Source: a bacterium
Lineage (GTDB): Bacteria > Patescibacteriota > Minisyncoccia > Moranbacterales > DUUL01
Assembly (NCBI GenBank): GCA_018675685.1
Contig: JABGXP010000020.1
Span: 37,680-101,679, forward strand
Length of the DNA stretch: 64,000 nucleotides
Direction of reading: 5' to 3'
Each line of letters begins with the position of its first letter. Within the stretch, counting starts at the first letter, position 1. The position numbers and the translations under genes are program-made. The notes below the pieces were generated by a model. It searched no databases. It saw only the letters and a program-made list of their open reading frames with translations, and was not told where the DNA came from. Positions 1 through 64,000 of the stretch are shown here, in pieces.

Positions 1-576
1 AATGCAAATCAAGACGGACTCCTGGCTCGCCTTCAGAGGGTTGAGGGTTTAAGAATCAAAACAATAGCTCAAGGAGCTGCTTTGGCCCAAAATCTTTTTG
101 GAGGAGAAATTGAAGAGGAAATTGAAGAGCTTTCCGGGAAGAAGATTATTGGACTAATTGAAAAAGTGAAGCTTACCAGCATTGACGGAAGGGCAATCGA
201 AGTAGAAGCAAAAATTGATACTGGTGCTGACTCTTCCTCTATTGACATTGAGCTTGCAAGACAACTTGGTTTTGGAGCGATAATTAACGGATTTAATGAA
301 GCTGATATTTCCAATTACGATATTGATCCTGGAAAAGAGAAGGAAATTAAGGAAGACTTCATGAGTCAGTTTGGAACGAAAATTCCAGGAATAGAAAGCG
401 TCGCAGTTATTTTTTCATCCAGTGGAAAATCAATTCGCCCAGTTGTAAAATGTTCATTTGTGATGGATGAGGAAAAAGTTATTTCTAAAATGAACATCAC
501 TGATCGGAGCAAGCTAAATTATCAAATGATTGTAGGGCGTAAAGATCTGAGGAAATTTTTAGTGGAAATTAGATAG
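1..576 (+). CDS. RimB-like retropepsin / 'putative ATP-dependent zinc protease' (pfam05618-like) aspartic peptidase; probably 5'-partial, since the frame is open back to nt 1 (the ORF track starts at TTG 82)
   Basis: It has a DTGA aspartic-protease motif (…AKIDTGADSSSIDIELAR…) and resembles the RimK-associated peptidase family. It sits directly upstream of RimK-type ATP-grasp genes. There is no in-frame stop between nt 1 and 82. Confidence 0.55.
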   Translation, partial: NANQDGLLARLQRVEGLRIKTIAQGAALAQNLFGGEIEEEIEELSGKKIIGLIEKVKLTSIDGRAIEVEAKIDTGADSSSIDIELARQLGFGAIINGFNEADISNYDIDPGKEKEIKEDFMSQFGTKIPGIESVAVIFSSSGKSIRPVVKCSFVMDEEKVISKMNITDRSKLNYQMIVGRKDLRKFLVEIR

Positions 577-617
577 TTTAGTGCAAGAAAAGGAAGTTAA
601 TTGAATAATCAAAGAAA

Positions 618-1478
618 ATGAAATTTTTAATTTTAGGTGCAATTGACACAGAAAACACAAAAGATCTTGAATTGGAAATTTTAAAAAAAGGTCATGAAGT
701 TGCTAAGGTAAATCCAAAAGATTTCCTCTTCAGTGTTGAGAACAATGAATTTAATATAGCTGCGAGTGGAGTTAATCTTCTTAATTTTGATATATATCTT
801 CTTCGAGGATATAACATTTCCATCACTGAAACTAGGATTTTTGTTGAAAAATTGTTAAGTTTAGGGAAGATTGTAATAGATGAGGTTGTTGGAGAACAAT
901 ATATCCCCAGCAAGCTTTTTGAAGCCAGTTGTCTTTCTCGAGTCGGTTTGAATCACCCAAAAACATTTTCTATTTTAAAAGAGGAATCATTTGATTTATT
1001 TAAAGAAAAACTCGACTACCCAGTAATTGTAAAGCCAGTGGATGGACAGAAAGGACAGGATATGTACAAGTTCGAGTCGGAAGACCAATTAAATATTTTT
1101 ATTAAAAAAAATCAACGTGGCTGGTTGATTCAGGAGTGTTTACCAATAGATGGAGATGTAAGAGTTTTTGTCGTCGGAAGCGAAGTTCTGGGTGCTATTA
1201 AGAGATTTACAGTCGAAGGAGATTTTCGCTCAAATGCATCGCTCGGAGCAAACGCTAAAGAATTCGAATTAACCGAGGAGATAAAAGAAATTGCCCTAAA
1301 AGCCAAGGAGGCAATGAACTGTGAAGTAGCTGGAGTCGATTTGGCCTGGTCTAAAGAGAAGTGGTATGTGATTGAAGTTAATTTTTCCCCACAATGGCAA
1401 AAATTCAAAGAAATAACAGGATTAAACCCTGCTGAAAAAATAATTGAATATGCAATAGGTAAATATAACAATAAATAG
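618..1478 (+). CDS. RimK-family ATP-grasp ligase (alpha-L-glutamate ligase-like)
   Basis: 286 aa with ATP-grasp C-terminal motifs (…DVRVFVVGSEVLGAIKR…GDFRSNASLGANA…YVIEVNFSPQW…GLNPAEKII). Its stop overlaps the next start (TAGATG). Confidence 0.7.
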   Translation: MKFLILGAIDTENTKDLELEILKKGHEVAKVNPKDFLFSVENNEFNIAASGVNLLNFDIYLLRGYNISITETRIFVEKLLSLGKIVIDEVVGEQYIPSKLFEASCLSRVGLNHPKTFSILKEESFDLFKEKLDYPVIVKPVDGQKGQDMYKFESEDQLNIFIKKNQRGWLIQECLPIDGDVRVFVVGSEVLGAIKRFTVEGDFRSNASLGANAKEFELTEEIKEIALKAKEAMNCEVAGVDLAWSKEKWYVIEVNFSPQWQKFKEITGLNPAEKIIEYAIGKYNNK

Positions 1479-2417
1479 ATGAAGAAAAAAATAGGATTTT
1501 TTAAAAAACCGCAGGGAGTTTTTACAGAAGACTTTATTGGAGAAATCAAGGAAACATTAATGAACATTGAAGGGATCGAACTTTTTACAGAGCTTGATTA
1601 TCGAGAAGCATTTGTTAAAAACGGAGAGGTGTATATTGGTGATTTCAATCTAAATCAGCTCGATGTTTATTTTTGGCATGATATTGTCCATGTTAAGTTA
1701 TGGAAAGGGGATAACTACATTTTGAATGTCCTTAGTGCATTGGAAAAAGATTGTGTAGTTGTAAACTCAGTTAAATCCTCGAGAATTGTTAATGACAAAT
1801 ACCTTTCACATCTTGAATTGTTAAAGGCTGGATTGCCAGTTTCAGATTTTTCACTAGTTAATATCAAAAACCGAGATGCAGTAAGAAATGCTTTCAATGG
1901 AATGGGTGGTTCTGTTCTTTTGAAACCACGATACGGGGGTTTTGGGAGTGGAATTGTGAAAATCGACTCAGAAGAAAGATTGTTTGAGGTTTTGGAGTTT
2001 ATGCAAAATTATGTTGAAGCTCCAGATCAGCAGATATTAATGGAACGATTCTATGAAAACGACATTGAAAAGTGGACATCAGTTGTGGTTTTTGGTGACA
2101 AGGTCTTGTTCGGTTATCGAAAAAAAGTACTTGGTGATTCTGATTGGAAAGTTTATGATCCAGAAAGAAAAGACGCAAAGGGTCAATTCACTGATTATGT
2201 GAAAGTCGATGAAGAATTAGCAGTATTAGCGTTGAAGGCGAAAAATGCAATTGGAAAAGATATTATTTGTTTTGACTTTATTCACACCAAAGAGGGTTGG
2301 AAAATTATCGATGAAAACGGTCGGCCAGGATTATATCGACATTGCTTAGAAGCAGCTGGTGTAGATTTAAAAAAAGAAGTTGTGGATTTGATATTGTCAA
2401 AAATCAAGAAAGACTAG
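1479..2417 (+). CDS. ATP-grasp ligase, a divergent RimK/GshB-like paralog
   Basis: 312 aa containing …LLKPRYGGFGSGIVKI… and …VVVFGDKVLFGYRKK…GWKIIDENGRPGLY. It is translationally coupled to the upstream ATP-grasp gene. Confidence 0.6.
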   Translation: MKKKIGFFKKPQGVFTEDFIGEIKETLMNIEGIELFTELDYREAFVKNGEVYIGDFNLNQLDVYFWHDIVHVKLWKGDNYILNVLSALEKDCVVVNSVKSSRIVNDKYLSHLELLKAGLPVSDFSLVNIKNRDAVRNAFNGMGGSVLLKPRYGGFGSGIVKIDSEERLFEVLEFMQNYVEAPDQQILMERFYENDIEKWTSVVVFGDKVLFGYRKKVLGDSDWKVYDPERKDAKGQFTDYVKVDEELAVLALKAKNAIGKDIICFDFIHTKEGWKIIDENGRPGLYRHCLEAAGVDLKKEVVDLILSKIKKD

Positions 2418-2458
2418 AAGTTTATTTGTTAAAAAGGTAAAAAATAAAGTTCAAAGAT

Positions 2459-3337
2459 ATGAAAAGGATGCTTATTATCGTCGAAAACAGTGAAGAAGAA
2501 CAGTATCGTACCCTGAGAATTTTAGAAGAGGCAGAAAAAATGGGCTGCAAAGTTGATCTAATCAATAGCAGCGGAATGAAATTTCTGACAAATAAAGTCT
2601 TTGTCAAAGGAAAAGAACTCTACTTTGAAGAGTATGATGCGATTTATTCAATCGGAAACAGTGATAGACATCACTATTTTATTATGTTAGCAACAATCAA
2701 AACAGGAGTTCGGATTTGGCCTAGCAACAAACATCTTTTAATGAATGACAAGTTTTTCGAAGGAATCTTTTTGGACAATTTAGGAATCAGAACGCCCAAG
2801 ACAATTTTACTAACAAGCAAGGAAAAAGTAGTTGTAGATAAATTAGTAGAAGAAATTGGCGGTTACCCATGTGTTGCAAAGAAGGTTACGGGCTCTGAAG
2901 GAAGATATGTTTGCTTGGTAGAATCTTTTGATGATCTGTATAAATTTCTAGAGAAATTACCACATCCAAGCATTTCAGGAAAGAAAGGCATTCTTTTGCA
3001 AGAATATATAGAAGAATCCAAAGGGACTGATTTTAGGACATATTGCGTTGGTGATGAGATTCTAGGAGCTATTCAAAGAACCTCGCAAACTGATGATTTC
3101 AGAGCTAATGTTTCTTTAGGTGGTGTAGCGGAAAAGATTGAGGTGACAGCTGAAATGGAGGAGTTTTCAAGAAAAATAATGAAAGAAGGAAATTTTTTGT
3201 TTGCTGGAATCGATTTTATTATGAGCAACAGTGGTTTAGTAGCAATTGAAATCAATACATCTGCTGATTTTAAGGGATTTGAAAAAGCCACAGGAATTAA
3301 TGTCGCAGAAAAAATAATCAAAAAGTTTTTAGAATAA
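2459..3337 (+). CDS. RimK-family ATP-grasp ligase (third paralog)
   Basis: 292 aa containing …DFRTYCVGDEILGAIQRTSQTDDFRANVSLGG…VAIEINTSADFKGFEKATGINVAEKII. Confidence 0.65.
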   Translation: MKRMLIIVENSEEEQYRTLRILEEAEKMGCKVDLINSSGMKFLTNKVFVKGKELYFEEYDAIYSIGNSDRHHYFIMLATIKTGVRIWPSNKHLLMNDKFFEGIFLDNLGIRTPKTILLTSKEKVVVDKLVEEIGGYPCVAKKVTGSEGRYVCLVESFDDLYKFLEKLPHPSISGKKGILLQEYIEESKGTDFRTYCVGDEILGAIQRTSQTDDFRANVSLGGVAEKIEVTAEMEEFSRKIMKEGNFLFAGIDFIMSNSGLVAIEINTSADFKGFEKATGINVAEKIIKKFLE

Positions 3338-3473
3338 ATTTTTTAAAAAAGAGTTTTGCTCAAAAGAACTTAACAATAGTTGTATCTGAAAAAGTGGAGT
3401 TTGAAAAAGTGGAAAAAGAAATTTAAACTTGCTAGAATAAAAAAAGAAATTTGTAATAGTAAAATTAGATAAT

Positions 3474-5882
3474 ATGTGGTTAGTGAAACTGATACTTCTT
3501 GCAGTAGGAACTTGGATTTTGGCCAAGTTGTTTTTGTCGGATAAGGACCTAGGAAATTTAATAAAAAAGAAGAATCGCAAACTTTCCCCAACTAAAGGGA
3601 GTAACAAAAAAAGAAAACCAAGAAGTTTTCTTGTGAAGTCTTTATGGACAATGTTTTATATAGGCATTTCGTTAGTTGCTATTGTTGTTTGTATTTTAGG
3701 ATATGCCTTTGTTAAATATGCAAAGGATTTACCAGACCCAGAAAAAGTAAACAGTCGTGTTGTCGCTGAGTCAACAAAGATTTTCGATCGAACGGGTGAT
3801 GTTTTACTATACGAAGTGTTTGGTGAAGAGAAAAGGACAATAATTCCATTGGAAGAGATTCCTGATTCTGTTAAATATGCAACAATCGTTTTGGAAGATG
3901 ATATTTTCTATTCTCATAATGGTTTTGATATGGGCGGGCTCGTGAAAGCTATTTGCCATGAAGCTTCCTCGAGGGCTGGAATGGGTGATTTGGGAGGGAT
4001 TTGCCCCCGAAGAGGCGGCTCAACCATTACCCAACAATTTATTAAGAATTCTATTTTAACATCGGAAAGAAGTTATGAGCGAAAATTGAAAGAATTAATC
4101 CTAGCTGTAGAGATTGAGCAAAAGTTCTCTAAAGATGAGATCTTGCGAATGTATTTAAATGAAATTCCTTATGGTTCAAATGCATATGGAATTGAGGCCG
4201 CAGCACAAACATTTTTTGGAGTTCATGCCAAAGAACTGACATTAGCACAATCAGCTCTATTAGCTGGGTTGCCCAATGCTTCAACTTTCTATTCTCCACA
4301 CGGTTCTAATACGGATAGATTGCTGGTTCGTTGGAAAAAGGCTTTGAATTTAATGTCTGACCTAGGTTATATCACAAAAGAACAAGCTGTTTCAGCAATA
4401 GCAGAAGATATTTTAGGACAAATAAAACCGATTAAGGCTGATATTAAAGCACCTCACTTTGCTTTGTATGTAAGAGAGAAATTGATTGAAGAGTTTGGCG
4501 AAGAAAAATTAAAGGAAAAGGGCTTGAAGATCTACACTACGCTTGATTGGGATTTGCAACAATTAGGAGAAAAAGTTGTAAAAGAAGGTGTCGAAAAAAA
4601 TGGTGAACGCTATGGTTTTACAAACTCTGCATTAGTTGCAACAAATCCTAAAAATGGACAGGTTTTGGCGATGGTTGGATCAAAAGATTATTTTGATGAA
4701 GAGATTGATGGGAATGTTAATGTTACGACACGTTTAAGGCAACCAGGTTCATCTGTTAAGCCATATGTATATGCACAAGCTTTTTCAAAGGGCTATGACC
4801 CAGAGACGATTATTTTTGATGTAAAAACAAAGTTTTCTGAATCTGATAATAAAGAGGAGGAATATAAGCCAGAGAATTATGACGGAAAATTCAGAGGCCC
4901 AGTTTCAATGAAGAAAGCTTTGTCGACATCTTTAAATGTACCAGCAGTAAAAACGCTCTATCTCGCAGGAATAAAACCATCGATAAATTTGATGAGGGAA
5001 ATGGGGATTAGCACGCTAACTGATCCAGGGAGATATGGTCTTTCGCTTGTTCTTGGCGGTGGAGAAGTCAAGCTGATTGAGCACGTGGGAGCTTTTGGTG
5101 TCTTTGCTAATGAAGGGAGGAAACATGAACAATCAGTAATTTTAAGAGTTGAGGATGCTGAAGGGAATATTTTACAAGAATTCAAGGAAAAGGAAGGAAG
5201 ACAGGTTTTAGGCAAAAAGGTCGCAGCAACAATGAGTGCTATCTTGTCAGATAACAATCTTAGGGCCTCAGCATTTGGAACTCAGAACCCACTATATATT
5301 GAAGGAAGAAGCGTGATTGCAAAGACTGGGACAACAAATGAATTTCGTGATGGATGGCTTGTAGGCGCTTCGCGTTCATTGGCAGCAGGCGTTTGGTCAG
5401 GCAATAATGATAATACAGCGATGAAACCGGGTGCAGCAGGAGCAAACATCTCTGGTCCAACTTGGCATGCTTTCATGGTGGAGGCTTTGAAAAATTCGCA
5501 AGATGAGGAATTTTTGAAAATTGAAGATATTGAAGATGAAGAAAATGACGACGAGGAAGTAAAGCGTAAAGGAATTCTATACGGAAAAATAGATTTTGTT
5601 GAAAAAATTGAAGTTTGTAAATATGATGACGGTGATTATTGTTTGGAAAATAGTAGTTGTCCAGAGAAAAAAGTCGATAAGAAAAAATATTTCACGGGGC
5701 ATAACATACTTTACTATGTAAATAAGGATGACCCCCAAGGTGGACCGCCAAAAAGAGCTAAGGATGATCCACAATATAAAAATTGGGAAAAAGCAGTCTT
5801 GGAATGGGCAGAAGATCATGCCGACGGTAAAGGTCGCAAGCTACCACCGGAAAAGAAGTGTAAGGATAGTTATTTTGATTAA
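3474..5882 (+). CDS. mrcA: Class A penicillin-binding protein 1A (bifunctional transglycosylase/transpeptidase) with a roughly 130-aa acidic, Cys-containing C-terminal tail
   Basis: GT51 motifs EDDIFYSHNGFD and GGSTITQQ are present. Transpeptidase motifs SSVKP (SxxK), SLN and KTGT are present, along with a transmembrane helix. An alternative in-frame ATG start lies at 3651. Confidence 0.85.
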   Translation: MWLVKLILLAVGTWILAKLFLSDKDLGNLIKKKNRKLSPTKGSNKKRKPRSFLVKSLWTMFYIGISLVAIVVCILGYAFVKYAKDLPDPEKVNSRVVAESTKIFDRTGDVLLYEVFGEEKRTIIPLEEIPDSVKYATIVLEDDIFYSHNGFDMGGLVKAICHEASSRAGMGDLGGICPRRGGSTITQQFIKNSILTSERSYERKLKELILAVEIEQKFSKDEILRMYLNEIPYGSNAYGIEAAAQTFFGVHAKELTLAQSALLAGLPNASTFYSPHGSNTDRLLVRWKKALNLMSDLGYITKEQAVSAIAEDILGQIKPIKADIKAPHFALYVREKLIEEFGEEKLKEKGLKIYTTLDWDLQQLGEKVVKEGVEKNGERYGFTNSALVATNPKNGQVLAMVGSKDYFDEEIDGNVNVTTRLRQPGSSVKPYVYAQAFSKGYDPETIIFDVKTKFSESDNKEEEYKPENYDGKFRGPVSMKKALSTSLNVPAVKTLYLAGIKPSINLMREMGISTLTDPGRYGLSLVLGGGEVKLIEHVGAFGVFANEGRKHEQSVILRVEDAEGNILQEFKEKEGRQVLGKKVAATMSAILSDNNLRASAFGTQNPLYIEGRSVIAKTGTTNEFRDGWLVGASRSLAAGVWSGNNDNTAMKPGAAGANISGPTWHAFMVEALKNSQDEEFLKIEDIEDEENDDEEVKRKGILYGKIDFVEKIEVCKYDDGDYCLENSSCPEKKVDKKKYFTGHNILYYVNKDDPQGGPPKRAKDDPQYKNWEKAVLEWAEDHADGKGRKLPPEKKCKDSYFD

Positions 5883-5924
5883 GCTTAATTTTTTGAGTGT
5901 GTAAAAATTTATAGCAAAAAAAGG

Positions 5925-6779
5925 ATGAAACAAAAAACAAAAAAACAAAAAAACACCAAACTTCTTGATAGAATTAACAGGCAAGCTGAAAAAATAAAAA
6001 GATTGTTAGTTATTTTGGTTTTGGTTATAACTCCCATATATGTTTTATTCGCTGCCTTTCTATACTTTAATCAAGCCAATTTCTTCTACTACCCTGATAA
6101 GAGAGACTTTGAGAAATGTGATAGTTTCAAGGATTATCAAAAAACAAACAGCAATGGAACCAGAATGTATTATCAGGAAAAATCGAAAGAAGAAGTGATC
6201 GTTTTTTATCACGGCAATGTTGGTTCGGCTTGTGACAGGACTCATCTAAAACGTATTTTTAAAGGGACTAATAAATCAGTTATTTTTGTTGAATATGCTG
6301 GATATGCTGATGATCCCAAGATTCCCAGCAAAGAGTTAATTTTTCAAGACGTTTTCAATGTGAACACTTTTGTTCGTGAAAAAAGTTTCAAAAACATAAC
6401 AGTCGTAGGGGAAAGTATCGGAACAGGACCAGCCTCTTTCCATGCGAAAATTGGACAAGTTGAAAAACTATTGTTAGTAGCACCATTTGGGAAGATAGAA
6501 GATGTTGCTAAGGGTCGATATCCGATTTTTCCAATTTCAATCATGATCAAGGAAGATTATGATAATGTTAAAGCCCTTGAGAATTATAGAGGAAAAGTTT
6601 TAATTATTTCTGGGTCTGAGGACAAAGTCCTTCCAGCTAGATTTTCAGAGGAACTGTTTGAGAAATTGAATGTTCGTGAAAAAGAGCATGTTTCAGTTTT
6701 TGGGGCAGTGCACAACGATTTATTTAGTTTTCCTGAAACAATAGAAGGGATTGAAGAATTTATAAAAGATGAGGAATAA
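5925..6779 (+). CDS. Alpha/beta-fold hydrolase with an N-terminal membrane anchor
   Basis: GESIG nucleophile elbow (VVGESIGTGPAS) and an N-terminal hydrophobic helix. Confidence 0.6.
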   Translation: MKQKTKKQKNTKLLDRINRQAEKIKRLLVILVLVITPIYVLFAAFLYFNQANFFYYPDKRDFEKCDSFKDYQKTNSNGTRMYYQEKSKEEVIVFYHGNVGSACDRTHLKRIFKGTNKSVIFVEYAGYADDPKIPSKELIFQDVFNVNTFVREKSFKNITVVGESIGTGPASFHAKIGQVEKLLLVAPFGKIEDVAKGRYPIFPISIMIKEDYDNVKALENYRGKVLIISGSEDKVLPARFSEELFEKLNVREKEHVSVFGAVHNDLFSFPETIEGIEEFIKDEE

Positions 6780-7341
6780 AGAGAGGTGCAAGTGGGTTGA
6801 CTTAAATAACCCGCTTTACATTAAATATCATGATACAGCTTGGGGAGTGCCTGTTCATAGCGACAGGCTCCTTTTTGAAATGTTAACATTAGAGGGTGCA
6901 CAGGCCGGGCTTTCTTGGAGTACTATCTTGGCAAAAAGAGAAGGGTATAGAAACGCCTTTGAATGTTTCGATGTTGAAGTGATTGCAAGATATGGTGATA
7001 AAAAAATTCAAAAGTTGTTAAAGGATGAAGGAATCATTCGGAATCATTTGAAAATTCGCTCAACCATTAGGAACGCAAAAGTATTTATCGAGATTCAAAA
7101 GAAGTTTGATTCTTTCGATAAATATATTTGGGGCTTTGTTGGTGGAAAAACTATTCAAAATAATTTCAAAGAATCTAAGGATTTACCAGCAGAGACAAAG
7201 TTGAGTGAAGAAATCTCGCAAGATCTAAAAAAACGCGGAATGAATTTTGTTGGCCCAACAATTGTCTATGCTTTTATGCAAGCAATTGGGATGGTTAATG
7301 ATCATGAAAAAGGATGTTTCAGACATCAAGAATTAACTTAA
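6769..7341 (+). CDS. tag: DNA-3-methyladenine glycosylase I
   Basis: Tag family signature …YHDTAWGVPVHSDRLLFEMLTLEGAQAGLSWSTIL… It overlaps the upstream gene by 11 nt. Confidence 0.85.
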   Translation: MRNKERCKWVDLNNPLYIKYHDTAWGVPVHSDRLLFEMLTLEGAQAGLSWSTILAKREGYRNAFECFDVEVIARYGDKKIQKLLKDEGIIRNHLKIRSTIRNAKVFIEIQKKFDSFDKYIWGFVGGKTIQNNFKESKDLPAETKLSEEISQDLKKRGMNFVGPTIVYAFMQAIGMVNDHEKGCFRHQELT

Positions 7342-7354
7342 ATACTAATAATTC

Positions 7355-7382
7355 TTGACAAGAATTGAGTTCAAGTTACAAT
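7355..7382 (+). promoter_or_regulatory. Sigma70-type promoter for groL: TTGACA-N16-TACAAT
   Basis: TTGACA at 7355–7360 and TACAAT at 7377–7382, with a 16-nt spacer. Confidence 0.6.
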
Positions 7383-7393
7383 ATGAAGTATGA

Positions 7394-7420
7394 TTAGCAA
7401 CCAAAGCAGTAGAGTGCTAA
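7394..7420 (+). promoter_or_regulatory. CIRCE element (HrcA operator) upstream of groL
   Basis: TTAGCAACC-N9-GAGTGCTAA compared with the consensus TTAGCACTC-N9-GAGTGCTAA. The right arm is perfect and the left arm matches 7/9. It lies between the promoter and the groL start. Confidence 0.7.
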
Positions 7421-7425
7421 TGTGA

Positions 7426-9216
<1,791 letters not shown>

Positions 9217-9242
9217 TTTGAGAAAATAAATTTGAAATAACA

Positions 9243-9282
9243 AAAAACAGCCTGCAAATGAATTGCGATAGGCTGTTTTTTG
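9243..9282. terminator. Bidirectional rho-independent terminator after groL
   Basis: An A-run, then stem AACAGCCT…AGGCTGTT (about 10 bp), then a T-run (TTTTTTG). Confidence 0.7.
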
Positions 9283-9357
9283 TTCGCAGAAAGTGCATTT
9301 TTTTAGGGGTCTGCTCAATGAGCAGACCCCTAAGCGGAGAATGATGAAAAAAGTTTA

Positions 9358-9489
9358 ACACATACAATGTGATGCTGGTGCAGCTTTTCTTGGGAACGGA
9401 TCAAAACCCATGTCCTTTTTTGTCTGCCGGCGGATGTTGGCAATTATGTTTTTTGGTGTCTCAATAAGAAAAATAATTATTTTTTTCAT
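9358..9489 (-). CDS. Candidate small protein (44 aa, MKKIIIFLIETPKNIIANIRRQTKKDMGFDPFPRKAAPASHCMC) with its own extended -10 promoter and ribosome-binding site
   Basis: On the minus strand there is an AAGGAGG/GGAGG ribosome-binding site 6 nt upstream of the ATG (plus 9496–9500). Upstream of that is a TGTGTATAAT extended -10 (plus 9515–9524). The unit is bracketed by terminator hairpins. Confidence 0.3.
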
Positions 9490-9613
9490 AGAGCGCCTCC
9501 TTTTCTCCACACTTTCATTATACACATTTTTTAGCGGAAAAGAAAAGATAGTCGGACAAAGTTTGTCCGACTATCCTGCTTCTATTTACAAATATCTTTT
9601 TGCAAATGATCTT

Positions 9614-10333
9614 TTAAGTTTCATTTAGCTGTAAGCTCAAAGACCTTTCCTTTCGTATCGGATTGTGTCTTGCTCCAGCAGTAAAGCCATAGCAAATGAC
9701 CCAGAGCAATTCGGTGATTGGGACATTTGCAAATCTGATATCTAGTGGGGTGTCATAGAGAAACCACCAGCTTCTTAGAATGTCCTCAGTATTTATGATT
9801 AAGATTCTACCGAAGTAATAAACAGAGAAGAGCAGAACTGTCATGAATGCACTTGTGAGAAGAGCACTTTCTAGAGACGCCTCTCTTTTGAAAATCATGA
9901 TAATTCCACTGGAACCATATCCCAATGCTGTTGCAAAAATAGAGTTGACTCCCATCATAATTAAGACAATTGTGATGAAAAAAAATGTAAAATAATGGAG
10001 TGCCAATCTGCTGTGTTTGATTTCCATATTTCGTTTATCTTTGTTACGGAAAATTGCTTGATATGCAACTGCGGCGATTCCACCGAAAAAGAATGCAAAT
10101 AACATTGATTCTAAGAGAATATTAACTGATCCGACTTGGAAACTAAGAATACTTTTCGGTGTCCAGTAATCAGTAAAGAAAAATAGATCAATTGCAATGC
10201 CAAAAGGCATCTTTGCTAAACTCAATTTCAGTTGCCTTCTTCTAGTGTTTGGTGAAAATATTAAAAACAAAAACCAAACAAAAATGAAAGGCACACACAA
10301 TCCAATATATGAATACTTAAGTTCTAAAAACAT
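9614..10333 (-). CDS. Hypothetical polytopic membrane protein
   Basis: 239 aa with several hydrophobic helices. A hairpin terminator (GTCGGACAAAGTTTGTCCGAC, 9551–9571) lies downstream on the minus strand. Confidence 0.45.
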   Translation of the reverse strand: MFLELKYSYIGLCVPFIFVWFLFLIFSPNTRRRQLKLSLAKMPFGIAIDLFFFTDYWTPKSILSFQVGSVNILLESMLFAFFFGGIAAVAYQAIFRNKDKRNMEIKHSRLALHYFTFFFITIVLIMMGVNSIFATALGYGSSGIIMIFKREASLESALLTSAFMTVLLFSVYYFGRILIINTEDILRSWWFLYDTPLDIRFANVPITELLWVICYGFTAGARHNPIRKERSLSLQLNET

Positions 10334-10442
10334 CTGGACTCCTCCTTTGTTTTGATTGCTGGTTTACAGAAATTTGAAAATGATAAGGACTATTTCATGA
10401 AACAATAGCATGAATCATCTAATTTAGCAATGATCAAGGGGC

Positions 10443-11210
10443 TTAGCTTGTTTCAATTGTCATGGTAATAGGAAGGTGATCAGAAAGCTTATTCCCTAAG
10501 ACCTTAATTTCAAACTTTAGGTCATTTGGGACAAGGAAGAGATCAAGTGCTTTTTGAGGTTTAAAAGAGGGAAAAGTAGCCTGTTTACTTGTAAATTTAA
10601 GTTGGGACTTTTCCATCAAAGAACTAAGTTCAGTGAGTCCTCCGTAGACATTAAAATCTCCACAAATTATTTTTGATTTAACTTTTCCAAATTTTTGCTG
10701 AATTTCTTGAAACTGTTTTGCGCGAATTTTTTTGCTTAATGAAAAATGCATAAAAAAAAGACTAGTTCTATTTGGAAGTTCAACTTCAAGTAGTAGTTTT
10801 TTTGTGCCATTTTCGAGATAGTGTTTTTTGCACGACAATTTCTTTTTTGAAATCACAGCATTTCCTTTCGATTTGAATGGGGGTAACTTACGAAGGAAAC
10901 TGTTTTCTCCATATTTCACTGCGATGTCATGAAATGCATAACTCTCACTCAGCAGAGTTCTTATTTGTTTCCCCTGTTTGATTTCCGTCAGGCAAATCAA
11001 ATCAGGGTTTTCAGTCTTAATTATTGCTTTTAATTCACTTAGTACTTCATCTTCAATTTTTTCCGGTAGAAAAGGGTAGCGGTAAAATTTTGTGAAATAA
11101 TCTTTCATTGAACCATCGAGCTTGGTGCAATAACCAAGATTTAGTAGCAGTATTTTAAATTTTTTCAAATCGTTCATATTTATTTTTGTGAAGCCTTTAA
11201 ATGACTGCAT
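10443..11210 (-). CDS. Endonuclease/exonuclease/phosphatase (EEP) family protein
   Basis: C-terminal …LSDHLPITMTIE motif and EEP-like core motifs (…DLICLTEI…). Confidence 0.6.
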   Translation of the reverse strand: MQSFKGFTKINMNDLKKFKILLLNLGYCTKLDGSMKDYFTKFYRYPFLPEKIEDEVLSELKAIIKTENPDLICLTEIKQGKQIRTLLSESYAFHDIAVKYGENSFLRKLPPFKSKGNAVISKKKLSCKKHYLENGTKKLLLEVELPNRTSLFFMHFSLSKKIRAKQFQEIQQKFGKVKSKIICGDFNVYGGLTELSSLMEKSQLKFTSKQATFPSFKPQKALDLFLVPNDLKFEIKVLGNKLSDHLPITMTIETS

Positions 11211-11255
11211 TTTGAGTTTATGATGAAGAAGAAAGCAAGCTTCAAAAAACTAGGA

Positions 11256-11870
11256 TTATAAACCTTCTTTGCCCAATTTCATTTTAAGAAAGACTTGGTT
11301 ATTATTGTTTCTGTCAAAAAATACAAGTTCTTTCACCTCAATCTTTATTTCTTCTTCTTTTTTTAATAGAGCAATCTTTGTTTTTTGAAAAACTTCTTCA
11401 CCCATATCATTGCCAGCTACTGTGAAATGCGGAGAAAAAAACTCAAAGCAGAAATGATAGCCATGTTCATTGACATATTCTTTTTGTTTTCCTTTGAAAT
11501 TATTATTATTTTCATATTGATCTGGAATCCAAGGATCCTTATATTTAGCTATAATTTTCATGCAACCATCGTGTAATTTTTGCAGAGATAGATTTTTTTC
11601 AATATCTAAAAATATAAGTCTCCAAGGATAAAAGCCATATTTTGATAAACTTAATTTTAATGGGCTGATTGTGTTGCAAAATTTTTGAATTTCTTTTTGG
11701 AGCTTAGAAATATTTTGGTCTTGAATTTTAAAGTCTCCACGAACTGAAAAGTGGGGTTGAAAAGACAATGCATTCCCAGAAGAGCATTGTGAAGAAATTT
11801 CCTCGCTTATTCTCCGAATAATTTCAGAAGAAGCTTTATCTGGTAAACAAGCACAACTTAGAGTTTTCAT
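11256..11870 (-). CDS. 2H phosphoesterase superfamily protein (LigT/cyclic phosphodiesterase-like)
   Basis: Two H-x-(T/S)-x motifs, PHFSVRG and PHFTVAG, separated by about 110 aa. Confidence 0.6.
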   Translation of the reverse strand: MKTLSCACLPDKASSEIIRRISEEISSQCSSGNALSFQPHFSVRGDFKIQDQNISKLQKEIQKFCNTISPLKLSLSKYGFYPWRLIFLDIEKNLSLQKLHDGCMKIIAKYKDPWIPDQYENNNNFKGKQKEYVNEHGYHFCFEFFSPHFTVAGNDMGEEVFQKTKIALLKKEEEIKIEVKELVFFDRNNNNQVFLKMKLGKEGL

Positions 11871-11879
11871 GACGTTTTG

Positions 11880-12377
11880 TTAATTATTTTTTTTCAAATA
11901 TTTTTCAAGTCCAATAATGAGTTGAGGGCTGAATCTATTAGAATTTTCAGTAATTCTTTTTTGTAATCTTTCCAATGATACCCATTGCACAGAATCAATT
12001 TCTTCGGGATCGTAAACAATCTCTTTGTTTGTTTGTGCAGAGAATACAGCATTAAACACCCGATCATTTTTTTCACTTGGAGTTATCTTGAAAAGAAATT
12101 TGAATTTCAAATCAGTCAGTCCAAGTTCTTCTTTGGCTTCTCTTTCGATACACTCCTTATCTGATTCATCCCCCGTTGTTCCACTAACAGAAAATTCATA
12201 GACTCCCGGGAACCATTTTTTTGACACTGATCTTTTTTGGAGCAATAACTCACCTTCGTTATTGAAAAGAAGAAGGACGGAAGAGCGATGGTAGAGTTTA
12301 TCGGTGTAGAAATCTTCTCTTGAGCGCATCCCAATGGAATTGTCATCTTTGTCGATTTCAAGAATTAGTTCCGGCAT
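11880..12377 (-). CDS. Nudix hydrolase
   Basis: Nudix box GTTGDESDKECIEREAKEELGL. Confidence 0.75.
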   Translation of the reverse strand: MPELILEIDKDDNSIGMRSREDFYTDKLYHRSSVLLLFNNEGELLLQKRSVSKKWFPGVYEFSVSGTTGDESDKECIEREAKEELGLTDLKFKFLFKITPSEKNDRVFNAVFSAQTNKEIVYDPEEIDSVQWVSLERLQKRITENSNRFSPQLIIGLEKYLKKNN

Positions 12378-12403
12378 TGTAGAATATTATAAATTATTCA
12401 AAA

Positions 12404-12700
12404 TCATCCATTTAAAAGAAAACCTAGTAAATAGATTATAAAAAATCCACCAATAAAGTAAAGAAATGCTTTCATTCCCGCATCTTTTCCAGCAAAAATA
12501 GCATAGAAAGTGGAGAAGCCGAAACCCAAAAAAATAAAACCAAGAGAAATTGGCAACAAATCTCTTAGATAGTCTATTTTCTTTCCAAAAATTTCAAAGA
12601 AAAAGAAATCAGCGAAGAAAGCAAAGATTGAAAAGATTATCATAAATGCTCCCACGCGCTGGTTGATTTGGTAATCTACCTTCATTTTTGACATAGACAA
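12404..12700 (-). CDS. Small hypothetical membrane protein
   Basis: 98 aa with 2–3 hydrophobic helices. Confidence 0.4.
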   Translation of the reverse strand: MSMSKMKVDYQINQRVGAFMIIFSIFAFFADFFFFEIFGKKIDYLRDLLPISLGFIFLGFGFSTFYAIFAGKDAGMKAFLYFIGGFFIIYLLGFLLNG

Positions 12701-13170
12701 ATTTTATATTTATTAAATAGTTACTTATTTGTTGGCTCTTTCAATAGAGATGTTCTACGGATTCATTAGGTCACTTTTGTTTGTTTTCTTTTTTAAACTA
12801 AAATTTCCCCATCCTTCATTATAATTAGCGCAATAATCCCTGCTCTCACGAAAGTGATTTATTATAACTTAGTTATAAATTTTAGATATCTAGCTTTTTA
12901 GCCAAAAGATTCTCTAAGATAAATTCACCGTTTGGATATATTAGCAGTATGCAGTATTTTTATGATTCTTACCATTGACTTTACCCCCATTTCAAAGTAA
13001 GATTGGCTTAGATAAGTCCTATAAAAAGAATTTTTAGAATTGCTAGAACTTTAATCCTAAGGGGTAAAAAAGTTTCTCTATTATACCAATAATTGGTCTA
13101 CATTCGCAAATAAAATTGACGATTGTAGCGTAGAGAGTGCTAATGAAATTTGAGAAATTATAGACACAAA

Positions 13171-14955
13171 ATGAAGAATATCAGAAATTTTTGTATCATT
13201 GCGCATATTGATCACGGAAAGTCTACTTTAGCAGACCGTCTCTTGGAGATGACCGAGACGGTTGAAAAAAGAAAGATCTCTGAGCAGATGATGGACACCA
13301 TGGAGCTTGAACAGGAAAGAGGGATCACTATCAAGTTGCAACCAGCAACAATGAAGTATGGCGAATACACCTTGAATTTGATTGACACACCAGGTCATGT
13401 TGATTTTGGCTACGAAGTCTCTCGTTCTTTAGCGGCAGTGGAAGGTGCAGTTCTGTTGGTGGATTGTACACAAGGAGTACAAGCTCAGACTCTTGCAAAT
13501 CTATATCAAGCGATTGATCAGGATCTGGAAATTATCCCAGTGCTCAACAAAATAGACTTGCCAAATGCTGATATTGAGAAAACTAAGAAAGAAATTGTTC
13601 ACATTCTTGGCTGTAACCCCGACGACATTCTTTGTGTTAGTGGTAAGACTGGCGAAGGCGTTGAAAAGCTTTTGGAAGAAATTATTGAAAAAGTACCAGT
13701 TCCGGAAGGAAGACCGGAAGCACCTCTTCGAGCGATGATTTTCGATTCCAAATATGATTCATATAAAGGAGTTTTAGCATATGTAAGAATTGTCGATGGA
13801 GCTGTGAAGGCAGAAGATGACATTCGTCTTATGGTTGGTGGTAGAGATGCTCACATTATTGAAGTTGGAAAGTTCACACCAGCGCTTGAAAAATTGGATT
13901 TATTGAGTACAGGTGATATCGGATATATTGCGACTGGACTCAAAAGCGTTGATCAATGTAAGGTTGGTGACACAATTAGCTTCCAAACGAGCGTGAAAAA
14001 GGAAGAAGTAAAAACTCTACCAGGATACAAAGATGTGAGGCCAATGGTTTATGCAAGTTTTTATCCAACTGATGGAGAGGACTATAATCAATTTCGTGAT
14101 GCACTTGATAAATTGAAATTAAATGACGCAGCTTTAGTTTTTGAAGGGGAGAGCTCTATGGCTTTAGGTAGAGGCTTTCGGATTGGTTTTTTGGGGCTTT
14201 TGCACTTGGAGATCATTCGAGAACGACTCTTGAGAGAGTTTAATTTTGAACCGGTTATCACAACCCCGAGTGTTGTGTATGAAATTGTGCTTTCTAATGG
14301 AGAAGAGAAGAAGATTTACGCAGCAGCCGAAATGCCTGAGGCTAATGCAATTAAAGAGATTCGTGAGCCACATGTGAAATTAGACATCATTACCCCTTCT
14401 CAATATCTGGGCAATGTAATGGAGCTTGTCAGGAATGTGACAAGAGCTAAATATCTAAGCACAGAATATATTGATGAGACAAGACTAGTGCTTTCTTTTG
14501 ATGCGCCACTAGCGGAAGTGATCGTGAATTTACATGATGGAATTCAATCTGCTACCAGCGGATTTGCATCTTTTTCTTATGAAATGACAGGGTATGTGCC
14601 TGCTGATCTTGTTAGGATGGATATCTATGTAGCTGAGGAAAAAATTGAAGCATTTTCACAAATCGTGCCAAAAGAAAACGTTAACACTGAGGGGAATAGA
14701 ATTGTAAAAAAACTGAAAGATGTGATCCCTCGACAGAATTTTTTAGTTAAATTACAGGCTGCAATTGGTGGAAAATTCGTGGGACGTGAGAACATAACGC
14801 CGTATCGAAAAGATGTGACAGGACATCTCTATGGTGGTGACATTACTCGAAAAAGAAAACTTTTGGAAAAACAGAAAAGAGGGAAAAAGAGAATGAAGGG
14901 CGCAGGAAAAGTAGATATTCCACAAAAAGCATTTTTGGAAGTTTTGAAACGATAG
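13171..14955 (+). CDS. lepA: Elongation factor 4 (LepA)
   Basis: MKNIRNFCIIAHIDHGKSTLADRLL… G-domain and the LepA-specific C-terminus. The ORF is open from 13150 (ORF-track start; MRNYRHK-MKNIRNF), and the canonical LepA N-terminus begins at the in-frame ATG at 13171. Confidence 0.92.
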   Translation: MKNIRNFCIIAHIDHGKSTLADRLLEMTETVEKRKISEQMMDTMELEQERGITIKLQPATMKYGEYTLNLIDTPGHVDFGYEVSRSLAAVEGAVLLVDCTQGVQAQTLANLYQAIDQDLEIIPVLNKIDLPNADIEKTKKEIVHILGCNPDDILCVSGKTGEGVEKLLEEIIEKVPVPEGRPEAPLRAMIFDSKYDSYKGVLAYVRIVDGAVKAEDDIRLMVGGRDAHIIEVGKFTPALEKLDLLSTGDIGYIATGLKSVDQCKVGDTISFQTSVKKEEVKTLPGYKDVRPMVYASFYPTDGEDYNQFRDALDKLKLNDAALVFEGESSMALGRGFRIGFLGLLHLEIIRERLLREFNFEPVITTPSVVYEIVLSNGEEKKIYAAAEMPEANAIKEIREPHVKLDIITPSQYLGNVMELVRNVTRAKYLSTEYIDETRLVLSFDAPLAEVIVNLHDGIQSATSGFASFSYEMTGYVPADLVRMDIYVAEEKIEAFSQIVPKENVNTEGNRIVKKLKDVIPRQNFLVKLQAAIGGKFVGRENITPYRKDVTGHLYGGDITRKRKLLEKQKRGKKRMKGAGKVDIPQKAFLEVLKR

Positions 14956-15028
14956 AGCTTTTGCTTTGTCGTTTTTTTTCTTAATATCAAAAATAAGTGA
15001 GATAAAAATTTAAAATAAAAAGCTAAAA

Positions 15029-16540
15029 ATGTTCAAGGATTACAACCGACCAAATTATTCAAAAAGTGATCAACCAAAAGAAAATCGACGAAGGGAGGTC
15101 CCTGGTGAAAAGAAGATGGGGAGACGAACCTTCCTAAAAGCCACAGCTCTGATTGGCGCTAGTTTGGGGATTGGTAAATTCGCAATGAATCTTTTTGATG
15201 ATAAGGAAGTGGAGGATGACAATGAACAAGAAAGACTTGAAAAAGGTGAGCCAAGAGAAGAGTTGGCGACAGAAGGTCAACTGGAGATTGAGCGAGATGA
15301 TGAAAACATTATTGGTAGCACAATTGAAGAGCAGTTGAAGAAGAGCGAAAAAGTGACATTGAATATTGAAACTAAGAATGCTCTTCGCAAGAAATGGAAA
15401 GAAAGTTATGCAAAGAAACCAGTTGATTGTCCTGCAGAAGATAAGGAAACTGGGAGAAATCATCTTGGGCTCTTGCAATCAATGGAAAGAATGCAACCTT
15501 GGATTGCGGATATCAAAGCTGAATTTAGAAAAATTGGTGTTCCAGAGAAATTTGCATATCTTGCAATCCCAGAATCACATTTTGACGTCAATGGTAACTC
15601 CAGAGCGATGGCTAAGGGTCCGTATCAGTTTACAAAAGAAACTGCAAAGCTTTTCGAACTATCTGTTGGAAATGGAATTGATGAGCGTTGTGACCCAATC
15701 CAGAGCGCTAGAGCCTGTGCTGAACATTTAAAATATAGCTATGGAAGATTTAATGATGACTGGGAACTAGCCTTTGCCGACTATAATGGTGGTTTTACGA
15801 ATGATTATGCCAAGTTTCGTCCCAAGAAAGCAGATAGAAATTATGAAGATTATTTAGCTTGGCGAGAAGGGAGAATCAATAATTATATCGCAAAAGACCA
15901 CTATCAGCACAAGGTGAAGAAGAGCGACCAGAATCTAACAAAAATTTCTAGATTCTACGGAATTTCAGTTGCTGATATTATGGAAGCAAACGAGATGAAG
16001 GATGACCAAATCAATATTGGACAAGAATTGAAAATTCCAGCAACAACTTCTGTTAAAATGTTTAAATTGCGCGATTCCTTGGAGAATTTAAACTATCCAG
16101 AAAAATTCTATGCGGTGCTAGATGTAATTGAAGAAGAAGAACTGGAAAAACAGTTTCCTTCATCGCCAGTACAGTTCAATGTAGAAGAAGTTCCTAGGAT
16201 TAAAACAACAGATTTTTCATATAAAGTGAAAAAAGGAGATGGATTGTTTGCTATCGCAAGAAGGATCAAATCTGCAGCAGAAAAGAAAAGTTCCAAGATG
16301 AATCTTTCCATTTTACAGGTTCAGCGGTTTATCCAAGAACAAAACAAGATATCAAATCCTGGGAAAATATATCAGGGGCAGGAATTGAAAGTCAAATTGC
16401 CCTTAGAAGGAGGGGTCTCTCTTAACAAGATTGCACATGATCGCAGAATGTTGATTAAGGATTTGGAGTATTTAAACCCAGCCATTGTTGATTCGAAAGA
16501 AATTTTGTCTATAGGGAGGATTATTAGAACTCCAAAATAA
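15029..16540 (+). CDS. Lytic transglycosylase (SLT domain) with two LysM domains
   Basis: SLT catalytic region (…LAIPESHFDVNG…AKGPYQF…) and LysM repeats (…TKISRFYGISVADIM…; …YKVKKGDGLFAIARRI…). An alternative ATG start at 15116 gives a MGRRTFLKATALIGA twin-arginine-like signal. Confidence 0.75.
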   Translation: MFKDYNRPNYSKSDQPKENRRREVPGEKKMGRRTFLKATALIGASLGIGKFAMNLFDDKEVEDDNEQERLEKGEPREELATEGQLEIERDDENIIGSTIEEQLKKSEKVTLNIETKNALRKKWKESYAKKPVDCPAEDKETGRNHLGLLQSMERMQPWIADIKAEFRKIGVPEKFAYLAIPESHFDVNGNSRAMAKGPYQFTKETAKLFELSVGNGIDERCDPIQSARACAEHLKYSYGRFNDDWELAFADYNGGFTNDYAKFRPKKADRNYEDYLAWREGRINNYIAKDHYQHKVKKSDQNLTKISRFYGISVADIMEANEMKDDQINIGQELKIPATTSVKMFKLRDSLENLNYPEKFYAVLDVIEEEELEKQFPSSPVQFNVEEVPRIKTTDFSYKVKKGDGLFAIARRIKSAAEKKSSKMNLSILQVQRFIQEQNKISNPGKIYQGQELKVKLPLEGGVSLNKIAHDRRMLIKDLEYLNPAIVDSKEILSIGRIIRTPK

Positions 16541-16619
16541 TTTCATAATAAAAATATCTAACGCCTGTGTTGGTAGCCGTGATTTTTTCGGTTAATACAA
16601 TCTCTAAACAAAAAAAGAA

Positions 16620-16651
16620 AGTAGTCTAGGCCAAATTTGGCTCAGACTACT
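16620..16651. terminator. Bidirectional terminator hairpin between convergent genes
   Basis: AGTAGTCTAGGCCAAA/TTTGGCTCAGACTACT imperfect inverted repeat, flanked by A and T runs. Confidence 0.6.
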
Positions 16652-16657
16652 TTTCTG

Positions 16658-17014
16658 CTACGCAGCTCGGGTAAAAAGTTCCCCCGACTTCTTCAGGACA
16701 CCCCTTTCAGTATGAATTGAGAGGACTTGAGGGTGACCGTTTGAATCAATTTCTTGTTCAGGCAAAAGCTCAACTTTAAAGGCCATAAATGGTCCATCGC
16801 CATAGAACGATTGAGCTTTTTTGATCTCTCCGACCAGTTTCTCAAGGGACGCCATTCTTTTCTTGAAGTAAGTCGTAATATTGTCCCCAGCCACATCTTT
16901 CCGTATTAGAGTGGTTTTCATTTGTTCAAGGCACTCCTGGACGTCAGTTCTGAAATTAACAAAATTTTGTTGTCCAAAAACCTCATACTCATTTTTGTCG
17001 ATTACTTTGCTCAT
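16658..17014 (-). CDS. Hypothetical protein
   Basis: 118-aa ORF with no recognisable motif. Confidence 0.4.
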   Translation of the reverse strand: MSKVIDKNEYEVFGQQNFVNFRTDVQECLEQMKTTLIRKDVAGDNITTYFKKRMASLEKLVGEIKKAQSFYGDGPFMAFKVELLPEQEIDSNGHPQVLSIHTERGVLKKSGELFTRAA

Positions 17015-17176
17015 TTTTGTCTCCTCAAAGCTGCTATTGATTGAAAAAAGTGCTACTCACAGGTGAATATATTAGTATAATGTCATAAATATGTTATTTT
17101 GTCAAGAAAAATAAAAAGAAGCACAGAGCTTCTTTTGGAAAAGTTCAAAATGTTTTTAATTCAACCTCGATGGTTT

Positions 17177-17575
17177 TTAGATTTCAATAAATCCAAAATG
17201 TTTGAGAACTGGTGCAATGTTGGGCGCCACCCCTTCCTTTTCTAGTTTTTCAAGTGAAATCCAATCCCACTCCCGAACTTCTTCACCTGGAACAACCTCA
17301 CCAATCCTTTTCGAGAGAAAATGGACCAAAATCACATCAAGGATACCTTTTGGAGTTTCTTTTTTCGTGTAGAAGAGCAAAGGGTTTTCATCGAGAATTT
17401 CAATCTCGATTCCCAGCTCCTCCTTTGATCTTCTGATAGCAGTTTCAACTAAAGTCTCTCCCTCTTTTTGTTTCCCCCCACAAAACTTCCAAAATCTATC
17501 ATCACCTTGTCTATCAAGGAGTACTTTGTTTTCTTCAACAATGACTGGCCCTGACACAATGATTACTTTTTGCAT
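17177..17575 (-). CDS. Nudix hydrolase (MutT-like)
   Basis: Nudix box GGKQKEGETLVETAIRRSKEELGI. It lies 44 nt downstream of the elp3 homolog on the same strand. Confidence 0.75.
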   Translation of the reverse strand: MQKVIIVSGPVIVEENKVLLDRQGDDRFWKFCGGKQKEGETLVETAIRRSKEELGIEIEILDENPLLFYTKKETPKGILDVILVHFLSKRIGEVVPGEEVREWDWISLEKLEKEGVAPNIAPVLKHFGFIEI

Positions 17576-17618
17576 AGTCTTTGTGTTAATGGTTATGAAA
17601 AATATTTAAAATATTAAA

Positions 17619-19211
17619 TTATAACTTCTTTGTCATATATTCATTTTCAAGTTTATAGTCAAACTTTTTATAATACTCCCTAACCCCAACTCCCGAGATA
17701 ATCGCAATTTTTTCAAAACCAAACTCTTCTTTGCTAATAGACTCTGCTTTTTGAAGAAGCTTTCTCCCAAGACCGATATGTTGAGGTGACGAAGAATCCG
17801 TTTTATCTATTTTAGCAAGTTTTCCAAAAGTATGCACCTCTCGAATAAGAGCACTACCTGAAAGTGCTGGAATTATAGTTTCTAATGGATTGTTTTTTGG
17901 AGGAATACGAAGCCGTAACATAGCATATAGCTTCATTTTGTTTGGCGAAACGTATTGCAGGAAAATTTCTTTTCCCTTTGACGCCTTATAATCAATTCTG
18001 TCTAGAATGATTTTATCCTTTTTTGTAAAATCATCACGAACCTCGCGACAGCGGATGCACTCACAATGCACTTTTTCTTGTTGTAGAATTTGTCTCATAT
18101 TTGAAATATTTGGACCAGCTATAATTGATTCTTCTGGAATATCACGGATGAGACGAGTTATTCTTGTGTATTGTGGAATGATCGGTTTTATTTTTTTAAG
18201 TAACTGTTTGTTTTGAGAGTTAGTCAGTGGTGTATATTTTCCTTGTCTCCAAAGAGAAAAAAGTTCAGAATTGTTAGTAACGACACAAGGATATATCTTT
18301 ATTAGATCTGGAGCGAAGCGTTCATCAGAAAAGAGGGTTTTAAACATCATAAAATCTTTCTTCACATTGCTGCCATACATCCCAGGCATCAAATGATAAT
18401 TAACTTTAAATCCAGCATTCTTTAAAAGAGCAGTTGCCTTGGTCGTTGCTAGCGTGAGATGTCCACGTTTGTTTTTCTTTAAAACATCATCGAAAATAGT
18501 TTGAACACCAATTTCCACTCTTGTTGCACCAAATCTTCTGAATTTCAGAAGTTCTTTAGGTGTAATGAAATCCTGTCTAGTTTCTAAAGTAAGTCCAATG
18601 ATACGATTTTTTGCTTTTTCATTTCTGCTTTTTTCCTTTTCCAGAGAAACGCTTCCTTTTTTTTGTAATGAATTGCGCGGAAAATCGTTAGCTGCTCGGA
18701 AGCACTCTTTGATGAACCAAGATTGATATTGCGGAGGAAAGTGAGAAAATGTTCCTCCCATCACTATCAATTCGAGCTTATCAGTAGAGTGTCCATTAAG
18801 AGATAGCGCTCGCATTCTCGCATGCACTTGCTTGTATGGGTGAAAGCTTGTTTTAATGGCTCGCATCACAGCTGGCTCATTCGAAAGATAACTTTTCGGC
18901 ATGTTTTTTTCAGAGGGGCAGTAGATGCATTTTCCAGGACAGCTACTCGGCTTTGTTAAAACCGCAATAACCGCAACTCCTGACAGAGTGCGAATTTTTT
19001 TTGTAATAAGTAGTTTTCTGAGTGTTTCATTGGATCGCACTTCTCCTTTTTTGATCATTTCAAAATACACCTTATTAATTTCGGCATTTTTAATGAAAAC
19101 CTCCTTTTCTTCGATTGCGAATTCCTTCTTAATTTTCTCCAAAGATTTAATATCCGACAAAGGCGCGGAGAGAGCTTTCAAAATAAACTTTTTTATGTTA
19201 GATTTCTTCAT
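17619..19211 (-). CDS. elp3: Elp3-family radical-SAM/GNAT tRNA uridine(34) acetyltransferase homolog
   Basis: Radical-SAM Cys cluster CPGKCIYCP. Strong similarity to the eukaryotic/archaeal Elp3 core (…EPAVMRAIKTSFHPYKQVHARMRALSLNGHSTDKLELIVMGGTF…). C-terminal GNAT acetyltransferase domain. 530 aa. Confidence 0.8.
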   Translation of the reverse strand: MKKSNIKKFILKALSAPLSDIKSLEKIKKEFAIEEKEVFIKNAEINKVYFEMIKKGEVRSNETLRKLLITKKIRTLSGVAVIAVLTKPSSCPGKCIYCPSEKNMPKSYLSNEPAVMRAIKTSFHPYKQVHARMRALSLNGHSTDKLELIVMGGTFSHFPPQYQSWFIKECFRAANDFPRNSLQKKGSVSLEKEKSRNEKAKNRIIGLTLETRQDFITPKELLKFRRFGATRVEIGVQTIFDDVLKKNKRGHLTLATTKATALLKNAGFKVNYHLMPGMYGSNVKKDFMMFKTLFSDERFAPDLIKIYPCVVTNNSELFSLWRQGKYTPLTNSQNKQLLKKIKPIIPQYTRITRLIRDIPEESIIAGPNISNMRQILQQEKVHCECIRCREVRDDFTKKDKIILDRIDYKASKGKEIFLQYVSPNKMKLYAMLRLRIPPKNNPLETIIPALSGSALIREVHTFGKLAKIDKTDSSSPQHIGLGRKLLQKAESISKEEFGFEKIAIISGVGVREYYKKFDYKLENEYMTKKL

Positions 19212-19240
19212 AGAGACATTGAATAGATTAAGTAAAGAAA

Positions 19241-19933
19241 ATGAATAAACATTCTGAAATTAGAAAGGAGTTGAGAAAGTTTTATGATCAGGTGGCTGAA
19301 AATTTTTCAAGCACCAGGAAATATTGGTGGAGAGACCTTCACTTTATCAAAAAATATTTAAAAAGGGAAGGGAAGGTGCTAGATTTTGGCTGCGGAAATG
19401 GGCGGTTGCTGGATTTTCTCGAAGGAACAAAATTGAACTATACAGGAATTGACGCCTCAGGAAAATTAATTAAAATAGCTCAAAAAAAATATCCAGGCAA
19501 ATCTTTTTTGCAAATCGAAAATGAAGGGAGATTACCCTTTAAAGATAAAGAGTTTGACATGATTTTTTCCATCGCTGTTTTCCATCACTTTACACCAAAA
19601 ATGGCTGACAATGCCTTGGGAGAAATGAAAAGAATTTTGAAAGATGACGGAATTTTGATTTTAACAATTTGGAATCTTTGGAATGTGAAATATTTGAAAT
19701 TTCTATTCAAAAGTTTTTTAAAGGGAAGCATCAACTTGGCTGCAAGGATATCTTTTAAATACCAAGATCAGATTAAATGGAGATTTTGTTATTGGTGGAC
19801 GAAAAGGGGGATTTTGAAAAAAATGAATAATTTTGAATTTAAAATTATTGAGAGTGGTTTTACGTTTGGTCAAAAGAAGAAAACAAAAGAGAAGTTCAAG
19901 CGAAATATCTTTATTGTGGCAGGGAAAAAGTAG
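19241..19933 (+). CDS. Class I SAM-dependent methyltransferase (Methyltransf_11-like)
   Basis: Motif I VLDFGCGNGRLLDFL and a post-I acidic residue. It is divergently transcribed from elp3. Confidence 0.7.
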   Translation: MNKHSEIRKELRKFYDQVAENFSSTRKYWWRDLHFIKKYLKREGKVLDFGCGNGRLLDFLEGTKLNYTGIDASGKLIKIAQKKYPGKSFLQIENEGRLPFKDKEFDMIFSIAVFHHFTPKMADNALGEMKRILKDDGILILTIWNLWNVKYLKFLFKSFLKGSINLAARISFKYQDQIKWRFCYWWTKRGILKKMNNFEFKIIESGFTFGQKKKTKEKFKRNIFIVAGKK

Positions 19934-20112
19934 TCTTTAAAAAGTATTTTTTCTGAGAATTTAGAAATAAAAAAGAGGCAAAAAAAGTTTTTATAATATT
20001 GAGATTTATGGTACACTATTAAGTGAAACCTATGCAGTGTGTGTCAGTTGTAAAAGACTGGTATTTTGTGTAGTAAAAACATAAACAAAAATAGAATTAT
20101 CATAATTACGCA

Positions 20113-21435
20113 GTGCAATTAGCAAAACCAAGAGTACTAATGTTTGGCTGGGAATTTCCACCGTATAGTGTGGGGGGTCTTGGTGTTGCCTGTCATGGAC
20201 TAACTAAGAGTATGGTGAGGCTTGGAATGAAAGTTACTTTTGTTGTTCCAAGGGCACCAAGAGGCGCAAAAAGTCATTTCCTAAACTTATTGGTTGCTGA
20301 CAGAGTGAGTGTTGGAAGAGAAGATGTTGATAGAATTGAAGGATTAAAAATAGAGAAAGTCGATTCGCTTTTAATGCCTTATATGAATTCTACAAAGTAC
20401 AGTTCTTTGGTAGAGTATCTAAAGAAGCGAGGGGGAACCATCGATAATTTCATATATTCAAGTGACTCAGGAAATTTTGATTCAAAGGATCAATATGGTG
20501 TTAATCTATTCGAGGAAGTTTGGAGATATGCTAATAAAGCTGCTATAATAGCCAAAAAAGAGGTTTTCGATGTGATTCATGTTCATGATTGGATGACATT
20601 TAGAGCGGGAATCGTGGCGAAGGAAGTTAGCGGTAAGCCGTTGGTCGTCCATATTCATAACACAGCGTTTGATCGGAGTGGCGGAAATCCTGGGCAACGT
20701 GAGTATGAAATTGAAAAAGAGGGTTTTGAGAAGGCAGATAAAATAATTGCAATAAGCCATCATGTCAAAAGTAGACTGATCGAACAATATGAGGTTAGTC
20801 CAGAGAAAATTATTGTCGCACATAATGGAATTGATTCCGAGGATTATTGCTTTAAATCTTCCGAGAGGCATATCCATAACAAAATTGTTTTGTATGCCGG
20901 AAGGGTAACCCTGCAAAAAGGACCAGAATGTTTTGTCAAAGCAGCTGCAAAAATTTCTGAAATCAGAGACGATGTAACCTTTATTCTAGCGGGTGGCGGA
21001 GATATGTTGTCGGATATGATCGAACTTGCAGCACATTTGAAAATTTCAGATAGATTTGTTTTCACAGATTGGTATAATAAGAGTGAAGGTGAGGCAGTGA
21101 TGAATATGGCTGATGTTTTTGTGATGCCTTCTGTTTCAGAGCCATTCGGACTCGTTCCTTTAGAGGCAATGTTACAAAGAACTCCCACGATAATCTCAAA
21201 GCAATCTGGAGTGAGTGAGGTCCTAGTGAATACGTTAAAAGTTGATTTTTGGGATATTGATGAAATGGCGAATAAAATAGTGTCAGTTCTAGATCATAAC
21301 TCCCTAAAAACACATTTAATTGAAATGGGAGAGAAGGAGGCAAAAGCTATGACCTGGGATAAGGCAGCTTTTGAGTGCCGAAGAGTTTTCGAGAAGTTGA
21401 TATTTGAATATAAAATGTCAGAACATTATTACTAA
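20113..21435 (+). CDS. Glycogen/alpha-glucan synthase-like glycosyltransferase (archaeal-type, GT4/GT5-like)
   Basis: The N-terminus …FGWEFPPYSVGGLGVACHGL… resembles the Pyrococcus-type glycogen synthase. C-terminal E-x7-E region (…SEPFGLVPLEAM…). Confidence 0.6.
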   Translation: MQLAKPRVLMFGWEFPPYSVGGLGVACHGLTKSMVRLGMKVTFVVPRAPRGAKSHFLNLLVADRVSVGREDVDRIEGLKIEKVDSLLMPYMNSTKYSSLVEYLKKRGGTIDNFIYSSDSGNFDSKDQYGVNLFEEVWRYANKAAIIAKKEVFDVIHVHDWMTFRAGIVAKEVSGKPLVVHIHNTAFDRSGGNPGQREYEIEKEGFEKADKIIAISHHVKSRLIEQYEVSPEKIIVAHNGIDSEDYCFKSSERHIHNKIVLYAGRVTLQKGPECFVKAAAKISEIRDDVTFILAGGGDMLSDMIELAAHLKISDRFVFTDWYNKSEGEAVMNMADVFVMPSVSEPFGLVPLEAMLQRTPTIISKQSGVSEVLVNTLKVDFWDIDEMANKIVSVLDHNSLKTHLIEMGEKEAKAMTWDKAAFECRRVFEKLIFEYKMSEHYY

Positions 21436-21456
21436 TTAATTTGATTAAAAGAGAAA

Positions 21457-22668
21457 ATGCCTAATATTTGTTTCTATTTTCAAGTGCATCAACCATATAG
21501 AGTCAAAAACTACAAAGTTTTTGATATTGGTAAGGATCATAACTATTTCAACGATGCCTCTGAAGGTAATCTAAATAATAGCTGGATTATTCAGAAAGTT
21601 GCTAGAAAATGCTATTTACCAACAAATAAAATTCTTTTGAATTTATTAAACAGACATCCTGATTTCAGAATAAGCTTTTCTTTTTCTGGGGTTTATCTGG
21701 ATCAGCTGGAGCAGTTTGCACCAAATGTTTTAAGGTCATTTCAAGAACTAGTTGCAACTGGAAGAGCAGAGGTTTTAAGCGAAACATATTATCATTCCTT
21801 AGCCTTCTTGTATTCCCAGGAAGAATTCATTTATCAAGTCGAGAAACATAAAGAAAAAATAGTTAGCTTATTTGGAGTTGTCCCAACGGTTTTTCGTAAT
21901 ACGGAATTAATATACAACAATGACTTGGCAAGAAAAGTTGAATCAATGGGCTACAAGGGTATAATAGCTGAGGGGGCTGAAAAAGTATTGGACTGGAAAA
22001 GTCCCAATTTTCTCTATGAAGCTGCTGGATGCGATAATTTGAAATTACTATTGAAAAACTATAAATTATCTGATGATATCGCATTTCGCTTCTCTGATCA
22101 TAACTGGGCAGAGCATCCATTGTCAGCAAGAACTTTTGCAGATTGGATTTCTGAACACAACGGCAGTGGTGAATTAATCAATCTTTTTATGGATTATGAA
22201 ACATTCGGTGAACATCAATGGGAGGATTCAGGAATCTTTGATTTTCTAGGCCATTTACCAGAGTTTGTATTGCAGAATCCATCAAACGGCTTTATGACAC
22301 CAAGCGAAGCAATTGAAAAACTTGAGAGTAAAGGCAAAATAGATTTTTTTGATTTTATTTCCTGGGCAGATGAAGAAAGAGATCTTTCTGCTTGGCGCTC
22401 AAATGCATTGCAAACAGATGCTTTAGAAAAAGTCTATGCACTAGAAAAGGATGTTCTCAATACTCAAAACGAAGGAATCATTGATGACTGGAGAAAGCTG
22501 CAGACCTCAGACCATTTTTATTATATGTGTACCAAGTATTTTGCTGATGGTGATGTTCATAAATATTTCAATCCATATGAGACGCCTCATGATGCCTTTA
22601 TAGCTTTCATGAATGCACTAAATGATATGAAAATAAGAATTGGTCAAAACTCTCCAGTAAAAGCCTAA
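21457..22668 (+). CDS. Glycoside hydrolase family 57 protein (alpha-amylase/4-alpha-glucanotransferase-like)
   Basis: N-terminal …FYFQVHQPYR… GH57 signature. 403 aa. Confidence 0.6.
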   Translation: MPNICFYFQVHQPYRVKNYKVFDIGKDHNYFNDASEGNLNNSWIIQKVARKCYLPTNKILLNLLNRHPDFRISFSFSGVYLDQLEQFAPNVLRSFQELVATGRAEVLSETYYHSLAFLYSQEEFIYQVEKHKEKIVSLFGVVPTVFRNTELIYNNDLARKVESMGYKGIIAEGAEKVLDWKSPNFLYEAAGCDNLKLLLKNYKLSDDIAFRFSDHNWAEHPLSARTFADWISEHNGSGELINLFMDYETFGEHQWEDSGIFDFLGHLPEFVLQNPSNGFMTPSEAIEKLESKGKIDFFDFISWADEERDLSAWRSNALQTDALEKVYALEKDVLNTQNEGIIDDWRKLQTSDHFYYMCTKYFADGDVHKYFNPYETPHDAFIAFMNALNDMKIRIGQNSPVKA

Positions 22669-22718
22669 AAAAGAGCAGTGAACTTAAATTAATATATATA
22701 AATCTTATAAAAACAAAA

Positions 22719-23096
22719 ATGAATCTATTTAAACAACTTATTGTCAACAACGAGGATGAGGAAGCTGCAAATGAGGAGGCAGTGAAAGAGTCTGTAGCTA
22801 AAACTCACAAAGACAGCGAAAATACAGTTGAGGTTAAGAAAATAAAAGCTTTCGATACATCTCCAAACGAAGATTTTTGGTTTCATTATGGACCAGTAGT
22901 GAAGAATCTTGCAGAGTTAAGGGATGCTCTTTTGCGCATTGATGATGACCTTTATAATTATCATGCAAAAGGGGAAGAGAATGATTTTGCGAGGTGGGTG
23001 GGCGATGTTTTTGGATACAAAGACTTGGCAAGTAAGATTGAAAAAGCTAAAACAAGAAAAAAAGCATATAAAATTTTGGATGATGCAGTGGAGTAA
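22719..23096 (+). CDS. Hypothetical protein within the glucan cluster
   Basis: 125 aa with no recognisable motif. Confidence 0.4.
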   Translation: MNLFKQLIVNNEDEEAANEEAVKESVAKTHKDSENTVEVKKIKAFDTSPNEDFWFHYGPVVKNLAELRDALLRIDDDLYNYHAKGEENDFARWVGDVFGYKDLASKIEKAKTRKKAYKILDDAVE

Positions 23097-23175
23097 TCTC
23101 TGCTTTGAAATTAGCAGTTATGACGCTTTGTGGTTTCAGGTGAAACAAAAAAATAAGTTTTGAAATAAAATAAAA

Positions 23176-25137
23176 ATGCCAAAATCTCTCGTATTAGGTA
23201 ATGGAAATATGCTATTATGCTTTGACAACAAAGCCCGTGTTCGTGATTTCTATTATCACTATGTTGGATTAGAGAATCATGCAGGAAGTGGTTGTGTGCA
23301 TAGAATAGGGATTATGATTGATGGTGATTTTTCTTGGATTGAGGAGGCTGCTTGGAAAGTAACTATGGATTATCAAACGGACTCACTTGTTTCCAAGGTG
23401 GAAATGGTTAACAAGGAGCTTGGCATCAAACTTGATTTTAAGGACACTGTTTATAACGAGAAGTGTATTTTTTTAAGAAATGTGACGATCAGCAATCTTT
23501 GGGACGAAAAACGAAAAATAAAATTATTTTTTCATCAGCAATTTAGAATATATGATACAGAGAGAAGGGACACTGGTTACTATGACCCTGAAGAAGAAGT
23601 TATTATTCATTACGAGGGAAGAAGGGTCTTTATAGTAGGCGGAAGACAAGGAAATACAAGTTTTGATGACTATTGCATTGGAAACTATGGAATTGAAGGC
23701 AAAATAGGAACATGGAAAGATGCAGAGGATGGTGAGCTAGAGAAGAACCCTATTGAGCATGGACCAGTTGATTCAGTAATAGCATTCACATTCGAAATAG
23801 AAGGACATAAAAAGAAAGTTGTTGACTATTGGATTAGTGCTGCCAAAATTTTGGCAGAGGCGAGGAAATTACATCAATATGTTTTAACAAGGACGGCAAA
23901 TCACCTCCTTGAATCAACAGAGGACTATTGGAGTGCTTGGGTAAACAAGAATAATCTGGATTTCAAGGATATGAATAAGGAGTCTGTCGACTTATTCAAA
24001 AAATCATTATTAATAATTCGAACGCACATAGGAAATGAAGGTGGAATTATAGCATCAGCTGATTCTGATATGTTGCAATATGGTCGTGACACATATGCAT
24101 ATGTATGGCCAAGAGACGGAGCGTTCGTTGCGCTGTCTTTGATAAAAGCTAAATACCATACAATCCCTAGAAAGTTTTTTGAATTTTGCAATGACGTGAT
24201 TTCGGAAGAGGGGTATTTTTTTCATAAATACAGAAGCGATAAATCGGTTGGAAGCTCTTGGCATCCTTGGTCTAAGGAGGGGAAGAAGCAGCTTGCCATC
24301 CAAGAGGATGAAACAGCTTTAATTATATTCTCACTTTGGGAATATTATCAGGCAAGTTTGAATATAGAGTTTATCGAAAGTGTCTATAATTCACTAATAA
24401 AGAAGGCAGCGGAGTTTATGTATCACTATCGTGATAAAAGAACCGGATTACCAAAGGAAAGTTATGACCCTTGGGAGCAAAAATATGGAATATCTACTTT
24501 TACTTGCAGTACGGTATATGGGGGACTTTTAGCAGCGAGTAAATTTGCAAAAGTTCTTGGAAAAGAAGAGGACGCAAAGAAATACCTACATGAAGCAGAG
24601 GAGATAAAATCCCTAACAGTGAAGTATCTATATAACAGTGATAATGGATATTTCTACAACAGAATAATGCCCAATAAAGAGGGGTTTGGGTTTGATAATA
24701 CAATTGACATCAGTAGTTTCTTCGGTTTATTCTATTTTGATATTCTGGATATTAACGATACCATGTTAGATGATGTTTTTGATGTTGTTGAAAGAGAACT
24801 CTTTTGCAAGACCAAAGTTGGTGGAGTCATGAGGTATGTTGGTGATGAATATCACAGAGTTGATGATGATGCCCCTGGAAATCCTTGGATTATAACAACT
24901 CTTTGGGTCGCACAATATCGAATTAAAAAAGCCAAGACACTAGACGCTCTAGAGGAGGTTAAAAAAACTTTTGAGTGGGTCTCTGCGCAAACAACTAACG
25001 CTGGACTACTCCCAGAACAAATTAGTTCAGATAAAGGGGAACACCTTTCAGCAGCTCCGCTCACCTGGAGTCATGCCGAATATGTTACAACTGTCATGCA
25101 ATACTTAGAAAGAAAAAAAGAATTAGAAAATAAATAG
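23176..25137 (+). CDS. GH15-family glucoamylase/glucodextranase-like protein
   Basis: …GIIASADSDMLQYGRDTYAYVWPRDGAFVALSL… matches the GH15 catalytic-domain signature. 653 aa. Confidence 0.65.
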   Translation: MPKSLVLGNGNMLLCFDNKARVRDFYYHYVGLENHAGSGCVHRIGIMIDGDFSWIEEAAWKVTMDYQTDSLVSKVEMVNKELGIKLDFKDTVYNEKCIFLRNVTISNLWDEKRKIKLFFHQQFRIYDTERRDTGYYDPEEEVIIHYEGRRVFIVGGRQGNTSFDDYCIGNYGIEGKIGTWKDAEDGELEKNPIEHGPVDSVIAFTFEIEGHKKKVVDYWISAAKILAEARKLHQYVLTRTANHLLESTEDYWSAWVNKNNLDFKDMNKESVDLFKKSLLIIRTHIGNEGGIIASADSDMLQYGRDTYAYVWPRDGAFVALSLIKAKYHTIPRKFFEFCNDVISEEGYFFHKYRSDKSVGSSWHPWSKEGKKQLAIQEDETALIIFSLWEYYQASLNIEFIESVYNSLIKKAAEFMYHYRDKRTGLPKESYDPWEQKYGISTFTCSTVYGGLLAASKFAKVLGKEEDAKKYLHEAEEIKSLTVKYLYNSDNGYFYNRIMPNKEGFGFDNTIDISSFFGLFYFDILDINDTMLDDVFDVVERELFCKTKVGGVMRYVGDEYHRVDDDAPGNPWIITTLWVAQYRIKKAKTLDALEEVKKTFEWVSAQTTNAGLLPEQISSDKGEHLSAAPLTWSHAEYVTTVMQYLERKKELENK

Positions 25138-25233
25138 GAATAGTCGCCTTGAGGAAACTTTAAGTTTTTATAGGAATTTGTTATAATGACATAGATAATT
25201 ATTGTCTGATAAATAAAGTAAGTAAACAGATAT

Positions 25234-25467
25234 ATGAAAATAAAAATTGACCAAGAAAGATGTGTTGGTTGTGGAAGATGCACGGAAATGTGTCCTTCAG
25301 TTTTCAAGTTGAGTGAAGAAGGGAAGGCGATTGTTATTAACGAGCGGATTGATGAATGCGAGGACGAGCCAAGAGGAGAAGAGTGTGCAGTTGTCAGCGA
25401 TGTGGTAAAGAAAGCAGCTGACGAGTGTATTGTTGAGGCGATAGACATCGATATGGAAATAGAATAA
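25234..25467 (+). CDS. Small ferredoxin (single [4Fe-4S]/[3Fe-4S] type)
   Basis: CVGCGRCTEMCP cluster-binding motif. 77 aa. Confidence 0.7.
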   Translation: MKIKIDQERCVGCGRCTEMCPSVFKLSEEGKAIVINERIDECEDEPRGEECAVVSDVVKKAADECIVEAIDIDMEIE

Positions 25468-25501
25468 TTTCTCATTACAAAGATTATATTTGAAAGTTAT
25501 C

Positions 25502-25527
25502 AAAAAACCCAATTAATTGGGTTTTTT
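25502..25527. terminator. Bidirectional terminator (palindrome AAAAACCCAATTAATTGGGTTTTT)
   Basis: A perfect palindrome flanked by A and T runs, between the ferredoxin (+) and gpmI (-). Confidence 0.7.
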
Positions 25528-25552
25528 GATATAAGTATAAAAGATTTGGTCT

Positions 25553-27142
25553 TTAACGATTTACATTTAGTATCTCTAAAAGGCTCTGTCCTGACATTTC
25601 TGGGCCTTTTGGAATCTCCATTAATTCTAGTATTGTGGGAGTAAGATCAACAAGCATACCTTCTATTGGATGGTTTTTGATCTCTTCCAGTGCTTCATCT
25701 CGATGGTTTGTAGCTGTAATGTACCAACAAGGAACAGGGTTGGTTGAATGCTCAGTGTCTCTCTCTCCAGTTCTTAAATTTGTCATCTCTTCAACGTTCC
25801 CATGATCAGCTGTTATAAGCAAGCAACCATTTTGTTCGATTACTGTTGTAATTAAACGATCCAAGCACTTATCGGTTATTTCTAGTGCAGTCACAGCAGC
25901 TCCTATATCGCCAGTGTGCCCAACCATATCAGGGTTTGCGTAATTAACGAGAATAAAATCATAATCCTTCTCTTTGTCTTTTAGTACATCAATGAGTTTG
26001 TCTGTGACTTCAAGCGCACTCATCTCAGGAACATCTGCATAAGAAGGAACGTTTTTTGAGAGCACAGGGATTCGATCTTCGCCTTTATAGGGTTTTTCTG
26101 CTCCTCCGTTGAAGAAATATGTTACATGAGCGAATTTCTCAGTTTCAGCAATTCTCAACTGAGAGAGTTTGTTTTCTTCAAATATTTGCCCCAATCTCGT
26201 TGTGATTTCTTGAGAAGGAAAGGCTATGTTAGAGCAAAGACCTTTTTCATATTCAGAAAAACAACAGAACATTACATTATTCAACTTTTTAGATTCTTTG
26301 AATCTATCAAAATTCGGTTGTTCAAAGGCTTGAGTTATTTGTCTAGCACGATCTTTTCTGAAATTGAAAAAAACCACAGCATCATTGTCTTTTATCCCTC
26401 CTATAGGCTCACCTGAAGAGTCTGTTATCACGATTGGTTTGATATATTCGTCTGTAGTATTCTCTTTGTATTGTTTTTCAATTGCTGCTACTGGGTCAGT
26501 CTCTTTTGTACCCTCTCCTTCGGTCATCAATCTAAAACCTTTTTCAACTCGATCCCAATTTTTATTCCTATCCATCGTAAAGTATCTCCCTATAAGAGAG
26601 GCAATTTTTCCAACTCCTAAGGCTTCTGTACGATTCTGGATTTTATTAATAAAATCGATAGCAGCTTTTGGCGGAGTATCACGTCCATCAGTAATACCAT
26701 GGATATATACATTTTCTAGTTTTTGTTCACTTGCAAACTCCAAGAGCGCATTAAGGTGGTCGATGTGAGAGTGCACAGCGCCATTACTAATCATCCCCAT
26801 CAAGTGTAGACTCGAGTTATGTTCTTTTGTCCATGCAACAGCTTTTAAAAGCGTTTCATTTTCAAAAAACTTACCATTTTCAATTGCTGCCGTAATAACG
26901 GGTAGAAATTGATAAATAATTTGACCAGTTCCTATTGTTTGGTGTCCAACTTCAGAATTGCCATAAATTCCCCAGGGAAGACCAACGGACATCCCCGATG
27001 CCTGGAGCAATGTTTTCGGATAGTATTTATTTAATTTGTCAATTGTTGGCAAGTTGGAAATTGGAACTGGATTTCCTTGTGGATTACTCCATTCGCCCCA
27101 ACCATCAAGAATAACAAGGGTAACTGGCTTTTTTCTTGCCAT
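25553..27142 (-). CDS. gpmI: 2,3-bisphosphoglycerate-independent phosphoglycerate mutase
   Basis: iPGM family signature (MARKKPVTLVILDGWGEW…), 529 aa. Confidence 0.9.
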   Translation of the reverse strand: MARKKPVTLVILDGWGEWSNPQGNPVPISNLPTIDKLNKYYPKTLLQASGMSVGLPWGIYGNSEVGHQTIGTGQIIYQFLPVITAAIENGKFFENETLLKAVAWTKEHNSSLHLMGMISNGAVHSHIDHLNALLEFASEQKLENVYIHGITDGRDTPPKAAIDFINKIQNRTEALGVGKIASLIGRYFTMDRNKNWDRVEKGFRLMTEGEGTKETDPVAAIEKQYKENTTDEYIKPIVITDSSGEPIGGIKDNDAVVFFNFRKDRARQITQAFEQPNFDRFKESKKLNNVMFCCFSEYEKGLCSNIAFPSQEITTRLGQIFEENKLSQLRIAETEKFAHVTYFFNGGAEKPYKGEDRIPVLSKNVPSYADVPEMSALEVTDKLIDVLKDKEKDYDFILVNYANPDMVGHTGDIGAAVTALEITDKCLDRLITTVIEQNGCLLITADHGNVEEMTNLRTGERDTEHSTNPVPCWYITATNHRDEALEEIKNHPIEGMLVDLTPTILELMEIPKGPEMSGQSLLEILNVNR

Positions 27143-27200
27143 CTTTTATTTGTTTATTTGTTTTTAGATCTTACTTTAGAGTATAGAACAAAAATAAACT

Positions 27201-27650
27201 TTATTCAATTTCAGAATCTTCCGTCTCGGAAGTTTCCTCAGCTGTAGTTATTTGAGGGGGAGCGTCTTGAGGAGTTGGTTTTTCTTCTATTTGTTTGGCA
27301 CTTGTTTTCTTAAAAGAGACGGAAAAATTCGGTTCATATAGATTATTATATTCGTCAACAACTTCAACCGGTTTACCTTCCATTAGAGTTGTCATTGCAA
27401 TGTCATTTTGAATTTGTTTTAGATCTGCTATTGTCATCTTTAAATCATCAATACGATCCCAGCGAGTACCCATTTGTGATTGAGCAATTGTTTCAAGCTC
27501 TTTTTTCCGCAACTTTAATTCATCTAACTTCTCAACTAATTCCTGATATTCTTGATTCTGAGTCAAAGCGTCTTTATATTCAGCGCGGATTTCGGATTGT
27601 TCTCTTTTCGCCTCTTTTAGCTCATTGAAAATTTCTTGAATCTCTTTCAT
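27201..27650 (-). CDS. Hypothetical coiled-coil protein with an acidic C-terminus
   Basis: Heptad-rich, Glu/Lys/Gln-rich sequence of 149 aa. Confidence 0.4.
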   Translation of the reverse strand: MKEIQEIFNELKEAKREQSEIRAEYKDALTQNQEYQELVEKLDELKLRKKELETIAQSQMGTRWDRIDDLKMTIADLKQIQNDIAMTTLMEGKPVEVVDEYNNLYEPNFSVSFKKTSAKQIEEKPTPQDAPPQITTAEETSETEDSEIE

Positions 27651-27699
27651 TTTTATTTTTTATAATTTAATTTAGATAAAACTTTCTTAGATTGAACTA

Positions 27700-28479
27700 T
27701 TATTTTTCAATAAGGGTTATTTTTTCGATTACAATTGGCTCAATAGGTCGATCACTAGAGTCAGTTGGAGCTTCTTCAATCTTCTGAACTACATCCATTC
27801 CGTTTACTATAAAGCCAAAATTTGTATGCTTACCATCTAACCAACTAGTTTCTTCTTTTGTTACAATGAAAAACTGTGAGCCATTTGTGTTTGGTCCAGA
27901 GTTTGCCATTGCAAGAGAACCCCGAACTAATTTGTGTGAATTGAATTCATCAGGAAAGGAATAGCCAGGATCACCAACCCCCCATGAGCTAGGTTGATCA
28001 TCGTTCTTAGAATTTGGGTCTCCTCCTTGAATCATAAAATCAGCAATTATTCTGTGAAATTTAATGCCATCATAAAATCCTTCATGTGCTAATTTCATGA
28101 AATTATTGACAGTAGCAGGAGAGTCCTCTGAGTAAAATTCAACCTCAATTTTTCCGAGAGTTGTTTTGATTTTAGCGCCCTTATATTTTTCTTTATAATC
28201 AAGCGAAGTTAATTCTTTCAATTCCATAAGCCTTTTTGTTAATTGTTTAGTTACTTTTGGTGCTTTTGGTTCCGGCGCACTTTTCGTTTTTTTTGTTTCT
28301 CCTAGAGCCTCTTTCTGTCTTTCTTGTTGAGCTTCTAGGTCATATTCGGTAATTTTGGAATTTTTATTCTCACCAACATTCTGACCAGTTTGTTCTGTGT
28401 TTGGTAGACTAGTAGTGGAGCAACCAGTGACCATTGTTGCACAAAAAAAGGCGAGTGTTGCCTTGGATAGGCTTTTCAT
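27700..28479 (-). CDS. Peptidyl-prolyl cis-trans isomerase, cyclophilin type, lipoprotein
   Basis: Cyclophilin motifs (…FHRIIADFMIQGGDP…). The probable start is ATG at 28479, giving the MKSLSKATLAFFCATMVTGC lipobox. The ORF track extends to 28650. Confidence 0.8.
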   Translation of the reverse strand: MKSLSKATLAFFCATMVTGCSTTSLPNTEQTGQNVGENKNSKITEYDLEAQQERQKEALGETKKTKSAPEPKAPKVTKQLTKRLMELKELTSLDYKEKYKGAKIKTTLGKIEVEFYSEDSPATVNNFMKLAHEGFYDGIKFHRIIADFMIQGGDPNSKNDDQPSSWGVGDPGYSFPDEFNSHKLVRGSLAMANSGPNTNGSQFFIVTKEETSWLDGKHTNFGFIVNGMDVVQKIEEAPTDSSDRPIEPIVIEKITLIEK

Positions 28480-28746
28480 TTTTTTCTCATATATTCTTAA
28501 TAAATAATTCATTAAACAGTATAGACCATTTTCTTTTTTGAAGCCAGTACTAAATATTTTAAAACCAAAAATTTTCCTTAAATGTTGACTTTTATTAGAC
28601 AATACCTCATACTGTAGCTGTATGTAAGGTTGTAGAAACTTTTTTAACATGAACTGATGTAATGTGTGCGATTTTATATCAAGGAATCGTTAAAAATAAA
28701 TACGCAACAAAACTTGCAGACAGGTATAAATTTTTTAAGTTTACAA

Positions 28747-29046
28747 ATGGAACAAGAACAAGAAGTTAACAAAAAAAAGCTCTTCGTGGGAAACATTAGT
28801 TATGGAGTAACAGATGAGCTACTAGCAGAACACTTTACACAGGTTGGTCAAGTTGAGTCAGCAAAAGTTATTATCGACAAGATGACTGGTCGATCAAAAG
28901 GATTCGGATTCGTTGAAATGTCAACAGAAGACGAAGCTCAAAAAGCAATTGCTGAGTTAGATCAAAAAGAACTTGATGGACGTGAATTGAATGTTAATGA
29001 AGCACAACCACCAAAAAGACACTACGAAAACAGAGGGAATTTCTAG
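28747..29046 (+). CDS. RRM-domain RNA-binding protein
   Basis: RNP2/RNP1 motifs KLFVGNIS and KGFGFVEM. The start is chosen at MEQEQE (the ORF is open from 28666). Confidence 0.75.
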   Translation: MEQEQEVNKKKLFVGNISYGVTDELLAEHFTQVGQVESAKVIIDKMTGRSKGFGFVEMSTEDEAQKAIAELDQKELDGRELNVNEAQPPKRHYENRGNF

Positions 29047-29074
29047 ATATTGTCGGTTCGACATAGAAAAAAAG

Positions 29075-29105
29075 ACAGGGAGCGCACAGCCCTGTTTTTA
29101 TTTTT
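29075..29105 (+). terminator. Rho-independent terminator after the RRM gene
   Basis: ACAGGG…CCCTGT stem followed by a T-run. Confidence 0.6.
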
Positions 29106-29112
29106 CTTTATT

Positions 29113-29139
29113 AAAAAACACGAGCTTACCGTGTTTTTT
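29113..29139. terminator. Second, bidirectional terminator hairpin
   Basis: AAAAAACACG-AGCTTAC-CGTGTTTTTT. Confidence 0.6.
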
Positions 29140-29150
29140 AATTTTAGAAG

Positions 29151-29522
29151 CTAGCTTTTTGGTCGGATGATAACAAGAATGGAGGTTATTACAAATCCGA
29201 ATATCCCACTATAAATCAAAGCGTTTATAGTCGAAATTTTTAGTTTCAAGACATCAAAATAGGTTATTGCTGGAATTATCGCTAATAAAACGAGCAACGC
29301 TCCAAAAATTTGATAAACAGGCACTGCCTTTTTATCAGAGTCAAATGTGATTGGAAGGATAGCTAAAAAAAGCATTGCAGCCGCAAAAGACCACAAAAAG
29401 AATTCAAAAAAATCCCTTTCAATGAAATTAGTAAAGGCTACCAAACCACAAGCAATTGGAACAAGCAGAATAATGATTCGCATTTTATTTTTTATTACTC
29501 TAGTCTGGAAATAGTATAGCAT
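29151..29522 (-). CDS. Hypothetical small membrane protein (about 4 TM helices)
   Basis: 123 aa, hydrophobic. Confidence 0.4.
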   Translation of the reverse strand: MLYYFQTRVIKNKMRIIILLVPIACGLVAFTNFIERDFFEFFLWSFAAAMLFLAILPITFDSDKKAVPVYQIFGALLVLLAIIPAITYFDVLKLKISTINALIYSGIFGFVITSILVIIRPKS

Positions 29523-29629
29523 TTATTTATGGGAAAGAAAATTAAAAGTAAAGATGTCTTGAAAAAAACCAATATCTACTATAAGCTAGATATATTGAGA
29601 ACAAACCTTATAAAATTAAAGTTAATATA

Positions 29630-32600
29630 ATGAAAAAAGGAAAGATTGCCCCAAGATATGACTTTGCGAAAATTGAAAAGAAATGGCAAAAAATTTGGCA
29701 AGAAAAGAAACTTTTCGAAATCAAGCTTGACGGTGCAAAAAAACCTTTTTATAACTTGATGATGTTTCCATACCCCTCAGCTGAAGGATTGCATGTGGGC
29801 GGCGTCTATACATACACAGGAGTTGATACCTTCGGACGCTTCAAGAGAATGCAAGGGTATGATGTGTTTGAGCCAATCGGATTAGATGGGTTTGGGATTC
29901 ATAGTGAGAACTATGCAATGAAAATCGGAGAACATATAGACGAGGTTTCGAAGAGAACGGAGAAGAATTTTTACAGGCAGCTAGGTTCAATTGGAAATAT
30001 GTTTGATTGGTCACGGACTGTGGAAACCTATAAACCAGAGTATTATCGCTGGACCCAATGGATATTCCTTCAGATGTTTAAGAAAGGTTTAGCATATCAA
30101 AAGAAAGCAAAAGTTAATTGGTGTCCTTCTTGTAAAACCGTTCTTTCGGATGAACAGGTGATTCAGGGACAATGTGAGAGATGTGACAGTTTTGTTGATA
30201 AACGAGAATTAAAACAATGGTTTTTTCGGATCACAAAATATGCTGATCGACTTTTGAAAAATTTGGACTGGATCGATTGGCCTGAGGATGTAAAAACAAA
30301 TCAGCGAAACTGGATTGGGCGAAGCGAAGGTGCGAATATTAAGTTTAAAGTTGAATATACTGGGGAAGAAAAGAGCGAATTAGAAGTTTTTACAACAAGA
30401 CCTGACACACTTTTTGGTGCAACATACATGGTGCTTGCGCCAGAGCATGAGCTTGTAAATAAAGCAAGGGAAGCTATTGAAAATTTTGATGAAGTCGAGA
30501 GGTATGCAAAGAAGGCGATCAGTAAGTCAGAGCAGGAAAGGAAGAACGATGAAAAAACTAAAACAGGAGTTGAATTGAAAGGTGTTTCGGCTATAAATCC
30601 TGTTAACGGTGATAAAATCCCAGTTTGGGTCGCTGACTATGTTTTGGCGGGCTATGGAACAGGAGCGATTATGGCAGTCCCAGCTCATGACCAGAGAGAT
30701 TTCGAATTTGCAAATAAATTTGGAATTGAGATTAGGCAAGTTGTGGCACCTTATTTTCCAGCTAAAAAAACAAGTGATCTTCCTGTTAGAGAGGACAGAA
30801 AAACCGTTAAAAGAAATGTCGTTTATGGAGTTGTTAAAAACCCAAAGACAGGGAAATTTTTAATGATTAGCTGGAAAGATTATCCAGGAAAGTCTTTTAT
30901 TATTGGTGGTGCTAAAGATAATGAAGATATAATAAATGCAGCTAGGCGCGAAGTCACGGAAGAGACTGGATATGCAAACTTGAAATTCGTTAAAAAATCT
31001 CAATTTGAAATCCACGCAAGTTATTTTGCTGTGCATAAAGATGAAAACCGATATGGAGTCATTAATTGGGTTTATTTTGAACTAGCAGATGAGACTAAGA
31101 AAGAAATTAAGAAGGAAGACGAAGGTAAGCATAAAATTTTCTGGGTCAAAGAAAAGGAAGTTGATAAAGAACTACCATATACGAATTATCATTATGCCTG
31201 GAAGACGCTTACTTCAGGAAAGGAGTGTGCTACTGACAATGGAATCATGATTAATTCCGGATTTTTAGATGGACTAAAAACTGATGAAGCTAAAACTAAA
31301 ATACTTAAGTGGCTTGAGAAAGAAAAAGTTGGGAAAAAATCAATCGATTTCAAATTACGAGATTGGTGTGTTTCTCGTCAAAGGTATTGGGGGCCTCCGA
31401 TTCCAATCGTATGGTGCAAGGAATGTGCGAAAAAGGAGAATAAAACAAAAGTTCTGTTTCTCCATGGTTTTGAAGGTAACGGTGAGTGTAATTGGTTTCC
31501 TGAATTAAAAAAGAAGTTAGAAAAAGCAGGTTGTGAAGTTTTTTCACCAACAATGCCATCACCTGAAAGTCCAAAATTCGAAGAGTGGATGAATGAAATC
31601 AAGGTCTACATGGACAAAATGGGAGAAAATGACGTGATTGTTGGTCACAGTCTTGGTTCTGGAGCTGCCATGCACTATCTTGGGCGAACAAATCAGAAAC
31701 TAAAAAAAGTATTTTTAGTTGCCGCCGCTGTTGGAGATGGTCCGCGAAGAGACTGGGACGCACTACGAAAAGCATGGCCAACTGCTGATGTTGATTCGTT
31801 AGAAAAGTTCTGGAAACATAAAATTGACTGGAAGTCAGTTAATAAAAGTGTCTTAAAAGAGACTAGGGTGATTTTCTCAAAAGACGATCCGTATATTGAC
31901 CCAGAACACTACAAACTTGTTGATTTGGATGATGTTGTTTTGGAAAAATGGGATGGATTAAAACACTTTATCACTGCTAGTTGTCCAAAACTAACTGACT
32001 ACATTACGGAGAATATCGTGGGAGATATTAGTCCTGTTGCAGTTCCTGTTCCAGACGAAAGTTTACCAGTCGAATTACCGCCAATGGAAAATTTTCTTCC
32101 CGAAGGAACTGGAAAGGGACCTTTGGCGCGGAACGAAGAGTTTGTGAAAACAACTTGTCCGGTTTGTGGCGCGGAGGCTGAAAGAGAAACTGATGTTTCA
32201 GATCCATTTGTAGACTCATCATGGTACTTTTTTCGATATCCATCAACTGAGTTCAATGACAATGCTTTTGATCCAGAGCGAACGAAAAAGTGGCTTCCAG
32301 TAGACAGTTATATTGGTGGAAAAGAACACACTGTGTTGCATTTACTCTATTCACGGTTTGTAACTATGGTTTTCAAGGATTTGGGGCTTATTGATTTTGA
32401 GGAGCCGTATAAAAGATTTTTTGGGCATGGACTTATCACAAAAGAAGGAGCGAAAATGTCGAAATCAAAGGGAAATGTTGTCAATCCAGATGATATGATT
32501 GAAAAATATGGTGCAGATACAACAAGAATGTATTTGAGATTTTTAGGAGACTTTTCACAAGGAGGGGATTGGAGAGACTCTGGCGTAGAGGGGATGAGCA

Positions 32601-33133
32601 AATTTGTAAAGAAGTTGTGGACTCTTTTTTCTGAGCTCAAAGGAGAAGGTGTTGGTCTAGGAAATCTTTCGATGATTGATAAAACGGTAAAGGTTGTTGG
32701 TGAAGACTTAGAAAGACTTTCATTTAACACAGCAGTCGCAAGACTTATGGAATTCACAAATTGGGCGAAGGAAAATAAAGCCGTTTTCAATAAAGAAGAA
32801 GCGGCGCAAGTGAGGAAAGTAATGGCACTCGTTTTTTCACCAATGATGCCTCATCTCGCAGAAGAATTTTGGGAAAAAATTGGAGGAAAAGATTCTGTTT
32901 GTAATCAATCTTGGCCAAAATATAATAAAGAGAATATTATTGATAGCGAAATCGAACTCGTAGTGCAGGTCAATGGGAAACTTCGAGATAAAGTTGTAGT
33001 TTCAAAGGATGTCAAAGAGGAAGAAGCTAAAAAATTAGCGCTTGAAAGTGAAAATGTACAAAAGTTCATAGAGCAAAAAGAGATAAAAAAAGTGATATAT
33101 GTTATCGGAAAACTTGTTAATATTGTTGTATAG
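29630..33133 (+). CDS. leuS: Leucyl-tRNA synthetase carrying two inserted domains: a Nudix hydrolase and an RBBP9/YdeN-like serine hydrolase
   Basis: LeuS core motifs are present: PYPSAEGLHVGG, the CP1 editing domain (TTRPDTLFG…GTGAIMAVPAHDQRDFEF), RDWCVSRQRYWGPPIPI, the zinc-knuckle CKEC…CPVC, DSSWYF and KMSKS. The protein is 1167 aa, compared with about 800–880 for typical bacterial LeuS. It has a Nudix box GGAKDNEDIINAARREVTEETGY and a GHSLG serine-hydrolase elbow. Confidence 0.9.
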   Translation: MKKGKIAPRYDFAKIEKKWQKIWQEKKLFEIKLDGAKKPFYNLMMFPYPSAEGLHVGGVYTYTGVDTFGRFKRMQGYDVFEPIGLDGFGIHSENYAMKIGEHIDEVSKRTEKNFYRQLGSIGNMFDWSRTVETYKPEYYRWTQWIFLQMFKKGLAYQKKAKVNWCPSCKTVLSDEQVIQGQCERCDSFVDKRELKQWFFRITKYADRLLKNLDWIDWPEDVKTNQRNWIGRSEGANIKFKVEYTGEEKSELEVFTTRPDTLFGATYMVLAPEHELVNKAREAIENFDEVERYAKKAISKSEQERKNDEKTKTGVELKGVSAINPVNGDKIPVWVADYVLAGYGTGAIMAVPAHDQRDFEFANKFGIEIRQVVAPYFPAKKTSDLPVREDRKTVKRNVVYGVVKNPKTGKFLMISWKDYPGKSFIIGGAKDNEDIINAARREVTEETGYANLKFVKKSQFEIHASYFAVHKDENRYGVINWVYFELADETKKEIKKEDEGKHKIFWVKEKEVDKELPYTNYHYAWKTLTSGKECATDNGIMINSGFLDGLKTDEAKTKILKWLEKEKVGKKSIDFKLRDWCVSRQRYWGPPIPIVWCKECAKKENKTKVLFLHGFEGNGECNWFPELKKKLEKAGCEVFSPTMPSPESPKFEEWMNEIKVYMDKMGENDVIVGHSLGSGAAMHYLGRTNQKLKKVFLVAAAVGDGPRRDWDALRKAWPTADVDSLEKFWKHKIDWKSVNKSVLKETRVIFSKDDPYIDPEHYKLVDLDDVVLEKWDGLKHFITASCPKLTDYITENIVGDISPVAVPVPDESLPVELPPMENFLPEGTGKGPLARNEEFVKTTCPVCGAEAERETDVSDPFVDSSWYFFRYPSTEFNDNAFDPERTKKWLPVDSYIGGKEHTVLHLLYSRFVTMVFKDLGLIDFEEPYKRFFGHGLITKEGAKMSKSKGNVVNPDDMIEKYGADTTRMYLRFLGDFSQGGDWRDSGVEGMSKFVKKLWTLFSELKGEGVGLGNLSMIDKTVKVVGEDLERLSFNTAVARLMEFTNWAKENKAVFNKEEAAQVRKVMALVFSPMMPHLAEEFWEKIGGKDSVCNQSWPKYNKENIIDSEIELVVQVNGKLRDKVVVSKDVKEEEAKKLALESENVQKFIEQKEIKKVIYVIGKLVNIVV

Positions 33134-33166
33134 ATAGGTGTCTTTTAATTACATTGGATTAAATAG

Positions 33167-35044
33167 ATGAAGAAAAAAAACAAAAAAAGGAAGGTTTTGG
33201 ATTCAGTAAACTTCCCCAGTGATATCAAAAAATTACCAGTGGAACGTCTGGAGAATCTTTGTGAAGACGTAAGAGCATTTGTAATTGAAACAGTTTCAAA
33301 AACAGGCGGCCATTTTGGTTCAAATTTAGGGGTAGTTGAATTAACAGTAGCCCTTCATCGTGTTTTTGATACACCAAAAGACCTCCTGATTTGGGACGTA
33401 GGTCATCAAGCCTATCCACATAAGATTCTCACAGGACGAAAAGATAAAATGTATACAATTCGCAAAAAAGGAGGGCTTTCACCGTTTCCTCGTCGTAGTG
33501 AGAGTGAATATGATGCTCTTGGAGTGGGACATTCCAGTACATCGATCGGCTCCGCAGTTGGAATGACGATTGCAAATAAAGGAAAACTAAATTCACCAAA
33601 AGTGATAGCTGTAATTGGTGATGCAGCGCTTACAGGAGGGATGGCATTAGAGGCGCTTAATCACGCAGGCGACATCAAGGCTGATGTTTTAGTTGTTTTA
33701 AACGACAATAAGATGTCAATTTCTCCAAACGTGGGAGGTATGAGAAAGTATCTTACGAGGCTTATCTCGTCTGAACCATATTTAAAGTTACGCGGTAAAG
33801 GAGAGAAAGTTCTAGGAAGGGTATCTCCTGGAGTTCAAGATTTTATGCGCAGAGCAGATTCTTACACCAGAGGGCTTATTACAAAAGGAACATTTTTTGA
33901 AGAATTAGGATTTAAGTATTATGGCCCCATCGATGGACATGACATAAAAACACTCACAGAAGTTCTAGAAAATTTGAAAAATATCAAAGGACCTAAATTT
34001 TTACATGTTGTAACAAAAAAAGGAAAAGGATATAAATTTGCTGAAGACGACGCCTTTTCTTTGCATGCTGTAAAACCTTTTGACCCGGTTACTGGAAAAA
34101 ACAATGGACCAAAAAATTCCAACATTACCTATACGAAAGTATTTTCCCAGTGGATTTGTGATAAGGCAAAGAGAGAAAGCGACTTGCATGCAATTACACC
34201 TGCGATGTGTGAGGGTTCAGGATTGGCAAAATTTAGCAGAGAGTTCCCAGAGAGATATCATGACGTTGGAATTGCAGAGCAACATGCTGTAACCTTCGCT
34301 GCTGGTCTTGCTTGTCAAAAGAAAAAGCCAGTAGTAGCAATCTATTCATCATTTTTACAACGTGCCTATGACCAGTTGATTCATGATGTAGCCTTACAGG
34401 AATTAGACATTCTTTTTGCTATTGATCGAGCAGGCATCGTTGGAGCTGATGGTGCAACCCACGCGGGTACTTTTGATCTTTCTTTTTTACGTCCAATTCC
34501 GAATTTAGTTTTAATGGCTCCTTCTTCGGAGAATGAGTGCTATAAGATGCTTGATTTTGGATATGATTACAAGGGGATTGTGGCTGTTAGGTATCCAAGG
34601 GGAGGTGGGAGTGATAAGTATGAAAAAGGCAAAGATATTTCAATTGAGCTTGGAAAGGCTAAAGTTTTTGTAAAAGGAAGGGATGTTGCCATTTTAGCAT
34701 TTGGATCGATGGTTGAGAATTCGAGGAGAGCTGCTAAGGAGATCGGAGCTACGCTTGTTGATATGCGCTTTATAAAACCATTAGACGAAAAACTTTTAAA
34801 AGAGCTTGCAAAAGATCATAAATTTTTCATTACAGTCGAAGACAATGTAATTGCTGGAGGTGCTGGAAGCGCTGTTAATGAGTTTGTTTTAAATAGCGGC
34901 ATTGGAGTTGCAGTTAAGAATCTTGGTCTGCCAGATTTTTTTACTGTACATGGTGCAAGGGATGAAATTTTGGAAGAAATTGGACTCGGAGAAGTAGGAA
35001 TCTTGAAATCAATTGAAAAATTTTTAATAAAAAATAGAAAATAA
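33167..35044 (+). CDS. dxs: 1-deoxy-D-xylulose-5-phosphate synthase
   Basis: …GGHFGSNLGVVELTVALHRVFDTPKDLLIWDVGHQAYPHKILTGR… Dxs signature. 625 aa. Confidence 0.9.
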   Translation: MKKKNKKRKVLDSVNFPSDIKKLPVERLENLCEDVRAFVIETVSKTGGHFGSNLGVVELTVALHRVFDTPKDLLIWDVGHQAYPHKILTGRKDKMYTIRKKGGLSPFPRRSESEYDALGVGHSSTSIGSAVGMTIANKGKLNSPKVIAVIGDAALTGGMALEALNHAGDIKADVLVVLNDNKMSISPNVGGMRKYLTRLISSEPYLKLRGKGEKVLGRVSPGVQDFMRRADSYTRGLITKGTFFEELGFKYYGPIDGHDIKTLTEVLENLKNIKGPKFLHVVTKKGKGYKFAEDDAFSLHAVKPFDPVTGKNNGPKNSNITYTKVFSQWICDKAKRESDLHAITPAMCEGSGLAKFSREFPERYHDVGIAEQHAVTFAAGLACQKKKPVVAIYSSFLQRAYDQLIHDVALQELDILFAIDRAGIVGADGATHAGTFDLSFLRPIPNLVLMAPSSENECYKMLDFGYDYKGIVAVRYPRGGGSDKYEKGKDISIELGKAKVFVKGRDVAILAFGSMVENSRRAAKEIGATLVDMRFIKPLDEKLLKELAKDHKFFITVEDNVIAGGAGSAVNEFVLNSGIGVAVKNLGLPDFFTVHGARDEILEEIGLGEVGILKSIEKFLIKNRK

Positions 35045-35182
35045 AACATCACAAAGAGGAATTTCAAACAAATCAAAAAATATGCTACAATGATGCTACG
35101 GACAGAAGAAGGAAACTTTCTAGTTTGATTTCCAGAGAATTGCCTGGAAAGAGACAATTGAAAACACCCCTTAAAAAACAAA

Positions 35183-36451
35183 ATGCAACTATTTAAAAAG
35201 ATTTTTTCCAGAAAGTCATCTGGGAGTGATTATGTGATTTCGCTTGATATCGGCACTGAGTTTGTGAAAGTGCTTGTTTTTAGAGTGGATGAGGACAATC
35301 AAAAAGGGATTGTAGTTGGTTTTGGAAAGAGAAGACAAAAGCTTAGAAACATGATCTCAGGAGCTGTCAGTGACATTAATGGAGTGATCGAAACTTGTCG
35401 TGGTGCAATCGATGAAGCAGAAGAAATGGCTGGAATAAAAAATGTGCAAAGAGCTATTATGGGAATTGCAGGAGAATTAGTCAAAGGAACAACAACCACC
35501 GTTCACTATGAGCGCGCAAAACCTGAAATTAGAATTGATATGCCAGAACTTAAAAATATAATTTCGAAAGTCCAATGGAAAGCATTCGATCGGATTAGAA
35601 AGCAACTGGCATGGGAAACTGGTCATAATGAAATAGATGTTGAGCTTATTAATGCTGCTATTGTGGGTGTAAAAATAGATGGATATCGCATCTCTGATCC
35701 AATGGGTTTTCAAGGAAGAGACGTCTCTATTAGTGTTTTTAATGCTTATGCGCCAATGATGCACCTGGGGGCACTTCATAAAATTGCGAATGAGTTAAAT
35801 TTGGAATTGCTTTCGATTGCTGCAGAGCCATATGCAGTTGCGCAGTCAATGGGCACATACAACAACCCAGATTTCGGTGCTATCATTATTGATATTGGAG
35901 GGGGAACAACCGATGTTGCGCTAGTAAGAAATGGGGGATTAGAAGGAACGGTCATGTATGCTTTTGGGGGAAGGGCCTTTACGAAACGACTTGCGACCTC
36001 TTTAGACCTGGGGTTTGATGAGGCGGAAAAGTTGAAAATGAAATACTCGCTAGGAAGACTTTCTCCTGAAATGACAAAAAGGGTAGACAAAATTTTTGAA
36101 TCAGATTGTGAAATTTGGGCTTCTGGGCTTGAGATTGCACTGGATAGTTTTTCTAATTATGACCTTTTGCCTCCAAGGATCCTGCTTTGTGGTGGAGGCA
36201 GTGGTCTGCCAGGAATAGGAAGAATTTTAGCAAAAGGTGAGTGGATTGATAATATACCAATATCTTCACAACCAAAAGTGAGTTTTATTCAACCAAGGGA
36301 TGTAGTGAACATTGTAGATCAAACAAAGCAGTTAAAGAGTCCGCAATTAGTAGCACCAATGGGGCTTGCAAACTTAGTGCTGGGCTTAACTGGGGAAGAG
36401 AAGGTACTTTCTAATGTACTTGGAAAAGCAGTGAAAATAATACAAAACTAA
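35183..36451 (+). CDS. ftsA: FtsA-like actin-family ATPase (cell division)
   Basis: Phosphate-1 motif ISLDIGTEFVKV and phosphate-2 motif IIIDIGGGTTDVALV. 422 aa. Confidence 0.65.
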   Translation: MQLFKKIFSRKSSGSDYVISLDIGTEFVKVLVFRVDEDNQKGIVVGFGKRRQKLRNMISGAVSDINGVIETCRGAIDEAEEMAGIKNVQRAIMGIAGELVKGTTTTVHYERAKPEIRIDMPELKNIISKVQWKAFDRIRKQLAWETGHNEIDVELINAAIVGVKIDGYRISDPMGFQGRDVSISVFNAYAPMMHLGALHKIANELNLELLSIAAEPYAVAQSMGTYNNPDFGAIIIDIGGGTTDVALVRNGGLEGTVMYAFGGRAFTKRLATSLDLGFDEAEKLKMKYSLGRLSPEMTKRVDKIFESDCEIWASGLEIALDSFSNYDLLPPRILLCGGGSGLPGIGRILAKGEWIDNIPISSQPKVSFIQPRDVVNIVDQTKQLKSPQLVAPMGLANLVLGLTGEEKVLSNVLGKAVKIIQN

Positions 36452-36484
36452 AAAGATTTAAAATAAAAAGATAAGTGGAATTTT

Positions 36485-38734
36485 ATGCATAAGACGATTT
36501 ATATCGACATAGACGAAGAAATAACCAGTGTTTTGGATAAAATAAGAGACGAAAAATCTAGTGAGATTTGCATTGTTGTTCCGAAGAACGCAGCCTTGAC
36601 ACAGGGAATTATCAATTTGAAATTGTTGAAAAAAGAGTCGGCTAAGTACGGAAAAACAATAGTAATCGCAACTAACGATCCCCAGGCTAGGAAAGTTATC
36701 AAGCGCCTTGAAATAAAAACACAAGAGATTGCAGAAACTGATTTGAAAGGGAGTAGCGAGTTAAAGAAAGTCGAAAAGACTGAAAAGGAAACTGAGCCAA
36801 TGGAAATCCAAGAGGAAGCAAACAATCAAACTGAAGAACTCAAAGGTGAAATCAAGATGACAAAAGAAGAATTTGTGACCAGCGATATAGGTTCAGAGAC
36901 ATTTTTTGATGGAATTATTCCGGAGCCAATCATTGATGATAAAAAGGAGAACAATATCAAAAGTGATATTAAAAAACAAGAACCAAATTTAATCTCACCG
37001 AATGAATTGCGCGAAGAATTATATCCCAGAAAAACAGATTTTAAGAATGAAAAAGTTCCACAGATAAAGCAGAAAAAAAATAAAGAGACCGTTTCTGCAA
37101 GTTTGGAAGAGATGTCTGATTTGAAGCCAGTAACAACCGTTGATAAACAAAACGACCTAATAAAAAGAGTTGATACAATGGACAGACAAGCTAAAACTGT
37201 CAGAAAAATCACTCCTTCAGAAGGGAAGAATTCTTCCGAAGCAAACCCAGCCATGAAAACAATTCCAAGAGGAGGCAAAACAGTTGTTTCTCGTTCAGTC
37301 GACTTTGGAGATAAAATGCAAGAATCAAAAAAAGGTCCAAGTAACGGAAGAGTATTAGCTACCAGTTTTGATTTGCAGAAGCAATCGTCCGAGGGAGGAG
37401 ATTTCAAGGTAACAGAAGAGCTCAATTTAAAAAGCTTTGATGAAGAAACTTCGAAGAAAGCAGAAGAATTTTTTGGAATAGAGCCCAAGAAACCAAAGGA
37501 GTCCATAAAAGAGATGAAAAAACAAGTAAAGAGGGTTGAGAAGGAAATTGTCCAGTCAAAAAACCAAAAGGGATTTATAAGGCGCTGGGGATTTGCTATT
37601 ATGATAGCCTTTTCATTTGTTGGAATTGGTGGTTTTACTGCTTGGGGGTATATGAATTATCCACAGGCTGAAATTAAAATTCATCCAAGAAAGAAAGATT
37701 TTTCTAAAGAGATTAAAATTTCAGTCAAAGAAGGCGCAGATAAAAGCGGCTTTGAGAAAGGTGTTATTCCAGGGCAATACAAGGAAATGACAGTTCAAAA
37801 GACAATGAAGTTCAATGCTACTGGTGAGACCTACGCGACTGATGATGGAAAAGCAAAAGGAAAAGTTACTATATATAATAAGTATTCAAAAAAAGAACAA
37901 CCCCTTGTTGCGACTACAAGAGTTCTCTCTAAAGAAGGTAAGCTGTTTAGACTTATTAAGGGCGTTACAGTTCCGGGAATGGAAAATGATAATCCTGGCA
38001 CAGTCGAAGCCGCTGTGATTGCTGATAAGCCAGGGGAGGAGTTTAATATCGGTTCTTCCGCTTTTACGATTGAGGGATTTAAGGGGAAACCACAGTATGA
38101 TAAATTTGAAGTGAAATCTTTCGAACCAATGACAGATGGAGGTTCTCCGGATTCAAACAAGAAATTATCCATGATCTCGATAGCTGATATCGCAAGGGCT
38201 CGTGAAAAAACAATTACAGCTTTAGAAAAAAGTCTTGAAGAAGAAGTGAAAGCCCAATTAGGAGTTGAAATGAGTGCGATGTTTGACTCAGTTGAAAAAG
38301 AAATTATAGGAGCTTCTTCTACTAATGAGGTCAAGGATGTCGTGAAAAGTTTTTCATACACTGTTGAGCAAAAAATTAAATTGATTACTTTTCTGACAGC
38401 AGATGTTAATTCAGCCGTACTTCTTGGCATGAGACAGGATGTTGAAGATGGCTATGAAATAGAAGAGTCTGAAAGTAATGTTACTTTCAAAAAAAGTATC
38501 ACTGATCTTGAAAAGAAAACAATGACGATGTATCTAGATTCCTCAGCCACAGCTTGGCCAATAATCGAAGCGGAGCAGTTAGCGCAAAGTATTGCTGAGA
38601 AAAAGGAAGAAGAAATTCGTGTTATCTTGCTAGGATATCCCACAATTGAAAAAATTGAATTTTTAGTGAAACCGTCCTGGTTAACAGGTCTGCCAATTTC
38701 AAAGGACAAGATTGATGTTTCAGTTGTGAAATAG
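36485..38734 (+). CDS. Hypothetical large bitopic membrane protein (cytoplasmic N-terminal domain, one TM helix, large extracytoplasmic C-terminal domain)
   Basis: 749 aa. One hydrophobic helix (…FAIMIAFSFVGIGGFTAWGY…). It lies immediately downstream of the ftsA-like gene. Confidence 0.45.
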   Translation: MHKTIYIDIDEEITSVLDKIRDEKSSEICIVVPKNAALTQGIINLKLLKKESAKYGKTIVIATNDPQARKVIKRLEIKTQEIAETDLKGSSELKKVEKTEKETEPMEIQEEANNQTEELKGEIKMTKEEFVTSDIGSETFFDGIIPEPIIDDKKENNIKSDIKKQEPNLISPNELREELYPRKTDFKNEKVPQIKQKKNKETVSASLEEMSDLKPVTTVDKQNDLIKRVDTMDRQAKTVRKITPSEGKNSSEANPAMKTIPRGGKTVVSRSVDFGDKMQESKKGPSNGRVLATSFDLQKQSSEGGDFKVTEELNLKSFDEETSKKAEEFFGIEPKKPKESIKEMKKQVKRVEKEIVQSKNQKGFIRRWGFAIMIAFSFVGIGGFTAWGYMNYPQAEIKIHPRKKDFSKEIKISVKEGADKSGFEKGVIPGQYKEMTVQKTMKFNATGETYATDDGKAKGKVTIYNKYSKKEQPLVATTRVLSKEGKLFRLIKGVTVPGMENDNPGTVEAAVIADKPGEEFNIGSSAFTIEGFKGKPQYDKFEVKSFEPMTDGGSPDSNKKLSMISIADIARAREKTITALEKSLEEEVKAQLGVEMSAMFDSVEKEIIGASSTNEVKDVVKSFSYTVEQKIKLITFLTADVNSAVLLGMRQDVEDGYEIEESESNVTFKKSITDLEKKTMTMYLDSSATAWPIIEAEQLAQSIAEKKEEEIRVILLGYPTIEKIEFLVKPSWLTGLPISKDKIDVSVVK

Positions 38735-38765
38735 TAAGAGCAGTGGGTTTTTAAACTCAAATTAA

Positions 38766-38800
38766 AAAGGTATGTTCCGATTTGGAACACACCTTTTTTC
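38766..38800. terminator. Bidirectional terminator hairpin
   Basis: GGTATGTTCC-GATTT-GGAACACACC stem (one mismatch), flanked by A and T runs. Confidence 0.6.
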
Positions 38801-38824
38801 TTTCTGATAAAAGAACTGCGGTTT

Positions 38825-39508
38825 TTAAGGGTTAAATAAAAGGCCCGTATCAATTTTGGAAAACAGACTTTTAGCGTACTCCTTAATTGTTGTGCTTTTG
38901 GGTTGAAAATCTGGCTGACCAGCGACTGATGCGTCAGCTGCATCCAGAATGTTCTGAATCTGTTGATCACTAAATTTTACAAGCTTTAGATAATATAGAG
39001 CGCCGAGAAACAACGACATATCCTCCCATTCTTTAAGACCAGAGGCTGCGCCAATGATGCTGAGGATGATTACTTTGCCAGAAACGGAAATCAGTTTAAA
39101 GATAACATGAGCTGATCCGCCCCATTTGCTGTTCGTAGGATCCCTGTTTTGATGAGAGCAGATAAGGTTGGAAAAGATAGTCCGCTGTACCTTTTCAGCT
39201 GCAAAACGCGAACAATTTTTCTCAAATTCGATATCCGGAAAAGTCTTTCCAATTTTCTCATGAATTGGCACCGGCACCAAAGAATGATCTGTGTACATGA
39301 ATTCACAATTAAAATAGACTGCCTTTCTGTCAGGTGCCAATGTCTGGTTGGCATCCAGCATAAGTCCCAAAACCTTTCCCATACTGTTTATGAGTTGAGG
39401 TCCTAAGTCCGTTGTATGTGTAAGCAATTTAAACAAATCCTTTTGCTCGCTTTCCTTAATTACAATTGGCGTAACTTTTTCCTCATAAATTAACTTTGAT
39501 TCTGGCAT
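38825..39508 (-). CDS. Hypothetical protein
   Basis: 227-aa ORF with no recognisable motif. Confidence 0.4.
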   Translation of the reverse strand: MPESKLIYEEKVTPIVIKESEQKDLFKLLTHTTDLGPQLINSMGKVLGLMLDANQTLAPDRKAVYFNCEFMYTDHSLVPVPIHEKIGKTFPDIEFEKNCSRFAAEKVQRTIFSNLICSHQNRDPTNSKWGGSAHVIFKLISVSGKVIILSIIGAASGLKEWEDMSLFLGALYYLKLVKFSDQQIQNILDAADASVAGQPDFQPKSTTIKEYAKSLFSKIDTGLLFNP

Positions 39509-39622
39509 CTTCCGCTCCTCCTGTAAAATCCTAGATTTAAGTAAGCACTACTCCAATTTTAGCCTGAGTAACATTTTAAAATACACACAAACAATCCGAA
39601 TCATGTTTGCTATTGGCGACAT

Positions 39623-39946
39623 TCACTTTTTGCAAAAAGATGTAAAAACAATTTTTTCCAAGTCTCCCAGAGTATCATCCTGGCTGACAGTAACGGAGAA
39701 ACTTATGCTCCTAGAGTCTTTTAATTGCTTTATTCCATTACAAATTGCTAGAAGAGCTAAATGGATAGCGTTAAGGTTGCTAGATTTTCCATTTTCTAGC
39801 TGTAAGTACTGAATTTTAATTACTTCCTCTTTGGTTAATTCCAAAACAACCTTCTCTTTGTAGCCAATAGTTTTTATACTACCAGCAATACTTTTGAAGA
39901 TTTCCCTTAAGTCAAGAATAAATTCCCTTCCATTAATTTTAGCCAT
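39623..39946 (-). CDS. Hypothetical protein
   Basis: 107-aa ORF located upstream of 38825–39508 on the same strand. Confidence 0.4.
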   Translation of the reverse strand: MAKINGREFILDLREIFKSIAGSIKTIGYKEKVVLELTKEEVIKIQYLQLENGKSSNLNAIHLALLAICNGIKQLKDSRSISFSVTVSQDDTLGDLEKIVFTSFCKK

Positions 39947-40074
39947 TCATCCTTCCTCCCCTGTTTCCAGGGTAGCTGCAGATTATAGTAAGAACTGTTG
40001 ACTCATTATTAAAGCACCGAAAATTCCTTTTGTCAATATAATAAATAGATGTTTACACATACCGCGTTAACCCC

Positions 40075-40103
40075 TTGACATCTCTATTGATTTTAGGTAT
40101 TAT
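40075..40103 (+). promoter_or_regulatory. Sigma70-type promoter for the infA–r-protein–rpoA operon: TTGACA-N17-TATTAT
   Basis: TTGACA at 40075–40080 and TATTAT at 40098–40103. Confidence 0.6.
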
Positions 40104-40200
40104 CAGAACTAGTAAAATTTTTAGTTACAATTTAGTAGCTTTTGAAAATCAAAAGCGCACAAAGAAGGTGAAAGGGAAAGAATTCAAGACTTAGGACAGA

Positions 40201-40225
40201 GACGAAAAGAACCTTCGTTTTTTTG
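40201..40225 (+). promoter_or_regulatory. Candidate leader attenuator/terminator hairpin in the infA 5'UTR
   Basis: GACGAA-AAGAACC-TTCGTT stem-loop followed by TTTTTTT, about 45 nt upstream of the infA ATG. Confidence 0.3.
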
Positions 40226-40267
40226 GTTGTTCAAATTTAAATTTAATAAATTTTAATAAAAGGAATT

Positions 40268-40480
40268 ATGGCGAAAGAGATAATCAAGCTCGAGGGGGAG
40301 GTTGTAGAACTGCTTCCAAGTACAATGTTCCGTGTGAAGCTCGAGAATGGTCATGTCGTTCTAGCTCATATTTCTGGGAAGATGCGAATTCATTTCATTA
40401 AATTAATGCCAGGGGATAAAGTCGAGATTGAAATGAGTCCATATGATCTCACAAAGGGCCGAATCACAAGAAGGCTCTAA
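40268..40480 (+). CDS. infA: Translation initiation factor IF-1
   Basis: [40 protein letters not shown]…, 70 aa. Confidence 0.95.
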
Positions 40481-40529
40481 TGACAGAAGAGTGAGAGTTG
40501 AATTAAAGTAATATAACTTAACGAAAAAG

Positions 40530-40643
40530 ATGAAAGTTCAAGCTTCAGTTAAAAAAAGATGCGACAAATGCAAGATTGTCAAAAGAAAAGGGGTAGTATT
40601 TGTTATTTGTGAGATTAAAAAACACAAACAACGACAAGGGTAG
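40530..40643 (+). CDS. rpmJ: 50S ribosomal protein L36
   Basis: Manual translation gives [37 protein letters not shown] (37 aa). The ORF is below the track's length cutoff. Confidence 0.85.
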
Positions 40644-40676
40644 TTTTAATAAATCATTTAAATTCTAAATAAAAGT

Positions 40677-41066
40677 ATGGCAGTAAGAATTGCTGGTGTA
40701 AATATTCCAGACGAAAAGAGAATTGAAATTGCTCTCACTTATATCTATGGAATCGGACGAACAAGATCAAATCAAATTTTAGAAAAAGTTGGAATCGATA
40801 AAGATATTAGAGCAAACAAAATTCCCGCAGAAGAACTAAACAAGCTTCGTGCTGAAATTGAGAGTGGTGATGTTCTAGAGGGGGAATTGAAGAGACAAGT
40901 GATGATGAATGTGAAGAGACTAAAAGAAGTTGGGAGCTACAGAGGTTCTCGACACGCGAAAGGTCTTCCAGTAAGAGGACAAAGGACCAAGACTAACAAC
41001 CGAACTGTTCGAGGAAACAAAAGAGCAACTATGGGGAGTGGCCGACGATCAGTTGAGAAGAAATAG
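40677..41066 (+). CDS. rpsM: 30S ribosomal protein S13
   Basis: MAVRIAGVNIPDEKRIEIALTYIYGIGR…. Confidence 0.95.
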   Translation: MAVRIAGVNIPDEKRIEIALTYIYGIGRTRSNQILEKVGIDKDIRANKIPAEELNKLRAEIESGDVLEGELKRQVMMNVKRLKEVGSYRGSRHAKGLPVRGQRTKTNNRTVRGNKRATMGSGRRSVEKK

Positions 41067-41104
41067 TTTACTATAATATTAATTGAATTTTAATAACGCT
41101 TATT

Positions 41105-41704
41105 ATGGCTGAAGAGAAGGACAATAAAACTACTCAGAAGGAAACTGAAAAGAAGGTTTCTAAGAAAAAGGAAACTGCTTCTAAAGTTGAAACAACTAAA
41201 AAAGTTGAAGCTACTGAGAAATCAAAAACTCCGTCCAAGGACGAGGTAGTTGATAAGAAAGAAGTAAAGAAAGAAGTAAAAAAGGAGAAAACCCAAGAAG
41301 AATCAGTGGAAATTGCTGCTGCTCCTGTAATGAAGAAGAAAAAGAATTTGCGACGACAAATTCAAAGAGGACGTGCATATATACGGTCTTCATATAACAA
41401 TACAGTTGTTTCATTGACTGATTTGCACGGAAATCTTCTAGCCTGGTCATCTTCTGGATTACTTGGATTTAAGGGTGCAAAGAAAGCAACGACATATGCT
41501 GCGACTCAAGTTGCTGCAGATGTTGATGAAAAAGTTCAAAAGTATGGACTTCGAGATATCGAGGTTTATATCAAAGGTGTTGGTTCTGGAAGAGAGGCCG
41601 CACTTAGAGCTTTAGCTCAAAAAGGATACGGGATCACGAAGATTAAAGATATGACTCCAATTCCACACAATGGTTGTAGATCAAAAAAACCAAGAAGAGT
41701 TTAA
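41105..41704 (+). CDS. rpsK: 30S ribosomal protein S11 with a roughly 75-aa Lys/Glu-rich N-terminal extension
   Basis: The S11 core (…AYIRSSYNNTVVSLTDLHGN…TPIPHNGCRSKKPRRV) is preceded by the low-complexity extension MAEEKDNKTTQKETEKK…. Confidence 0.9.
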   Translation: MAEEKDNKTTQKETEKKVSKKKETASKVETTKKVEATEKSKTPSKDEVVDKKEVKKEVKKEKTQEESVEIAAAPVMKKKKNLRRQIQRGRAYIRSSYNNTVVSLTDLHGNLLAWSSSGLLGFKGAKKATTYAATQVAADVDEKVQKYGLRDIEVYIKGVGSGREAALRALAQKGYGITKIKDMTPIPHNGCRSKKPRRV

Positions 41705-41740
41705 TCGAATTTAAAGAATTATTAAAGATTTTAAATACAT

Positions 41741-42385
41741 ATGGCAAATCAAGAAAAGTCAAAATGTAAGTTATGCCGAAGAGCGGGTGAAAAACTTTTC
41801 CTAAAAGGGGATCGTTGTGTCTCACCAAAATGCGCTATGGTACGAAAGCCTTACATCCCTGGAGCTCACGGAAACGCTGGAGGCGGAAGAAAAGGACGTG
41901 GACTGTCTGATTTTGGGAAACAATTAGCTGAAAAACAGAAGCTAAAAAGACTCTATAGAGTTACTGAAAAACAGTTTAAAAAACATCTAAAAGAGGCTCA
42001 AATACAATCAGGTGTTGTAGGTGATAATCTAGTCATTCGTCTTGAATCTAGACTTGATAATATTATCTATCGTCTTGGTTTCGCTGTTTCAAGAGCGCAA
42101 GCACGACAATTAGTAAGTCACAGCATGTTTACTGTTAATGGAAAGATGCTAAATGTTCCATCCGCAATTTTAAAGGTTGGCGATGAGATAGCCCTAAAAT
42201 CTCAAAAGAAAGAAAAAACATTCTTTAAAGAACTTCAGACCGTTCTAAAAAAGAAAAAAAATGTTGCAGGTTGGCTTTCTTTCGATGCTAACAATATGAC
42301 CGCCAAAGTACTAGCTACTCCAAGTAAGGATGACCTAGGAACTGGAGTGAATATTTCTTTGGTGATTGAATTCTATTCACGATAG
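41741..42385 (+). CDS. rpsD: 30S ribosomal protein S4
   Basis: Zn-ribbon N-terminus CKLCRRAGEKLFLKGDRC and an S4 domain. Confidence 0.93.
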   Translation: MANQEKSKCKLCRRAGEKLFLKGDRCVSPKCAMVRKPYIPGAHGNAGGGRKGRGLSDFGKQLAEKQKLKRLYRVTEKQFKKHLKEAQIQSGVVGDNLVIRLESRLDNIIYRLGFAVSRAQARQLVSHSMFTVNGKMLNVPSAILKVGDEIALKSQKKEKTFFKELQTVLKKKKNVAGWLSFDANNMTAKVLATPSKDDLGTGVNISLVIEFYSR

Positions 42386-42428
42386 TCGTTTCAATTATCA
42401 AATATAAAATAACTATTAAGTTAAATTA

Positions 42429-43391
42429 ATGCTCTCAGTATCATTACCACAAGCTCCACTACACGAAGATCTAGGTGAAAGCACTGGAAAGTTCGTTATT
42501 AAAGGATGTTATCCTGGTTTCGGAACAACATTGGGAAATTCTCTAAGAAGAGTTCTACTTTCTTCCTTGCCGGGGAACGCAGCAGTTTCAGTTAAAATTA
42601 AAGGAATCACTCATGAATTTGCAACAATCGATGATGTGATGGAAGATGCAGTTCAAATTATCTTAAACCTTAAGAAAGTTAGGTTTAAACTCCATGGAGT
42701 TGAGGAAGCAACTATTTTCTTGGCGGTTAAGGGTGAAAAAGAAGTTACTGCAAAAGACTTCAAAACAACATCAGAAATTGAAGTTGTGAATAAGAAGCAA
42801 ATCATTGCAACAACAACATCACCATCAGCTGAATTGGAATTAGAAGTTAAGGTTCAGCGAGGATTGGGATATGTTCCGGTTGAACAGCAAGAAAGAGAGG
42901 AGAAAGAAATTGGCTCAATTGCTATTGACGCTGTGTATACTCCAATTAAAAGAGTGAACTTTGTTGTTGATAACATGCGTGTTGGGAAAAGAACTGATTT
43001 TGATAAGATTACATTAGAAATTGTCACAGATGGTTCGATTCTTCCAGAAGAAGCATATTCACAAGCAGCAGAAATTTTGCTAGAACAAGTTACTTCTATT
43101 GCTCAATTTGGAGAAGAAATTGAAGAAGTTGAAGAAATTGAAGTCAAAGAAGAGACAAAAGAAGAAGGAAAGAAAAAGCCAGAGAAAAAAAACCCAGAGG
43201 AAATTTTAATAACAGAACTTGGAATTTCAACTAGAACAATGAATGTTCTAGAAACTGCTGAATTTGCAACTGTTGGACAGGTTGCTGATAAAACAGAAGA
43301 GGAGATTCTGGAACTTGAAGGAATGGGTGATAAGGGAGTAAAAGAGATTAAAAAGTCAATTGGAACTTTAGGAATCACTCTAAAATCCTAA
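42429..43391 (+). CDS. rpoA: DNA-directed RNA polymerase subunit alpha
   Basis: Alpha N-terminal domain (…GFGTTLGNSLRRVLLSSLPG…) and C-terminal domain (…ELGISTRTMNVLE…). Confidence 0.92.
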   Translation: MLSVSLPQAPLHEDLGESTGKFVIKGCYPGFGTTLGNSLRRVLLSSLPGNAAVSVKIKGITHEFATIDDVMEDAVQIILNLKKVRFKLHGVEEATIFLAVKGEKEVTAKDFKTTSEIEVVNKKQIIATTTSPSAELELEVKVQRGLGYVPVEQQEREEKEIGSIAIDAVYTPIKRVNFVVDNMRVGKRTDFDKITLEIVTDGSILPEEAYSQAAEILLEQVTSIAQFGEEIEEVEEIEVKEETKEEGKKKPEKKNPEEILITELGISTRTMNVLETAEFATVGQVADKTEEEILELEGMGDKGVKEIKKSIGTLGITLKS

Positions 43392-43420
43392 CGAATAATT
43401 TAGCATAAGACTAGACATCA

Positions 43421-43942
43421 ATGAATAAGCGAAAGAAAGGAAGAACATTATCTAGGTCAAAATCTCAAAGAGAGGCTCTACTCAGAACTCTTTTGGTGAG
43501 TTTGACTAAATACAAGAGAATCGAGACTTCCTTAGCAAAGGCTAAGGAACTCCGACCTTTTGCAGAACGGATGATTACAAAAGCCAAACGAGCTTCACAA
43601 GGTGAAGGGCGAAGAATGGCTATGATTCGAGAGCTCAAAAAAGATCTTCCAACTGAAACAGTAATGGAGCTCTTGAGATTTGCAGAGAAATTTGCAAAGA
43701 GAGAAGGAGGATATCTTCGAATCATTAAAATGATGCACAGAAGAAGCGATGCTTCAGACAGAGCATTAGTTGAATGGGTTGAAGAATTTGAGGAAGTGGA
43801 GGAAAAAGAAGCGAAGAAAGCTCCAGTTACTGCAAAAAAAGAAGTGAAGAAAGTCAAAAAAACTTCTTCTAGCGCTAAAGTGGAGGAAAAGAAGGTCGAC
43901 AAAACTGAAGACAAGAAGGATAAAAAGCAATCAGACGAATAA
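43421..43942 (+). CDS. rplQ: 50S ribosomal protein L17 with a Lys-rich C-terminal extension
   Basis: MNKRKKGRTLSRSKSQREALLRTLL… 173 aa, compared with about 120–130 for typical L17. Confidence 0.9.
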   Translation: MNKRKKGRTLSRSKSQREALLRTLLVSLTKYKRIETSLAKAKELRPFAERMITKAKRASQGEGRRMAMIRELKKDLPTETVMELLRFAEKFAKREGGYLRIIKMMHRRSDASDRALVEWVEEFEEVEEKEAKKAPVTAKKEVKKVKKTSSSAKVEEKKVDKTEDKKDKKQSDE

Positions 43943-43947
43943 TTTGT

Positions 43948-44370
43948 TTGAAAAATAAGAATAATTTTATGGAACAGGAGAAACCAAAGTACAAGCTATT
44001 CGATGCAAAAGGCCAAATCCTTGGAAGATTTGCTGTTGAGATTGCAAAATATCTTTCTGGAAAGAACGAAGTTAACTTTACACCAAATATTGGTGGGAAT
44101 GGTTGGGCTATTGTTATAAATTCAGACAAGGTTCGATTAAGTGGAGATAAAGCTAAGAAAAAGATTTATTGGCACCATACAGGATTTCCAGGAGGAATCA
44201 AAGCAGCTACTTTTGAAGAGATGATGATAAAAGACTCTCGAAAAGTAATCGAAAAAGCTGTGAAAGGAATGATGCCGAAAAATAAACTCTCAGTTGCTGC
44301 TAATAAGAGGTTACGAATTTTCAAGGATGAAAATCACTCTTATGCTAAACAGCTCGAGAAATCAGAGTAA
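43948..44370 (+). CDS. rplM: 50S ribosomal protein L13
   Basis: …GRFAVEIAKYLSGK…IYWHHTGFPGG…. Confidence 0.92.
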   Translation: MKNKNNFMEQEKPKYKLFDAKGQILGRFAVEIAKYLSGKNEVNFTPNIGGNGWAIVINSDKVRLSGDKAKKKIYWHHTGFPGGIKAATFEEMMIKDSRKVIEKAVKGMMPKNKLSVAANKRLRIFKDENHSYAKQLEKSE

Positions 44371-44388
44371 AAAATAATTAGAATATCT

Positions 44389-44796
44389 ATGGCAAAAAAA
44401 GCAGATCAATACTATGAAGGAATCGGTCGACGAAAGTCAGCTGTAGCAAGAGTTCGAATTGTTGAAGCAACAAAAGGGAATGAAGTTATTGTGAATACAA
44501 AGAAATATGACGAATTTTTTGATACAGAAGAATTAAGAGTTACAGTCAAAGCCCCTATGGTGGCAACAGGAACAGAAAAGAAATTTTCAGTTTCAGTTTC
44601 TGTAAAAGGTGGGGGAATTAGAGGACAAGCAGAAGCTTCTCAATTAGGACTTTCTAGGGCTCTAGTGAAATTTGACGAAGAGCTTCAAAGAACTCTTCGA
44701 GATCTTGATTATTTGAAGAGAGATCCAAGACAAAAAGAAAGAAAGAAGCCAGGATTGAAAAAAGCGAGAAAATCGCCACAATGGAGTAAACGATAG
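44389..44796 (+). CDS. rpsI: 30S ribosomal protein S9
   Basis: …GIGRRKSAVARVRI… C-terminal KKARKSPQWSKR. Confidence 0.93.
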   Translation: MAKKADQYYEGIGRRKSAVARVRIVEATKGNEVIVNTKKYDEFFDTEELRVTVKAPMVATGTEKKFSVSVSVKGGGIRGQAEASQLGLSRALVKFDEELQRTLRDLDYLKRDPRQKERKKPGLKKARKSPQWSKR

Positions 44797-44827
44797 GTCA
44801 ATTTTTTCAAATAGAAATATTGATGTC

Positions 44828-44856
44828 AAAAAACCGCTTTTAACAGCGGTTTTTTA
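44828..44856 (+). terminator. Rho-independent terminator after rpsI
   Basis: AACCGCT-TTTAAC-AGCGGTT followed by TTTTT. Confidence 0.7.
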
Positions 44857-44991
44857 TTTGGAAAAATTATTGCAAAAGAGCAAATAGAATAGTAAAATAG
44901 AGATGTACAAAATACTGAACGAATATCGCGCTTGGATTCAAAATGCGTGATTGTTTTGTAGATTAAAATAAGTATAAATTAAAAACAATAG

Positions 44992-47487
44992 ATGCTCAAA
45001 AAAATAATGTCAAAAAAGGTTGCTGTTATGTTCATGTTGATCATGCTACTTGGAGGTTCTCTACGTCTATATAAACTTGGGATGCAGTCATTTATTGCAG
45101 ATGAATTTTTGGGCATTAAGATTTCCACTGGTTATAATAAAACAGGTGAGTGGAAGCACTGGGATTTTAATACCAACGCACCTAGTGGGGAAACTTATAC
45201 GCGAGGGAAGGTTTATTATTGGCAAGTTTCGAAGCTTTTGAATATTCTTCCGACATCAGAAGCAAACTCTCGCTTGGTAAGCGTGGTTTGGGGTATGATT
45301 GCTATGATTACAGTGTTCTTAGCAACATTTTTTATTACAAGAAGCTGGACAATTGCACTTATTGCACTTTTTCTTTCAGCGATGAGTATAACGGAACTTG
45401 CTTATGATAGGAAATTACGTATGTATTCGATGTTTGCTCCTGTTTATCTCTGGTTCTCCTTTGCAGTGTTTAAGTTTTTAGAATACAAAAAAGATTCGAA
45501 ATGCGCTTTTTTTGGAAAATTTTGTAAGGCTAAGAAGGGGGCTGAAAGTAGGTGTGTTATTACAAGGTTTTCCCAGAAAACAGGGTTGGACTGGATGTGG
45601 TTTTTGCCATCACTGATACTAGGATTTTTATCGCTAAAAACACACGACTTAACAGTGAATATTGTGCCCACAATACTCGTTTATCTTCTAGTTATGGGTT
45701 TATTTTTATTCTTTAAAAAGAAACAAAAAAACAATCATTATTTAAGAGTGACAGGCATTTTTGTGCTATCGGGATTAGCCTTAATATCAATTTTGCCGTT
45801 TTTAAAAACAATTCCAATTATTGGATATATTCTTCAAAAAGCAGTTGGCGCAACAAGTGCTGTCGCCTGGGTTTTCCACCCTAGTTATTTGCAGAAAGTG
45901 ACACTTGATTATAGCTACATTCTTTTCGGAATCTTCTTTATTTCAATTGGAGCATACTTAATGATCAGGAAATATGGAAAAATTGGTCTTTGGACAGTAT
46001 TATCATTTCTAGTCCCCTTAGTTTTAGCGATCTTCACTTGGAAAAGGAACGTTGGTGATCAGTATATATACCTCACTCAGCTTTTCAAGGTTATAGTTGT
46101 GGCTTGTGGAATATATTTTGTCTCCCAAGGAATTGCTAAATTATTTAAAAATACTAAAAAAGTATTTATGCTAGTTCTTGGTCTAATCCTCTTGCTTCTA
46201 GTTAATTTTTCTTTTTTCTATTCAGAACACGGATTTTATCAAAGCGTAAAAGAATGGCAACATTCAAATTATCGAGAAGTTTTTGATTATTTTTTGGAAA
46301 AAAAGGGTGAGAATGTAGCACTCTTTGCAAGACCGCTCACCAATTATTATTTAAGAGGGAATAATACCAAATTACTTCCTTATGGTGAAGATAATCAATT
46401 AACAGCTCTGAGAATTTTTGAAGCTCAAAATGAATATGATGAATTGTGGGTGATTTTTTCCAAGAATACTAATATCAAAGGAGATGCAAAGAGATTGATG
46501 GAGCGAGAATTTAAACTTGTAGAAACAAAGTATACCAATAAAAAGGTGAAAGTTTATCGTTGGAAGAAGAACCATGATAAATTGAAAATAGGATTTGTTA
46601 CAGATTCACATTGCTACGCTAAGCAGGACAAGGAATCAAAGAATTGGGAATTGAACTGGCGTTGCAAGGAACCTATGACTGACTTTGTTAATAAAATGAA
46701 TGACGAGTTCAAGCCAGATATGGTTATTGAAGGCGGGGACCTTGTTGATGGCAGGGACGACAATGCTTTTTGGGATTTCAAGGAGGTCAAAGGAATTCTC
46801 GAAAAAGCTAATGCTCCGGTGTACCACGTTCTTGGGAACCACGAAACTCGTTCTTTTCCAAAAAAAGATTGGCTTGATTTAACGGAAAATAAAAAAACTT
46901 ATTATAAAATTGACATAAAGGGTTTCAGGGTGATCGTATTAGATGCGAACTTCACAGCAAAAGGAGAAGATACTACACCTATAAAAGAATCTTACGCAGG
47001 AGTGATCAATCAAGAACAACTAGAGTGGCTAAAAGAAACCCTTATAGATGCAGAAGATCTTCGCAAAATCGTCTTTGTACATCAACCACCGATCGAAACG
47101 GATGCGAGAAAACAATCAGAATTATTCAAAAACTCAGAGGAGTTAAGGAGTCTACTCTCAAAATTTTCCGTAGAAGCCGTTTTCTCTGGGCACATTGAAA
47201 GATTTTGCAAAACTAAACTTGGAACAGACACCGATTATTATGTCTTGCAAGGTTTTTGGAAACAAAACGGAAGGCTGAAGGAAGAGTTCAAATATCCAGA
47301 GGCAGGCACTTTTAGTGAGATTACAATTGGCAAAGACATTGAAGTGAGTGTGAATTATAGGGAAAAAGATGAGACAGAATATAATTCTTTTATAATGAAC
47401 TCTGATAACTCTTCCTGTGAGGACGGGAACACTGTTATTTCCAGGAAGCTTAGAGATGATTACAAAAATAAAAATGAAAATAAATAG
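44992..47487 (+). CDS. Fusion protein: N-terminal GT-C (ArnT/PMT-like) polytopic glycosyltransferase domain and C-terminal calcineurin-like metallophosphoesterase domain
   Basis: N-terminal multi-TM region with a first-loop DE motif (…FIADEF…). C-terminal metallophosphoesterase motifs GFVTDSHC, GGDLVDGRDD and VLGNHE. 831 aa. Confidence 0.6.
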   Translation: MLKKIMSKKVAVMFMLIMLLGGSLRLYKLGMQSFIADEFLGIKISTGYNKTGEWKHWDFNTNAPSGETYTRGKVYYWQVSKLLNILPTSEANSRLVSVVWGMIAMITVFLATFFITRSWTIALIALFLSAMSITELAYDRKLRMYSMFAPVYLWFSFAVFKFLEYKKDSKCAFFGKFCKAKKGAESRCVITRFSQKTGLDWMWFLPSLILGFLSLKTHDLTVNIVPTILVYLLVMGLFLFFKKKQKNNHYLRVTGIFVLSGLALISILPFLKTIPIIGYILQKAVGATSAVAWVFHPSYLQKVTLDYSYILFGIFFISIGAYLMIRKYGKIGLWTVLSFLVPLVLAIFTWKRNVGDQYIYLTQLFKVIVVACGIYFVSQGIAKLFKNTKKVFMLVLGLILLLLVNFSFFYSEHGFYQSVKEWQHSNYREVFDYFLEKKGENVALFARPLTNYYLRGNNTKLLPYGEDNQLTALRIFEAQNEYDELWVIFSKNTNIKGDAKRLMEREFKLVETKYTNKKVKVYRWKKNHDKLKIGFVTDSHCYAKQDKESKNWELNWRCKEPMTDFVNKMNDEFKPDMVIEGGDLVDGRDDNAFWDFKEVKGILEKANAPVYHVLGNHETRSFPKKDWLDLTENKKTYYKIDIKGFRVIVLDANFTAKGEDTTPIKESYAGVINQEQLEWLKETLIDAEDLRKIVFVHQPPIETDARKQSELFKNSEELRSLLSKFSVEAVFSGHIERFCKTKLGTDTDYYVLQGFWKQNGRLKEEFKYPEAGTFSEITIGKDIEVSVNYREKDETEYNSFIMNSDNSSCEDGNTVISRKLRDDYKNKNENK

Positions 47488-49294
47488 AAAAAAAATAGAT
47501 AATCATTTGAAAAAATGGTGGCATCTATACGTCTTAGCGTTGATTGTGCTGGTGGCATTTTTCATTAGAACTTACAACTTCGCAGATTGGATTTATCTGA
47601 AAAGTGACCAAGTGCGTGATATAAAAAAAGTTCAGAGCATTTACGAAGGTGGGCTGGCTGAATTACCACTTTTAGGTCCAAAAGCATCAGGATCCAATCT
47701 TTTTTTGGGACCGATTTTCTATTATTTTCAATATGCATCAGCGGTTTTATTTCAAAGTGTTGAGCCGCACGTACTTGTTTTCCCTGATCTTATCGCCTCG
47801 CTCCTAACTATTCCACTACTATTCTATTTTTTGAGACAATTTTTTTCGAAGAAAATTTCTCTACTAACAGTTGCAGTTTTTGCTTCTTCATATATGTTCA
47901 CGCAATATGCAAGGTTTGGTTGGAATCCGAACTCCCTCCCTTTCTGGGGATTGCTTGCAATGCTCGGAGTTTTCAAGGTTGGAACTGAGAAAGACCGCAA
48001 TAAAGCGGGAAAATGGCTTATCATGTCCGCATTCGCTTTTGGAGTAGTAAGTCAATTACATTTCATTGCATTCCTTGGATATCCAATCGTTACATTTTTG
48101 TTTTGGATTTTTTATCCACCAAAAAAGATTCATCCAAAATTTTGGTTAGCTGCAATTTGTGTATTTTTATTTTTGAATTTACCAATGATTGCAAATGACA
48201 CCATTGGGGGAGGGAATAATTGGAAACATTTTGTTTATACATTAACACACAAAGCTGAGCCAAGAGGGGCCCTAGAAAGCGCTCTAAGAGCTGCTACGTA
48301 TGAAGGAAGGTTCTTTATGGCATTTGTTACATCTATTAACAATAACGAGGTTTCCAAGATAGACTTCATTGGTATTCTATACGTAACAACTTCTATTTTT
48401 TTGGGAGTATTTTTGTGGAAAAAGAAAGCAACTGCTCTGTTCAGGGAGCTTTCCTCAAAACAACGAGCATTTTTAGTCTTTATCTTTGTGTGGCTTGCTG
48501 GTTTCACGCCTTTGTATTGGAAATTAGCGTATGATATAAATAACTCTCGTTTCTGGGCAGTGGTATTCGTTATTCCTTTTGTATCTCTCGCTCTTTATTT
48601 TCAAATTATTTTTCAAATAGGAAAAAACAAAAACTGGCAAAGGGCCTTCCAAGTCACACCATATTTAATCGCAACAATATTGATAATTTTGAATTTTACA
48701 GCAATTGGAAAATGGTATGGAAGTTTAGCAGCGCAAGAAGAAATTGATTTATTCGGAAGAAAGTGGTCAAGTAAAACCTTCCAACAACAGAAGCTAGAAA
48801 CTGTATGGGTGCAAAAAGAAACCTCGAAGTATATGATTGAAGAATCTAGCAAAAAGAATAAAAAGGTTTGCTTTAAATCTCCCAACGTATACTCAGCTGT
48901 GTATAGATATTTTATCAATCAAAATCTTAATGGAGAGGTGGTTGACAGCGGAGATATTGAAAGGGAGACAATTGTAGCACTGGGCAAAGAATGTGAATTT
49001 TTTCTTATCGATAAAGCAGAAAAGAGTAGCAATCAAGCTTTAGCAAAAGTGGGGAAGGGCCTGAAATTAAATGACAAGAAAGCAATAGGCTCTGTAGCTA
49101 TTTGGATTGTTGAATTAGATGGAGACTTTAATGTGAAAAAGGAAAAAAAACAGAGTGTTTTCGAAATAATCCAGCAAGATATTGTAACTGAAATAAAAAT
49201 TGAGGAAAATAAAGAAATAAAAGAGAGAGAAGAAAAAGAAGACAAAAAACCAGAAAGGAAAGAGGATAAGGACTGGGGTGATTTATGGTACTAA
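47456..49294 (+). CDS. GT-C family (ArnT/PMT_2-like) membrane glycosyltransferase
   Basis: Polytopic protein with …DQVRD…LPLLGPKASGS…NPNSLPFWGLL…, a paralog of the 50522–52390 gene. The start is uncertain (ATG at 47456 or 47474; the ORF is open from 47417). It overlaps the upstream gene end. Confidence 0.6.
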   Translation: MITKIKMKINRKKIDNHLKKWWHLYVLALIVLVAFFIRTYNFADWIYLKSDQVRDIKKVQSIYEGGLAELPLLGPKASGSNLFLGPIFYYFQYASAVLFQSVEPHVLVFPDLIASLLTIPLLFYFLRQFFSKKISLLTVAVFASSYMFTQYARFGWNPNSLPFWGLLAMLGVFKVGTEKDRNKAGKWLIMSAFAFGVVSQLHFIAFLGYPIVTFLFWIFYPPKKIHPKFWLAAICVFLFLNLPMIANDTIGGGNNWKHFVYTLTHKAEPRGALESALRAATYEGRFFMAFVTSINNNEVSKIDFIGILYVTTSIFLGVFLWKKKATALFRELSSKQRAFLVFIFVWLAGFTPLYWKLAYDINNSRFWAVVFVIPFVSLALYFQIIFQIGKNKNWQRAFQVTPYLIATILIILNFTAIGKWYGSLAAQEEIDLFGRKWSSKTFQQQKLETVWVQKETSKYMIEESSKKNKKVCFKSPNVYSAVYRYFINQNLNGEVVDSGDIERETIVALGKECEFFLIDKAEKSSNQALAKVGKGLKLNDKKAIGSVAIWIVELDGDFNVKKEKKQSVFEIIQQDIVTEIKIEENKEIKEREEKEDKKPERKEDKDWGDLWY

Positions 49295-49370
49295 TTAGCA
49301 AGAAATATTATAATAAAAAACTGAGCATAAAACTCAGTTTTTTATTATAATATTTTAAACGCCAGAATCA

Positions 49371-50498
49371 TTAGTTACGCACTTTCATTTTCCAAACTAA
49401 TTTTGTTGCTAATACAAAATTTAGACCTGTTGCGAAGATAATAGCGATAAAAGCTGAAAGAAGATAAAAAATTCCGAAAGATAAACAAAAGCGATAGATT
49501 GCATAGTTAAAGAGCATAACAAAACCAGAAATCAGATAATAATAGATCATCCTACGGATACTTTCCCTTCTTGACTCTGAACGCTTGTCGCTATATGTGA
49601 AAATTGAATTGATAGAGAAATTGGTCAATATTGAAATTAAAATTGCTATAATATAAGCGATTCCATCTTTGTCTTGATGAAAAATCTCAACAAGAAGGGT
49701 GAGAATCCCAAGATTGACAAAAACCCCACTAAGACCAACTAAACAAAATTTTAAAAACCTTCCTGCTTCGGGAAGTGTGCGAAAAATAAACCAAAGATGA
49801 TTAAAGAATTCCAAGCCTTGGGCAATAGTTGCCTTCGAGTCATCATTTTCGCGTGGTAAAAAAGTGTAAGTGATCTCATCAACCTTGCTATATTTAGCGC
49901 GCATTAGAATTTCAACAAGAATCTTGAAACCTTTAGGTTGTAATTTCACTCCTTCGATAATCTCTTTCTTGAAAAGGAAAAACCCTCCCAACGGATCACT
50001 GGTTTTTCTGGTTTGAATAAAGATAATCTGAGTAAAATATTTCACACCCAAAGAAACTGCTCTTCGGTAGACTCCATAGCAAGTCTTCAAACTCCCAAGA
50101 CCTATTGCACTGCCGCCTTTTGCATAGCGAGTTCCTGCAATGATATCTGAATCAGTTCCCAGCGCTTTTTCTAAAAGTTCGATAACCTTTTCTGGAGGAT
50201 GTTGCAAGTCAGCATCAATGCAACAAATATATTTGCCACTAGCTTCCTTGAAGCCAGCAATAAAAGCTGGAGCGAGACCTTTTCTTGGCCCATTAACTAG
50301 TTTAATACGAGAATCTTTCTTTATTTCATTCTTGATGATTTCAGGAGTGTCATCATTACTATCATCAGCAAAAATAATTTCATAATCATACCCTTTCGAC
50401 TGGAAAGAGGAAGTGATTTTCTCGACTAATATTTTCACATTACCTTTTTCATTGAAGGTTGGAAAGATTATCGAAAGAATTTTTTGTCTTGAAGTCAT
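49371..50498 (-). CDS. GT2 polyprenyl-phosphate sugar synthase (DPM1/GtrB-like) with a C-terminal GtrA-like TM domain
   Basis: …ILSIIFPTFNEKGN…YICCIDADLQHPPEKV… GT2 DxD context, plus a C-terminal four-helix hydrophobic domain. Confidence 0.7.
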   Translation of the reverse strand: MTSRQKILSIIFPTFNEKGNVKILVEKITSSFQSKGYDYEIIFADDSNDDTPEIIKNEIKKDSRIKLVNGPRKGLAPAFIAGFKEASGKYICCIDADLQHPPEKVIELLEKALGTDSDIIAGTRYAKGGSAIGLGSLKTCYGVYRRAVSLGVKYFTQIIFIQTRKTSDPLGGFFLFKKEIIEGVKLQPKGFKILVEILMRAKYSKVDEITYTFLPRENDDSKATIAQGLEFFNHLWFIFRTLPEAGRFLKFCLVGLSGVFVNLGILTLLVEIFHQDKDGIAYIIAILISILTNFSINSIFTYSDKRSESRRESIRRMIYYYLISGFVMLFNYAIYRFCLSFGIFYLLSAFIAIIFATGLNFVLATKLVWKMKVRN

Positions 50499-50521
50499 TT
50501 ATTTCTATTTGTAATTTTTTA

Positions 50522-52390
50522 TCATTCCATATTCCTTATTTCTTTGTGTTCCACTCCCTTTTTGTTTCCAACAAAGTCTTTCCAGAAAAGTCTTGGAATT
50601 TTTTCAATTATAATCTCTGGCTCTTTTTTATTTTGAGCAGCTTTGATTGCTTTCATTTTTAAGTGCGCAGTGACTTTTTCTTGATCAATTTTCATTTCAA
50701 AAACCATCAGTTGACCAAATTGTTTTTCAGAAATTTTTGAAAGAAATGGTCGAATTTCTTTTTTGACTGATTTTGTACCACCTCTTTTAGTCACTACAAA
50801 GAAGAGAGTGTTATGACCCTCCAGTTCAGACACTCTATCTGCTAATTTTGATTTTAAAGTGGGGTCCTTTTTTTGAGCTAAGAGATATTTAACGGGAGTT
50901 TTGTATTCGGGCTTGGTGTTAAAGACCACTATTCCTTGATTCCTTTGCTTGTAAAGATGATTAGTGACTCTTTCTAATTGCCCAAGTGTTATCCCGTCTT
51001 GCCTTTTTAGAATAAAAGTTCGGTTTGTTTCGATACTTTTAGTTTGAGAGTCAGCTTGTTCTTTAAACCAAAGTTTAGTTTCACGAATATTTAGTACTAG
51101 GAAAGCAAGAGCAATTAGCCCTACGATAAACCAGTAATACTTGGTAAGTTTTTTATTTTTAAATTCAGCTAAAAAAGAGAACCAAAGCGCTAACATAATA
51201 AAGGGAACTGGGAAGATCGGAGCAAAATAACGAGGACGCAACTGATATGCATTTGGAATTGTGATGATGAAGAACAAACCAGACCATAAGATGAGAATAA
51301 GTAAGAAATTCCTTTTTGAAGATTTCTTTTCTTTTCGGATTTGCCAAAAGGCCAGAAGAAGACTTCCAAATAGCAAAATTGTTCCAAAAGTAACGGTTAT
51401 TGGATCTGCTTTGTTTCCTTGGCGATGACTTTTACCGATAGTAATCAGTGAATATCCTTTGGCTTGTTCTCTGAAATTTCGAACTAATTTCTCCGAAAAA
51501 GTTTTAGTTTTTGATTTCTTCCCAGTCTCAAAAACTTCTTCGTCGATATCAGACCTGTCTGCTACAACTGAGATAAACCTTTTTGTATTATTCCAGTCAG
51601 TTTTTGTTTCGCTTAAAATGACAGGGAGGTAAAGAAATCCAATGATTAAAATGGCCACCAGAGAATAATAAGCAGCACTCTTTGTTAGAAATAATTTCCT
51701 TAAAGAAGTAAATTTTTCTCTAGTAAAAATTGAAGCCTTGCCCTCTAAAATAGCAAAGAAAAGAAGAAAAGCGCCAGAGGTCGCCGTCAGTGAAAAAAGT
51801 CCAAAAAAATGATATTGAGAAGCGATTGCAAAGGCGAATGCCCAAAGAGAAATCCAACCCAACTTATGTTTGAATTTTTTAGCAGCAGTAAATCTTAAGA
51901 GTCCATAGAGCGCAAGCAGGATGAAAAATGGAAGGGAGTTTGGATTCCAAGAAAAACGCGAATGTTGAATAATGATAAAAGAACCAGCATAAAGAGTAGT
52001 CGAGATAAGGGAGAGGTTTCTAGAGAAATAAAGCCTTAAAAATAGAAATAAGAGGGGAATCGTTAAGATTGAAAAAAGCAGATCTGGGTAGGCAAAAACA
52101 TCCGGCGACGTGCTTTGGAAAATTACGCCCGAAAGGTATTGAGTGTAATAATAAGCTGGCCCAAGACGCAAATAATCACCATCGGCCTTTGCAGCTCTTG
52201 GCCCAAGCAAGGGAAGTTCCCCAGGACCATTTTCAATTGCTAAAGAGAGAATAGTCGCGTCACGAGCCTGATCCCATTTAAAAAAAAGCCATTCGTGATA
52301 ATTATATGTTCGCACCCATATTGCCAAAAAAACAATAAGAGAAAGTGCGATTAATGTAAAACGAGCTTTTTTTGTGAGTTTTATTTTCAT
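50522..52390 (-). CDS. GT-C family (ArnT/PMT_2-like) membrane glycosyltransferase, paralog of 47456–49294
   Basis: …DQARD…LPLLGPRAAKADGD…NPNSLPFFILL…, 622 aa, polytopic. Confidence 0.6.
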   Translation of the reverse strand: MKIKLTKKARFTLIALSLIVFLAIWVRTYNYHEWLFFKWDQARDATILSLAIENGPGELPLLGPRAAKADGDYLRLGPAYYYTQYLSGVIFQSTSPDVFAYPDLLFSILTIPLLFLFLRLYFSRNLSLISTTLYAGSFIIIQHSRFSWNPNSLPFFILLALYGLLRFTAAKKFKHKLGWISLWAFAFAIASQYHFFGLFSLTATSGAFLLFFAILEGKASIFTREKFTSLRKLFLTKSAAYYSLVAILIIGFLYLPVILSETKTDWNNTKRFISVVADRSDIDEEVFETGKKSKTKTFSEKLVRNFREQAKGYSLITIGKSHRQGNKADPITVTFGTILLFGSLLLAFWQIRKEKKSSKRNFLLILILWSGLFFIITIPNAYQLRPRYFAPIFPVPFIMLALWFSFLAEFKNKKLTKYYWFIVGLIALAFLVLNIRETKLWFKEQADSQTKSIETNRTFILKRQDGITLGQLERVTNHLYKQRNQGIVVFNTKPEYKTPVKYLLAQKKDPTLKSKLADRVSELEGHNTLFFVVTKRGGTKSVKKEIRPFLSKISEKQFGQLMVFEMKIDQEKVTAHLKMKAIKAAQNKKEPEIIIEKIPRLFWKDFVGNKKGVEHKEIRNME

Positions 52391-52496
52391 GGGTTTTTTG
52401 TGATGTGATGTAAAAAAGAGACACTTTTCATCTTTAGTGTCATTTAAAATTCTTTGTCTGTATAACTATTATAGTCCATCACTTGCTTTTTTCAAG

Positions 52497-53945
52497 CTAC
52501 TTGTTTCTAATACTGTCTCTTAAGAGAAGAAAATCTTTCTTCGAAAGTTCTTTTGTGAAGAATAAGAACACGAAATAAACACCGAGGAGTAAAATAGACC
52601 AAAGAATGAATATGAATTTATGTTGAGAGAGGAAGCTGTCAGCAACCACATAAATAAGCCCACTACCGACAAGGTATTTTAGGACAGAAAAGGGTTTAAA
52701 GAAAGAGGCTAGTTTTCTTTGAACAAAAATAATCATAAGAAGCATGACAACAAAAGATGAAACAGAAGTAGCAATTGCTGCTCCGTTTATTCCATACTCT
52801 TGAATTAAATAATAATTAAGAATCGAATTCAATATCATGCCAAATAGAGCTATCCACATAGGAAACTTATTCTTTCCTGCACCGTTGAGTGCAAAAGCAA
52901 GAATGTAAAAAACAACCAGAAAACCTAGTCCAAATGCTAAAATCGAAAGAGGCGCCCCTGCTAAGATATATTGATTTCCAAAAAATAATTGAGATGCTGA
53001 GGTTGAGAAGAACGACAAAAGTGTGACAGCTGGAATAAGCAAGATGAATAAAAATCGCATTGCAAAAGAAAGGATATTTTTTGTTTTTACTAAGTCTTGT
53101 TTTGAAGTAGCCTCAGATATCTTTGGCAACAGAATTATTGTTAGGAAGTAGAAAGCATAAAAGGGTAGTCTACCAATTGTAAGAGCTGCATTATATAATC
53201 CAGTTAATTCGTCACTTCCCAATAAACCTTTCACCATGTATAAATCAATCGAAATCATTATTTCATAGAAAATCATAAAAAGTGTAATTGGCCAGGCAAA
53301 AGAAAGCATTTTCTGCCAAGATATAGGAGATTTTTTATGAGCCTTTTCTTTCCTGAAGGGATCAAGAAAATATGCAAACACAAACACAGACAGTGGTGCC
53401 AACGCATGACCAACAACAGCACCTTTTGTTGAAAATAAAAAACCAAGCGAAATAATGAAGACAATCTTTACAATCCCTCTATAAAACTTAATAAGAGACT
53501 GAGAATTAAATTTATGAATGCCATTAAAATAATAAACATAGAAACTTGCTAGCGCGAAAGCTGGAATTATTGGTGTTGAAATTTTAAAAAGTTGAACCAA
53601 AGAAGGGTCTCCTAAGAGTTTACCTGCAACAGGCGGTACGATAAAATAATACAAAACAGTTACTATCGAAATAAGAATTGTTTGGACGATTGCTCCTGTT
53701 TTTCGCACAGACAAAATTGTGCCAGCATCTTTCTTACGTACCTCACTGAGATATTTACTCATTGCTACTGGAACGCCCCTTCCAACCAAAACAACAATCA
53801 TTGTCGCAAAAGTGATAATGATTCCATAGCGACCATATTCAGCAGGTCCTAAAAAACGACCTAAAAGAGCATGGACAATATAGCCCGAGAGGTTGAAAAC
53901 TAATTCTGCGATTGTCAGCCAAAAAGAGGCTTTGATTAGGGACAT
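52497..53945 (-). CDS. MOP-superfamily oligosaccharide flippase (Wzx/MurJ-like polysaccharide biosynthesis protein)
   Basis: 482 aa with about 12–14 TM helices. The N-terminus resembles the Wzx-like polysaccharide biosynthesis protein family (…LLGRFLGPAEYGRYG…). Confidence 0.55.
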   Translation of the reverse strand: MSLIKASFWLTIAELVFNLSGYIVHALLGRFLGPAEYGRYGIIITFATMIVVLVGRGVPVAMSKYLSEVRKKDAGTILSVRKTGAIVQTILISIVTVLYYFIVPPVAGKLLGDPSLVQLFKISTPIIPAFALASFYVYYFNGIHKFNSQSLIKFYRGIVKIVFIISLGFLFSTKGAVVGHALAPLSVFVFAYFLDPFRKEKAHKKSPISWQKMLSFAWPITLFMIFYEIMISIDLYMVKGLLGSDELTGLYNAALTIGRLPFYAFYFLTIILLPKISEATSKQDLVKTKNILSFAMRFLFILLIPAVTLLSFFSTSASQLFFGNQYILAGAPLSILAFGLGFLVVFYILAFALNGAGKNKFPMWIALFGMILNSILNYYLIQEYGINGAAIATSVSSFVVMLLMIIFVQRKLASFFKPFSVLKYLVGSGLIYVVADSFLSQHKFIFILWSILLLGVYFVFLFFTKELSKKDFLLLRDSIRNK

Positions 53946-53957
53946 CTTAGTAGTTAT

Positions 53958-54563
53958 TTATATTTTCGATATTTCTTTAATTTTCTTGAAAACTTCGCAG
54001 GCAGTTCCTTCTCCGTTTATAAGCTTAATTTCCCAATGCTTTATGAGGTAGTCAAAGATACATTGTTTATTGATAAGAAATTGCTTTCCTTGTTCAATAT
54101 CACGATCGCGAGAAACTGCGACTTCCGGTGAAACCTCAATGAAAAGTGCAATGTCTGGTTTTTTGATTAATTTTTCAGCAAGTCTTTGCCAGGCAGGAAT
54201 TTTTTCTCCATCATTGATTTTCTCTAAATAGCGAATGTTGACAATTTGATCATAAAAATACCTGTCAGTTAAGAGGTAATCATAACCACTAGATAGTTTC
54301 CTGAAGAGTTGATTGAACCTTGTTGCGTCAATAATAAGAGCTATCTTTCTTAGTGTGATTGTAAAACTATTGGCACTCACAACTGCTCTAGCTGGTTTTG
54401 ATGAATTTTCTTTTCTGCGACCAAGAATTTTTTTGGCAATTGAAAACTCTGTAATATGAAAGCGGGATACTTTTTTATTAGCATCCTTTAAGCTTCTCTC
54501 AAGTTTGTCTAGTTGAGTTGTTTTTCCACTCCCATCTAATCCAGAAATTGTAATAAGCTGCAT
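53958..54563 (-). CDS. tmk: Thymidylate kinase-family P-loop kinase
   Basis: P-loop ISGLDGSGKTTQ and DRY-like motif LLTDRYFYDQ. 201 aa. Confidence 0.55.
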   Translation of the reverse strand: MQLITISGLDGSGKTTQLDKLERSLKDANKKVSRFHITEFSIAKKILGRRKENSSKPARAVVSANSFTITLRKIALIIDATRFNQLFRKLSSGYDYLLTDRYFYDQIVNIRYLEKINDGEKIPAWQRLAEKLIKKPDIALFIEVSPEVAVSRDRDIEQGKQFLINKQCIFDYLIKHWEIKLINGEGTACEVFKKIKEISKI

Positions 54564-54575
54564 ATCGAAAGAGTG

Positions 54576-56066
54576 TTAAGCCATTAATACTGCTACGGGC
54601 ATCATTTTTACCACAGGTTTCACTACCTTATTTGCTTCCATCCCAGCTATTGCAAGTGTTGGATCTTTGTAATGTGAAGCATCTTGATTTTCAATTCCTC
54701 TCGAAGCTCCGTTATAAAGACGTACCTTTCTTTTTTCCATTTTCTTCATTAATTCCTCTCGGTTTTCTGGAACTTTTGATGTTTTATCTTTTGATTTTCC
54801 AGTGCCATGAGCCGCGCTGAAAAATGTTTGTTCATTTTCATCTGTCCCCACTCCAAAATAAGCCTCTGTGCTCATTGATGAGGGCATGAAAATTGGCTCT
54901 CCTGTCTCTTCAAAAAGTTTGTGACCCTTCATTTTCTCTGGTCCGTATGCTCTAGTCGCATTACTTCTGTGAACTATCACATCTTCCCCAAAGTGTTTTT
55001 CTTTTGTTGCTGATACATGAGTCATGTCATAGACAAGTTTCAATGCATTTTTCTCCCCAAGAACTTTTTCAATCGCATTTTTCAGATTATACTGAAGTAA
55101 TGTTCTGTTTGCAAAACCATGATTCGCAGCTGCTCGATGTGCATTGAAGTAGTTTTTCCCAAGTTCTGAATTTGCTTTAATTTTGAAAAATTCCTTCGAA
55201 TCGCTATACTTTGGGATAGCTTCTTTAAGAGTTTTATGCCACTCGGTTTTATTGTCCAAGAAAGTGAGTCTAGAAAATTCAGAAATCAATTTTTGGCTGG
55301 AATGTTCTTTCTTCTTGGGTGTATAGAAATAACTAGCATATTGACCAAAAAGTCCTGATCCGGTATGCATTAAAAAAACATACTGATTTTTATGCAAACC
55401 AAATTTAGAAGCCAAATCCTCATCAACAACATCAGTAATTTTCATCAAGTCCAAGAAGTGATTTCCTGCAGCACCCAAGATCCCTGTTCTTAATTGTGCG
55501 ATATGAAAAAAAAGTTTTGGAATTGCTTTATATAAATCTTTATCTGTTACTCTTTCTTCTCCAAACATATTTCCGCCATGTAAAATTCTATCAACTTCGC
55601 CAGTGTCTTCTTTTAGATACTCTAAGAGAGCAATACTACCACGGCGTGAAATATCCATGATTACTTTATAGGGAAGATAGGTCCCCAAGTAAGTTTTAGT
55701 TGGGATTACATTAATTAATTCCTTGAAAAGTCGATCAATTTTTTCTTCTGTTAGGTCATTAGCATCAAAAGGTGTTGAAATTAAACGCATCCCACAATTC
55801 GGAGCAGTGTCTAATAGTTGTGGCATGAAATAATCCTTAGTAGCAACAACCGTGCCAGAAGGGTTCTTTCTTCCAGGTTTCTGACAAACGTCAGTCAACG
55901 CTGCTACGTGTTGAAATACCTCCTTGTTCTTGGCTACTTCAGCCAATTGATCTATCGTTGCTTGATCTGGCATTAATTCATCAGAAACTCCAAAAGACAC
56001 AGACCCTTTTCCTTCTTTCAAATCCAGAGTTTGTTTGAATTTCGATATTTTTTTAACTGTATTCAT
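54576..56066 (-). CDS. rtcB: RtcB-family RNA ligase homolog (divergent)
   Basis: RtcB-like motifs …DTAPNCGMRL…, …HTGSGLFGQ…, …AAGNHFLDL…, …AAHGTGKSK… 496 aa. Confidence 0.5.
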   Translation of the reverse strand: MNTVKKISKFKQTLDLKEGKGSVSFGVSDELMPDQATIDQLAEVAKNKEVFQHVAALTDVCQKPGRKNPSGTVVATKDYFMPQLLDTAPNCGMRLISTPFDANDLTEEKIDRLFKELINVIPTKTYLGTYLPYKVIMDISRRGSIALLEYLKEDTGEVDRILHGGNMFGEERVTDKDLYKAIPKLFFHIAQLRTGILGAAGNHFLDLMKITDVVDEDLASKFGLHKNQYVFLMHTGSGLFGQYASYFYTPKKKEHSSQKLISEFSRLTFLDNKTEWHKTLKEAIPKYSDSKEFFKIKANSELGKNYFNAHRAAANHGFANRTLLQYNLKNAIEKVLGEKNALKLVYDMTHVSATKEKHFGEDVIVHRSNATRAYGPEKMKGHKLFEETGEPIFMPSSMSTEAYFGVGTDENEQTFFSAAHGTGKSKDKTSKVPENREELMKKMEKRKVRLYNGASRGIENQDASHYKDPTLAIAGMEANKVVKPVVKMMPVAVLMA

Positions 56067-56097
56067 TCGATTGTTTATTTTTCAAAATATATTAAAT

Positions 56098-57276
56098 TTA
56101 ATCTTCTTTATTCAGTAGCTTAGTGTACACTTTTTTGTATTGTTTAACAACATTTCTAATGTCAAATGTGCTATGTGCATAATCCCTAGCATTTTCAGCT
56201 AATCTATTCCGTTTTTTTTCATTTGTTATTAATTCTAGAACCGCATCTCTTAGTTGATTCGGCGCTCCCTTCGAAACAACAAGACCTGTTTCATCATTTT
56301 TTACAAATTCTTTTAAGACATCAATATCAGAAACGATGGTTGCCTTCTTGCAAGCCATCGCTTCAACAATTGCAAGTGGAATATCAAATTTTCCAGCCAT
56401 CTCTTGAACAGGAAAGATGTTGATATCGGAGACATTGAAAAGCCTAGGCATGTTCTCAACTGTTTCTAGAAAAATTATCTTATCAAAATATCCACCTTCC
56501 TTGGCCTCCTTTTTTATAATTCTTTGCTTCTTTGCATCTTCGGGGCATTTTATTCTACAGGCCAAGATAAGCTTCAATTTTTTGGCCTCTTTCTTGTGCT
56601 TTTCAAAAATTTGTTCAAAAGCGGAAATGATATCATCAACTGCCTTTAGTCTGGTATATTCTCCGGCAAATAAAACAATAAATTCATCCTTGCTAATCCC
56701 TAGGCTTTTCATCATCTCATCGTTTTTTTCCTGAGGGAAGAATCTTTCAAGATTAATCCCTGGATAGATAACCTCAATATTATTAACACCAGCATTCTTA
56801 AGCTTACTCTCAGTTATATATGACTGAGCAATGATTTGATCAGCGAAAAGAACCTTTTTTAATTTTTTCGGATCTTCGATGATAGCATCATCTATAGTCG
56901 CCAATGTTTGAAGCGTTTTTGCTTTCGAAAAAAATAATTTAGCGCGAAACAAGAAAGAAGTTAATGGTCTAGGAGTGAAAAGAAAATGCACAATGTCACT
57001 TCCAATTCTAATCCTAAAAAGCCTCTTGATAAGTGATAGCTTTGCTCTGGTGTCAAAAGTAGCTGATTTAAAAATAGGCTCAGCAGTCAACGCCTCCTTT
57101 TGTGCCAAATAACACTTTTGAATTGAGGAAGAATAGTCTTTCGTTGTCAATAGGTGAAAATTAAAAGTTCCATCTGAATTCAAAGCTATATCATACGCAA
57201 GATTTTTAGATGCTTCATCCCAAGGTGGAGCCAGTGGGCGAGTGTATAGCAGAATATGTTTTTTATTATTTTTCAT
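56098..57276 (-). CDS. GT4-family glycosyltransferase
   Basis: C-terminal GT4 E-x7-E region (…IFPVQEMAGKFDIPLAIVEAMA…). Confidence 0.65.
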   Translation of the reverse strand: MKNNKKHILLYTRPLAPPWDEASKNLAYDIALNSDGTFNFHLLTTKDYSSSIQKCYLAQKEALTAEPIFKSATFDTRAKLSLIKRLFRIRIGSDIVHFLFTPRPLTSFLFRAKLFFSKAKTLQTLATIDDAIIEDPKKLKKVLFADQIIAQSYITESKLKNAGVNNIEVIYPGINLERFFPQEKNDEMMKSLGISKDEFIVLFAGEYTRLKAVDDIISAFEQIFEKHKKEAKKLKLILACRIKCPEDAKKQRIIKKEAKEGGYFDKIIFLETVENMPRLFNVSDINIFPVQEMAGKFDIPLAIVEAMACKKATIVSDIDVLKEFVKNDETGLVVSKGAPNQLRDAVLELITNEKKRNRLAENARDYAHSTFDIRNVVKQYKKVYTKLLNKED

Positions 57277-57691
57277 TGGATAATTCGAATTGTTTTTTTA
57301 AAGCACCTTTTTTATCTTTTTCTTCTCCCCATTGGAAGGAAACAGTGTATTTATTTGAAGCATTTTGAGAAGCTTCCTCGATAATTTTTTCACTTGGTTC
57401 AATGATGAAGTTGCTTCTTGCTGCAACTAAGATTTCCTGAAAATCAATTTGCCTATCATTCACAGAAATAGAGACTAGATATTCAATATTTTCTTCCTCT
57501 GAATTTTCAATATTGATCTTAAGGGCCGAAAGATCGCCCTTTTTAATAGACTCCTTTGAATTTAGAAAGCTAAAAACAGAATAACCAACCACAGCTCTTT
57601 TGTTGATCGCTGTTTCTCCGTGCCACAATAAGAATGTGAGTGGAACGAATAAAATAAAAAACATGTATAGTAAAAGAGTTTTATTTTGCAT
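57266..57691 (-). CDS. Hypothetical protein with an N-terminal TM anchor
   Basis: 141 aa with an N-terminal hydrophobic helix. It overlaps neighbouring genes by a few nucleotides, consistent with an operon. Confidence 0.4.
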   Translation of the reverse strand: MQNKTLLLYMFFILFVPLTFLLWHGETAINKRAVVGYSVFSFLNSKESIKKGDLSALKINIENSEEENIEYLVSISVNDRQIDFQEILVAARSNFIIEPSEKIIEEASQNASNKYTVSFQWGEEKDKKGALKKQFELSNEK

Positions 57692-59624
57692 TGTTTTTTT
57701 GATAAATTACAACATTGGGAGAGGTGTATATCTTTGAAAAATTTTCAGATCTTTCAAATTGTGCAGTCTCAAAACCATCCTTCAAGACTATGTACTTAAC
57801 ACCAGTCTCTTTGAAACATTCCTTTCCAATCTCAGAGTGTGGAATTGCAATCATGTCACGTGTGCAAGTTTCCCTTTTCTTTGTTGGGTCTGCGTATCTA
57901 CGCAAGAATGATCGAGAAAGTGGATACTTGTAATCTCTCATAAAAAATAATTTCATCCAAGTATCTCCTTTCAGATAGATATGATCTTTTAATACATTTT
58001 CTTCTTCTTTTGCGATGGAATTGAGGTACCGAGAGGCCCTATATGTTTGCATGACTTCTCTCTCTTCCGCTGGGTCATTTTTGCGCACAGAATCAGAAAT
58101 ATCAGCAAAACCCGAAATCATCCCAGTTCCGATAACAACAAAGAAAAGTATCTGCGCAATCATCGGAGGTGCTTTTTTGAATAATCTTTGAAATACAAAT
58201 GCTATAAAAAAGGCGCTAAAAATTGCTAACGGAAAGGTGATATAACTAACAATTCTACTAGAAATTATATCAACTTTTAAAAGCGCTGGTTTTGTACTCA
58301 TTAAAAATATAGTAAGAAACCAAGAGAATGTTAATGAGATTGAAGCAATTTGTAATATCGTTGTCCTAGAATTCTTCTTTAAGAGCTTCTTACTAGCAAC
58401 AATACTTAAAACTAGGGCTCCAAGAATTGCATAAAAAAGCTTCCAGGCTCCAACACTGAGAGTGATTGCTCCGAAGGGAAGTCCTACACGAGTTGATTTA
58501 CTAGGTGCACCGACTGCTGTGTTCACGGCAGTTTTGTTTAGATATGAAGGTGTGTGAACAAATAATATAAAACAAACAATAATAAGTAATGTGACTAAAT
58601 TCCACTTAGAGAAGAAAACCTTGAAATAGGGGAACACGTTCTTCCAGAGAATAGATAGATTGAATCGATAAACTGAAACTGCAAAAACAAAAAAGATTAC
58701 TAGGAAGCCAAGAAATACATAAAGAAAAATAAAGGTTGAAAGGTGATGAGTGAAGCCTAGTCCTGCTAAACAGAGATAGAAGAGTGTCGCCATGCGAGAA
58801 TCTTTTTTCCTGATAGCCAAAATAAACAGATAGATAGTAATTGGAATGAAAAGATTTCCAATAGTATTCCCAATAACACCACCAGCAATAAATTTTGCTT
58901 GAGGTGAGGATGTTGCATAAAATGTTCCTGCGATGAGCAAGGTGAATAATGCAGAATTTCGCGCAATTTTTTTAGTTGCAAAACCTGCAACTAGAGAATA
59001 AGCACAAACCGAGATAGCAAGTAGAGAAAAAACATTAATTAAAAACAGAACCGAAACAGACATCGAGCTTATATATGAAAAGCCACTTAACATCTGGACA
59101 ACAGCGAAGATAATATGCTCTCCAATAATAAAATCTGGCATCCCATAGCTTGGCAATTGTCCTGTTTCGGAAATTGTTTTAGACCAATAAATATGATGAC
59201 CTAAGTCAGTCGTTTGTGGCACAATCCCATCTGCGAGATAAAATGTTCTTATAATACAACTCAAAGCCAATATACCAAGAAATAAAAAAAGTTGTTTTTT
59301 AGAAAAGCCCCCAAAGCCAGAAGTACTAACTTTGGAAATCTCTCCCAACTTTTGATTTTTTCTAGACAAAAACCAAAAAATAGCAGAGAAAAGAATAAAT
59401 ACAATTAAGAGCGAGGATACAGTCAGCTTGATCGACAAAAAATTCATCGCAATAACTAGAAAATTTGTAATAAGAAGACTGAAACCAAACGAAAGCAAAA
59501 CCCATTCTACAATCGAAAAGTATCTCTTTTGCTCTTTAAAAAGAGTTTTAATGAAAAAATGCCCTGGGATAAACAGGGTTAGAGCAATCGCTATGTAGAA
59601 TTTAAACAAAAGAAGAATTATCAT
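57681..59624 (-). CDS. Large polytopic membrane protein, putative GT-C-type glycosyltransferase or oligosaccharyl-/polymerase-like
   Basis: 647 aa, with more than 12 predicted TM helices followed by a soluble C-terminal domain. It sits inside the glycosylation cluster. Confidence 0.45.
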   Translation of the reverse strand: MIILLLFKFYIAIALTLFIPGHFFIKTLFKEQKRYFSIVEWVLLSFGFSLLITNFLVIAMNFLSIKLTVSSLLIVFILFSAIFWFLSRKNQKLGEISKVSTSGFGGFSKKQLFLFLGILALSCIIRTFYLADGIVPQTTDLGHHIYWSKTISETGQLPSYGMPDFIIGEHIIFAVVQMLSGFSYISSMSVSVLFLINVFSLLAISVCAYSLVAGFATKKIARNSALFTLLIAGTFYATSSPQAKFIAGGVIGNTIGNLFIPITIYLFILAIRKKDSRMATLFYLCLAGLGFTHHLSTFIFLYVFLGFLVIFFVFAVSVYRFNLSILWKNVFPYFKVFFSKWNLVTLLIIVCFILFVHTPSYLNKTAVNTAVGAPSKSTRVGLPFGAITLSVGAWKLFYAILGALVLSIVASKKLLKKNSRTTILQIASISLTFSWFLTIFLMSTKPALLKVDIISSRIVSYITFPLAIFSAFFIAFVFQRLFKKAPPMIAQILFFVVIGTGMISGFADISDSVRKNDPAEEREVMQTYRASRYLNSIAKEEENVLKDHIYLKGDTWMKLFFMRDYKYPLSRSFLRRYADPTKKRETCTRDMIAIPHSEIGKECFKETGVKYIVLKDGFETAQFERSENFSKIYTSPNVVIYQKNNAK

Positions 59625-59632
59625 AATTGATT

Positions 59633-60742
59633 TTAGTATTTTTTCATTTCAGCTAAGTATTGATTTGCTATTTTGCTCCAAGTATTATTTTTTTCTACAT
59701 ATAAGGAGGCCTTCTCTCCAAAATCTCGAATAAAGCCAGAGTCTTTTTTCAGAATAGAATTTACCTTGTCTACCCAAACAGGAACGTTTTCACTTTCTAT
59801 CAAGAATCCACTTTGCCCGTCAGAGACAGCATCAGTGAGGCCCTCAAGATTGGAGGCAATTACAACTCGTTTGCAAATTGCTGCTTCAATCACATTAATT
59901 CCAAAACCTTCCATTGTCCCAGCAACCTTGATATTGGGAGCAACGACTAAGTCAACTGTATTTAAAAGAGTCTTAACATCTTCCCAGAGGAGAGAGGGGA
60001 GCAATATTGTTTTTTCTTCAAGTTTTTGTTCCGCAATAATTTCTTCACAGGTTTGAAAATCATCTTTATCACCAGCTGTATTTTTTGAAACTCTGTTTCC
60101 GGCTGCTACAAAAATACAATTCTTGGGAAGCTTTGATACGACATTATTCAAAAACCAACTAGTCCCTTTGTGCGGAACAAACCTTCCGAGTCGCAAAACA
60201 ACTTTTTTTCCATCAAGATCTTGCCCTAACAATTTCTCTAAATCTTTTCGTGTTCGTTTAGCAACAAGTTCTTCCTTGAAAACTCCGTTTGGAACGAAGG
60301 TGCAAATGGATTGATCAACACCAACACCAATAGCTTCTTTGATTGTTGCGTTTCCAACCATGAAAAGTTGATTCAATTTTTTAAGTGCAGAAATATTTAC
60401 TAAGCGATATATAGCTGGTAGAATACCCGACCTATTAGCATAGGTCACATCCAGTCCATGAACAACACAAAAAAACTTCTTTTTTGGATGCAAAAACTTC
60501 AAGAAAGCTCCGACTGGGGCAAGAACCCCACTGCCCAAAAGACAAGCGTCGTAACTACCCATCTTAAAAAATGCTCTAAAAGTTGCAGTAACAACAAAAA
60601 AGGGGAGAAATAACTTCCCCTTTGTGTTTGCAATAACTTCTAAATCAGTAAAGTTAGATAAGCTCTTTGATAAATTAAAATTCTGACTTTCAACTCCTCC
60701 AATTGTTGGGGGGTAGGAATGTGAAATAAATAAAATTTTCAT
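59633..60742 (-). CDS. GT4-family glycosyltransferase
   Basis: MKILFISHSYPPTIGGVE… N-terminus and a GT4 C-terminal domain. Confidence 0.65.
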   Translation of the reverse strand: MKILFISHSYPPTIGGVESQNFNLSKSLSNFTDLEVIANTKGKLFLPFFVVTATFRAFFKMGSYDACLLGSGVLAPVGAFLKFLHPKKKFFCVVHGLDVTYANRSGILPAIYRLVNISALKKLNQLFMVGNATIKEAIGVGVDQSICTFVPNGVFKEELVAKRTRKDLEKLLGQDLDGKKVVLRLGRFVPHKGTSWFLNNVVSKLPKNCIFVAAGNRVSKNTAGDKDDFQTCEEIIAEQKLEEKTILLPSLLWEDVKTLLNTVDLVVAPNIKVAGTMEGFGINVIEAAICKRVVIASNLEGLTDAVSDGQSGFLIESENVPVWVDKVNSILKKDSGFIRDFGEKASLYVEKNNTWSKIANQYLAEMKKY

Positions 60743-60840
60743 ATCGAATCAATTCAGTCTTATATGGTTGCTATTTTTTGAGCTCATCGCATAGTGATCT
60801 ATATCTTCGTTTTGTTTTACACGTAGAAGTTCAGGACGCT

Positions 60841-61134
60841 CTAGTGTTTGGAATAGAATGAGCGATTTGCTACTATTCCAATTCCTAATAGTAAGAAAAC
60901 AATAGCAATCGGAAAAAGAAAAAGATCCTTCATGTAATTAGAAGCACTTGCTTTAAAACTAAGCCCGAGAATTTCTAGCATAATTGACGCTCCTGTAACG
61001 ATAATTAAGAGCCCTAGGAAAAATAGGAATTTTTCCTTTGATCTTTGGTGAACATTATTTGTGATAGCTTTTTTTCTTTTCGTCACCTTTCTTTTTGTGG
61101 CAGTTTTAGCCACTTTTTTTAGCTTTTTTGGCAT
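60841..61134 (-). CDS. Small hypothetical membrane protein with a Lys-rich N-terminus
   Basis: 97 aa with two TM helices. Confidence 0.35.
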   Translation of the reverse strand: MPKKLKKVAKTATKRKVTKRKKAITNNVHQRSKEKFLFFLGLLIIVTGASIMLEILGLSFKASASNYMKDLFLFPIAIVFLLLGIGIVANRSFYSKH

Positions 61135-61150
61135 TTTTTATTTTTTATTT

Positions 61151-62131
61151 TTATTTTATATAGCGATCCTTTTTGTTTTGATACATCATTTCTTCTGTCA
61201 ATTGTCTATTTGATTTAATCATGTCAGCAATTAAGGCAAAAATAATCAATTGAATTCCAAACATAATCGAAATAGAAGAGAAAACAATATAGTTTAAGAA
61301 GGGACTAATTTTAAAATCTTGAACATAATGTCCTAAGAAAATTAAAAACCCAATAAATCCAAGACCAACTAAAAACATTCCAGGCCAACCAAAGAATTTC
61401 AATGGCCGAACATCTCTAATTGCTTTTAGTATTATTTTACACGAATTTCCAACAAATTGCCAGATAGACTTTACTATTCTCGATTCTCTATCTGCAAAAT
61501 ATGCAACACTGACAGGAATCCACTCTATTTTCAAGCTTTTTCCAATCGCGTCAATTATTGTTTCTTGGGTGTATGTAAAATGAACATTTGTTAGGTTGAG
61601 TCGCAACAGAGTTTCTCTATTATGAGCCCTAAAACCGCAAGTGAGATCATCAATGTCATGATTTAGGAAGAATCCAATCATTTTTGCAGCTAGTCTGTTA
61701 AGTATGCTTTTGATCTTCGGCATATTTTTTGCTTTATGTTTTCCAAAGCGACTTGCCACAACCATATCAACTTTTCCATTCAAAATCGGCTTTAAAAGTT
61801 TTGGAATATCTTCGGGATCAAATTGACCGTCAGCATCTATGTTCACCATAAAATCAGCACCTTGTGCCAAGGAGCTTTCAACTGCTTGCTTAAAGGAATA
61901 AGCTAAACGCCTATTGGGTTGGTATGAAATTACAATATCTGCGTTTTTTCTGGCAATTTCAGCAGTTCTATCGGAAGATCCATCATCAACAACCTGAACC
62001 AACTTTTTTGTAATTTTTAAACCACTCCCTTGGTTGTAAAAATCACTTTGAAAGCTTTTTTTGATCCTTCGGATTGTCTGTTCAATTTTCCCCTCTTCAT
62101 TATACGCTGGAATATTAACGATAAGCTTCAT
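61151..62131 (-). CDS. GT2 polyprenyl-phosphate glycosyltransferase (DPM1-like) with C-terminal TM helices
   Basis: …IVNIPAYNEEGKI…VVDDGSSDRT…NIDADGQFDPEDI…. Confidence 0.7.
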   Translation of the reverse strand: MKLIVNIPAYNEEGKIEQTIRRIKKSFQSDFYNQGSGLKITKKLVQVVDDGSSDRTAEIARKNADIVISYQPNRRLAYSFKQAVESSLAQGADFMVNIDADGQFDPEDIPKLLKPILNGKVDMVVASRFGKHKAKNMPKIKSILNRLAAKMIGFFLNHDIDDLTCGFRAHNRETLLRLNLTNVHFTYTQETIIDAIGKSLKIEWIPVSVAYFADRESRIVKSIWQFVGNSCKIILKAIRDVRPLKFFGWPGMFLVGLGFIGFLIFLGHYVQDFKISPFLNYIVFSSISIMFGIQLIIFALIADMIKSNRQLTEEMMYQNKKDRYIK

Positions 62132-62336
62132 GAAATAGTAAAAATTATTAGATAAACTACAAACACCCTCATGTAAACAGAGGACCTTACTTTAAATTCT
62201 ATTTAAGTATATACATTATACTATATTTTTATTTTTTTTTCAATTTTTTCGGAGCTTTATAAGGGGAGTTTAAATCTATGATCTAGTTCATAAAAGAGTG
62301 ATTTTCCCAGAAAAGATATTTTTCTCCAGTGAAAAG

Positions 62337-63623
62337 CTAGCTCCTTCCGATTCCATGGTATTCCATCCCTAGACTTTTGATTTTCTCTCCATCCAAAGCG
62401 TTCATTCCGTCTACAATCGCTACAACCCCATTCTCTTTAAATTTTTCAGGAGTAATTTTCATAAATTCTTTGTGATTTGTTACAAAAATCACAGCCTGAA
62501 CCTCTTCTAAGAATTCATCAACCGTTTTCACGTCTGACATATCCAAAATATATGGGTCAAATGAAACAATGGAAGCTTTTTTCTTTTCAAGTTCCTTGAT
62601 AATTTTAACAGCGGGTGATTCTCGCAAGTCATCAATGTTCGCTTTATAAGAAAGTCCCATCACACCAATTTTTATTCCTTTCATCGGGAGCTTAGCATTG
62701 TTAAGTAGATCCTGCATCAACTCCACGGTATAGTTTGGCATACTATTGTTGATTTCTCGTGCAACTCTAAGGAAATGATGATCAAATCCTTTTTTCTTAG
62801 CTTGTTCAATGAGATAATATGGATCAACTGGAATACAATGTCCGCCAACTCCACGTCCTGGGAAGTGAGGCATGAAAGCAAAAGGCTTTGTGGCAGCGCC
62901 TAGAATTACATCCTTAACATCAATATCCATTTGATCGAAGCTTTTCGCAAGCTCATTTACAAAGGCAATGTTGATATCTCGAAAAGAATTTTCAACAACC
63001 TTGGTTGCCTCAGCTTCTCGGATTGACTTCATTACACGAACCTCACCATCAATAATGGAGGCGTAGAATTTTTGTGCAATCTCAGCTCCTTTTACTGAAA
63101 GAGATCCAACAACCCTAGGAATATTTGTGACGTTCCATTTTTCATTTCCTGGATCAATTCGCTCAGGGCAGTGTGCTAAGAAATAATCCTTCCCTTCATC
63201 AAGACCTGCCTTAGCAAGCATTGGCTCAACAACCTCTTCACAAACCCCAGGATTAATTGTTGATTCAACAACAATTAGTTGGCCAGGCTTTCTATTTTCG
63301 ATACACATTTTAATGGCACCCTTAACAGGATTAAGATTTGGATAGAACTGTTCATCAACTGGAGTCGGAACACAAATAAGGATAATGTCAGCTTCGACAA
63401 GCTTCGAAGCATCGTTGGAAGCTTCAAGTTTTTCAAGTAAATCCAGTCTTTCTTCGATAAACTCTTCTTTGAAAGGGCTTTTCCTGTTTGCAATTGCTGT
63501 AAGCTTCTTTTGATCAAGGTCCAGCCCAATAACAGAGTATCCTTTTTCAATACATCGAATTGCAAGAGGGAGCCCAACATATCCCAAACCAATAACTGCA
63601 ATTTTATTTTTCTTAATGTCCAT
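62337..63623 (-). CDS. Nucleotide-sugar dehydrogenase (UDP-glucose/UDP-ManNAc 6-dehydrogenase family)
   Basis: N-terminal Rossmann IAVIGLGYVGLPLA and catalytic-Cys region …GGHCIPVDPYYL… 428 aa. Confidence 0.8.
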   Translation of the reverse strand: MDIKKNKIAVIGLGYVGLPLAIRCIEKGYSVIGLDLDQKKLTAIANRKSPFKEEFIEERLDLLEKLEASNDASKLVEADIILICVPTPVDEQFYPNLNPVKGAIKMCIENRKPGQLIVVESTINPGVCEEVVEPMLAKAGLDEGKDYFLAHCPERIDPGNEKWNVTNIPRVVGSLSVKGAEIAQKFYASIIDGEVRVMKSIREAEATKVVENSFRDINIAFVNELAKSFDQMDIDVKDVILGAATKPFAFMPHFPGRGVGGHCIPVDPYYLIEQAKKKGFDHHFLRVAREINNSMPNYTVELMQDLLNNAKLPMKGIKIGVMGLSYKANIDDLRESPAVKIIKELEKKKASIVSFDPYILDMSDVKTVDEFLEEVQAVIFVTNHKEFMKITPEKFKENGVVAIVDGMNALDGEKIKSLGMEYHGIGRS

Positions 63624-64000
63624 TTTTTATTTCCTTTAGGTGATTAATGAGTTGCTATTTATAGCCAGTGGCTATCAAAGTTATAGCAAAGAGATACCTC
63701 TATCATGGTAGTACAATTTTCTAGAAATGCAAGATTTCAAATAGTGGAGTAAATTTTTCAAACCGTAACAATGAGATTTAAATAAATACGTCTAGACAGG
63801 GCGGTTAGGTTGGATTGTTAATAAAATAAGAAATAAACTTAAAAAATTGCGAAAAATAGTCAAGCATCGATCTGTTCATAGAGTGAGAATAAATGATTCA
63901 CATCAAGCGAGTGATGTGGTATAATAAAAGTAAGATTTTAACAAATAAAATTAAAAATAAAAATGAAACTTAAAGAAGCCTTCATTGGAATGTTTTTGGG

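Follow-up and report, generated by a model that had tools for sequence, protein, structure and literature searches.

Which system do a retropepsin-like protease domain and three tandem ATP-grasp ligase genes belong to, and what would such a set of enzymes make? The genes lie at the 5' edge of a 64,000-nucleotide stretch of DNA (the window) from an uncultured Patescibacteria (Moranbacteria-like) bacterium of the candidate phyla radiation. The sequence-only reading of this stretch had described a layout of a RimB-like peptidase gene followed by three RimK-type ligase genes. However, the window edge cuts into a five-gene operon, of which the window carries the distal four fifths. On the parent contig L001 (GCA_018672345.1, JABHFW010000017.1), where window base 1 is position 9384, the operon begins one gene upstream, outside the window, with a gene for a 7-TM protein. 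The full order is 7TM, ATP-grasp fused to retropepsin, ATP-grasp, ATP-grasp, ATP-grasp, so that the proposed layout lacked both the upstream gene and a fourth ATP-grasp ligase that is fused to the protease. The features in the window are as follows.

1..576, + strand: 3' part of the fusion gene (residues 277-467 of the 467-aa protein), frame open from base 1
217..228, + strand: D-T-G-A catalytic motif (gat act ggt gct), D349-A352 of the fusion protein, with K347 before the motif
618..1478, + strand: G1, accessory ligase 1, RimK-family ATP-grasp, 286 aa (TIGR00768, 162 bits)
1479..2417, + strand: G2, accessory ligase 2, divergent ATP-grasp, 312 aa (PF08443, 43 bits)
2459..3337, + strand: G3, accessory ligase 3, RimK-family ATP-grasp, 292 aa (TIGR00768, 180 bits)
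3474..5882, + strand: class A penicillin-binding protein, PBP1A-type, 802 aa, with transglycosylase and transpeptidase domains

The description of the ligase genes themselves was borne out. All three ORFs are intact and match the ATP-grasp RimK model PF08443 (120, 43 and 134 bits; cutoff 21), and the first frame of the window matches PF05618. The TAGATG junction between the first two ligase genes is present (TAG at 1476-1478, ATG at 1479), as is the 41-nt gap before the third (spacer 2418-2458). The ligases are divergent, as had been stated; the first and third are 36% identical over 191 aa, and the second shares 24% and 18% identity with these two. The length of the ligase and protease ORFs in a genome of 35% GC, together with E-values of 1e-11 to 1e-53, indicates that they are not chance ORFs. 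No substrate is visible in the window, in agreement with the earlier remark that none was obvious.

The fusion protein and its membrane partner

The full fusion gene (L001:8556-9959) starts 827 nt upstream of the window and encodes a 467-aa protein, the N-terminal two thirds of which is an RloC-type ATP-grasp ligase and the C-terminal third a PF05618 retropepsin. The N-terminal 310 residues, the fourth ligase of the operon, match PF14397 with 235.8 bits (cutoff 31.4). The protein scores 296.5 bits against TIGR02291, slightly under the hypothetical-equivalog cutoff of 314.2, and only 53.5 bits against the RimK family model TIGR00768 (cutoff 143.4), of which it is not a member. In window coordinates, bases 1-96 cover the last part of the RloC-type domain, bases 97-138 a Glu-rich linker, FGGEIEEEIEELSG, and bases 139-573 the retropepsin domain, followed by the stop codon at 574-576. 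The AF2 model shows a flexible linker between the two domains, with a pLDDT below 50. The N-terminal domain and the product of an unfused proteobacterial RloC-type gene share 43-45% identity over some 300 aa, and this gene adjoins RloB (PF14400 and PF14402); a separate RloA-type PF05618 gene is present in several such loci. More than 4,500 homologues of the fusion protein were found.

The retropepsin scores 36.8 bits against PF05618 as the window ORF (cutoff 27) and 33.5 bits as part of the full protein. Thus the co-encoding of a PF05618 retropepsin with RimK-type ligases stands, but the protease is the C-terminal domain of an RloC-type ligase and not the product of a separate gene. The assignment as a stand-alone RimB was not sustained either, since against the RimB equivalog NF052261 (cutoff 200) the window ORF scores 20.9 bits and the complete protein 16.8 bits. 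The RloA1-3 models gave 33-39 bits, and 37-39 bits with the window ORF, far below their cutoffs of 210-280, yet above the RimB score. Clan AA peptidases are active as homodimers; of their sequence hallmarks, D349-T-G-A and a C-terminal G455-R-K-D-L of the G-R-x-x-L type are both present and conserved. Across 40 homologues of the fusion protein the DTGA motif is invariant, and K347-x-D349-T-G-A, R422 ('RPV'), R445 ('DRS') and GR(K/R)DL are invariant or nearly so. The DTGA motif aligns with that of the RloA-type structure 9g58 and of proteobacterial RloA genes, while R422 and R445 align with the RloA-type arginines at an identical spacing of 23 residues. In RloA, K46, D48, R114 and R137 line the poly-Glu site, and the R114A and R137A substitutions abolish function (PMC12239564). 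The retropepsin domain is therefore predicted to be likely competent, with basic residues as in the RloA poly-Glu site. A hydropathy scan found no transmembrane segment or signal peptide in the fusion protein or in G1-G3. The protease, fused to the C-terminus of a ligase and without a signal peptide, is accordingly cytoplasmic rather than secreted.

The 7-TM protein (231 aa) is encoded directly upstream of the fusion gene, with a 26-nt overlap. It matches PF14402 with 99.7 bits, contains seven hydrophobic segments and ends in a K/R-rich tail. The RloB model is matched only via positions 313-508 of 508 (77 bits vs. a cutoff of 900), and the protein is thus equivalent to the C-terminal half of RloB. 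It lacks the periplasmic inactive-transglutaminase domain and gave no match to PF14400, whereas the proteobacterial control locus (L071) has both domains. The 7TM and fusion genes occur as a pair in every Patescibacteria-type locus that extends upstream (L004-L062). In some lineages the 7TM protein carries extracellular PKD domains.

The accessory ligases and their turnover

Two of the three accessory ligases are members of the RimK family. Against TIGR00768 (cutoff 143.4), G1 and G3 score 162.1 and 180 bits, while G2, with 69.2 bits, is a non-member. The S6--L-glutamate ligase equivalog NF007764 (cutoff 331) gave 88 bits for G1 and 98.7 bits for G3; for G2 it is not among the best 25 matches. 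The LysX model TIGR02144 (cutoff 275.6) gave 121, 71 and 147 bits for G1, G2 and G3, respectively. The best solved relative of G1 is E. coli RimK (5ZCT/4IWX, 82 bits), with the GDFRSN...G motif present, and that of G3 is again E. coli RimK (4IWX, 94.7 bits). Both align to this enzyme through the D-x-R and GDFR[SA]N...G[GA] motifs and thus, judged by sequence, retain the RimK catalytic signature. G1 is the most widely shared accessory type, with a subfamily of 21 located beside the fusion gene in many lineages. G3 has about 55 close homologues, which lie between the fusion gene and PBP1A wherever the context was read.

G2 belongs to a small family (72 matches in 5.8 billion proteins) with invariant motifs of its own. 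Its AF2 model is a complete ATP-grasp fold (pLDDT 90.2; TM 0.75 to RimK) with RimK and LysX as best fold matches, and its best sequence matches are LysX and ArgX (33 and 28 bits). The family retains K149-P-R, the Gly-rich loop, D266 and D278-E279-N280, and is without the D-x-R arginine and the N...RGG motif of RimK and LysX. The ATP/Mg site is kept and the substrate pocket is different. Since the arginine and the N...RGG motif are missing, a role is conceivable in which G2 could act as a non-catalytic partner. G2 orthologues are invariably directly 3' of a G1 orthologue, an adjacency that recurs in L084-L086, indicating that G1 and G2 are a conserved, coupled pair.

The number of downstream ligases per locus ranges from 0 to 3, and at least eight subfamilies are represented. 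An ATP-grasp gene is directly downstream of the fusion gene in 31 of 41 loci; two more (L018 and L022) carry ligase ORFs that overlap the end of the fusion gene, for a total of 33, and about a fifth of the loci are missing accessory ligases. In two loci (L038 and L039) an ATP-grasp ligase of the cassette is accompanied by a carboxypeptidase of the MATCAP family (PF08014, 157 bits). The closest relative, L089, is 86% identical in the fusion protein, 82% in PBP1A and 88% in GroEL. Nevertheless, it has no orthologue of G1 or G2, and G3 matches two paralogues at only 49-51%. The accessory ligases are a fast-changing cassette, swapped between close relatives, so that lineages probably differ in the chemistry of the product. 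The three ligases in series, which had been taken to suggest a multi-step system, are one state of this cassette rather than a fixed pathway.

In 20 of the 41 loci a PBP1A homologue follows the fusion gene within 6.5 kb, and one is also found in L084, L086, L088 and L089. In the window the PBP1A gene is preceded by a 136-nt spacer with promoter-like hexamers. The linkage may be plain synteny, since the YebC-RuvC-...-PBP1A-DciA-DnaN-DnaA region is conserved as a whole in many relatives. In Pseudomonas, rlo mutants have osmotic, beta-lactam (antibiotic) and cell-shape phenotypes, and loss of rloB or rloC suppresses these (PMC12239564). Taken together with the recurrent PBP1A neighbour and the PKD domains on some 7TM proteins, these phenotypes possibly point to a link with the cell envelope.

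Explanations of the locus

The locus is related to the rlo and rim systems of Pseudomonas and has so far gone unstudied. The RloC-type ligase/retropepsin fusion and the upstream 7TM protein, half of an RloB, indicate that it is a Patescibacteria version of P. aeruginosa rloABC and not a rimBK operon. Relative to rloABC it has been remodelled: the protease is fused and cytoplasmic, the transglutaminase domain is lost, and three RimK-superfamily ligases have been added. We favour, with moderate confidence, a function in membrane-coupled synthesis and trimming of a Glu-rich peptide. The ATP-dependent ligases would assemble or lengthen an acidic alpha-peptide rich in glutamate, which could be a free molecule or a tail attached to an acceptor; the accessory ligases may prime the chain or add differing residues, with G1 and G2 acting as a pair. 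The retropepsin domain would form a dimer with a basic substrate cleft that trims or releases the Glu-rich product, and possibly stimulates the ligases, as RimB does for RimK. The 7-TM protein would tether the machine to the membrane, where the product, possibly bound for the cell envelope, would be passed or presented to it. We know of no RloC/PF14397 enzyme with a demonstrated product, and the term glutamate-rich peptide is therefore drawn from the analogy with RimK and from the conserved basic residues of the protease. The Pseudomonas model of export followed by trimming outside the cytoplasm is not directly transferable, because the protease here, unlike RloA, is cytoplasmic. No acceptor protein or precursor peptide was found near the cluster.

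A bolder form of this proposal, which we regard as speculative and rather unlikely, is that the 7TM protein, the ligase-protease core and the exchangeable cassette make up a membrane-coupled, template-independent peptide machine. It would attach short acidic peptides to the CPR envelope, either to peptidoglycan or to some component of the surface (next to PBP1A), and their composition would be set by the accessory ligases of each lineage. If so, the cassette would be a hypervariable surface-chemistry locus, analogous in logic to O-antigen or capsule loci although made up of amide ligases. Such a locus could matter for the attachment of these episymbionts to their hosts or for phage evasion, and would also account for the product that is missing from the Pseudomonas Rlo system. 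Against PADLOC anti-phage defence models, the five proteins gave zero matches at E <= 0.001.

Modification of the ribosome by a rimBK-type system would have RimK-family ligases add C-terminal Glu residues to S6 and a cytoplasmic retropepsin remove them, as happens with RimB in Pseudomonas. Among solved structures, G1 and G3 are indeed closest to S6-glutamate ligases (RimK 5ZCT/4IWX, 82-95 bits), their catalytic motifs are present, and the protease, like RimB, is cytoplasmic. Furthermore, protease-RimK hybrids are known and active (PMC11957791), and Saccharibacteria, which are likewise a Patescibacteria lineage, have a classical pair of RimB and RimK (L090). However, that true RimK has a Rimk_N domain and shares only 30-36% identity with G3, and scores against the S6-ligase equivalog (cutoff 331) are as low as 88 (G1) and 99 bits (G3). 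For the protease, RimB (cutoff 200) gives 17-21 bits, less than RloA does; its fused ligase is RloC-type, not RimK-type, and a ribosome modifier would have no obvious need for the invariant 7-TM partner. A universal conserved target such as S6 is also hard to reconcile with accessory ligases that are exchanged between close relatives and missing in about a fifth of loci. Given this turnover, S6 seems unlikely as the substrate, and a rimBK-type function as a whole is judged quite improbable. No rpsF gene was found in the window or in 1.3 Mb of related loci.

The cassette with the MATCAP-family carboxypeptidase (L038/L039) is a ligase/C-terminal-peptidase pairing, as would be expected of a tailing cycle on the C-terminus of a dedicated carrier or substrate protein, similar to LysX/ArgX-LysW or to the tubulin ligase/carboxypeptidase pair. 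Such a cycle would operate without export, the 7-TM protein serving only as an anchor or regulator. By sequence, G2 is closest to LysX and ArgX, enzymes that join an amino acid to the C-terminal Glu residue on the small protein LysW, and the LysX model is also matched by G3 (147 bits) and G1 (121 bits). Every score is far under the equivalog cutoff of 275.6, however; a LysW-like small protein and LysY/Z/J/K are absent from the domain table of a 20.9-kb stretch of the parent contig and from the window ORF listing, and no small ORF with an acidic C-terminus was found near the cluster. We consider this explanation doubtful. A graspetide-like RiPP cluster, in which the ATP-grasp enzymes macrocyclise a ribosomal precursor and the protease removes the leader, would make a protease and a membrane protein typical accessories, and PsnB is among the fold matches. 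The matches to TIGR04187 (25-27 bits) and MvdC/MvdD (18-20 bits) are weak, more than tenfold under cutoffs of 350-475 bits, and the intergenic regions yielded no precursor ORF. Moreover, the invariant core shares homology with rloBC/rloA, which form a chromosomal system widely conserved in Gammaproteobacteria, and a RiPP cluster is very improbable.

Comparison with known systems

The LysX/ArgX-LysW system has the RimK-superfamily fold in common with the locus, LysX being the best sequence match of G2 and a high-scoring model for G3. It differs in that equivalog scores are well below the cutoffs, and a LysW-like carrier and lysine/arginine pathway genes are absent from the window and the parent-contig gene tables. 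A neighbourhood of ATP-grasp, 7TM/inactive-transglutaminase and aspartyl-peptidase genes was reportedly predicted by Iyer, Abhiman, Burroughs and Aravind in 2009, who are said to have defined PF14397, PF14402 and PF05618 and to have predicted joint action on a cell-surface or peptide substrate. These three Pfam families are common to the locus described here.

The S6 glutamylation system rimK/rimB (rimABK) shares the RimK family (TIGR00768) with G1 and G3, for which E. coli RimK is the best solved relative, and likewise co-encodes a cytoplasmic retropepsin with glutamate-ligase-type ATP-grasp enzymes. RimB cleaves Glu tails off and, in addition, stimulates the synthesis of poly-alpha-Glu by RimK (PMC11957791), a model for the interplay of ligase and protease proposed here. 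In contrast, scores here lie below the RimK and RimB equivalog thresholds, RimA is absent, the conserved core is a membrane protein with an RloC-type ligase, and there are several different ligases instead of one. The RimBK hybrid of Desulfotalea psychrophila also combines a retropepsin-like protease and an ATP-grasp ligase in one polypeptide (Little et al. 2025, JBC, PMC11957791). Its protease domain is active on polyglutamylated S6, and such hybrids are reported mainly from Flavobacteriales and Rhodobacterales (PMC11957791). However, the hybrid has an N-terminal protease and a RimK ligase, whereas here the protease is C-terminal and the ligase of the RloC/PF14397 type.

The earlier choice of rimBK as the nearest system gives way to rloABC of Pseudomonas aeruginosa (Lormand et al. 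2025, mBio, PMC12239564), since the invariant partner is a 7-TM membrane protein. Both systems co-encode the PF14397/TIGR02291 ligase, the PF14402 7-TM protein and the PF05618 retropepsin, here in one operon as indicated by the 26-nt overlap of the 7TM and fusion genes and their recurrent adjacency. The catalytic DTGA and the poly-glutamate-binding basic residues of RloA are conserved. RloA, however, is a separate, secreted protein with an N-terminal signal peptide, whereas the protease here is fused to the C-terminus of the ligase and is cytoplasmic. RloB has an inactive-transglutaminase domain, in contrast to the bare 7TM protein of this locus and the PKD domains of some relatives, and one to three extra RimK-superfamily ligases are found in Patescibacteria loci. 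Finally, 96% of RloB matches are in Proteobacteria (PMC12239564), while the host here belongs to a Patescibacteria lineage without an outer membrane.

Organization of the locus and the ligase-protease fusion

Four successive reading frames on the plus strand fill window positions 1-3337, and the final three are complete. The first is open from base 1, and an ORF listing puts its start at a TTG at base 82. On the parent contig (L001; GCA_018672345.1, JABHFW010000017.1), identified by an exact match to G1 and aligned so that window base 1 is L001 9384, this frame is the end of a longer gene, cut by the left edge of the window, that encodes an RloC-type ATP-grasp ligase joined to a retropepsin (the fusion protein). 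The three complete frames encode accessory ligases of the RimK superfamily, G1, G2 and G3, referred to together as the cassette.

Features of the locus
L001:8556-9959, fusion gene, 467 aa; residues 277-467 alone fall inside the window
Fusion residues 17-291, PF14397 "sugar-transfer associated" ATP-grasp domain, 235.8 bits
Fusion residues 326-465, PF05618 retropepsin domain
Window 618-1478, plus strand, G1, 286 aa, complete ORF
Window 1479-2417, plus strand, G2, 312 aa, complete ORF
Window 2459-3337, plus strand, G3, 292 aa, complete ORF
Window 3474-5882, class A penicillin-binding protein (PBP), after the cassette

The sequence-only reading had described a RimB-like protease gene followed by three ATP-grasp ligases. 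The ligase arrangement was borne out, with three consecutive ATP-grasp ORFs that each match Pfam RimK, a TAGATG junction at which the G1 stop codon (TAG, 1476-1478) directly abuts the G2 ATG, and a 41-nt gap between G2 and G3. The separate protease gene was a misreading, as the retropepsin is the C-terminal domain of the 467-aa ligase fusion. The unit contains four ATP-grasp ligases, not three, and the protease is not free-standing.

Directly before the fusion gene, overlapping its start by 26 nt, lies a gene for a 231-aa membrane protein (7TM). The protein matches PF14402 "7TM_transglut" (99.7 bits) and the C-terminal half of the NCBIfam RloB model (positions 313-508), and a hydropathy scan showed seven membrane spans followed by a C-terminal tail that contains six Lys/Arg. 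The same scan found neither a hydrophobic segment nor a signal-like N-terminus in the fusion protein or G1-G3. With the fusion and 7TM genes located on the parent contig, the real unit reads 7TM, ATP-grasp plus retropepsin, G1, G2, G3. An unrelated LUD/Fe-S gene lies 5' of this unit across a 290-nt spacer, and the gap between G3 and the following gene measures 136 nt. Promoter and terminator scans gave counts equal to the shuffled expectation, so the operon boundaries were drawn from gene spacing alone. The GC content of the region (0.30-0.39) does not depart from its surroundings, and the window contains no tRNA and no Rfam family.

Alignments with 10 and with 40 homologues of the fusion protein showed little or no variation at the ATP-grasp landmarks (K79-P, Gly-rich loop, D159-x-R161, N186, E266-x-N268-A-R-P-G) or at those of the retropepsin (K347-x-D349-T-G-A, R422-P, R445 and G455-R). 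The retropepsin segment could also be aligned to solved RloA-type structures (9g58, 9g59) and to RloA genes of Proteobacteria. In RloA itself, poly-Glu is bound and cut at a site made up of K46, D48, R114 and R137, residues that function requires (PMC12239564). R422 and R445 are 23 residues apart, the same spacing as R114 and R137, and it is mainly because these basic residues match the RloA site that an acidic, Glu-rich substrate is expected. The whole fusion protein scored 296.5 bits against TIGR02291, "alpha-L-glutamate ligase-like protein" (cutoff 314.2), and the closest structural matches of its ligase domain are RimK, ArgX/LysX and the ATP-grasp module of cyanophycin synthetase. The AF2 model (pLDDT 82.4) has two domains, with a flexible segment at 311-316 inside the conserved linker FGGEIEEEIEE-x-SG. 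The linker stretch FGGEIEEEIEELSG (window 97-138, fusion residues 309-322) is conserved, Glu-rich and modeled with low confidence. Since the protease family cuts Glu-rich sequences, self-cleavage of the linker by the protease domain is conceivable, although this is speculation.

The accessory ligases and their turnover

All three accessory ligases exceed the Pfam RimK cutoff of 21 bits (G1, 120; G2, 43; G3, 134). G1 (162) and G3 (180) also pass the NCBIfam RimK family model TIGR00768, whereas G2 (69) falls below its cutoff of 143.4. None approaches any equivalog cutoff: G1 and G3 scored 88 and 99 bits for RimK (cutoff 331), 121 and 147 for LysX (cutoff 276) and 128 and 118 for MptN (cutoff 350). 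G1 and G3 are 36% identical across their catalytic halves and align to E. coli RimK across the motifs D-x-R and GDFR[S/A]N...G[G/A]; G2, 24% and 18% identical to G1 and G3, lacks both motifs.

In the G2 family the Lys that binds phosphate, the Gly loop and the D...D-E-N metal site are retained, and YFWHD, DWK-x-YDP and DENGRPGLY are family-specific signatures. The G2 model (pLDDT 90.2) superposes best on RimK (TM 0.75) and on LysX/ArgX (0.69-0.70). From sequence and model, G2 is probably an active ligase whose acceptor or amino-acid pocket differs, although it may instead be a non-catalytic partner. A decayed pseudo-enzyme was rejected, as family members share 45-65% identity, some 60 positions (those of the ATP/Mg site among them) do not vary, and the model is confident. 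Recent tandem duplication of G1-G3 was also rejected; at 18-36% identity the three fall into separate subfamilies, and each has orthologues in other genomes.

The cassette was surveyed in 41 loci whose downstream sequence extends for 3 kb or more. With a start filter applied, one ATP-grasp gene stood right after the fusion gene in 17 loci, two in 13 and three in one (31 of 41). In two more, L018 and L022, a ligase ORF overlapping the end of the fusion gene had been missed by the filter, and the corrected total is 33 of 41. Sequence comparison divides the downstream ligases into at least eight subfamilies, representatives of which were confirmed as ATP-grasp by Pfam. The G1 type is the commonest (21 members); in this locus set the G3 type occurs once and the G2 type only in the window's contig.

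G2 belongs to a small family of 72 matches. In each of the three contexts inspected (L084-L086), G2 lies 3' of 7TM and fusion genes and overlaps by 14-26 nt the end of a G1 orthologue (39-47% identical to G1), which makes G1-G2 a conserved coupled pair. A third ligase of varying type stands before or after the pair in these loci, and the three-ligase arrangement thus recurs in the sub-lineage. Between the G2-like and third ligases of L085 (7946-8203) there is an 85-aa domainless ORF that has no counterpart in the window. G3 has about 55 close homologues; those whose context was read occur on contigs with fusion homologues, between the fusion gene and PBP1A.

The closest relative found, L089, encodes fusion, PBP1A and GroEL proteins 86%, 82% and 88% identical to those of the window. 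Its cassette (L089:1664-6894) is wholly unlike window 618-3337, consisting of a 550-aa protein without a recorded Pfam domain, a 591-aa RimK-type fusion and two tandem G3-like paralogues (49-51% identity), with no G1 or G2 orthologue. Since the cassette differs between conserved flanks, the accessory ligases form a rapidly exchanged cassette. The GC content of the cassette is 0.33-0.34 in both genomes, slightly below that of the flanks (0.36-0.38).

A different pairing was seen in L038 (4800-5918) and its counterpart in L039, where a MATCAP-family carboxypeptidase (PF08014, 157 bits) and an adjoining ATP-grasp_3 ligase of about 500 aa lie directly 3' of the fusion gene. By analogy, this pairing recalls the tubulin tyrosination cycle.

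Distribution of the core and its neighbours

The fusion protein has more than 4,500 homologues in a set of 5.8 billion proteins. Almost all of the top 120, which are 60-100% identical, have both domains, and the named homologues among them are Moranbacteria or "Patescibacteria group". Identity remains 60-70% over many Patescibacteria genomes of about 1 Mb. A scan of species-representative genomes yielded 80 loci; the species set contains at least 498 loci with a fusion-type gene. The fused form (L004-L062) was found under the labels Moranbacteria, Paceibacteria, Kerfeldbacteria, Dojkabacteria and Levy-, Woese- and Shapirobacteria; wherever such a locus reaches upstream, the 7TM gene immediately precedes the fusion gene. 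The loci from Proteobacteria or Cyanobacteria (L063-L083) have an unfused ligase beside an RloB of about 510 aa, with a separate RloA-type gene in several. The three-family core is widespread and highly conserved outside Proteobacteria, where it recruits fast-changing RimK-type ligases; RloB has been reported as 96% proteobacterial (PMC12239564).

Several "TPA_asm" loci (L006, L007, L011, L012, L014, L024, L037, L040 and others) are labeled uncultured Bdellovibrionales or Gammaproteobacteria and carry the fused gene in the Moranbacteria order (YebC, RuvC, 7TM, fusion, PBP1A, DnaN, DnaA). Their taxonomic labels look wrong. In two loci called Kerfeldbacteria-type, L029 (7437-9044, 535 aa; so labeled) and L041 (7338-8999, 553 aa), the 7TM protein has N-terminal PKD domains at the position that the inactive transglutaminase occupies in proteobacterial RloB, which fits an outward-facing N-terminus. 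Furthermore, a Saccharibacteria locus (L090:5573-6912) encodes a stand-alone RimB (140 aa) and a RimK (303 aa) with Rimk_N, without a 7TM or other membrane partner. Both types of system therefore exist within Patescibacteria, and this locus shows the form that a true rim locus takes there.

A PBP gene lies downstream of the cassette in 20 of the 41 loci, and also in L084, L086, L088 and L089. The PBP1A linkage fits the envelope phenotypes of rlo mutants. Many relatives are syntenic over YebC-RuvC-7TM-fusion-...-PBP1A-DciA-DnaN-DnaA, so the adjacency may reflect shared ancestry of the gene order and not a functional coupling. In the window's genome the PBP1A side has been kept while the YebC-RuvC side is lost, which is mildly suggestive. 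Promoter-like hexamers occur 5' of the PBP gene, in a scan that was overall no better than shuffled sequence. Elsewhere in the window, a second peptidoglycan-related gene encodes a 503-aa protein with SLT lytic-transglycosylase and LysM domains (15029-16540, plus strand), and a 749-aa ORF (36485-38734, plus strand) has no Pfam match at E <= 1e-4.

Substrate, mechanism and relation to Rlo and Rim

Candidate substrates were sought near the cluster. E. coli S6 as query gave no match among all ORFs of the window and 87 loci (1.3 Mb). ORFs of at least 20 aa in the 290 nt 5' of the 7TM gene were listed as possible precursors or carriers, and the window and upstream contig were scanned for ORFs with acidic C-termini; neither gave anything convincing near the cluster. 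Two genes 3' of G3, a 284-aa alpha/beta-hydrolase-like protein (5925-6779, plus strand) with an apparently hydrophobic N-terminal segment ends in ...EEFIKDEE, a C-terminus that resembles a RimK-type acceptor; the hydrolase at a similar position in L085 is not homologous to it. The sole other strongly acidic C-terminus in the window belongs to a 149-aa ORF (27201-27650, minus strand; ...ETSETEDSEIE). PADLOC found no defence-system match.

A mechanism can be proposed from what was observed directly, namely domain content, conserved catalytic residues, gene coupling, the invariant 7TM-plus-fusion core, the variable cassette and Rlo/Rim homology. The ligases would make or extend a Glu-rich alpha-peptide, as RimK family membership and the basic cleft of the protease suggest. 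By analogy with RimB, the protease would trim or free the product and may activate the ligases. Gene overlap, topology and Rlo genetics suggest a role for the 7TM protein as a tether for the complex and perhaps as exporter of the product, and differing cassettes would yield differing products. As a "Rosetta-stone" argument, the fusion is strong evidence that RloC-type ligase and RloA-type protease act on the same molecule, on the cytoplasmic side, and it supports a synthesis-and-trimming model for the whole family. Being physically fused to the ligase here, the protease can act from that side.

The possibility was considered that the unit is instead of the rim type, as the sequence-only reading had proposed. 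Membership of G1 and G3 in the RimK family and the co-encoded retropepsin agree with that proposal; the RloC-type ligase fusion, the 7TM partner and the sub-threshold scores do not. Modification of S6 itself is unlikely in view of those scores, the membrane partner and the turnover of the cassette. A closed tailing cycle on a putative carrier protein is doubtful, and maturation of a RiPP is highly improbable.

Synthesis and trimming of a Glu-rich peptide can be compared with two known systems. RimK glutamylates S6 and makes poly-alpha-Glu, and the cytoplasmic retropepsin RimB both shortens Glu tails and boosts the synthesis of poly-Glu; in a known RimB-RimK hybrid the protease is N-terminal (PMC11957791). 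In the rloABC operon of P. aeruginosa, the retropepsin RloA is secreted and cleaves stretches of at least eight glutamates (Lormand et al. 2025, PMC12239564), and RloC is a cytoplasmic ATP-grasp protein (PMC12239564). RloA has been assayed on SUMO-(Glu)n-GFP reporters with 2 to 10 Glu. Cells without any of the three RloA paralogues die under hypo-osmotic conditions, are sensitive to antibiotics and have shape defects, effects that deletion of rloB or rloC suppresses; the 2025 work tied Rlo to osmotic tolerance, beta-lactam sensitivity, biofilm formation and cell shape (PMC12239564).

A literature search found no paper on the fused architecture or on Patescibacteria together with ATP-grasp and RimK. 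The small, soluble proteins would be handy biochemical material for identifying the product, and this compact version makes the substrate and product of Rlo-type systems more approachable. All three Rlo families are present at the window's locus, as in rloABC. However, the protease is here a cytoplasmic domain at the C-terminal end of the RloC-type ligase, the 7TM protein has no transglutaminase domain, and RimK-type ligases have been added. Thus, while the families and the rlo and rim paradigms are already known, the fused RloC-RloA protein, the transglutaminase-less RloB and the hypervariable cassette of RimK-type ligases are distinctive here.

Follow-up and report, generated by a model that had tools for sequence, protein, structure and literature searches.

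A divergent pair of elp3 and Trm9-type methyltransferase genes in Patescibacteria and a proposed bacterial route to mcm5U34

Can an ultrasmall bacterium carry, in two adjacent genes, a wobble-uridine pathway of the kind found in eukaryotes and some archaea? The stretch of DNA analysed here, 64 kb long and hereafter called the window, raises this question with an elp3 gene and, directly divergent from it, a methyltransferase gene whose product resembles Trm9. The first-pass annotation had described these two ORFs together with a Nudix gene downstream of elp3, and this three-ORF arrangement is borne out, with coordinates that are exact for all three. The features of the locus are as follows.

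17114..17136, minus strand: terminator-like hairpin followed by a T-run, found by pattern scan
17177..17575, minus strand: Nudix hydrolase gene, 132 aa (PF00293, 62.9 bits)
17619..19211, minus strand: elp3, 530 aa, a radical-SAM/GNAT tRNA U34 carboxymethyl (cm5U) synthase by TIGR01211
19212..19240, no strand: 29-bp intergenic spacer between the start codons of elp3 and the methyltransferase gene, sequence read directly
19241..19933, plus strand: class I SAM methyltransferase, most likely of Trm9 type, 230 aa (Methyltransf_11 and Trm9 profiles)

The elp3 and methyltransferase genes lie on opposite strands, and since only 29 bp separate their start codons, the spacer probably serves both as a common, overlapping control region. 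A sigma-70 scan finds no consensus promoter inside these 29 bp, and its matches are not enriched relative to shuffled sequences. On the other side of elp3, the Nudix gene does lie downstream as first described, at a distance that the coordinates put at 43 nt rather than 44 nt, and the two genes are probably co-transcribed. The hairpin, situated about 40 nt past the Nudix stop codon, has a 9-bp stem, a 5-nt loop and the tail TATTTTTCTT; as a consensus match from a pattern scan, it likely marks the end of the elp3–Nudix transcript. An Rfam scan of the 64-kb window gives no match.

Judged by its sequence, the ORF at 17619..19211 is an intact, full-length Elp3. The search with TIGR01211 that the first-pass annotation had suggested returns 549.9 bits, well over the curated cutoff of 350 (E 5.2e-165), the alignment running from residue 18 to residue 530 and covering model positions 11–522 of 522. 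This score is about 10-fold above that of any other radical-SAM family, the runner-up being MnmL/YtqA at 56.5 bits, so that the ORF groups with Elp3 and not with generic radical-SAM proteins. Both motifs picked out on first reading, CPGKCIYCP and LIVMGGTF, are there. Invariant among 14 relatives are the [4Fe-4S] cysteines C91-x3-C95-x2-C98 of the former motif, the zinc cysteines C383/C385/C388 of the linker, and the acetyl-CoA motif Q477-H478-x-G480-L481-G482 of the GNAT domain (x is I in the window protein); despite the conservation of this last motif, the Pfam GNAT model PF00583 has no match in the ORF. The three-cysteine zinc motif is a trait of bacterial and archaeal Elp3 that sets the window protein apart from its eukaryotic counterparts, which are without it (PMC6367351). 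The best relatives in the PDB, both biochemically characterised and with solved structures, are the archaeal M. infernus enzyme (MinElp3, 402 bits, the best score) and the bacterial Dehalococcoides mccartyi enzyme (DmcElp3, PDB 5L7J, 389 bits). With MinElp3, to which the alignment extends through the last residue, the window protein has in common a single-subunit makeup, the zinc motif and a basic N-terminal extension: here a lysine-rich segment of about 70 aa, with 20 K+R against 10 D+E in the first 75 residues. Such an extension binds tRNA in archaeal Elp3 (PMC6367351). DmcElp3 is likewise bacterial and stand-alone, but it lacks the extension (PMC6367351), and its alignment begins at window Elp3 residue 71. 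An identical protein at NCBI, MBT3356267.1, is already called Elp3.

Elp3 was once proposed to be a protein acetyltransferase, and a tRNA scan finds no tRNA gene in the 64-kb window; a reading in which Elp3 and the methyltransferase share a substrate other than tRNA, for instance a protein or some small molecule, could appeal to both points. We regard it as highly improbable, since acetyl-CoA hydrolysis by Elp3 is strictly tRNA-dependent in enzymes from bacteria, archaea and eukaryotes alike (PMC6367351) and the methyltransferase retains the N and H with which Trm9 reads uracil.

How tightly are the two genes associated? Elp3 had been described as sporadic in bacteria, a description that does not hold inside Patescibacteria: an Elp3-based scan of genome contigs matched at least 580 species genomes, and the best 80, which were taken for comparison, are all Patescibacteria. 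Among the 75 species genomes of this sample that are informative, 54 have the methyltransferase gene directly divergent from elp3, at Elp3 identities of 43–78%; at 11 of the 75 loci the gene is absent from the retrieved flanks. A second sample consisted of metagenome loci picked by the methyltransferase alone, 75 of them informative, and here elp3 is directly divergent at 69 and within 2 kb at 72. Across 160 independent related loci, most show the pairing again, which is far beyond chance; none of the other genes beside the pair in the window is conserved. Gene linkage at 54/75 and 72/75 informative loci supports a functional coupling of the methyltransferase to Elp3. The methyltransferase family is large, with some 1,000 matching clusters when sequences are grouped at 50% identity (E <= 1e-30), and a cluster of Elp3 and Trm9 genes has also been noted in the archaeon Sulfolobus (PMC6144793).

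The identity of the methyltransferase is the second element of the question. It matches Pfam Methyltransf_11 at 75.7 bits, with the motif VLDFGCGNGRL, and had been placed on first reading in the same fold family as Trm9. The resemblance stands; the phrase is too weak, as the link is to Trm9 specifically. Searched against the PDB, a profile of the bacterial family has as its top match Yarrowia Trm9 (5cm2_Z), nearly full length at 85.7 bits, followed at a small margin by the uncharacterised PH0226 at 80.6 bits. Aligned by hhalign with 18 fungal Trm9 sequences, the family gives a probability of 99.93% and an E of 3.3e-36 over 206 columns. In the opposite direction, a fungal Trm9 HMM, the kind of profile search also suggested in the first-pass annotation, matches a single ORF in the window, the methyltransferase (69.1 bits), and in the 160 related loci 137 ORFs at 45–116 bits, which are the elp3-adjacent methyltransferase family; with the same HMM, no PDB chain other than Trm9 exceeds 41.5 bits. 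Foldseek, run on an AF2 model with a pLDDT of 93.7, likewise has Trm9 on top (E 5.4e-15), with a small margin over 3sm3, an uncharacterised methyltransferase (6.5e-15). Similarity to Trm9 is accordingly reciprocal, its forward margin over PH0226/3sm3 being small.

Fold resemblance is common among class I methyltransferases, and the only public names of this protein are "methyltransferase domain-containing protein" and, at JGI, "UbiE". Is it then an unrelated housekeeping enzyme, UbiE/MenG-like or other, that neighbours elp3 by chance? Its 34.5 bits against Pfam Ubie_methyltran do exceed the cutoff of 20.1, yet the more specific models reject it by a wide distance, TIGR01934 (UbiE/MenG) giving 54.5 bits against a cutoff of 158.35 and the UbiE model PRK00216 giving 47.7 bits against 216. 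Electron transport chains are said to be ancestrally absent in Patescibacteria, which would mean little need for a quinone methylase. A chance neighbour is further at odds with a linkage to elp3 that is reciprocal and nearly obligate (72 of 75 informative loci), and an enzyme of another family with the conservation, outside the Rossmann core, of the Trm9-specific FSxTR, HH, W144, R181 and N222, residues that PH0226 lacks in the alignment. We therefore consider this reading very unlikely. Reciprocal profiles, active-site residues and gene context group the protein with Trm9 rather than UbiE, and it is most likely a Trm9-type enzyme, the proposed carboxyl methyltransferase that would convert cm5U34 to mcm5U34.

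The active site can be compared residue by residue with that of yeast Trm9, in which alanine mutants of R29, D72, H116, W145, W168, R241, Y243 and N271 are inactive (PMC4678810). Seven of these eight essential positions are near-invariant across 136 bacterial family ORFs, and one further position, Y18, is also kept:

yeast R29: R26 in the window protein, 136/136 family ORFs
yeast D72: D71, 136/136 family ORFs
yeast H116: H116, 135/136 family ORFs
yeast W145: W144, 136/136 family ORFs
yeast W168: F/W172, 134/136 family ORFs
yeast R241: R181, 134/136 family ORFs
yeast N271: N222, 127/127 family ORFs
yeast Y18, beyond the eight: Y15, 133/136 family ORFs

The exception is Y243, which is not conserved; the window protein has C at this position and the family is divided among H (77), Y (24) and C (14). 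By correspondence with Trm9, R26, H116, R181 and Y15 would hold the cm5 carboxylate in place, N222 and H115 would recognise the uracil ring, and W144 and F172 would stack on bases. The likeness to fungal Trm9 spans nearly the full length of the bacterial protein, which is without the fungal insertions and has only 230 aa.

A second difference from the fungal enzyme concerns its activator. Positions V59 and F78, hydrophobic Trm112 contacts in Trm9, are occupied in the bacterial family by the charged or polar K/R/N and E/D/N/K, respectively, a hint of a stand-alone enzyme. Searches by phmmer with approximate query sequences of E. coli YcaR and yeast Trm112 find no Trm112-like ORF in the window or in the 160 loci. 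The bacterial enzyme probably works without Trm112, a suggestion weaker than its assignment to the Trm9 type; the alternative to such independence is a Trm112-type partner encoded elsewhere in the genome. The contrast is with eukaryotic Trm9, which depends on Trm112, and with Haloferax volcanii, where Trm9 (HVO_1032) requires Trm112 and the HvoTrm9–Trm112 complex makes mcm5U (PMC6144793); with the approximate queries, no such partner is seen at the bacterial loci.

Taken together, the two proteins suggest a pathway of two steps. In the first, expected from family membership, the stand-alone Elp3 would use its radical-SAM domain and GNAT-bound acetyl-CoA to place a carboxymethyl group on C5 of U34, giving cm5U34. 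In the second, to which orthology, the retained catalytic residues and the linkage of the two genes point, the Trm9-type enzyme would use SAM to form the methyl ester of the cm5 carboxylate, giving mcm5U34. The minimal cm5U/mcm5U34 pathway put forward in the first-pass annotation is in this way supported, neither a generic radical-SAM family nor UbiE accounting for its two members, and we think it likely that the locus encodes a two-enzyme wobble pathway of the eukaryotic and archaeal type in this one Patescibacteria (CPR) bacterium. To our knowledge, mcm5U has not been reported in bacteria. The catalytic families are those of eukaryotic Elongator and Trm9–Trm112 (S. cerevisiae and Y. lipolytica; PDB 5CM2), though with no gene for Elp1/2/4/5/6 or Trm112 near the bacterial pair. 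Unlike the archaeal systems that it also resembles, the pair resides in a bacterial host: proteins encoded in the window include PBP1, LepA, an FtsA-like protein and a bacterial RpoA with alpha-CTD. Bacteria have other means of modifying the same atom, as the MnmE/MnmG route to xm5U34 and the CmoM step (cmo5U to mcmo5U) both target C5 of the wobble uridine, and CmoM is itself a Methyltransf_11-type enzyme that methylates a carboxymethyl side chain. The enzymes and chemistry of these routes are unrelated to those considered here, and their genes are not in the window, among whose larger ORFs there is none for MnmE, MnmG, MnmA or thiolation. Since the methyltransferase is linked to Elp3, its substrate is more likely cm5U than cmo5U.

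Might the two enzymes act on U34 and end elsewhere? The product could differ, or mcm5U could be an intermediate on the way to mcm5s2U or some further derivative, with the Nudix protein taking part. The variable Y243 position is in keeping with this, as is the rapid conversion of cm5U to other products in Haloferax (PMC6144793), and so too is the behaviour of the Nudix gene. A Nudix homologue is found at 45 of the 160 loci and near elp3 at 24 of the 80 species loci; where present, it always follows elp3 on the same strand, often within 5–120 bp, and in a family alignment the elp3-linked proteins form a conserved family of their own. The gene is nevertheless missing at about 70% of elp3 loci, so that the downstream Nudix gene first noted in the window is a conserved partner in a subset only. 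Furthermore, the residues that grip the cm5 carboxylate and the uracil ring in Trm9 are near-invariant here, and the window shows no thiolation gene. Such a different outcome is on balance unlikely. As for the Nudix protein itself, it is no MutT equivalog, its 35.2 bits in TIGR00586 falling far short of the 97.9 required; an identity as MutT 8-oxo-dGTPase is rejected in favour of the generic Nudix fold (PF00293). Nor are the elp3-linked proteins specifically related to the Nudix domain inserted in LeuRS (E 0.088). A formation of mcm5U34 by Elp3 and the Trm9-type enzyme remains the preferred reading. Its extension to Patescibacteria as a group, in which stand-alone Elp3 and a Trm112-independent Trm9 would make mcm5U34, possibly in place of MnmE/MnmG, and the Nudix protein would be a third component in some lineages, is more tentative, and we hold it at slightly less than even.

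The locus is most likely a new bacterial member of an already known pathway. Our literature searches found no paper joining Elp3 with "Candidate Phyla Radiation", no paper tying MnmE/MnmG to CPR, and no use of the phrase "bacterial Trm9". A review of Trm112 stated that nothing resembling the eukaryotic Trm112-dependent methyltransferases could be found among bacterial genes and that archaeal Trm9 orthologues were of limited distribution (PMC5372719); the bacterial Trm9 family described here contradicts the former statement. Proteins now labelled generically or as "UbiE" can be renamed, and the family, being large and almost always found beside elp3, would bring Bacteria into the range of the mcm5U pathway. 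If true, this would be the first such pathway in that domain, along with a natural activator-free Trm9, and would provide a compact, probably partner-free enzyme for studies of structure and mechanism. The finding is relevant, too, to the upkeep of decoding in CPR bacteria with reduced genomes, and to the question whether their Elp3 route is an ancestral trait or came from archaea.

The three ORFs that the first-pass annotation placed at 17177..19933 are all present at exactly those positions, and a candidate terminator follows the last of them:

17177..17575 (-), Nudix gene, 132 aa
17619..19211 (-), elp3, 530 aa
19241..19933 (+), methyltransferase gene, 230 aa
17136..17114 (-), terminator-like hairpin with T-run, ~40 nt past the Nudix stop

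Given the hairpin, the shared strand and the 43-nt gap, elp3 and the downstream Nudix gene look like a two-gene transcript. The ATGs of elp3 and the methyltransferase gene lie 29 bp apart on opposite strands. The window DNA is bacterial; the markers it encodes comprise LepA, a class A PBP, GroEL, an FtsA-like protein and RpoA with a bacterial alpha-CTD, and all three proteins have their relatives in metagenome-assembled genomes of Patescibacteria/CPR. Past the elp3-Nudix terminator, a promoter-like site (17105..17077, -) precedes a 118-aa ORF (16658..17014, -) that has no Pfam match and shows no conservation near elp3 in other loci. Immediately beside the methyltransferase lies an alpha-glucan gene set (20113..25137, +) consisting of a GT4/starch-synthase-like glycosyltransferase, a GH57 enzyme, a 125-aa ORF and a GH15 glucoamylase-like enzyme; it adjoins the pair only here and in the closest relative's locus, L006.

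The identification of the 530-aa protein as Elp3 holds. TIGR01211 scores 549.9 bits (cutoff 350) over the whole model, against 56.5 bits for the runner-up radical-SAM model, and an identical public protein, MBT3356267.1, is already called Elp3. Among solved structures, archaeal M. infernus Elp3 comes closest (402 bits), followed by D. mccartyi Elp3 (389 bits). Aligning 14 relatives shows no variation at the Fe-S cysteines (C91, C95, C98), at the zinc cysteines of the linker (C383, C385, C388) or in the acetyl-CoA motif QHxGLG (residues 477-482). Residues 1-75 contain 20 K+R versus 10 D+E. In archaeal Elp3 a basic N-terminal extension confers tRNA affinity; DmcElp3 lacks it (PMC6367351), and in keeping with this the DmcElp3 alignment begins at residue 71 of the window protein. 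Bacterial Elp3 was already known: DmcElp3 was termed "a rare example", and the enzyme has been reported from "some bacterial clades" and "numerous bacteria". Its description as sporadic in bacteria does not extend to the CPR, where it is not rare. When one genome per GTDB species was scanned by pattern, at least 580 Elp3-encoding stretches were confirmed; the best 80 of these are CPR assemblies throughout (43-78% identity), spanning Moran-, Parcu-, Paceibacteria, Falkow-, Kuenen-, Buchanan-, Portnoy- and Berkelbacteria.

For the 230-aa protein, Pfam returns generic class I families only (Methyltransf_11, 75.7 bits), no NCBIfam model exceeds its cutoff, and UbiE/MenG identity is rejected at 54.5 bits against a cutoff of 158. 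Its public names are "methyltransferase domain-containing protein" or "UbiE"; the JGI pipeline labels one relative TRM9. A single-sequence search of solved structures ranks Yarrowia Trm9 (chain 5cm2_Z) fourth. Four further tests, two by profile, one by HMM and one structural, establish that the link to Trm9 is specific. A profile of 45 family members places Trm9 first among solved structures (85.7 bits, E 2.7e-23), with an alignment reaching from the TR motif near the N terminus to the N near the C terminus, and profile–profile comparison with 18 fungal Trm9 sequences gives 99.93% probability (E 3.3e-36, 206 columns). Run on every ORF of 60 aa or more, a fungal Trm9 HMM matches a single window ORF, the methyltransferase (69.1 bits), and 137 ORFs in the 160 related loci (45-116 bits), which are the family adjoining elp3; across the whole PDB the top non-Trm9 chain scores 41.5 bits, and the non-Trm9 methyltransferases PH0226 and 3sm3 score 37.7 and 31.8. 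With an AlphaFold model (pLDDT 93.7), the top Foldseek match in the PDB is Trm9 (E 5.4e-15, target TM 0.81), its lead over an uncharacterised Methanosarcina methyltransferase being negligible.

All but one of the functional residues of Trm9 are retained. According to Létoquart et al., alanine at R29, D72, H116, W145, W168, R241, Y243 or N271 of the yeast enzyme abolishes or strongly lowers activity; their model puts the cm5U carboxylate next to R29, H116, R241 and Y18 and the uracil ring against N271 and H115, and has W145 and W168 stack on bases (PMC4678810).

Yeast Trm9 residues, window counterparts and conservation in 136 family ORFs (128 clusters at 90% identity)
R29: R26, kept in 136/136
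D72: D71, kept in 136/136
H116: H116, kept in 135/136
W145: W144, kept in 136/136
W168: F172, F or W in 134/136
R241: R181, kept in 134/136
N271: N222, kept in 127/127
Y18: Y15, kept in 133/136
H115: H115, kept in 128/136
Y243: C183, not kept (H77/Y24/C14)

Y243 is the sole differing position. The FSxTR, HH and W motifs are missing from the second-ranked protein of the profile search, PH0226, in its printed alignment.

The divergent pairing noted in the window recurs widely. Among 80 species-level loci collected through Elp3, 54 have a family member immediately upstream of elp3 in divergent orientation (46 automatic calls and 8 with an over-extended ORF start), and 5 more have one divergent at 0.7-2.9 kb; it is several kb off on the other side in 4 or 5, upstream DNA is too short in 5, and 11 have no methyltransferase within the flanks. 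Among 80 metagenome loci picked by the methyltransferase profile alone (35-55% identity), 5 are too short upstream; of the 75 informative loci, 69 have elp3 directly divergent and 3 have it 1.5-2 kb off, together 72 of 75, and 3 lack it. The pair's other neighbours in the window do not recur across related loci, the glycosyltransferase beside the methyltransferase being shared with L006 only. The pair is thus conserved as a unit amid changing surroundings. The next commonest elp3 neighbours in the species loci are SHMT (24) and FolD (20), and RlmN-like radical-SAM genes flank elp3 in 11; all three may reflect lineage synteny. At 50% identity and E <= 1e-30 the methyltransferase family comprises 1,039 clusters, the best 150 of which are all stand-alone proteins of ~230 aa, without fusions.

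The Nudix gene does lie close downstream of elp3, as first described, but it is not a general partner, since a same-strand downstream homologue occurs in only 24 of 80 species loci (45 of all 160), often at 5-120 bp and sometimes at 1-2.4 kb. The link is lineage-restricted, and Nudix is not counted as an established pathway member. The Elp3-linked proteins form their own well-conserved family (ASGPVI, WKFCGG, LVHFLAKR and APNI in the family alignment, A5); MutT equivalog identity is rejected (35 bits, cutoff 97.9). At the position following the Nudix-box arginine (REUxEE), about half of the family has arginine and the rest glutamate. The window box, RRSKEELGI, has arginine in place of the usual glutamate, which is catalytic in MutT; by this analogy, substrate or mechanism may therefore differ.

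Elsewhere in the window, a 1167-aa leucyl-tRNA synthetase (29630..33133, +) carries two inserted domains: a Nudix domain after the editing domain (aa ~395-516, PF00293, 41 bits), with specific kinship to the Elp3-linked Nudix rejected at E 0.088, and a Ser_hydrolase/alpha-beta hydrolase after WCVSRQRYWG (aa ~609-760, PF06821, 54 bits). Three RimK-like ATP-grasp genes follow one another at 618..3337 (+) (618..1478, 1479..2417 and 2459..3337), and an RtcB RNA/tRNA ligase gene (54576..56066, -) sits inside a glycosyltransferase and polysaccharide-export block. ORFs 36485..38734 (+; 749 aa) and 50522..52390 (-; 622 aa) have no Pfam match.

The observed family memberships, conserved residues and gene linkage support the earlier interpretation of an Elp3 and Trm9-type pair for U34 and make it more specific. 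The activity of each enzyme, the tRNAs acted upon and the final product are inferred: Elp3 would yield cm5U34, which the Trm9-type enzyme would methyl-esterify to mcm5U34. Eukaryotic and Haloferax Trm9 require Trm112 (PMC4678810; PMC6144793). A weak local search with E. coli YcaR and yeast Trm112 as queries found no Trm112-like ORF in the window or the 160 loci. In the Yarrowia complex, Trm9 V59 and F78 lie in the hydrophobic core of the Trm112 interface. The V59 position is I/V/L in 18/18 fungal Trm9 and K/R/N in 109/136 of the bacterial family, and the F78 position is mostly F/Y/W in the fungal set and E/D/N/K in 111/136; the alignment is reliable here because both adjoin invariant motifs. 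Charged or polar residues at these hydrophobic contacts suggest that the bacterial enzyme may be partner-free, working without Trm112.

The Elp3-to-Trm9 pathway is known from eukaryotes and Haloferax (PMC6144793; PMC5372719), and clustering of the two genes has been noted in Sulfolobus (PMC6144793). A 2017 Trm112 review had reported no detectable bacterial genes resembling eukaryotic Trm112-dependent methyltransferases (PMC5372719), and the literature searched yielded neither a description of a bacterial Trm9 nor a paper on Elp3 together with the Candidate Phyla Radiation. The locus is a new bacterial member of the known Elp3-Trm9 pathway, whose functional steps it would carry out, with Trm112 independence as a plausible variant feature.

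What the first reader, a model, noticed from the sequence alone, without database searches (positions are those of the whole stretch)
29630..33133. Leucyl-tRNA synthetase with two enzyme domains spliced into its core: a Nudix hydrolase after CP1 and an RBBP9/YdeN-like serine hydrolase inside the zinc knuckle
Single continuous 1167-aa ORF with LeuS motifs on both sides of each insert.
- After the end of the CP1 editing domain (…AHDQRDFEFANKFGIEI) comes a roughly 165-aa insert with a canonical Nudix box GGAKDNEDIINAARREVTEETGY (about nt 30740–31234). The canonical …IMINSGFLDGL… then resumes.
- Between the first zinc-knuckle CxxC (WCKEC) and the conserved VPVPDE…CPVCG lies a roughly 200-aa alpha/beta serine-hydrolase fold (LHGFEGNG…NWFPELKK…VGHSLGSG…, about nt 31430–32038). 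This resembles the RBBP9/YdeN family.
- Neither insert has intein signatures, and both keep the reading frame.
- Hypothesis: an aminoacyl-tRNA bond is an ester and aminoacyl-AMP is a nucleoside-diphosphate-X compound, so these could be extra hydrolytic proofreading modules, or moonlighting activities.
I am not aware of this architecture being described.
Basis: partly seen in the sequence, partly recalled or inferred. Interest (0 to 1): 0.88.

Follow-up and report, generated by a model that had tools for sequence, protein, structure and literature searches.

The report
Leucyl-tRNA synthetase carrying two nested hydrolases
An apparently intact leucyl-tRNA synthetase of an uncultured candidate-phyla-radiation (CPR) bacterium has a Nudix pyrophosphatase and a YdeN/RBBP9-type serine hydrolase folded into two of its surface loops, and many related CPR synthetases carry such enzyme cassettes at several loops in a patchy pattern I found no paper describing.

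Summary
ORF 29630-33133 (+) is one uninterrupted 1167-aa bacterial-type LeuRS (TIGR00396, 895 bits) with catalytic, zinc and editing motifs present.

It carries two nested domains:
- A NUDIX domain (aa 374-534, perfect Nudix box) inside the CP1 editing domain.
- A YdeN/RBBP9-type Ser-His-Asp hydrolase (aa 601-804) directly after the first CxxC of the second zinc knuckle.

AlphaFold2 models both confidently (mean pLDDT 91.7).

It is not an assembly artefact. Dozens of independent Patescibacteria assemblies, including 10 GTDB species genomes, encode the same in-frame architecture.

CPR LeuRS proves to be a modular scaffold:
- It has at least five insertion sites.
- The same hydrolase family sits at three of them.
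- Other cassettes are Ham1, GIY-YIG, a nucleotidyltransferase and a weak ASCH-like match.
- Near-identical synthetases differ by presence or absence of a cassette.
- Nudix cassettes are exchanged independently of the host gene (Spearman 0.08).
- Catalytic residues stay conserved.

Function is inferred only. My best guess (about 0.4) is tethered clean-up of aminoacyl-ester and adenylate-derived side products. I found no description in the literature.

The parts
29630..33133 (+). leuS ORF, 1167 aa plus stop codon; bacterial-type leucyl-tRNA synthetase with two nested domains
   Evidence: Foldseek of the full AF2 model matches LeuRS structures with TM 0.82-0.84 normalised to the target.
29792..29803 (+). 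HIGH-motif equivalent, reads HVGG (aa 55-58)
   Evidence: The motif reads H[VI]G[GNS] in the 17 aligned relatives. H55 and G57 are at least 90% conserved in all 120 CPR LeuRS. This holds with or without inserts.
30122..30184 (+). ZN-1 zinc-binding cysteines CPSC...CERC (aa 165-185)
   Evidence: C165 and C182 are invariant and C168 and C185 nearly invariant in alignment A2.
30305..30748 (+). CP1 editing domain, first part (aa 226-373). Includes TTRPDT (aa 255-260) and AHDQRD (aa 352-357). The beta-hairpin aa 231-255 corresponds to insertion site A in relatives; it is empty here.
   Evidence: Pfam PF13603 profile positions 1-144. T255, T260, D354 and D357 are invariant in 120 sequences. Hairpin from the DSSP assignment of the model.
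30749..31231 (+). Insert 1 (site B): Nudix hydrolase domain, aa 374-534. The Nudix box is at aa 426-448 (nt 30905-30973): G426, E432, R440, E441, E444, E445, G447.
31232..31429 (+). CP1 C-terminal part and return to the catalytic core (aa 535-600), ending in the first CxxC of ZN-2 (WCKEC, aa 595-599)
   Evidence: Aligns to Tt 378-443. C596 and C599 are nearly invariant.
31430..32041 (+). Insert 2 (site C): YdeN/RBBP9-type alpha/beta serine hydrolase, aa 601-804. Key residues: oxyanion H612-G613, nucleophile S674 (GHSLG), D753, H779.
   Evidence: Pfam Ser_hydrolase 53.8 bits. PDB YdeN 1uxo E 1.7e-14. In 55 embedded domains the Ser is kept in 55, the His in 55 and the Asp in 51, plus 3 Glu. pLDDT is above 90.
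32042..32665 (+). Second half of the catalytic domain (aa 805-1012). Contains VPVPDE, the second ZN-2 CxxC (CPVCG, aa 843-847) and KMSKS (aa 942-946). The leucine-specific domain is absent.
   Evidence: Aligns to Tt 445-578 and from Tt 635 onward. K942, S944 and K945 are invariant. The q937-942 segment is 6-7 aa in all 120 relatives.
32666..33130 (+). Anticodon-binding domain and C-terminal tRNA-binding domain (aa 1013-1167)
   Evidence: Pfam Anticodon_1 covers aa 1013-1131. The alignment to Tt runs to the C-terminus.

Best explanation
SHOWN (anatomy confidence about 0.95):
- This is the chromosomal leuS of a Moraniibacteriota-like Patescibacteria (CPR) bacterium.
- The LeuRS core appears intact. 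The HIGH-equivalent, KMSKS, both zinc knuckles, the CP1 editing residues and the anticodon and C-terminal domains are all present.
- Two autonomous folded enzyme domains sit in surface loops of the connective-peptide region.
- One is a Nudix pyrophosphohydrolase nested in CP1.
- The other is a YdeN/RBBP9-type Ser-His-Asp hydrolase nested in the ZN-2 knuckle.
- Both keep their catalytic residues.
- They are members of an exchangeable cassette set that CPR LeuRS carries at five or more loop sites.

INFERRED (confidence about 0.4):
- The modules work as tethered accessory hydrolases that act on chemistry generated at LeuRS.
- Characterised relatives of the hydrolase remove an alpha-aminoacyl group with a free amine from amide or ester leaving groups, or cleave small soluble esters or thioesters. 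The embedded hydrolase would therefore cleave aminoacyl esters or thioesters. Candidates are mis-acylated or damaged tRNA(Leu) 3' ends, free aminoacyl esters and homocysteine thiolactone.
- The Nudix would cleave adenylate-derived pyrophosphate compounds of the Ap(n)A or aa-AMP type.
- Because the hydrolase works from three different loops, tethering (local concentration) probably matters more than exact geometry.
For: Domain calls and insertion points:
-.

Folding:
- Full model mean pLDDT 91.7, pTM 0.80.
- Nudix alone pLDDT 92.7.

Catalytic residues are conserved across highly divergent copies:
- Hydrolase Ser 55/55, His 55/55, Asp or Glu 54/55.
- Strict Nudix box 47/55. Seven of the other eight show the one-residue-shorter Gx4E loop with the REx2EE core kept, read by eye.

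Purifying selection on the hydrolase resembles that on the core in orthologous pairs:
- L014/L015 dN/dS is 0.085 for the hydrolase and 0.087 for the core.
- L008/L009 pN/pS is 0.19 and 0.09.

The association with LeuRS is specific:
- An exhaustive phmmer of the hydrolase against 1.84 billion representatives gave 1792 hits.
- Of 35 listed hits longer than 260 aa, 27 are LeuRS or LeuRS fragments and none matched another synthetase.
- In 120 relatives the same hydrolase family sits at site A in 21 proteins, site B in 1 and site C in 33. It is sometimes present twice.
- Embedded subfamilies are about as close to free-standing 180-200 aa hydrolases (30-42% identity) as to each other. This is compatible with repeated capture.

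Family chemistry from papers:
- RBBP9 is a serine aminopeptidase that needs a free alpha-amine and hydrolyses aminoacyl-AMC (PMC8866121).
- RBBP9 is a valacyclovir-activating enzyme, known here only from the title of Shenoy 2020 in the reference list of PMC7730578.
- The YdeN relative ML-005 is a short-chain esterase. YdeN was proposed to act on soluble esters or thioesters (PMC6119806).

Other support:
- The nearest folds to the Nudix include Ap(n)A hydrolases (Rv2985, Ndx1, Ap4A hydrolases), DIPP and RppH.
- A stand-alone NUDIX plus YdeN-like fusion protein exists (P0226).
Against: - No substrate was tested, and neither insert reaches an equivalog-level family.
- I could not read model coordinates, so the orientation of the active sites relative to the LeuRS sites is unknown.
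- The CP1 editing site is intact in all 120 relatives, so no proofreading gap is evident.
- Presence is patchy even between LeuRS about 90% identical in DNA, so the modules are dispensable.
- The Nudix cassette turnover is not predicted by a simple housekeeping clean-up role.
- The top-150 list is biased towards the query's own subfamily, so other hosts of more distant hydrolases could have been missed.
Confidence: 0.4

Rival explanations
1. Hosted but functionally independent enzymes. The Nudix and the esterase are ordinary housekeeping enzymes of a small genome. They were fused into permissive loops of an essential, constitutively expressed protein. This gives co-expression and gene economy, with no mechanistic link to leucylation.
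For: - The connective-peptide loops of class Ia synthetases are classic permissive sites. CP1 itself is such an insertion (established knowledge).
- The inserts sit at hairpin tips and knuckle turns with short linkers.
- Free-standing relatives of both domains exist: P0130 at 40% identity and P0269 at 103 bits.
- The inserts are dispensable.
- The other cassettes (Ham1, nucleotidyltransferase) are generic nucleotide house-cleaning types.
Against: - The hydrolase is found in LeuRS and in no other synthetase among the 35 listed hits longer than 260 aa.
- It occupies three different LeuRS sites. That points to a partner-specific association rather than random hosting.
Confidence: 0.3
2. Target-embedded countermeasure. 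The cassettes protect LeuRS or tRNA(Leu) from toxins. Candidates are aminoacyl-adenylate mimics of the agrocin 84 type and enzymes that modify the tRNA 3' end or the aminoacyl group. An arms race would drive the turnover and diversity of the cassettes.
For: - Nudix identity is uncorrelated with host LeuRS identity (Spearman 0.08). It ranges from 19 to 96% among LeuRS that are 80-90% identical.
- At least four cassette types are shared across LeuRS clades.
- Parsimony needs 11-16 gain or loss events per character on 120 tips.
- The varied repertoire is all directed at nucleotides or esters.
- Natural LeuRS-directed Trojan-horse inhibitors and a resistant LeuRS exist (PDB 3zgz TM84, 5ah5 AgnB2).
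- NCBIfam holds an IleRS with a GNAT domain as a precedent for an extra enzyme domain in a class Ia synthetase.
Against: - Neither insert matches any PADLOC defence model.
- No toxin, immunity or mobile-element genes flank leuS; the neighbours are housekeeping genes.
- Hydrolase evolution is largely vertical at site C (rho 0.5).
- No known inhibitor is a substrate of these folds.
Confidence: 0.15
3. Selfish or neutral in-frame insertions. These would be intein-like hitchhikers without splicing, spread by recombination or homing, that the enzyme merely tolerates.
For: - Distribution is patchy between near-identical alleles.
- Empty sites are exact: 6 aa at site C.
- A GIY-YIG nuclease domain lies in frame in P0028 and P0030.
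Against: - Catalytic residues of both domains are conserved across copies only 20-40% identical.
- The hydrolase is under purifying selection.
- There is no Hint or intein domain and no splice-junction residues.
- There are no flanking direct or inverted repeats.
- Composition is native: GC 0.35 and 0.39 against 0.36 for the window.
Confidence: 0.07
4. Assembly chimera or hidden frameshift. Under this reading the long ORF is not a real gene product.
For: No evidence was found for this. Read mapping for this window could not be done.
Against: - The same in-frame order (N-part, Nudix, middle, hydrolase, C-part) appears in 10 GTDB species genomes from different studies.
- It also appears in dozens of proteins from NCBI, JGI, ENA and Logan.
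- An identical ORF is on an ENA contig.
- The junctions are conserved.
Confidence: 0.01

Closest known systems
Bacterial leucyl-tRNA synthetase (T. thermophilus 1h3n/2bte, E. coli 4aq7)
   Same: - Full-length homology, E 1.9e-210.
- Fold TM 0.82-0.84 normalised to the target.
- KMSKS, ZN-1, ZN-2, the CP1 editing residues and the anticodon and C-terminal domains are present.
   Different: - About 365 extra residues form two nested enzyme domains.
- There is no leucine-specific domain.
- The HIGH motif reads HVGG.
CP1 editing domain of class Ia synthetases, as a precedent
   Same: A hydrolytic domain inserted into the connective-peptide region of the Rossmann fold.
   Different: - CP1 is ancient and near universal, with a defined role in post-transfer editing.
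- The present inserts are lineage-restricted and patchy.
- They have unrelated folds (Nudix and alpha/beta hydrolase), and one of them is nested inside CP1 itself.
YdeN (B. subtilis, PDB 1uxo) and RBBP9; Pfam PF06821
   Same: - Sequence family match.
- HG oxyanion motif and Ser-Asp-His triad.
- Small lid-less alpha/beta hydrolase of about 190 aa.
   Different: - Here it is embedded in another enzyme.
- The lid region (RDW...FW motif) is specific to the LeuRS-embedded site-C subfamily.
- I could not align the residues that anchor the alpha-amine in RBBP9 (Glu108, Tyr99; PMC8866121).
Nudix Ap(n)A hydrolases and RNA pyrophosphohydrolases (Ndx1 1vc8, Rv2985 9cxx, RppH 6d13)
   Different: - Only 14-24% identity.
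- No subfamily-level sequence match.
- Substrate unknown.
- Nested in CP1.
Isoleucyl-tRNA ligase with an N-acetyltransferase domain (NCBIfam NF040702)
   Same: A class Ia synthetase carrying an additional enzyme domain. The model's existence is shown.
   Different: Different synthetase and a different domain (GNAT). The query does not match that model beyond the shared synthetase core (59 bits against a cutoff of 1999).
Inteins
   Same: In-frame insertions in essential genes, patchy among close relatives, with exact empty sites.
   Different: - No Hint domain and no Cys/Ser...His-Asn-Cys/Ser/Thr junctions.
- The inserts are hydrolases with conserved active sites and are predicted to stay in the mature protein.
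Free-standing trans-editing factors (AlaX, YbaK/ProX, DTD)
   Same: Possible analogy of role: extra hydrolysis of aminoacyl esters.
   Different: Unrelated folds. Those factors are separate proteins with demonstrated tRNA substrates; no such activity is demonstrated here.

Membership tests
Bacterial-type LeuRS (TIGR00396 leuS_bact) | Whole-protein score above the curated cutoff | tested here: met
   895.4 bits against a cutoff of 548.4.
Bacterial-type LeuRS (TIGR00396 leuS_bact) | Class I signature motifs HIGH and KMSKS | tested here: inconclusive
   KMSKS is exact (aa 942-946; K942, S944 and K945 invariant). HIGH reads HVGG, lacking the second His. This is a trait of all 120 CPR LeuRS, and its catalytic consequence was not tested.
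Bacterial-type LeuRS (TIGR00396 leuS_bact) | CP1 editing domain with the threonine-rich TTRPDT region and the conserved Asp of AHDxRD | tested here: met
   PF13603 scores 213.8 bits. T255, T260, D354 and D357 are invariant.
Bacterial-type LeuRS (TIGR00396 leuS_bact) | Leucylation and editing activity | not testable with these tools
   Requires enzyme assays.
Nudix hydrolase superfamily (PF00293) | Nudix box GX5EX7REUXEEXGU | tested here: met
   Box at aa 426-448, GGAKDNEDIINAARREVTEETGY. It is strict in 47 of 55 homologous cassettes.
Nudix hydrolase superfamily (PF00293) | Alpha/beta/alpha sandwich fold | tested here: met
Ap(n)A-hydrolase subgroup of Nudix | Subfamily signature (an aromatic residue about 17 residues after the box, recalled from memory) and an equivalog-level match | tested here: inconclusive
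   Y/F-F is conserved 17-18 residues after the box, and the fold neighbours include Ap(n)A hydrolases. No NCBIfam or PDB sequence match is better than E 1e-4.
YdeN/RBBP9 serine hydrolases (PF06821) | Score above the gathering cutoff and homology to solved members | tested here: met
   53.8 bits against a cutoff of 22. YdeN E 1.7e-14 and RBBP9 E 1.4e-5.
YdeN/RBBP9 serine hydrolases (PF06821) | Ser-Asp-His triad and HG oxyanion motif | tested here: met
   Residues S674, D753, H779 and H612-G613. In 55 embedded domains they are conserved in 55, 51 (plus 3 Glu), 55 and 53 respectively.
YdeN/RBBP9 serine hydrolases (PF06821) | Alpha-aminoacyl specificity (free-amine anchor as in RBBP9 Glu108) | tested here: inconclusive
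   The alignment to RBBP9 stops before that region, and the lid region is not conserved across embedded subfamilies.
Inteins | Hint domain, N-terminal Cys/Ser, and C-terminal His-Asn followed by Cys/Ser/Thr | tested here: not met
   There are no Hint, intein or LAGLIDADG Pfam hits. The junctions read ...VAPY|FPAK... and ...KEC|AKKE...SPVA|VPVP.
Anti-phage defence proteins (PADLOC) | Match to a defence-system model | tested here: not met
   No hits for either insert.
Transposon-type insertion | Terminal inverted repeats or target-site duplication at the insert borders | tested here: not met
   Only short matches at chance level, none at the borders.

The most novel reading that the evidence does not exclude
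CPR bacteria use LeuRS as a platform for rapidly exchanged hydrolase cassettes. The cassettes seen are Nudix, a YdeN-like aminoacyl-esterase, Ham1, a nucleotidyltransferase and a weak ASCH-like match. They would act as immunity built into the target itself. They would destroy aminoacyl-adenylate-mimicking inhibitors or repair toxin-modified tRNA(Leu) 3' ends directly at the enzyme. An arms race would explain the trans-clade cassette polymorphism.
Probability: 0.13. Interest if true: 0.9.

Novelty: new variant of a known kind. Interest (0 to 1): 0.72.

Why it matters
- Appended and inserted domains are the main route by which aminoacyl-tRNA synthetases gain new functions, and catalytic additions in bacteria are rare.
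- Here an essential synthetase carries two additional, apparently active hydrolases, one of them nested inside the editing domain.
- It belongs to a family in which such cassettes are gained, lost, moved between loops and swapped between alleles.
- If the modules act on LeuRS chemistry, this would be a new layer of translational quality control or by-product clearance in organisms with minimal genomes.
- If they are immunity modules, it would be a new defence principle.
- Either way, the insertion sites are a natural map of loops that tolerate 150-370 aa domains, which is useful for engineering synthetases.
- The system gives testable substrates for the poorly characterised YdeN family.

Tried and rejected
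- The search for homologous proteins with insert 2 alone returned nothing, not even the query itself. This is a limit of the word index, so I replaced it with the exhaustive representative search.
- The Nudix-profile search returned only free-standing Nudix proteins and no LeuRS-embedded ones, for the same reason. It therefore cannot say which hosts carry the Nudix.
- The search for related loci with the broad hydrolase alignment A4 failed because there was no conserved stretch. The narrower alignment A5 worked, but with a single pattern it found only 10 loci. This is not a census.
- dN/dS: synonymous sites are saturated in every available pair. Only qualitative purifying selection can be claimed, and nothing can be said for the Nudix.
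- The search for border repeats was negative.
- A compositional anomaly was rejected.
- The intein reading was rejected.
- The defence-library search was negative.
- The AFDB fold library was unavailable.
- Four literature searches found nothing on this architecture.
- The context of the free-standing Nudix P0269 (a CCA-adding enzyme gene 2 kb away on the opposite strand) is too weak to use.

Full report
**The ORF and its domains**

The window holds one uninterrupted ORF at 29630-33133 on the + strand, 1167 aa.
- NCBIfam calls it bacterial leucine-tRNA ligase, TIGR00396, 895 bits against a cutoff of 548.
- Pfam finds the class I catalytic domain, the LeuRS editing domain and the anticodon-binding domain.
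- Above their gathering thresholds it also finds NUDIX (aa 395-516, 41.4 bits) and Ser_hydrolase PF06821 (aa 609-760, 53.8 bits).
- No intein, Hint or endonuclease domain is found.

**Insertion points**

The HMMER alignment to T. thermophilus LeuRS (1h3n) breaks into four blocks: q9-373=Tt3-363, q535-600=Tt378-443, q805-937=Tt445-578 and q940-1167=Tt635-876.
- Insert 1 is aa 374-534 (nt 30749-31231) and replaces a 14-residue loop.
- Insert 2 is aa 601-804 (nt 31430-32041). It sits between the first CxxC of the second zinc knuckle (WCKEC) and VPVPDE.
- Insert-free relatives 68-70% identical (P0040, P0041, P0043, P0045; 818-826 aa) close both gaps exactly. The empty site C is six residues long.
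The Pfam editing-domain match is split by the insert. Crystallised stand-alone CP1 domains extend 45-55 residues past the insertion point.
- The leucine-specific domain of Thermus (Tt 578-634) is absent.

**Integrity of the host enzyme and of the inserts**

Core features in a 120-sequence alignment:
- KMSKS is conserved.
- The four cysteines of each zinc knuckle are conserved.
- The CP1 residues T255, T260, D354 and D357 are invariant.

The HIGH motif reads HVGG. All 120 CPR LeuRS, with or without inserts, lack the second His, so this is a lineage trait and not a consequence of the inserts.

Insert residues:
- The Nudix box is canonical: G426, E432, R440, E441, E444, E445, G447.
- The hydrolase has an HG oxyanion motif (H612-G613), nucleophile S674 in GHSLG, D753 and H779.

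Structure:
- AlphaFold2 on the 120-sequence alignment gives mean pLDDT 91.7 and pTM 0.80. Both inserts are modelled above 90 and are joined to the core by short linkers.
- The whole model matches solved LeuRS structures at TM 0.82-0.84 normalised to the target. No solved LeuRS has such inserts.

**Not an artefact**

- An identical ORF is present on an ENA contig.
- Ten GTDB species genomes carry the hydrolase in frame inside leuS. They are labelled Moraniibacteriota, Buchananbacteria, Magasanikbacteria and Patescibacteria UBA2772. Three more carry a 'Bdellovibrionales' label that looks wrong to me, because their leuS is 50-73% identical to the query.
- All ten show contiguous N-part, (Nudix), middle, hydrolase and C-part segments. 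Six of them also carry the Nudix.
- GC content of the inserts (0.35 and 0.39) matches the gene and the window (0.36).
- No repeats mark the insert borders.
- The surrounding genes are ordinary chromosomal genes: PBP1, GroEL, LepA, Dxs, FtsA, RtcB and glycosyltransferases.

**The wider picture: a modular scaffold**

The 120 best LeuRS hits are a sample biased towards insert carriers. They show at least five insertion sites, given here in query numbering.

| Site | Query aa | Location | Contents in relatives |
|---|---|---|---|
| A | 230-254 | tip of the first CP1 hairpin | hydrolase, Ham1-like |
| A2 | 254-336 | within CP1 | GIY-YIG |
| B | 371-538 | within CP1 | Nudix, nucleotidyltransferase, hydrolase |
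| C | 599-807 | ZN-2 knuckle | hydrolase, weak ASCH-like |
| D | 807-937 | second half of the core | unassigned 152-aa insert |

- An HMM built from site-C hydrolases finds the same family at site A in 21 proteins, site B in 1 and site C in 33. P0112 has it at A and C; P0053 has it at B and C.
- Site B holds a Nudix in 56 of the 120 proteins.
- Ham1-like domains sit at site A (P0053, P0061). GIY-YIG sits at site A2 (P0028, P0030). A nucleotidyltransferase sits at site B (P0072).
- A sub-threshold ASCH-like domain sits at site C (P0039; E 0.0016, below the gathering cutoff). By eye the ~135 aa that follow the hydrolase in P0029-type proteins resemble it, but that segment itself had no Pfam hit.
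- The query's own combination, Nudix at B plus hydrolase at C, occurs in 12 of the 120.

**Evolutionary dynamics**

On a neighbour-joining tree of the LeuRS core, Fitch parsimony needs many changes. The tree has no bootstrap support and recombination may distort it.

| Character | Tips carrying it | Minimum changes |
|---|---|---|
| Hydrolase at site A | 21 | 12 |
| Nudix at site B | 56 | 16 |
| Hydrolase at site C | 33 | 11 |

- Sister sequences differ in state: P0002 (B+C) versus P0005 (C), P0003 (B+C) versus P0006 (C), and P0012 (B) versus P0041 (none).
- The P0012 and P0041 genes are mostly 78-95% identical in DNA outside site B. At site B, P0041 has a short AATCAAAA-repeat linker in place of the Nudix cassette.
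- Query versus P0002: the core blocks are 92, 81, 76, 89 and 76% identical, the hydrolase 69%, but the Nudix only 26%. The query's Nudix is 55% identical to that of P0012, whose core is more distant.
- Across 1485 pairs, Nudix identity is uncorrelated with core identity (Spearman 0.08). At 80-90% core identity the Nudix ranges from 19 to 96% identical.
- At least four cassette types are shared across LeuRS clades.
- The site-C hydrolase is more vertically inherited (rho 0.5).
- Site-A and site-C hydrolases are interleaved in the domain tree.
- Embedded subfamilies are about as close to free-standing hydrolases (30-42% identity) as to each other.

**Selection on catalysis**

- Across 55 embedded hydrolase domains the Ser is kept in 55, the His in 55 and the Asp in 51, with Glu in 3 more.
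- Across 55 Nudix cassettes the strict box is kept in 47. From the sequences, seven of the other eight have a loop one residue shorter with the REx2EE core kept. One (P0120) is degenerate.
- Synonymous sites are saturated in all available DNA pairs. The hydrolase still shows purifying selection like the core (L014/L015 dN/dS 0.085 against 0.087).
- This argues against junk or purely selfish insertions.

**Specificity of the association with LeuRS**

- An exhaustive phmmer of insert 2 against 1.84 billion representative proteins gives 1792 hits at E up to 1e-3 and 342 at E up to 1e-10.
- The best hits are LeuRS-embedded. Free-standing 180-200 aa proteins follow, for example P0130 at 40% identity, which is a genuine separate gene.
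- Of the 35 listed hits longer than 260 aa, 27 are LeuRS or LeuRS fragments. None matched another synthetase.
- One complete gene, P0226, is a stand-alone NUDIX, YdeN-like hydrolase and second hydrolase fusion.

**What the families do**

- The hydrolase's solved relatives are B. subtilis YdeN (1uxo, E 1.7e-14) and RBBP9.
- RBBP9 is a serine aminopeptidase that requires a free alpha-amine and hydrolyses aminoacyl-AMC (PMC8866121).
- RBBP9 was also reported as a valacyclovir-activating enzyme. I know this only from the title of Shenoy 2020 in the reference list of PMC7730578.
- The YdeN-family enzyme ML-005 is a short-chain esterase. YdeN was proposed to act on soluble esters or thioesters (PMC6119806).
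- The Nudix has no subfamily-level sequence match.
- Neither insert matches a defence-system model.

**Interpretation**

Shown:
- This is an apparently intact LeuRS with two nested, folded domains that keep their catalytic residues.
- It is one member of a CPR-wide set of LeuRS with exchangeable cassettes.

Inferred, at about 0.4:
- The modules are tethered accessory hydrolases working on chemistry produced at LeuRS. That chemistry is aminoacyl esters or thioesters for the hydrolase, and adenylate-derived pyrophosphates of the Ap(n)A or aa-AMP type for the Nudix.
- The main supports are the repeated, LeuRS-specific association at three different loops, the family chemistry, and the conserved active sites.
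- That synthetases make Ap4A and homocysteine thiolactone as side products is my own background knowledge and was not tested here.

Rivals:
- Functionally independent enzymes merely hosted in permissive loops (0.3).
- Target-embedded countermeasures against LeuRS- or tRNA-directed toxins (0.15). This best explains the Nudix cassette turnover.
- Selfish or neutral insertions (0.07).
- Assembly artefact (0.01).

**Novelty**

- Four full-text searches found no description of a LeuRS with Nudix or alpha/beta-hydrolase inserts, or of LeuRS in CPR bacteria.
- Public records name these proteins generically ('leucine--tRNA ligase', 'class I tRNA ligase family protein', 'alpha/beta fold hydrolase').
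- NCBIfam has a dedicated model for an IleRS with a GNAT domain but none for this LeuRS.
- I rate it a new variant of a known kind, of real interest to synthetase specialists. Function remains untested.

Noticed in passing
window 29792-29803 (aa 55-58): The class I HIGH motif reads HVGG. All 120 related CPR LeuRS lack the second histidine, and the motif reads H[VI]G[GNS] in the 17 aligned relatives. This holds whether or not they carry inserts.
   Followed up: partly
window 32438-32455 (aa 937-942): The leucine-specific domain found in Thermus and E. coli LeuRS (Tt 578-634) is missing. This segment is 6-7 residues long in all 120 relatives, so the CPR core is minimal (about 806-830 aa) apart from the cassettes.
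   Followed up: partly
L019:5001-6788 (protein P0226): A complete stand-alone gene encodes NUDIX, a YdeN-like Ser_hydrolase and a second alpha/beta hydrolase, with no LeuRS parts. It is preceded by an overlapping alpha/beta-hydrolase gene. This hints that Nudix and this hydrolase family work together independently of LeuRS.
   Followed up: partly
Relatives P0028 and P0030, site A2 (query aa 254-336): A GIY-YIG nuclease domain (57-61 bits) is inserted in frame inside the CP1 editing domain of two LeuRS. I did not examine whether it is an active homing-type nuclease.
   Followed up: no
Relatives P0053 and P0061 (site A), P0072 (site B), P0039 and P0029-type (site C), P0074 (site D): Further cassettes occupy the same loops. 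They are Ham1-like NTP pyrophosphatase, a nucleotidyltransferase (PF14907/PF10706), a sub-threshold ASCH-like domain in P0039 (E 0.0016), and several unassigned inserts of 125-160 aa.
   Followed up: partly
L002:9100-9200 (P0041 leuS, empty site B): The empty Nudix site in the closest insert-free relative of P0012 is a low-complexity AATCAAAA-repeat linker. It could be a deletion scar or slippage-prone filler.
   Followed up: no
L005:2431-6528: P0269 is the free-standing Nudix that best matches the LeuRS Nudix profile. It lies about 2 kb from a CCA-adding enzyme gene on the opposite strand, and this arrangement recurs in three samples. The link is too weak to interpret.
   Followed up: no
L008, L010, L011 (GTDB records CAZDHE01, CAYFUG01, CAYMNT01): Three MAGs titled 'uncultured Bdellovibrionales bacterium' carry a Patescibacteria-type leuS with these inserts, 50-73% identical to the query. 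I suspect a taxonomic mislabel or mixed bins.
   Followed up: no
window 36485-38734 (+) and 50522-52390 (-): Two large ORFs (749 aa and 622 aa) have no Pfam match at E up to 1e-5.
   Followed up: no
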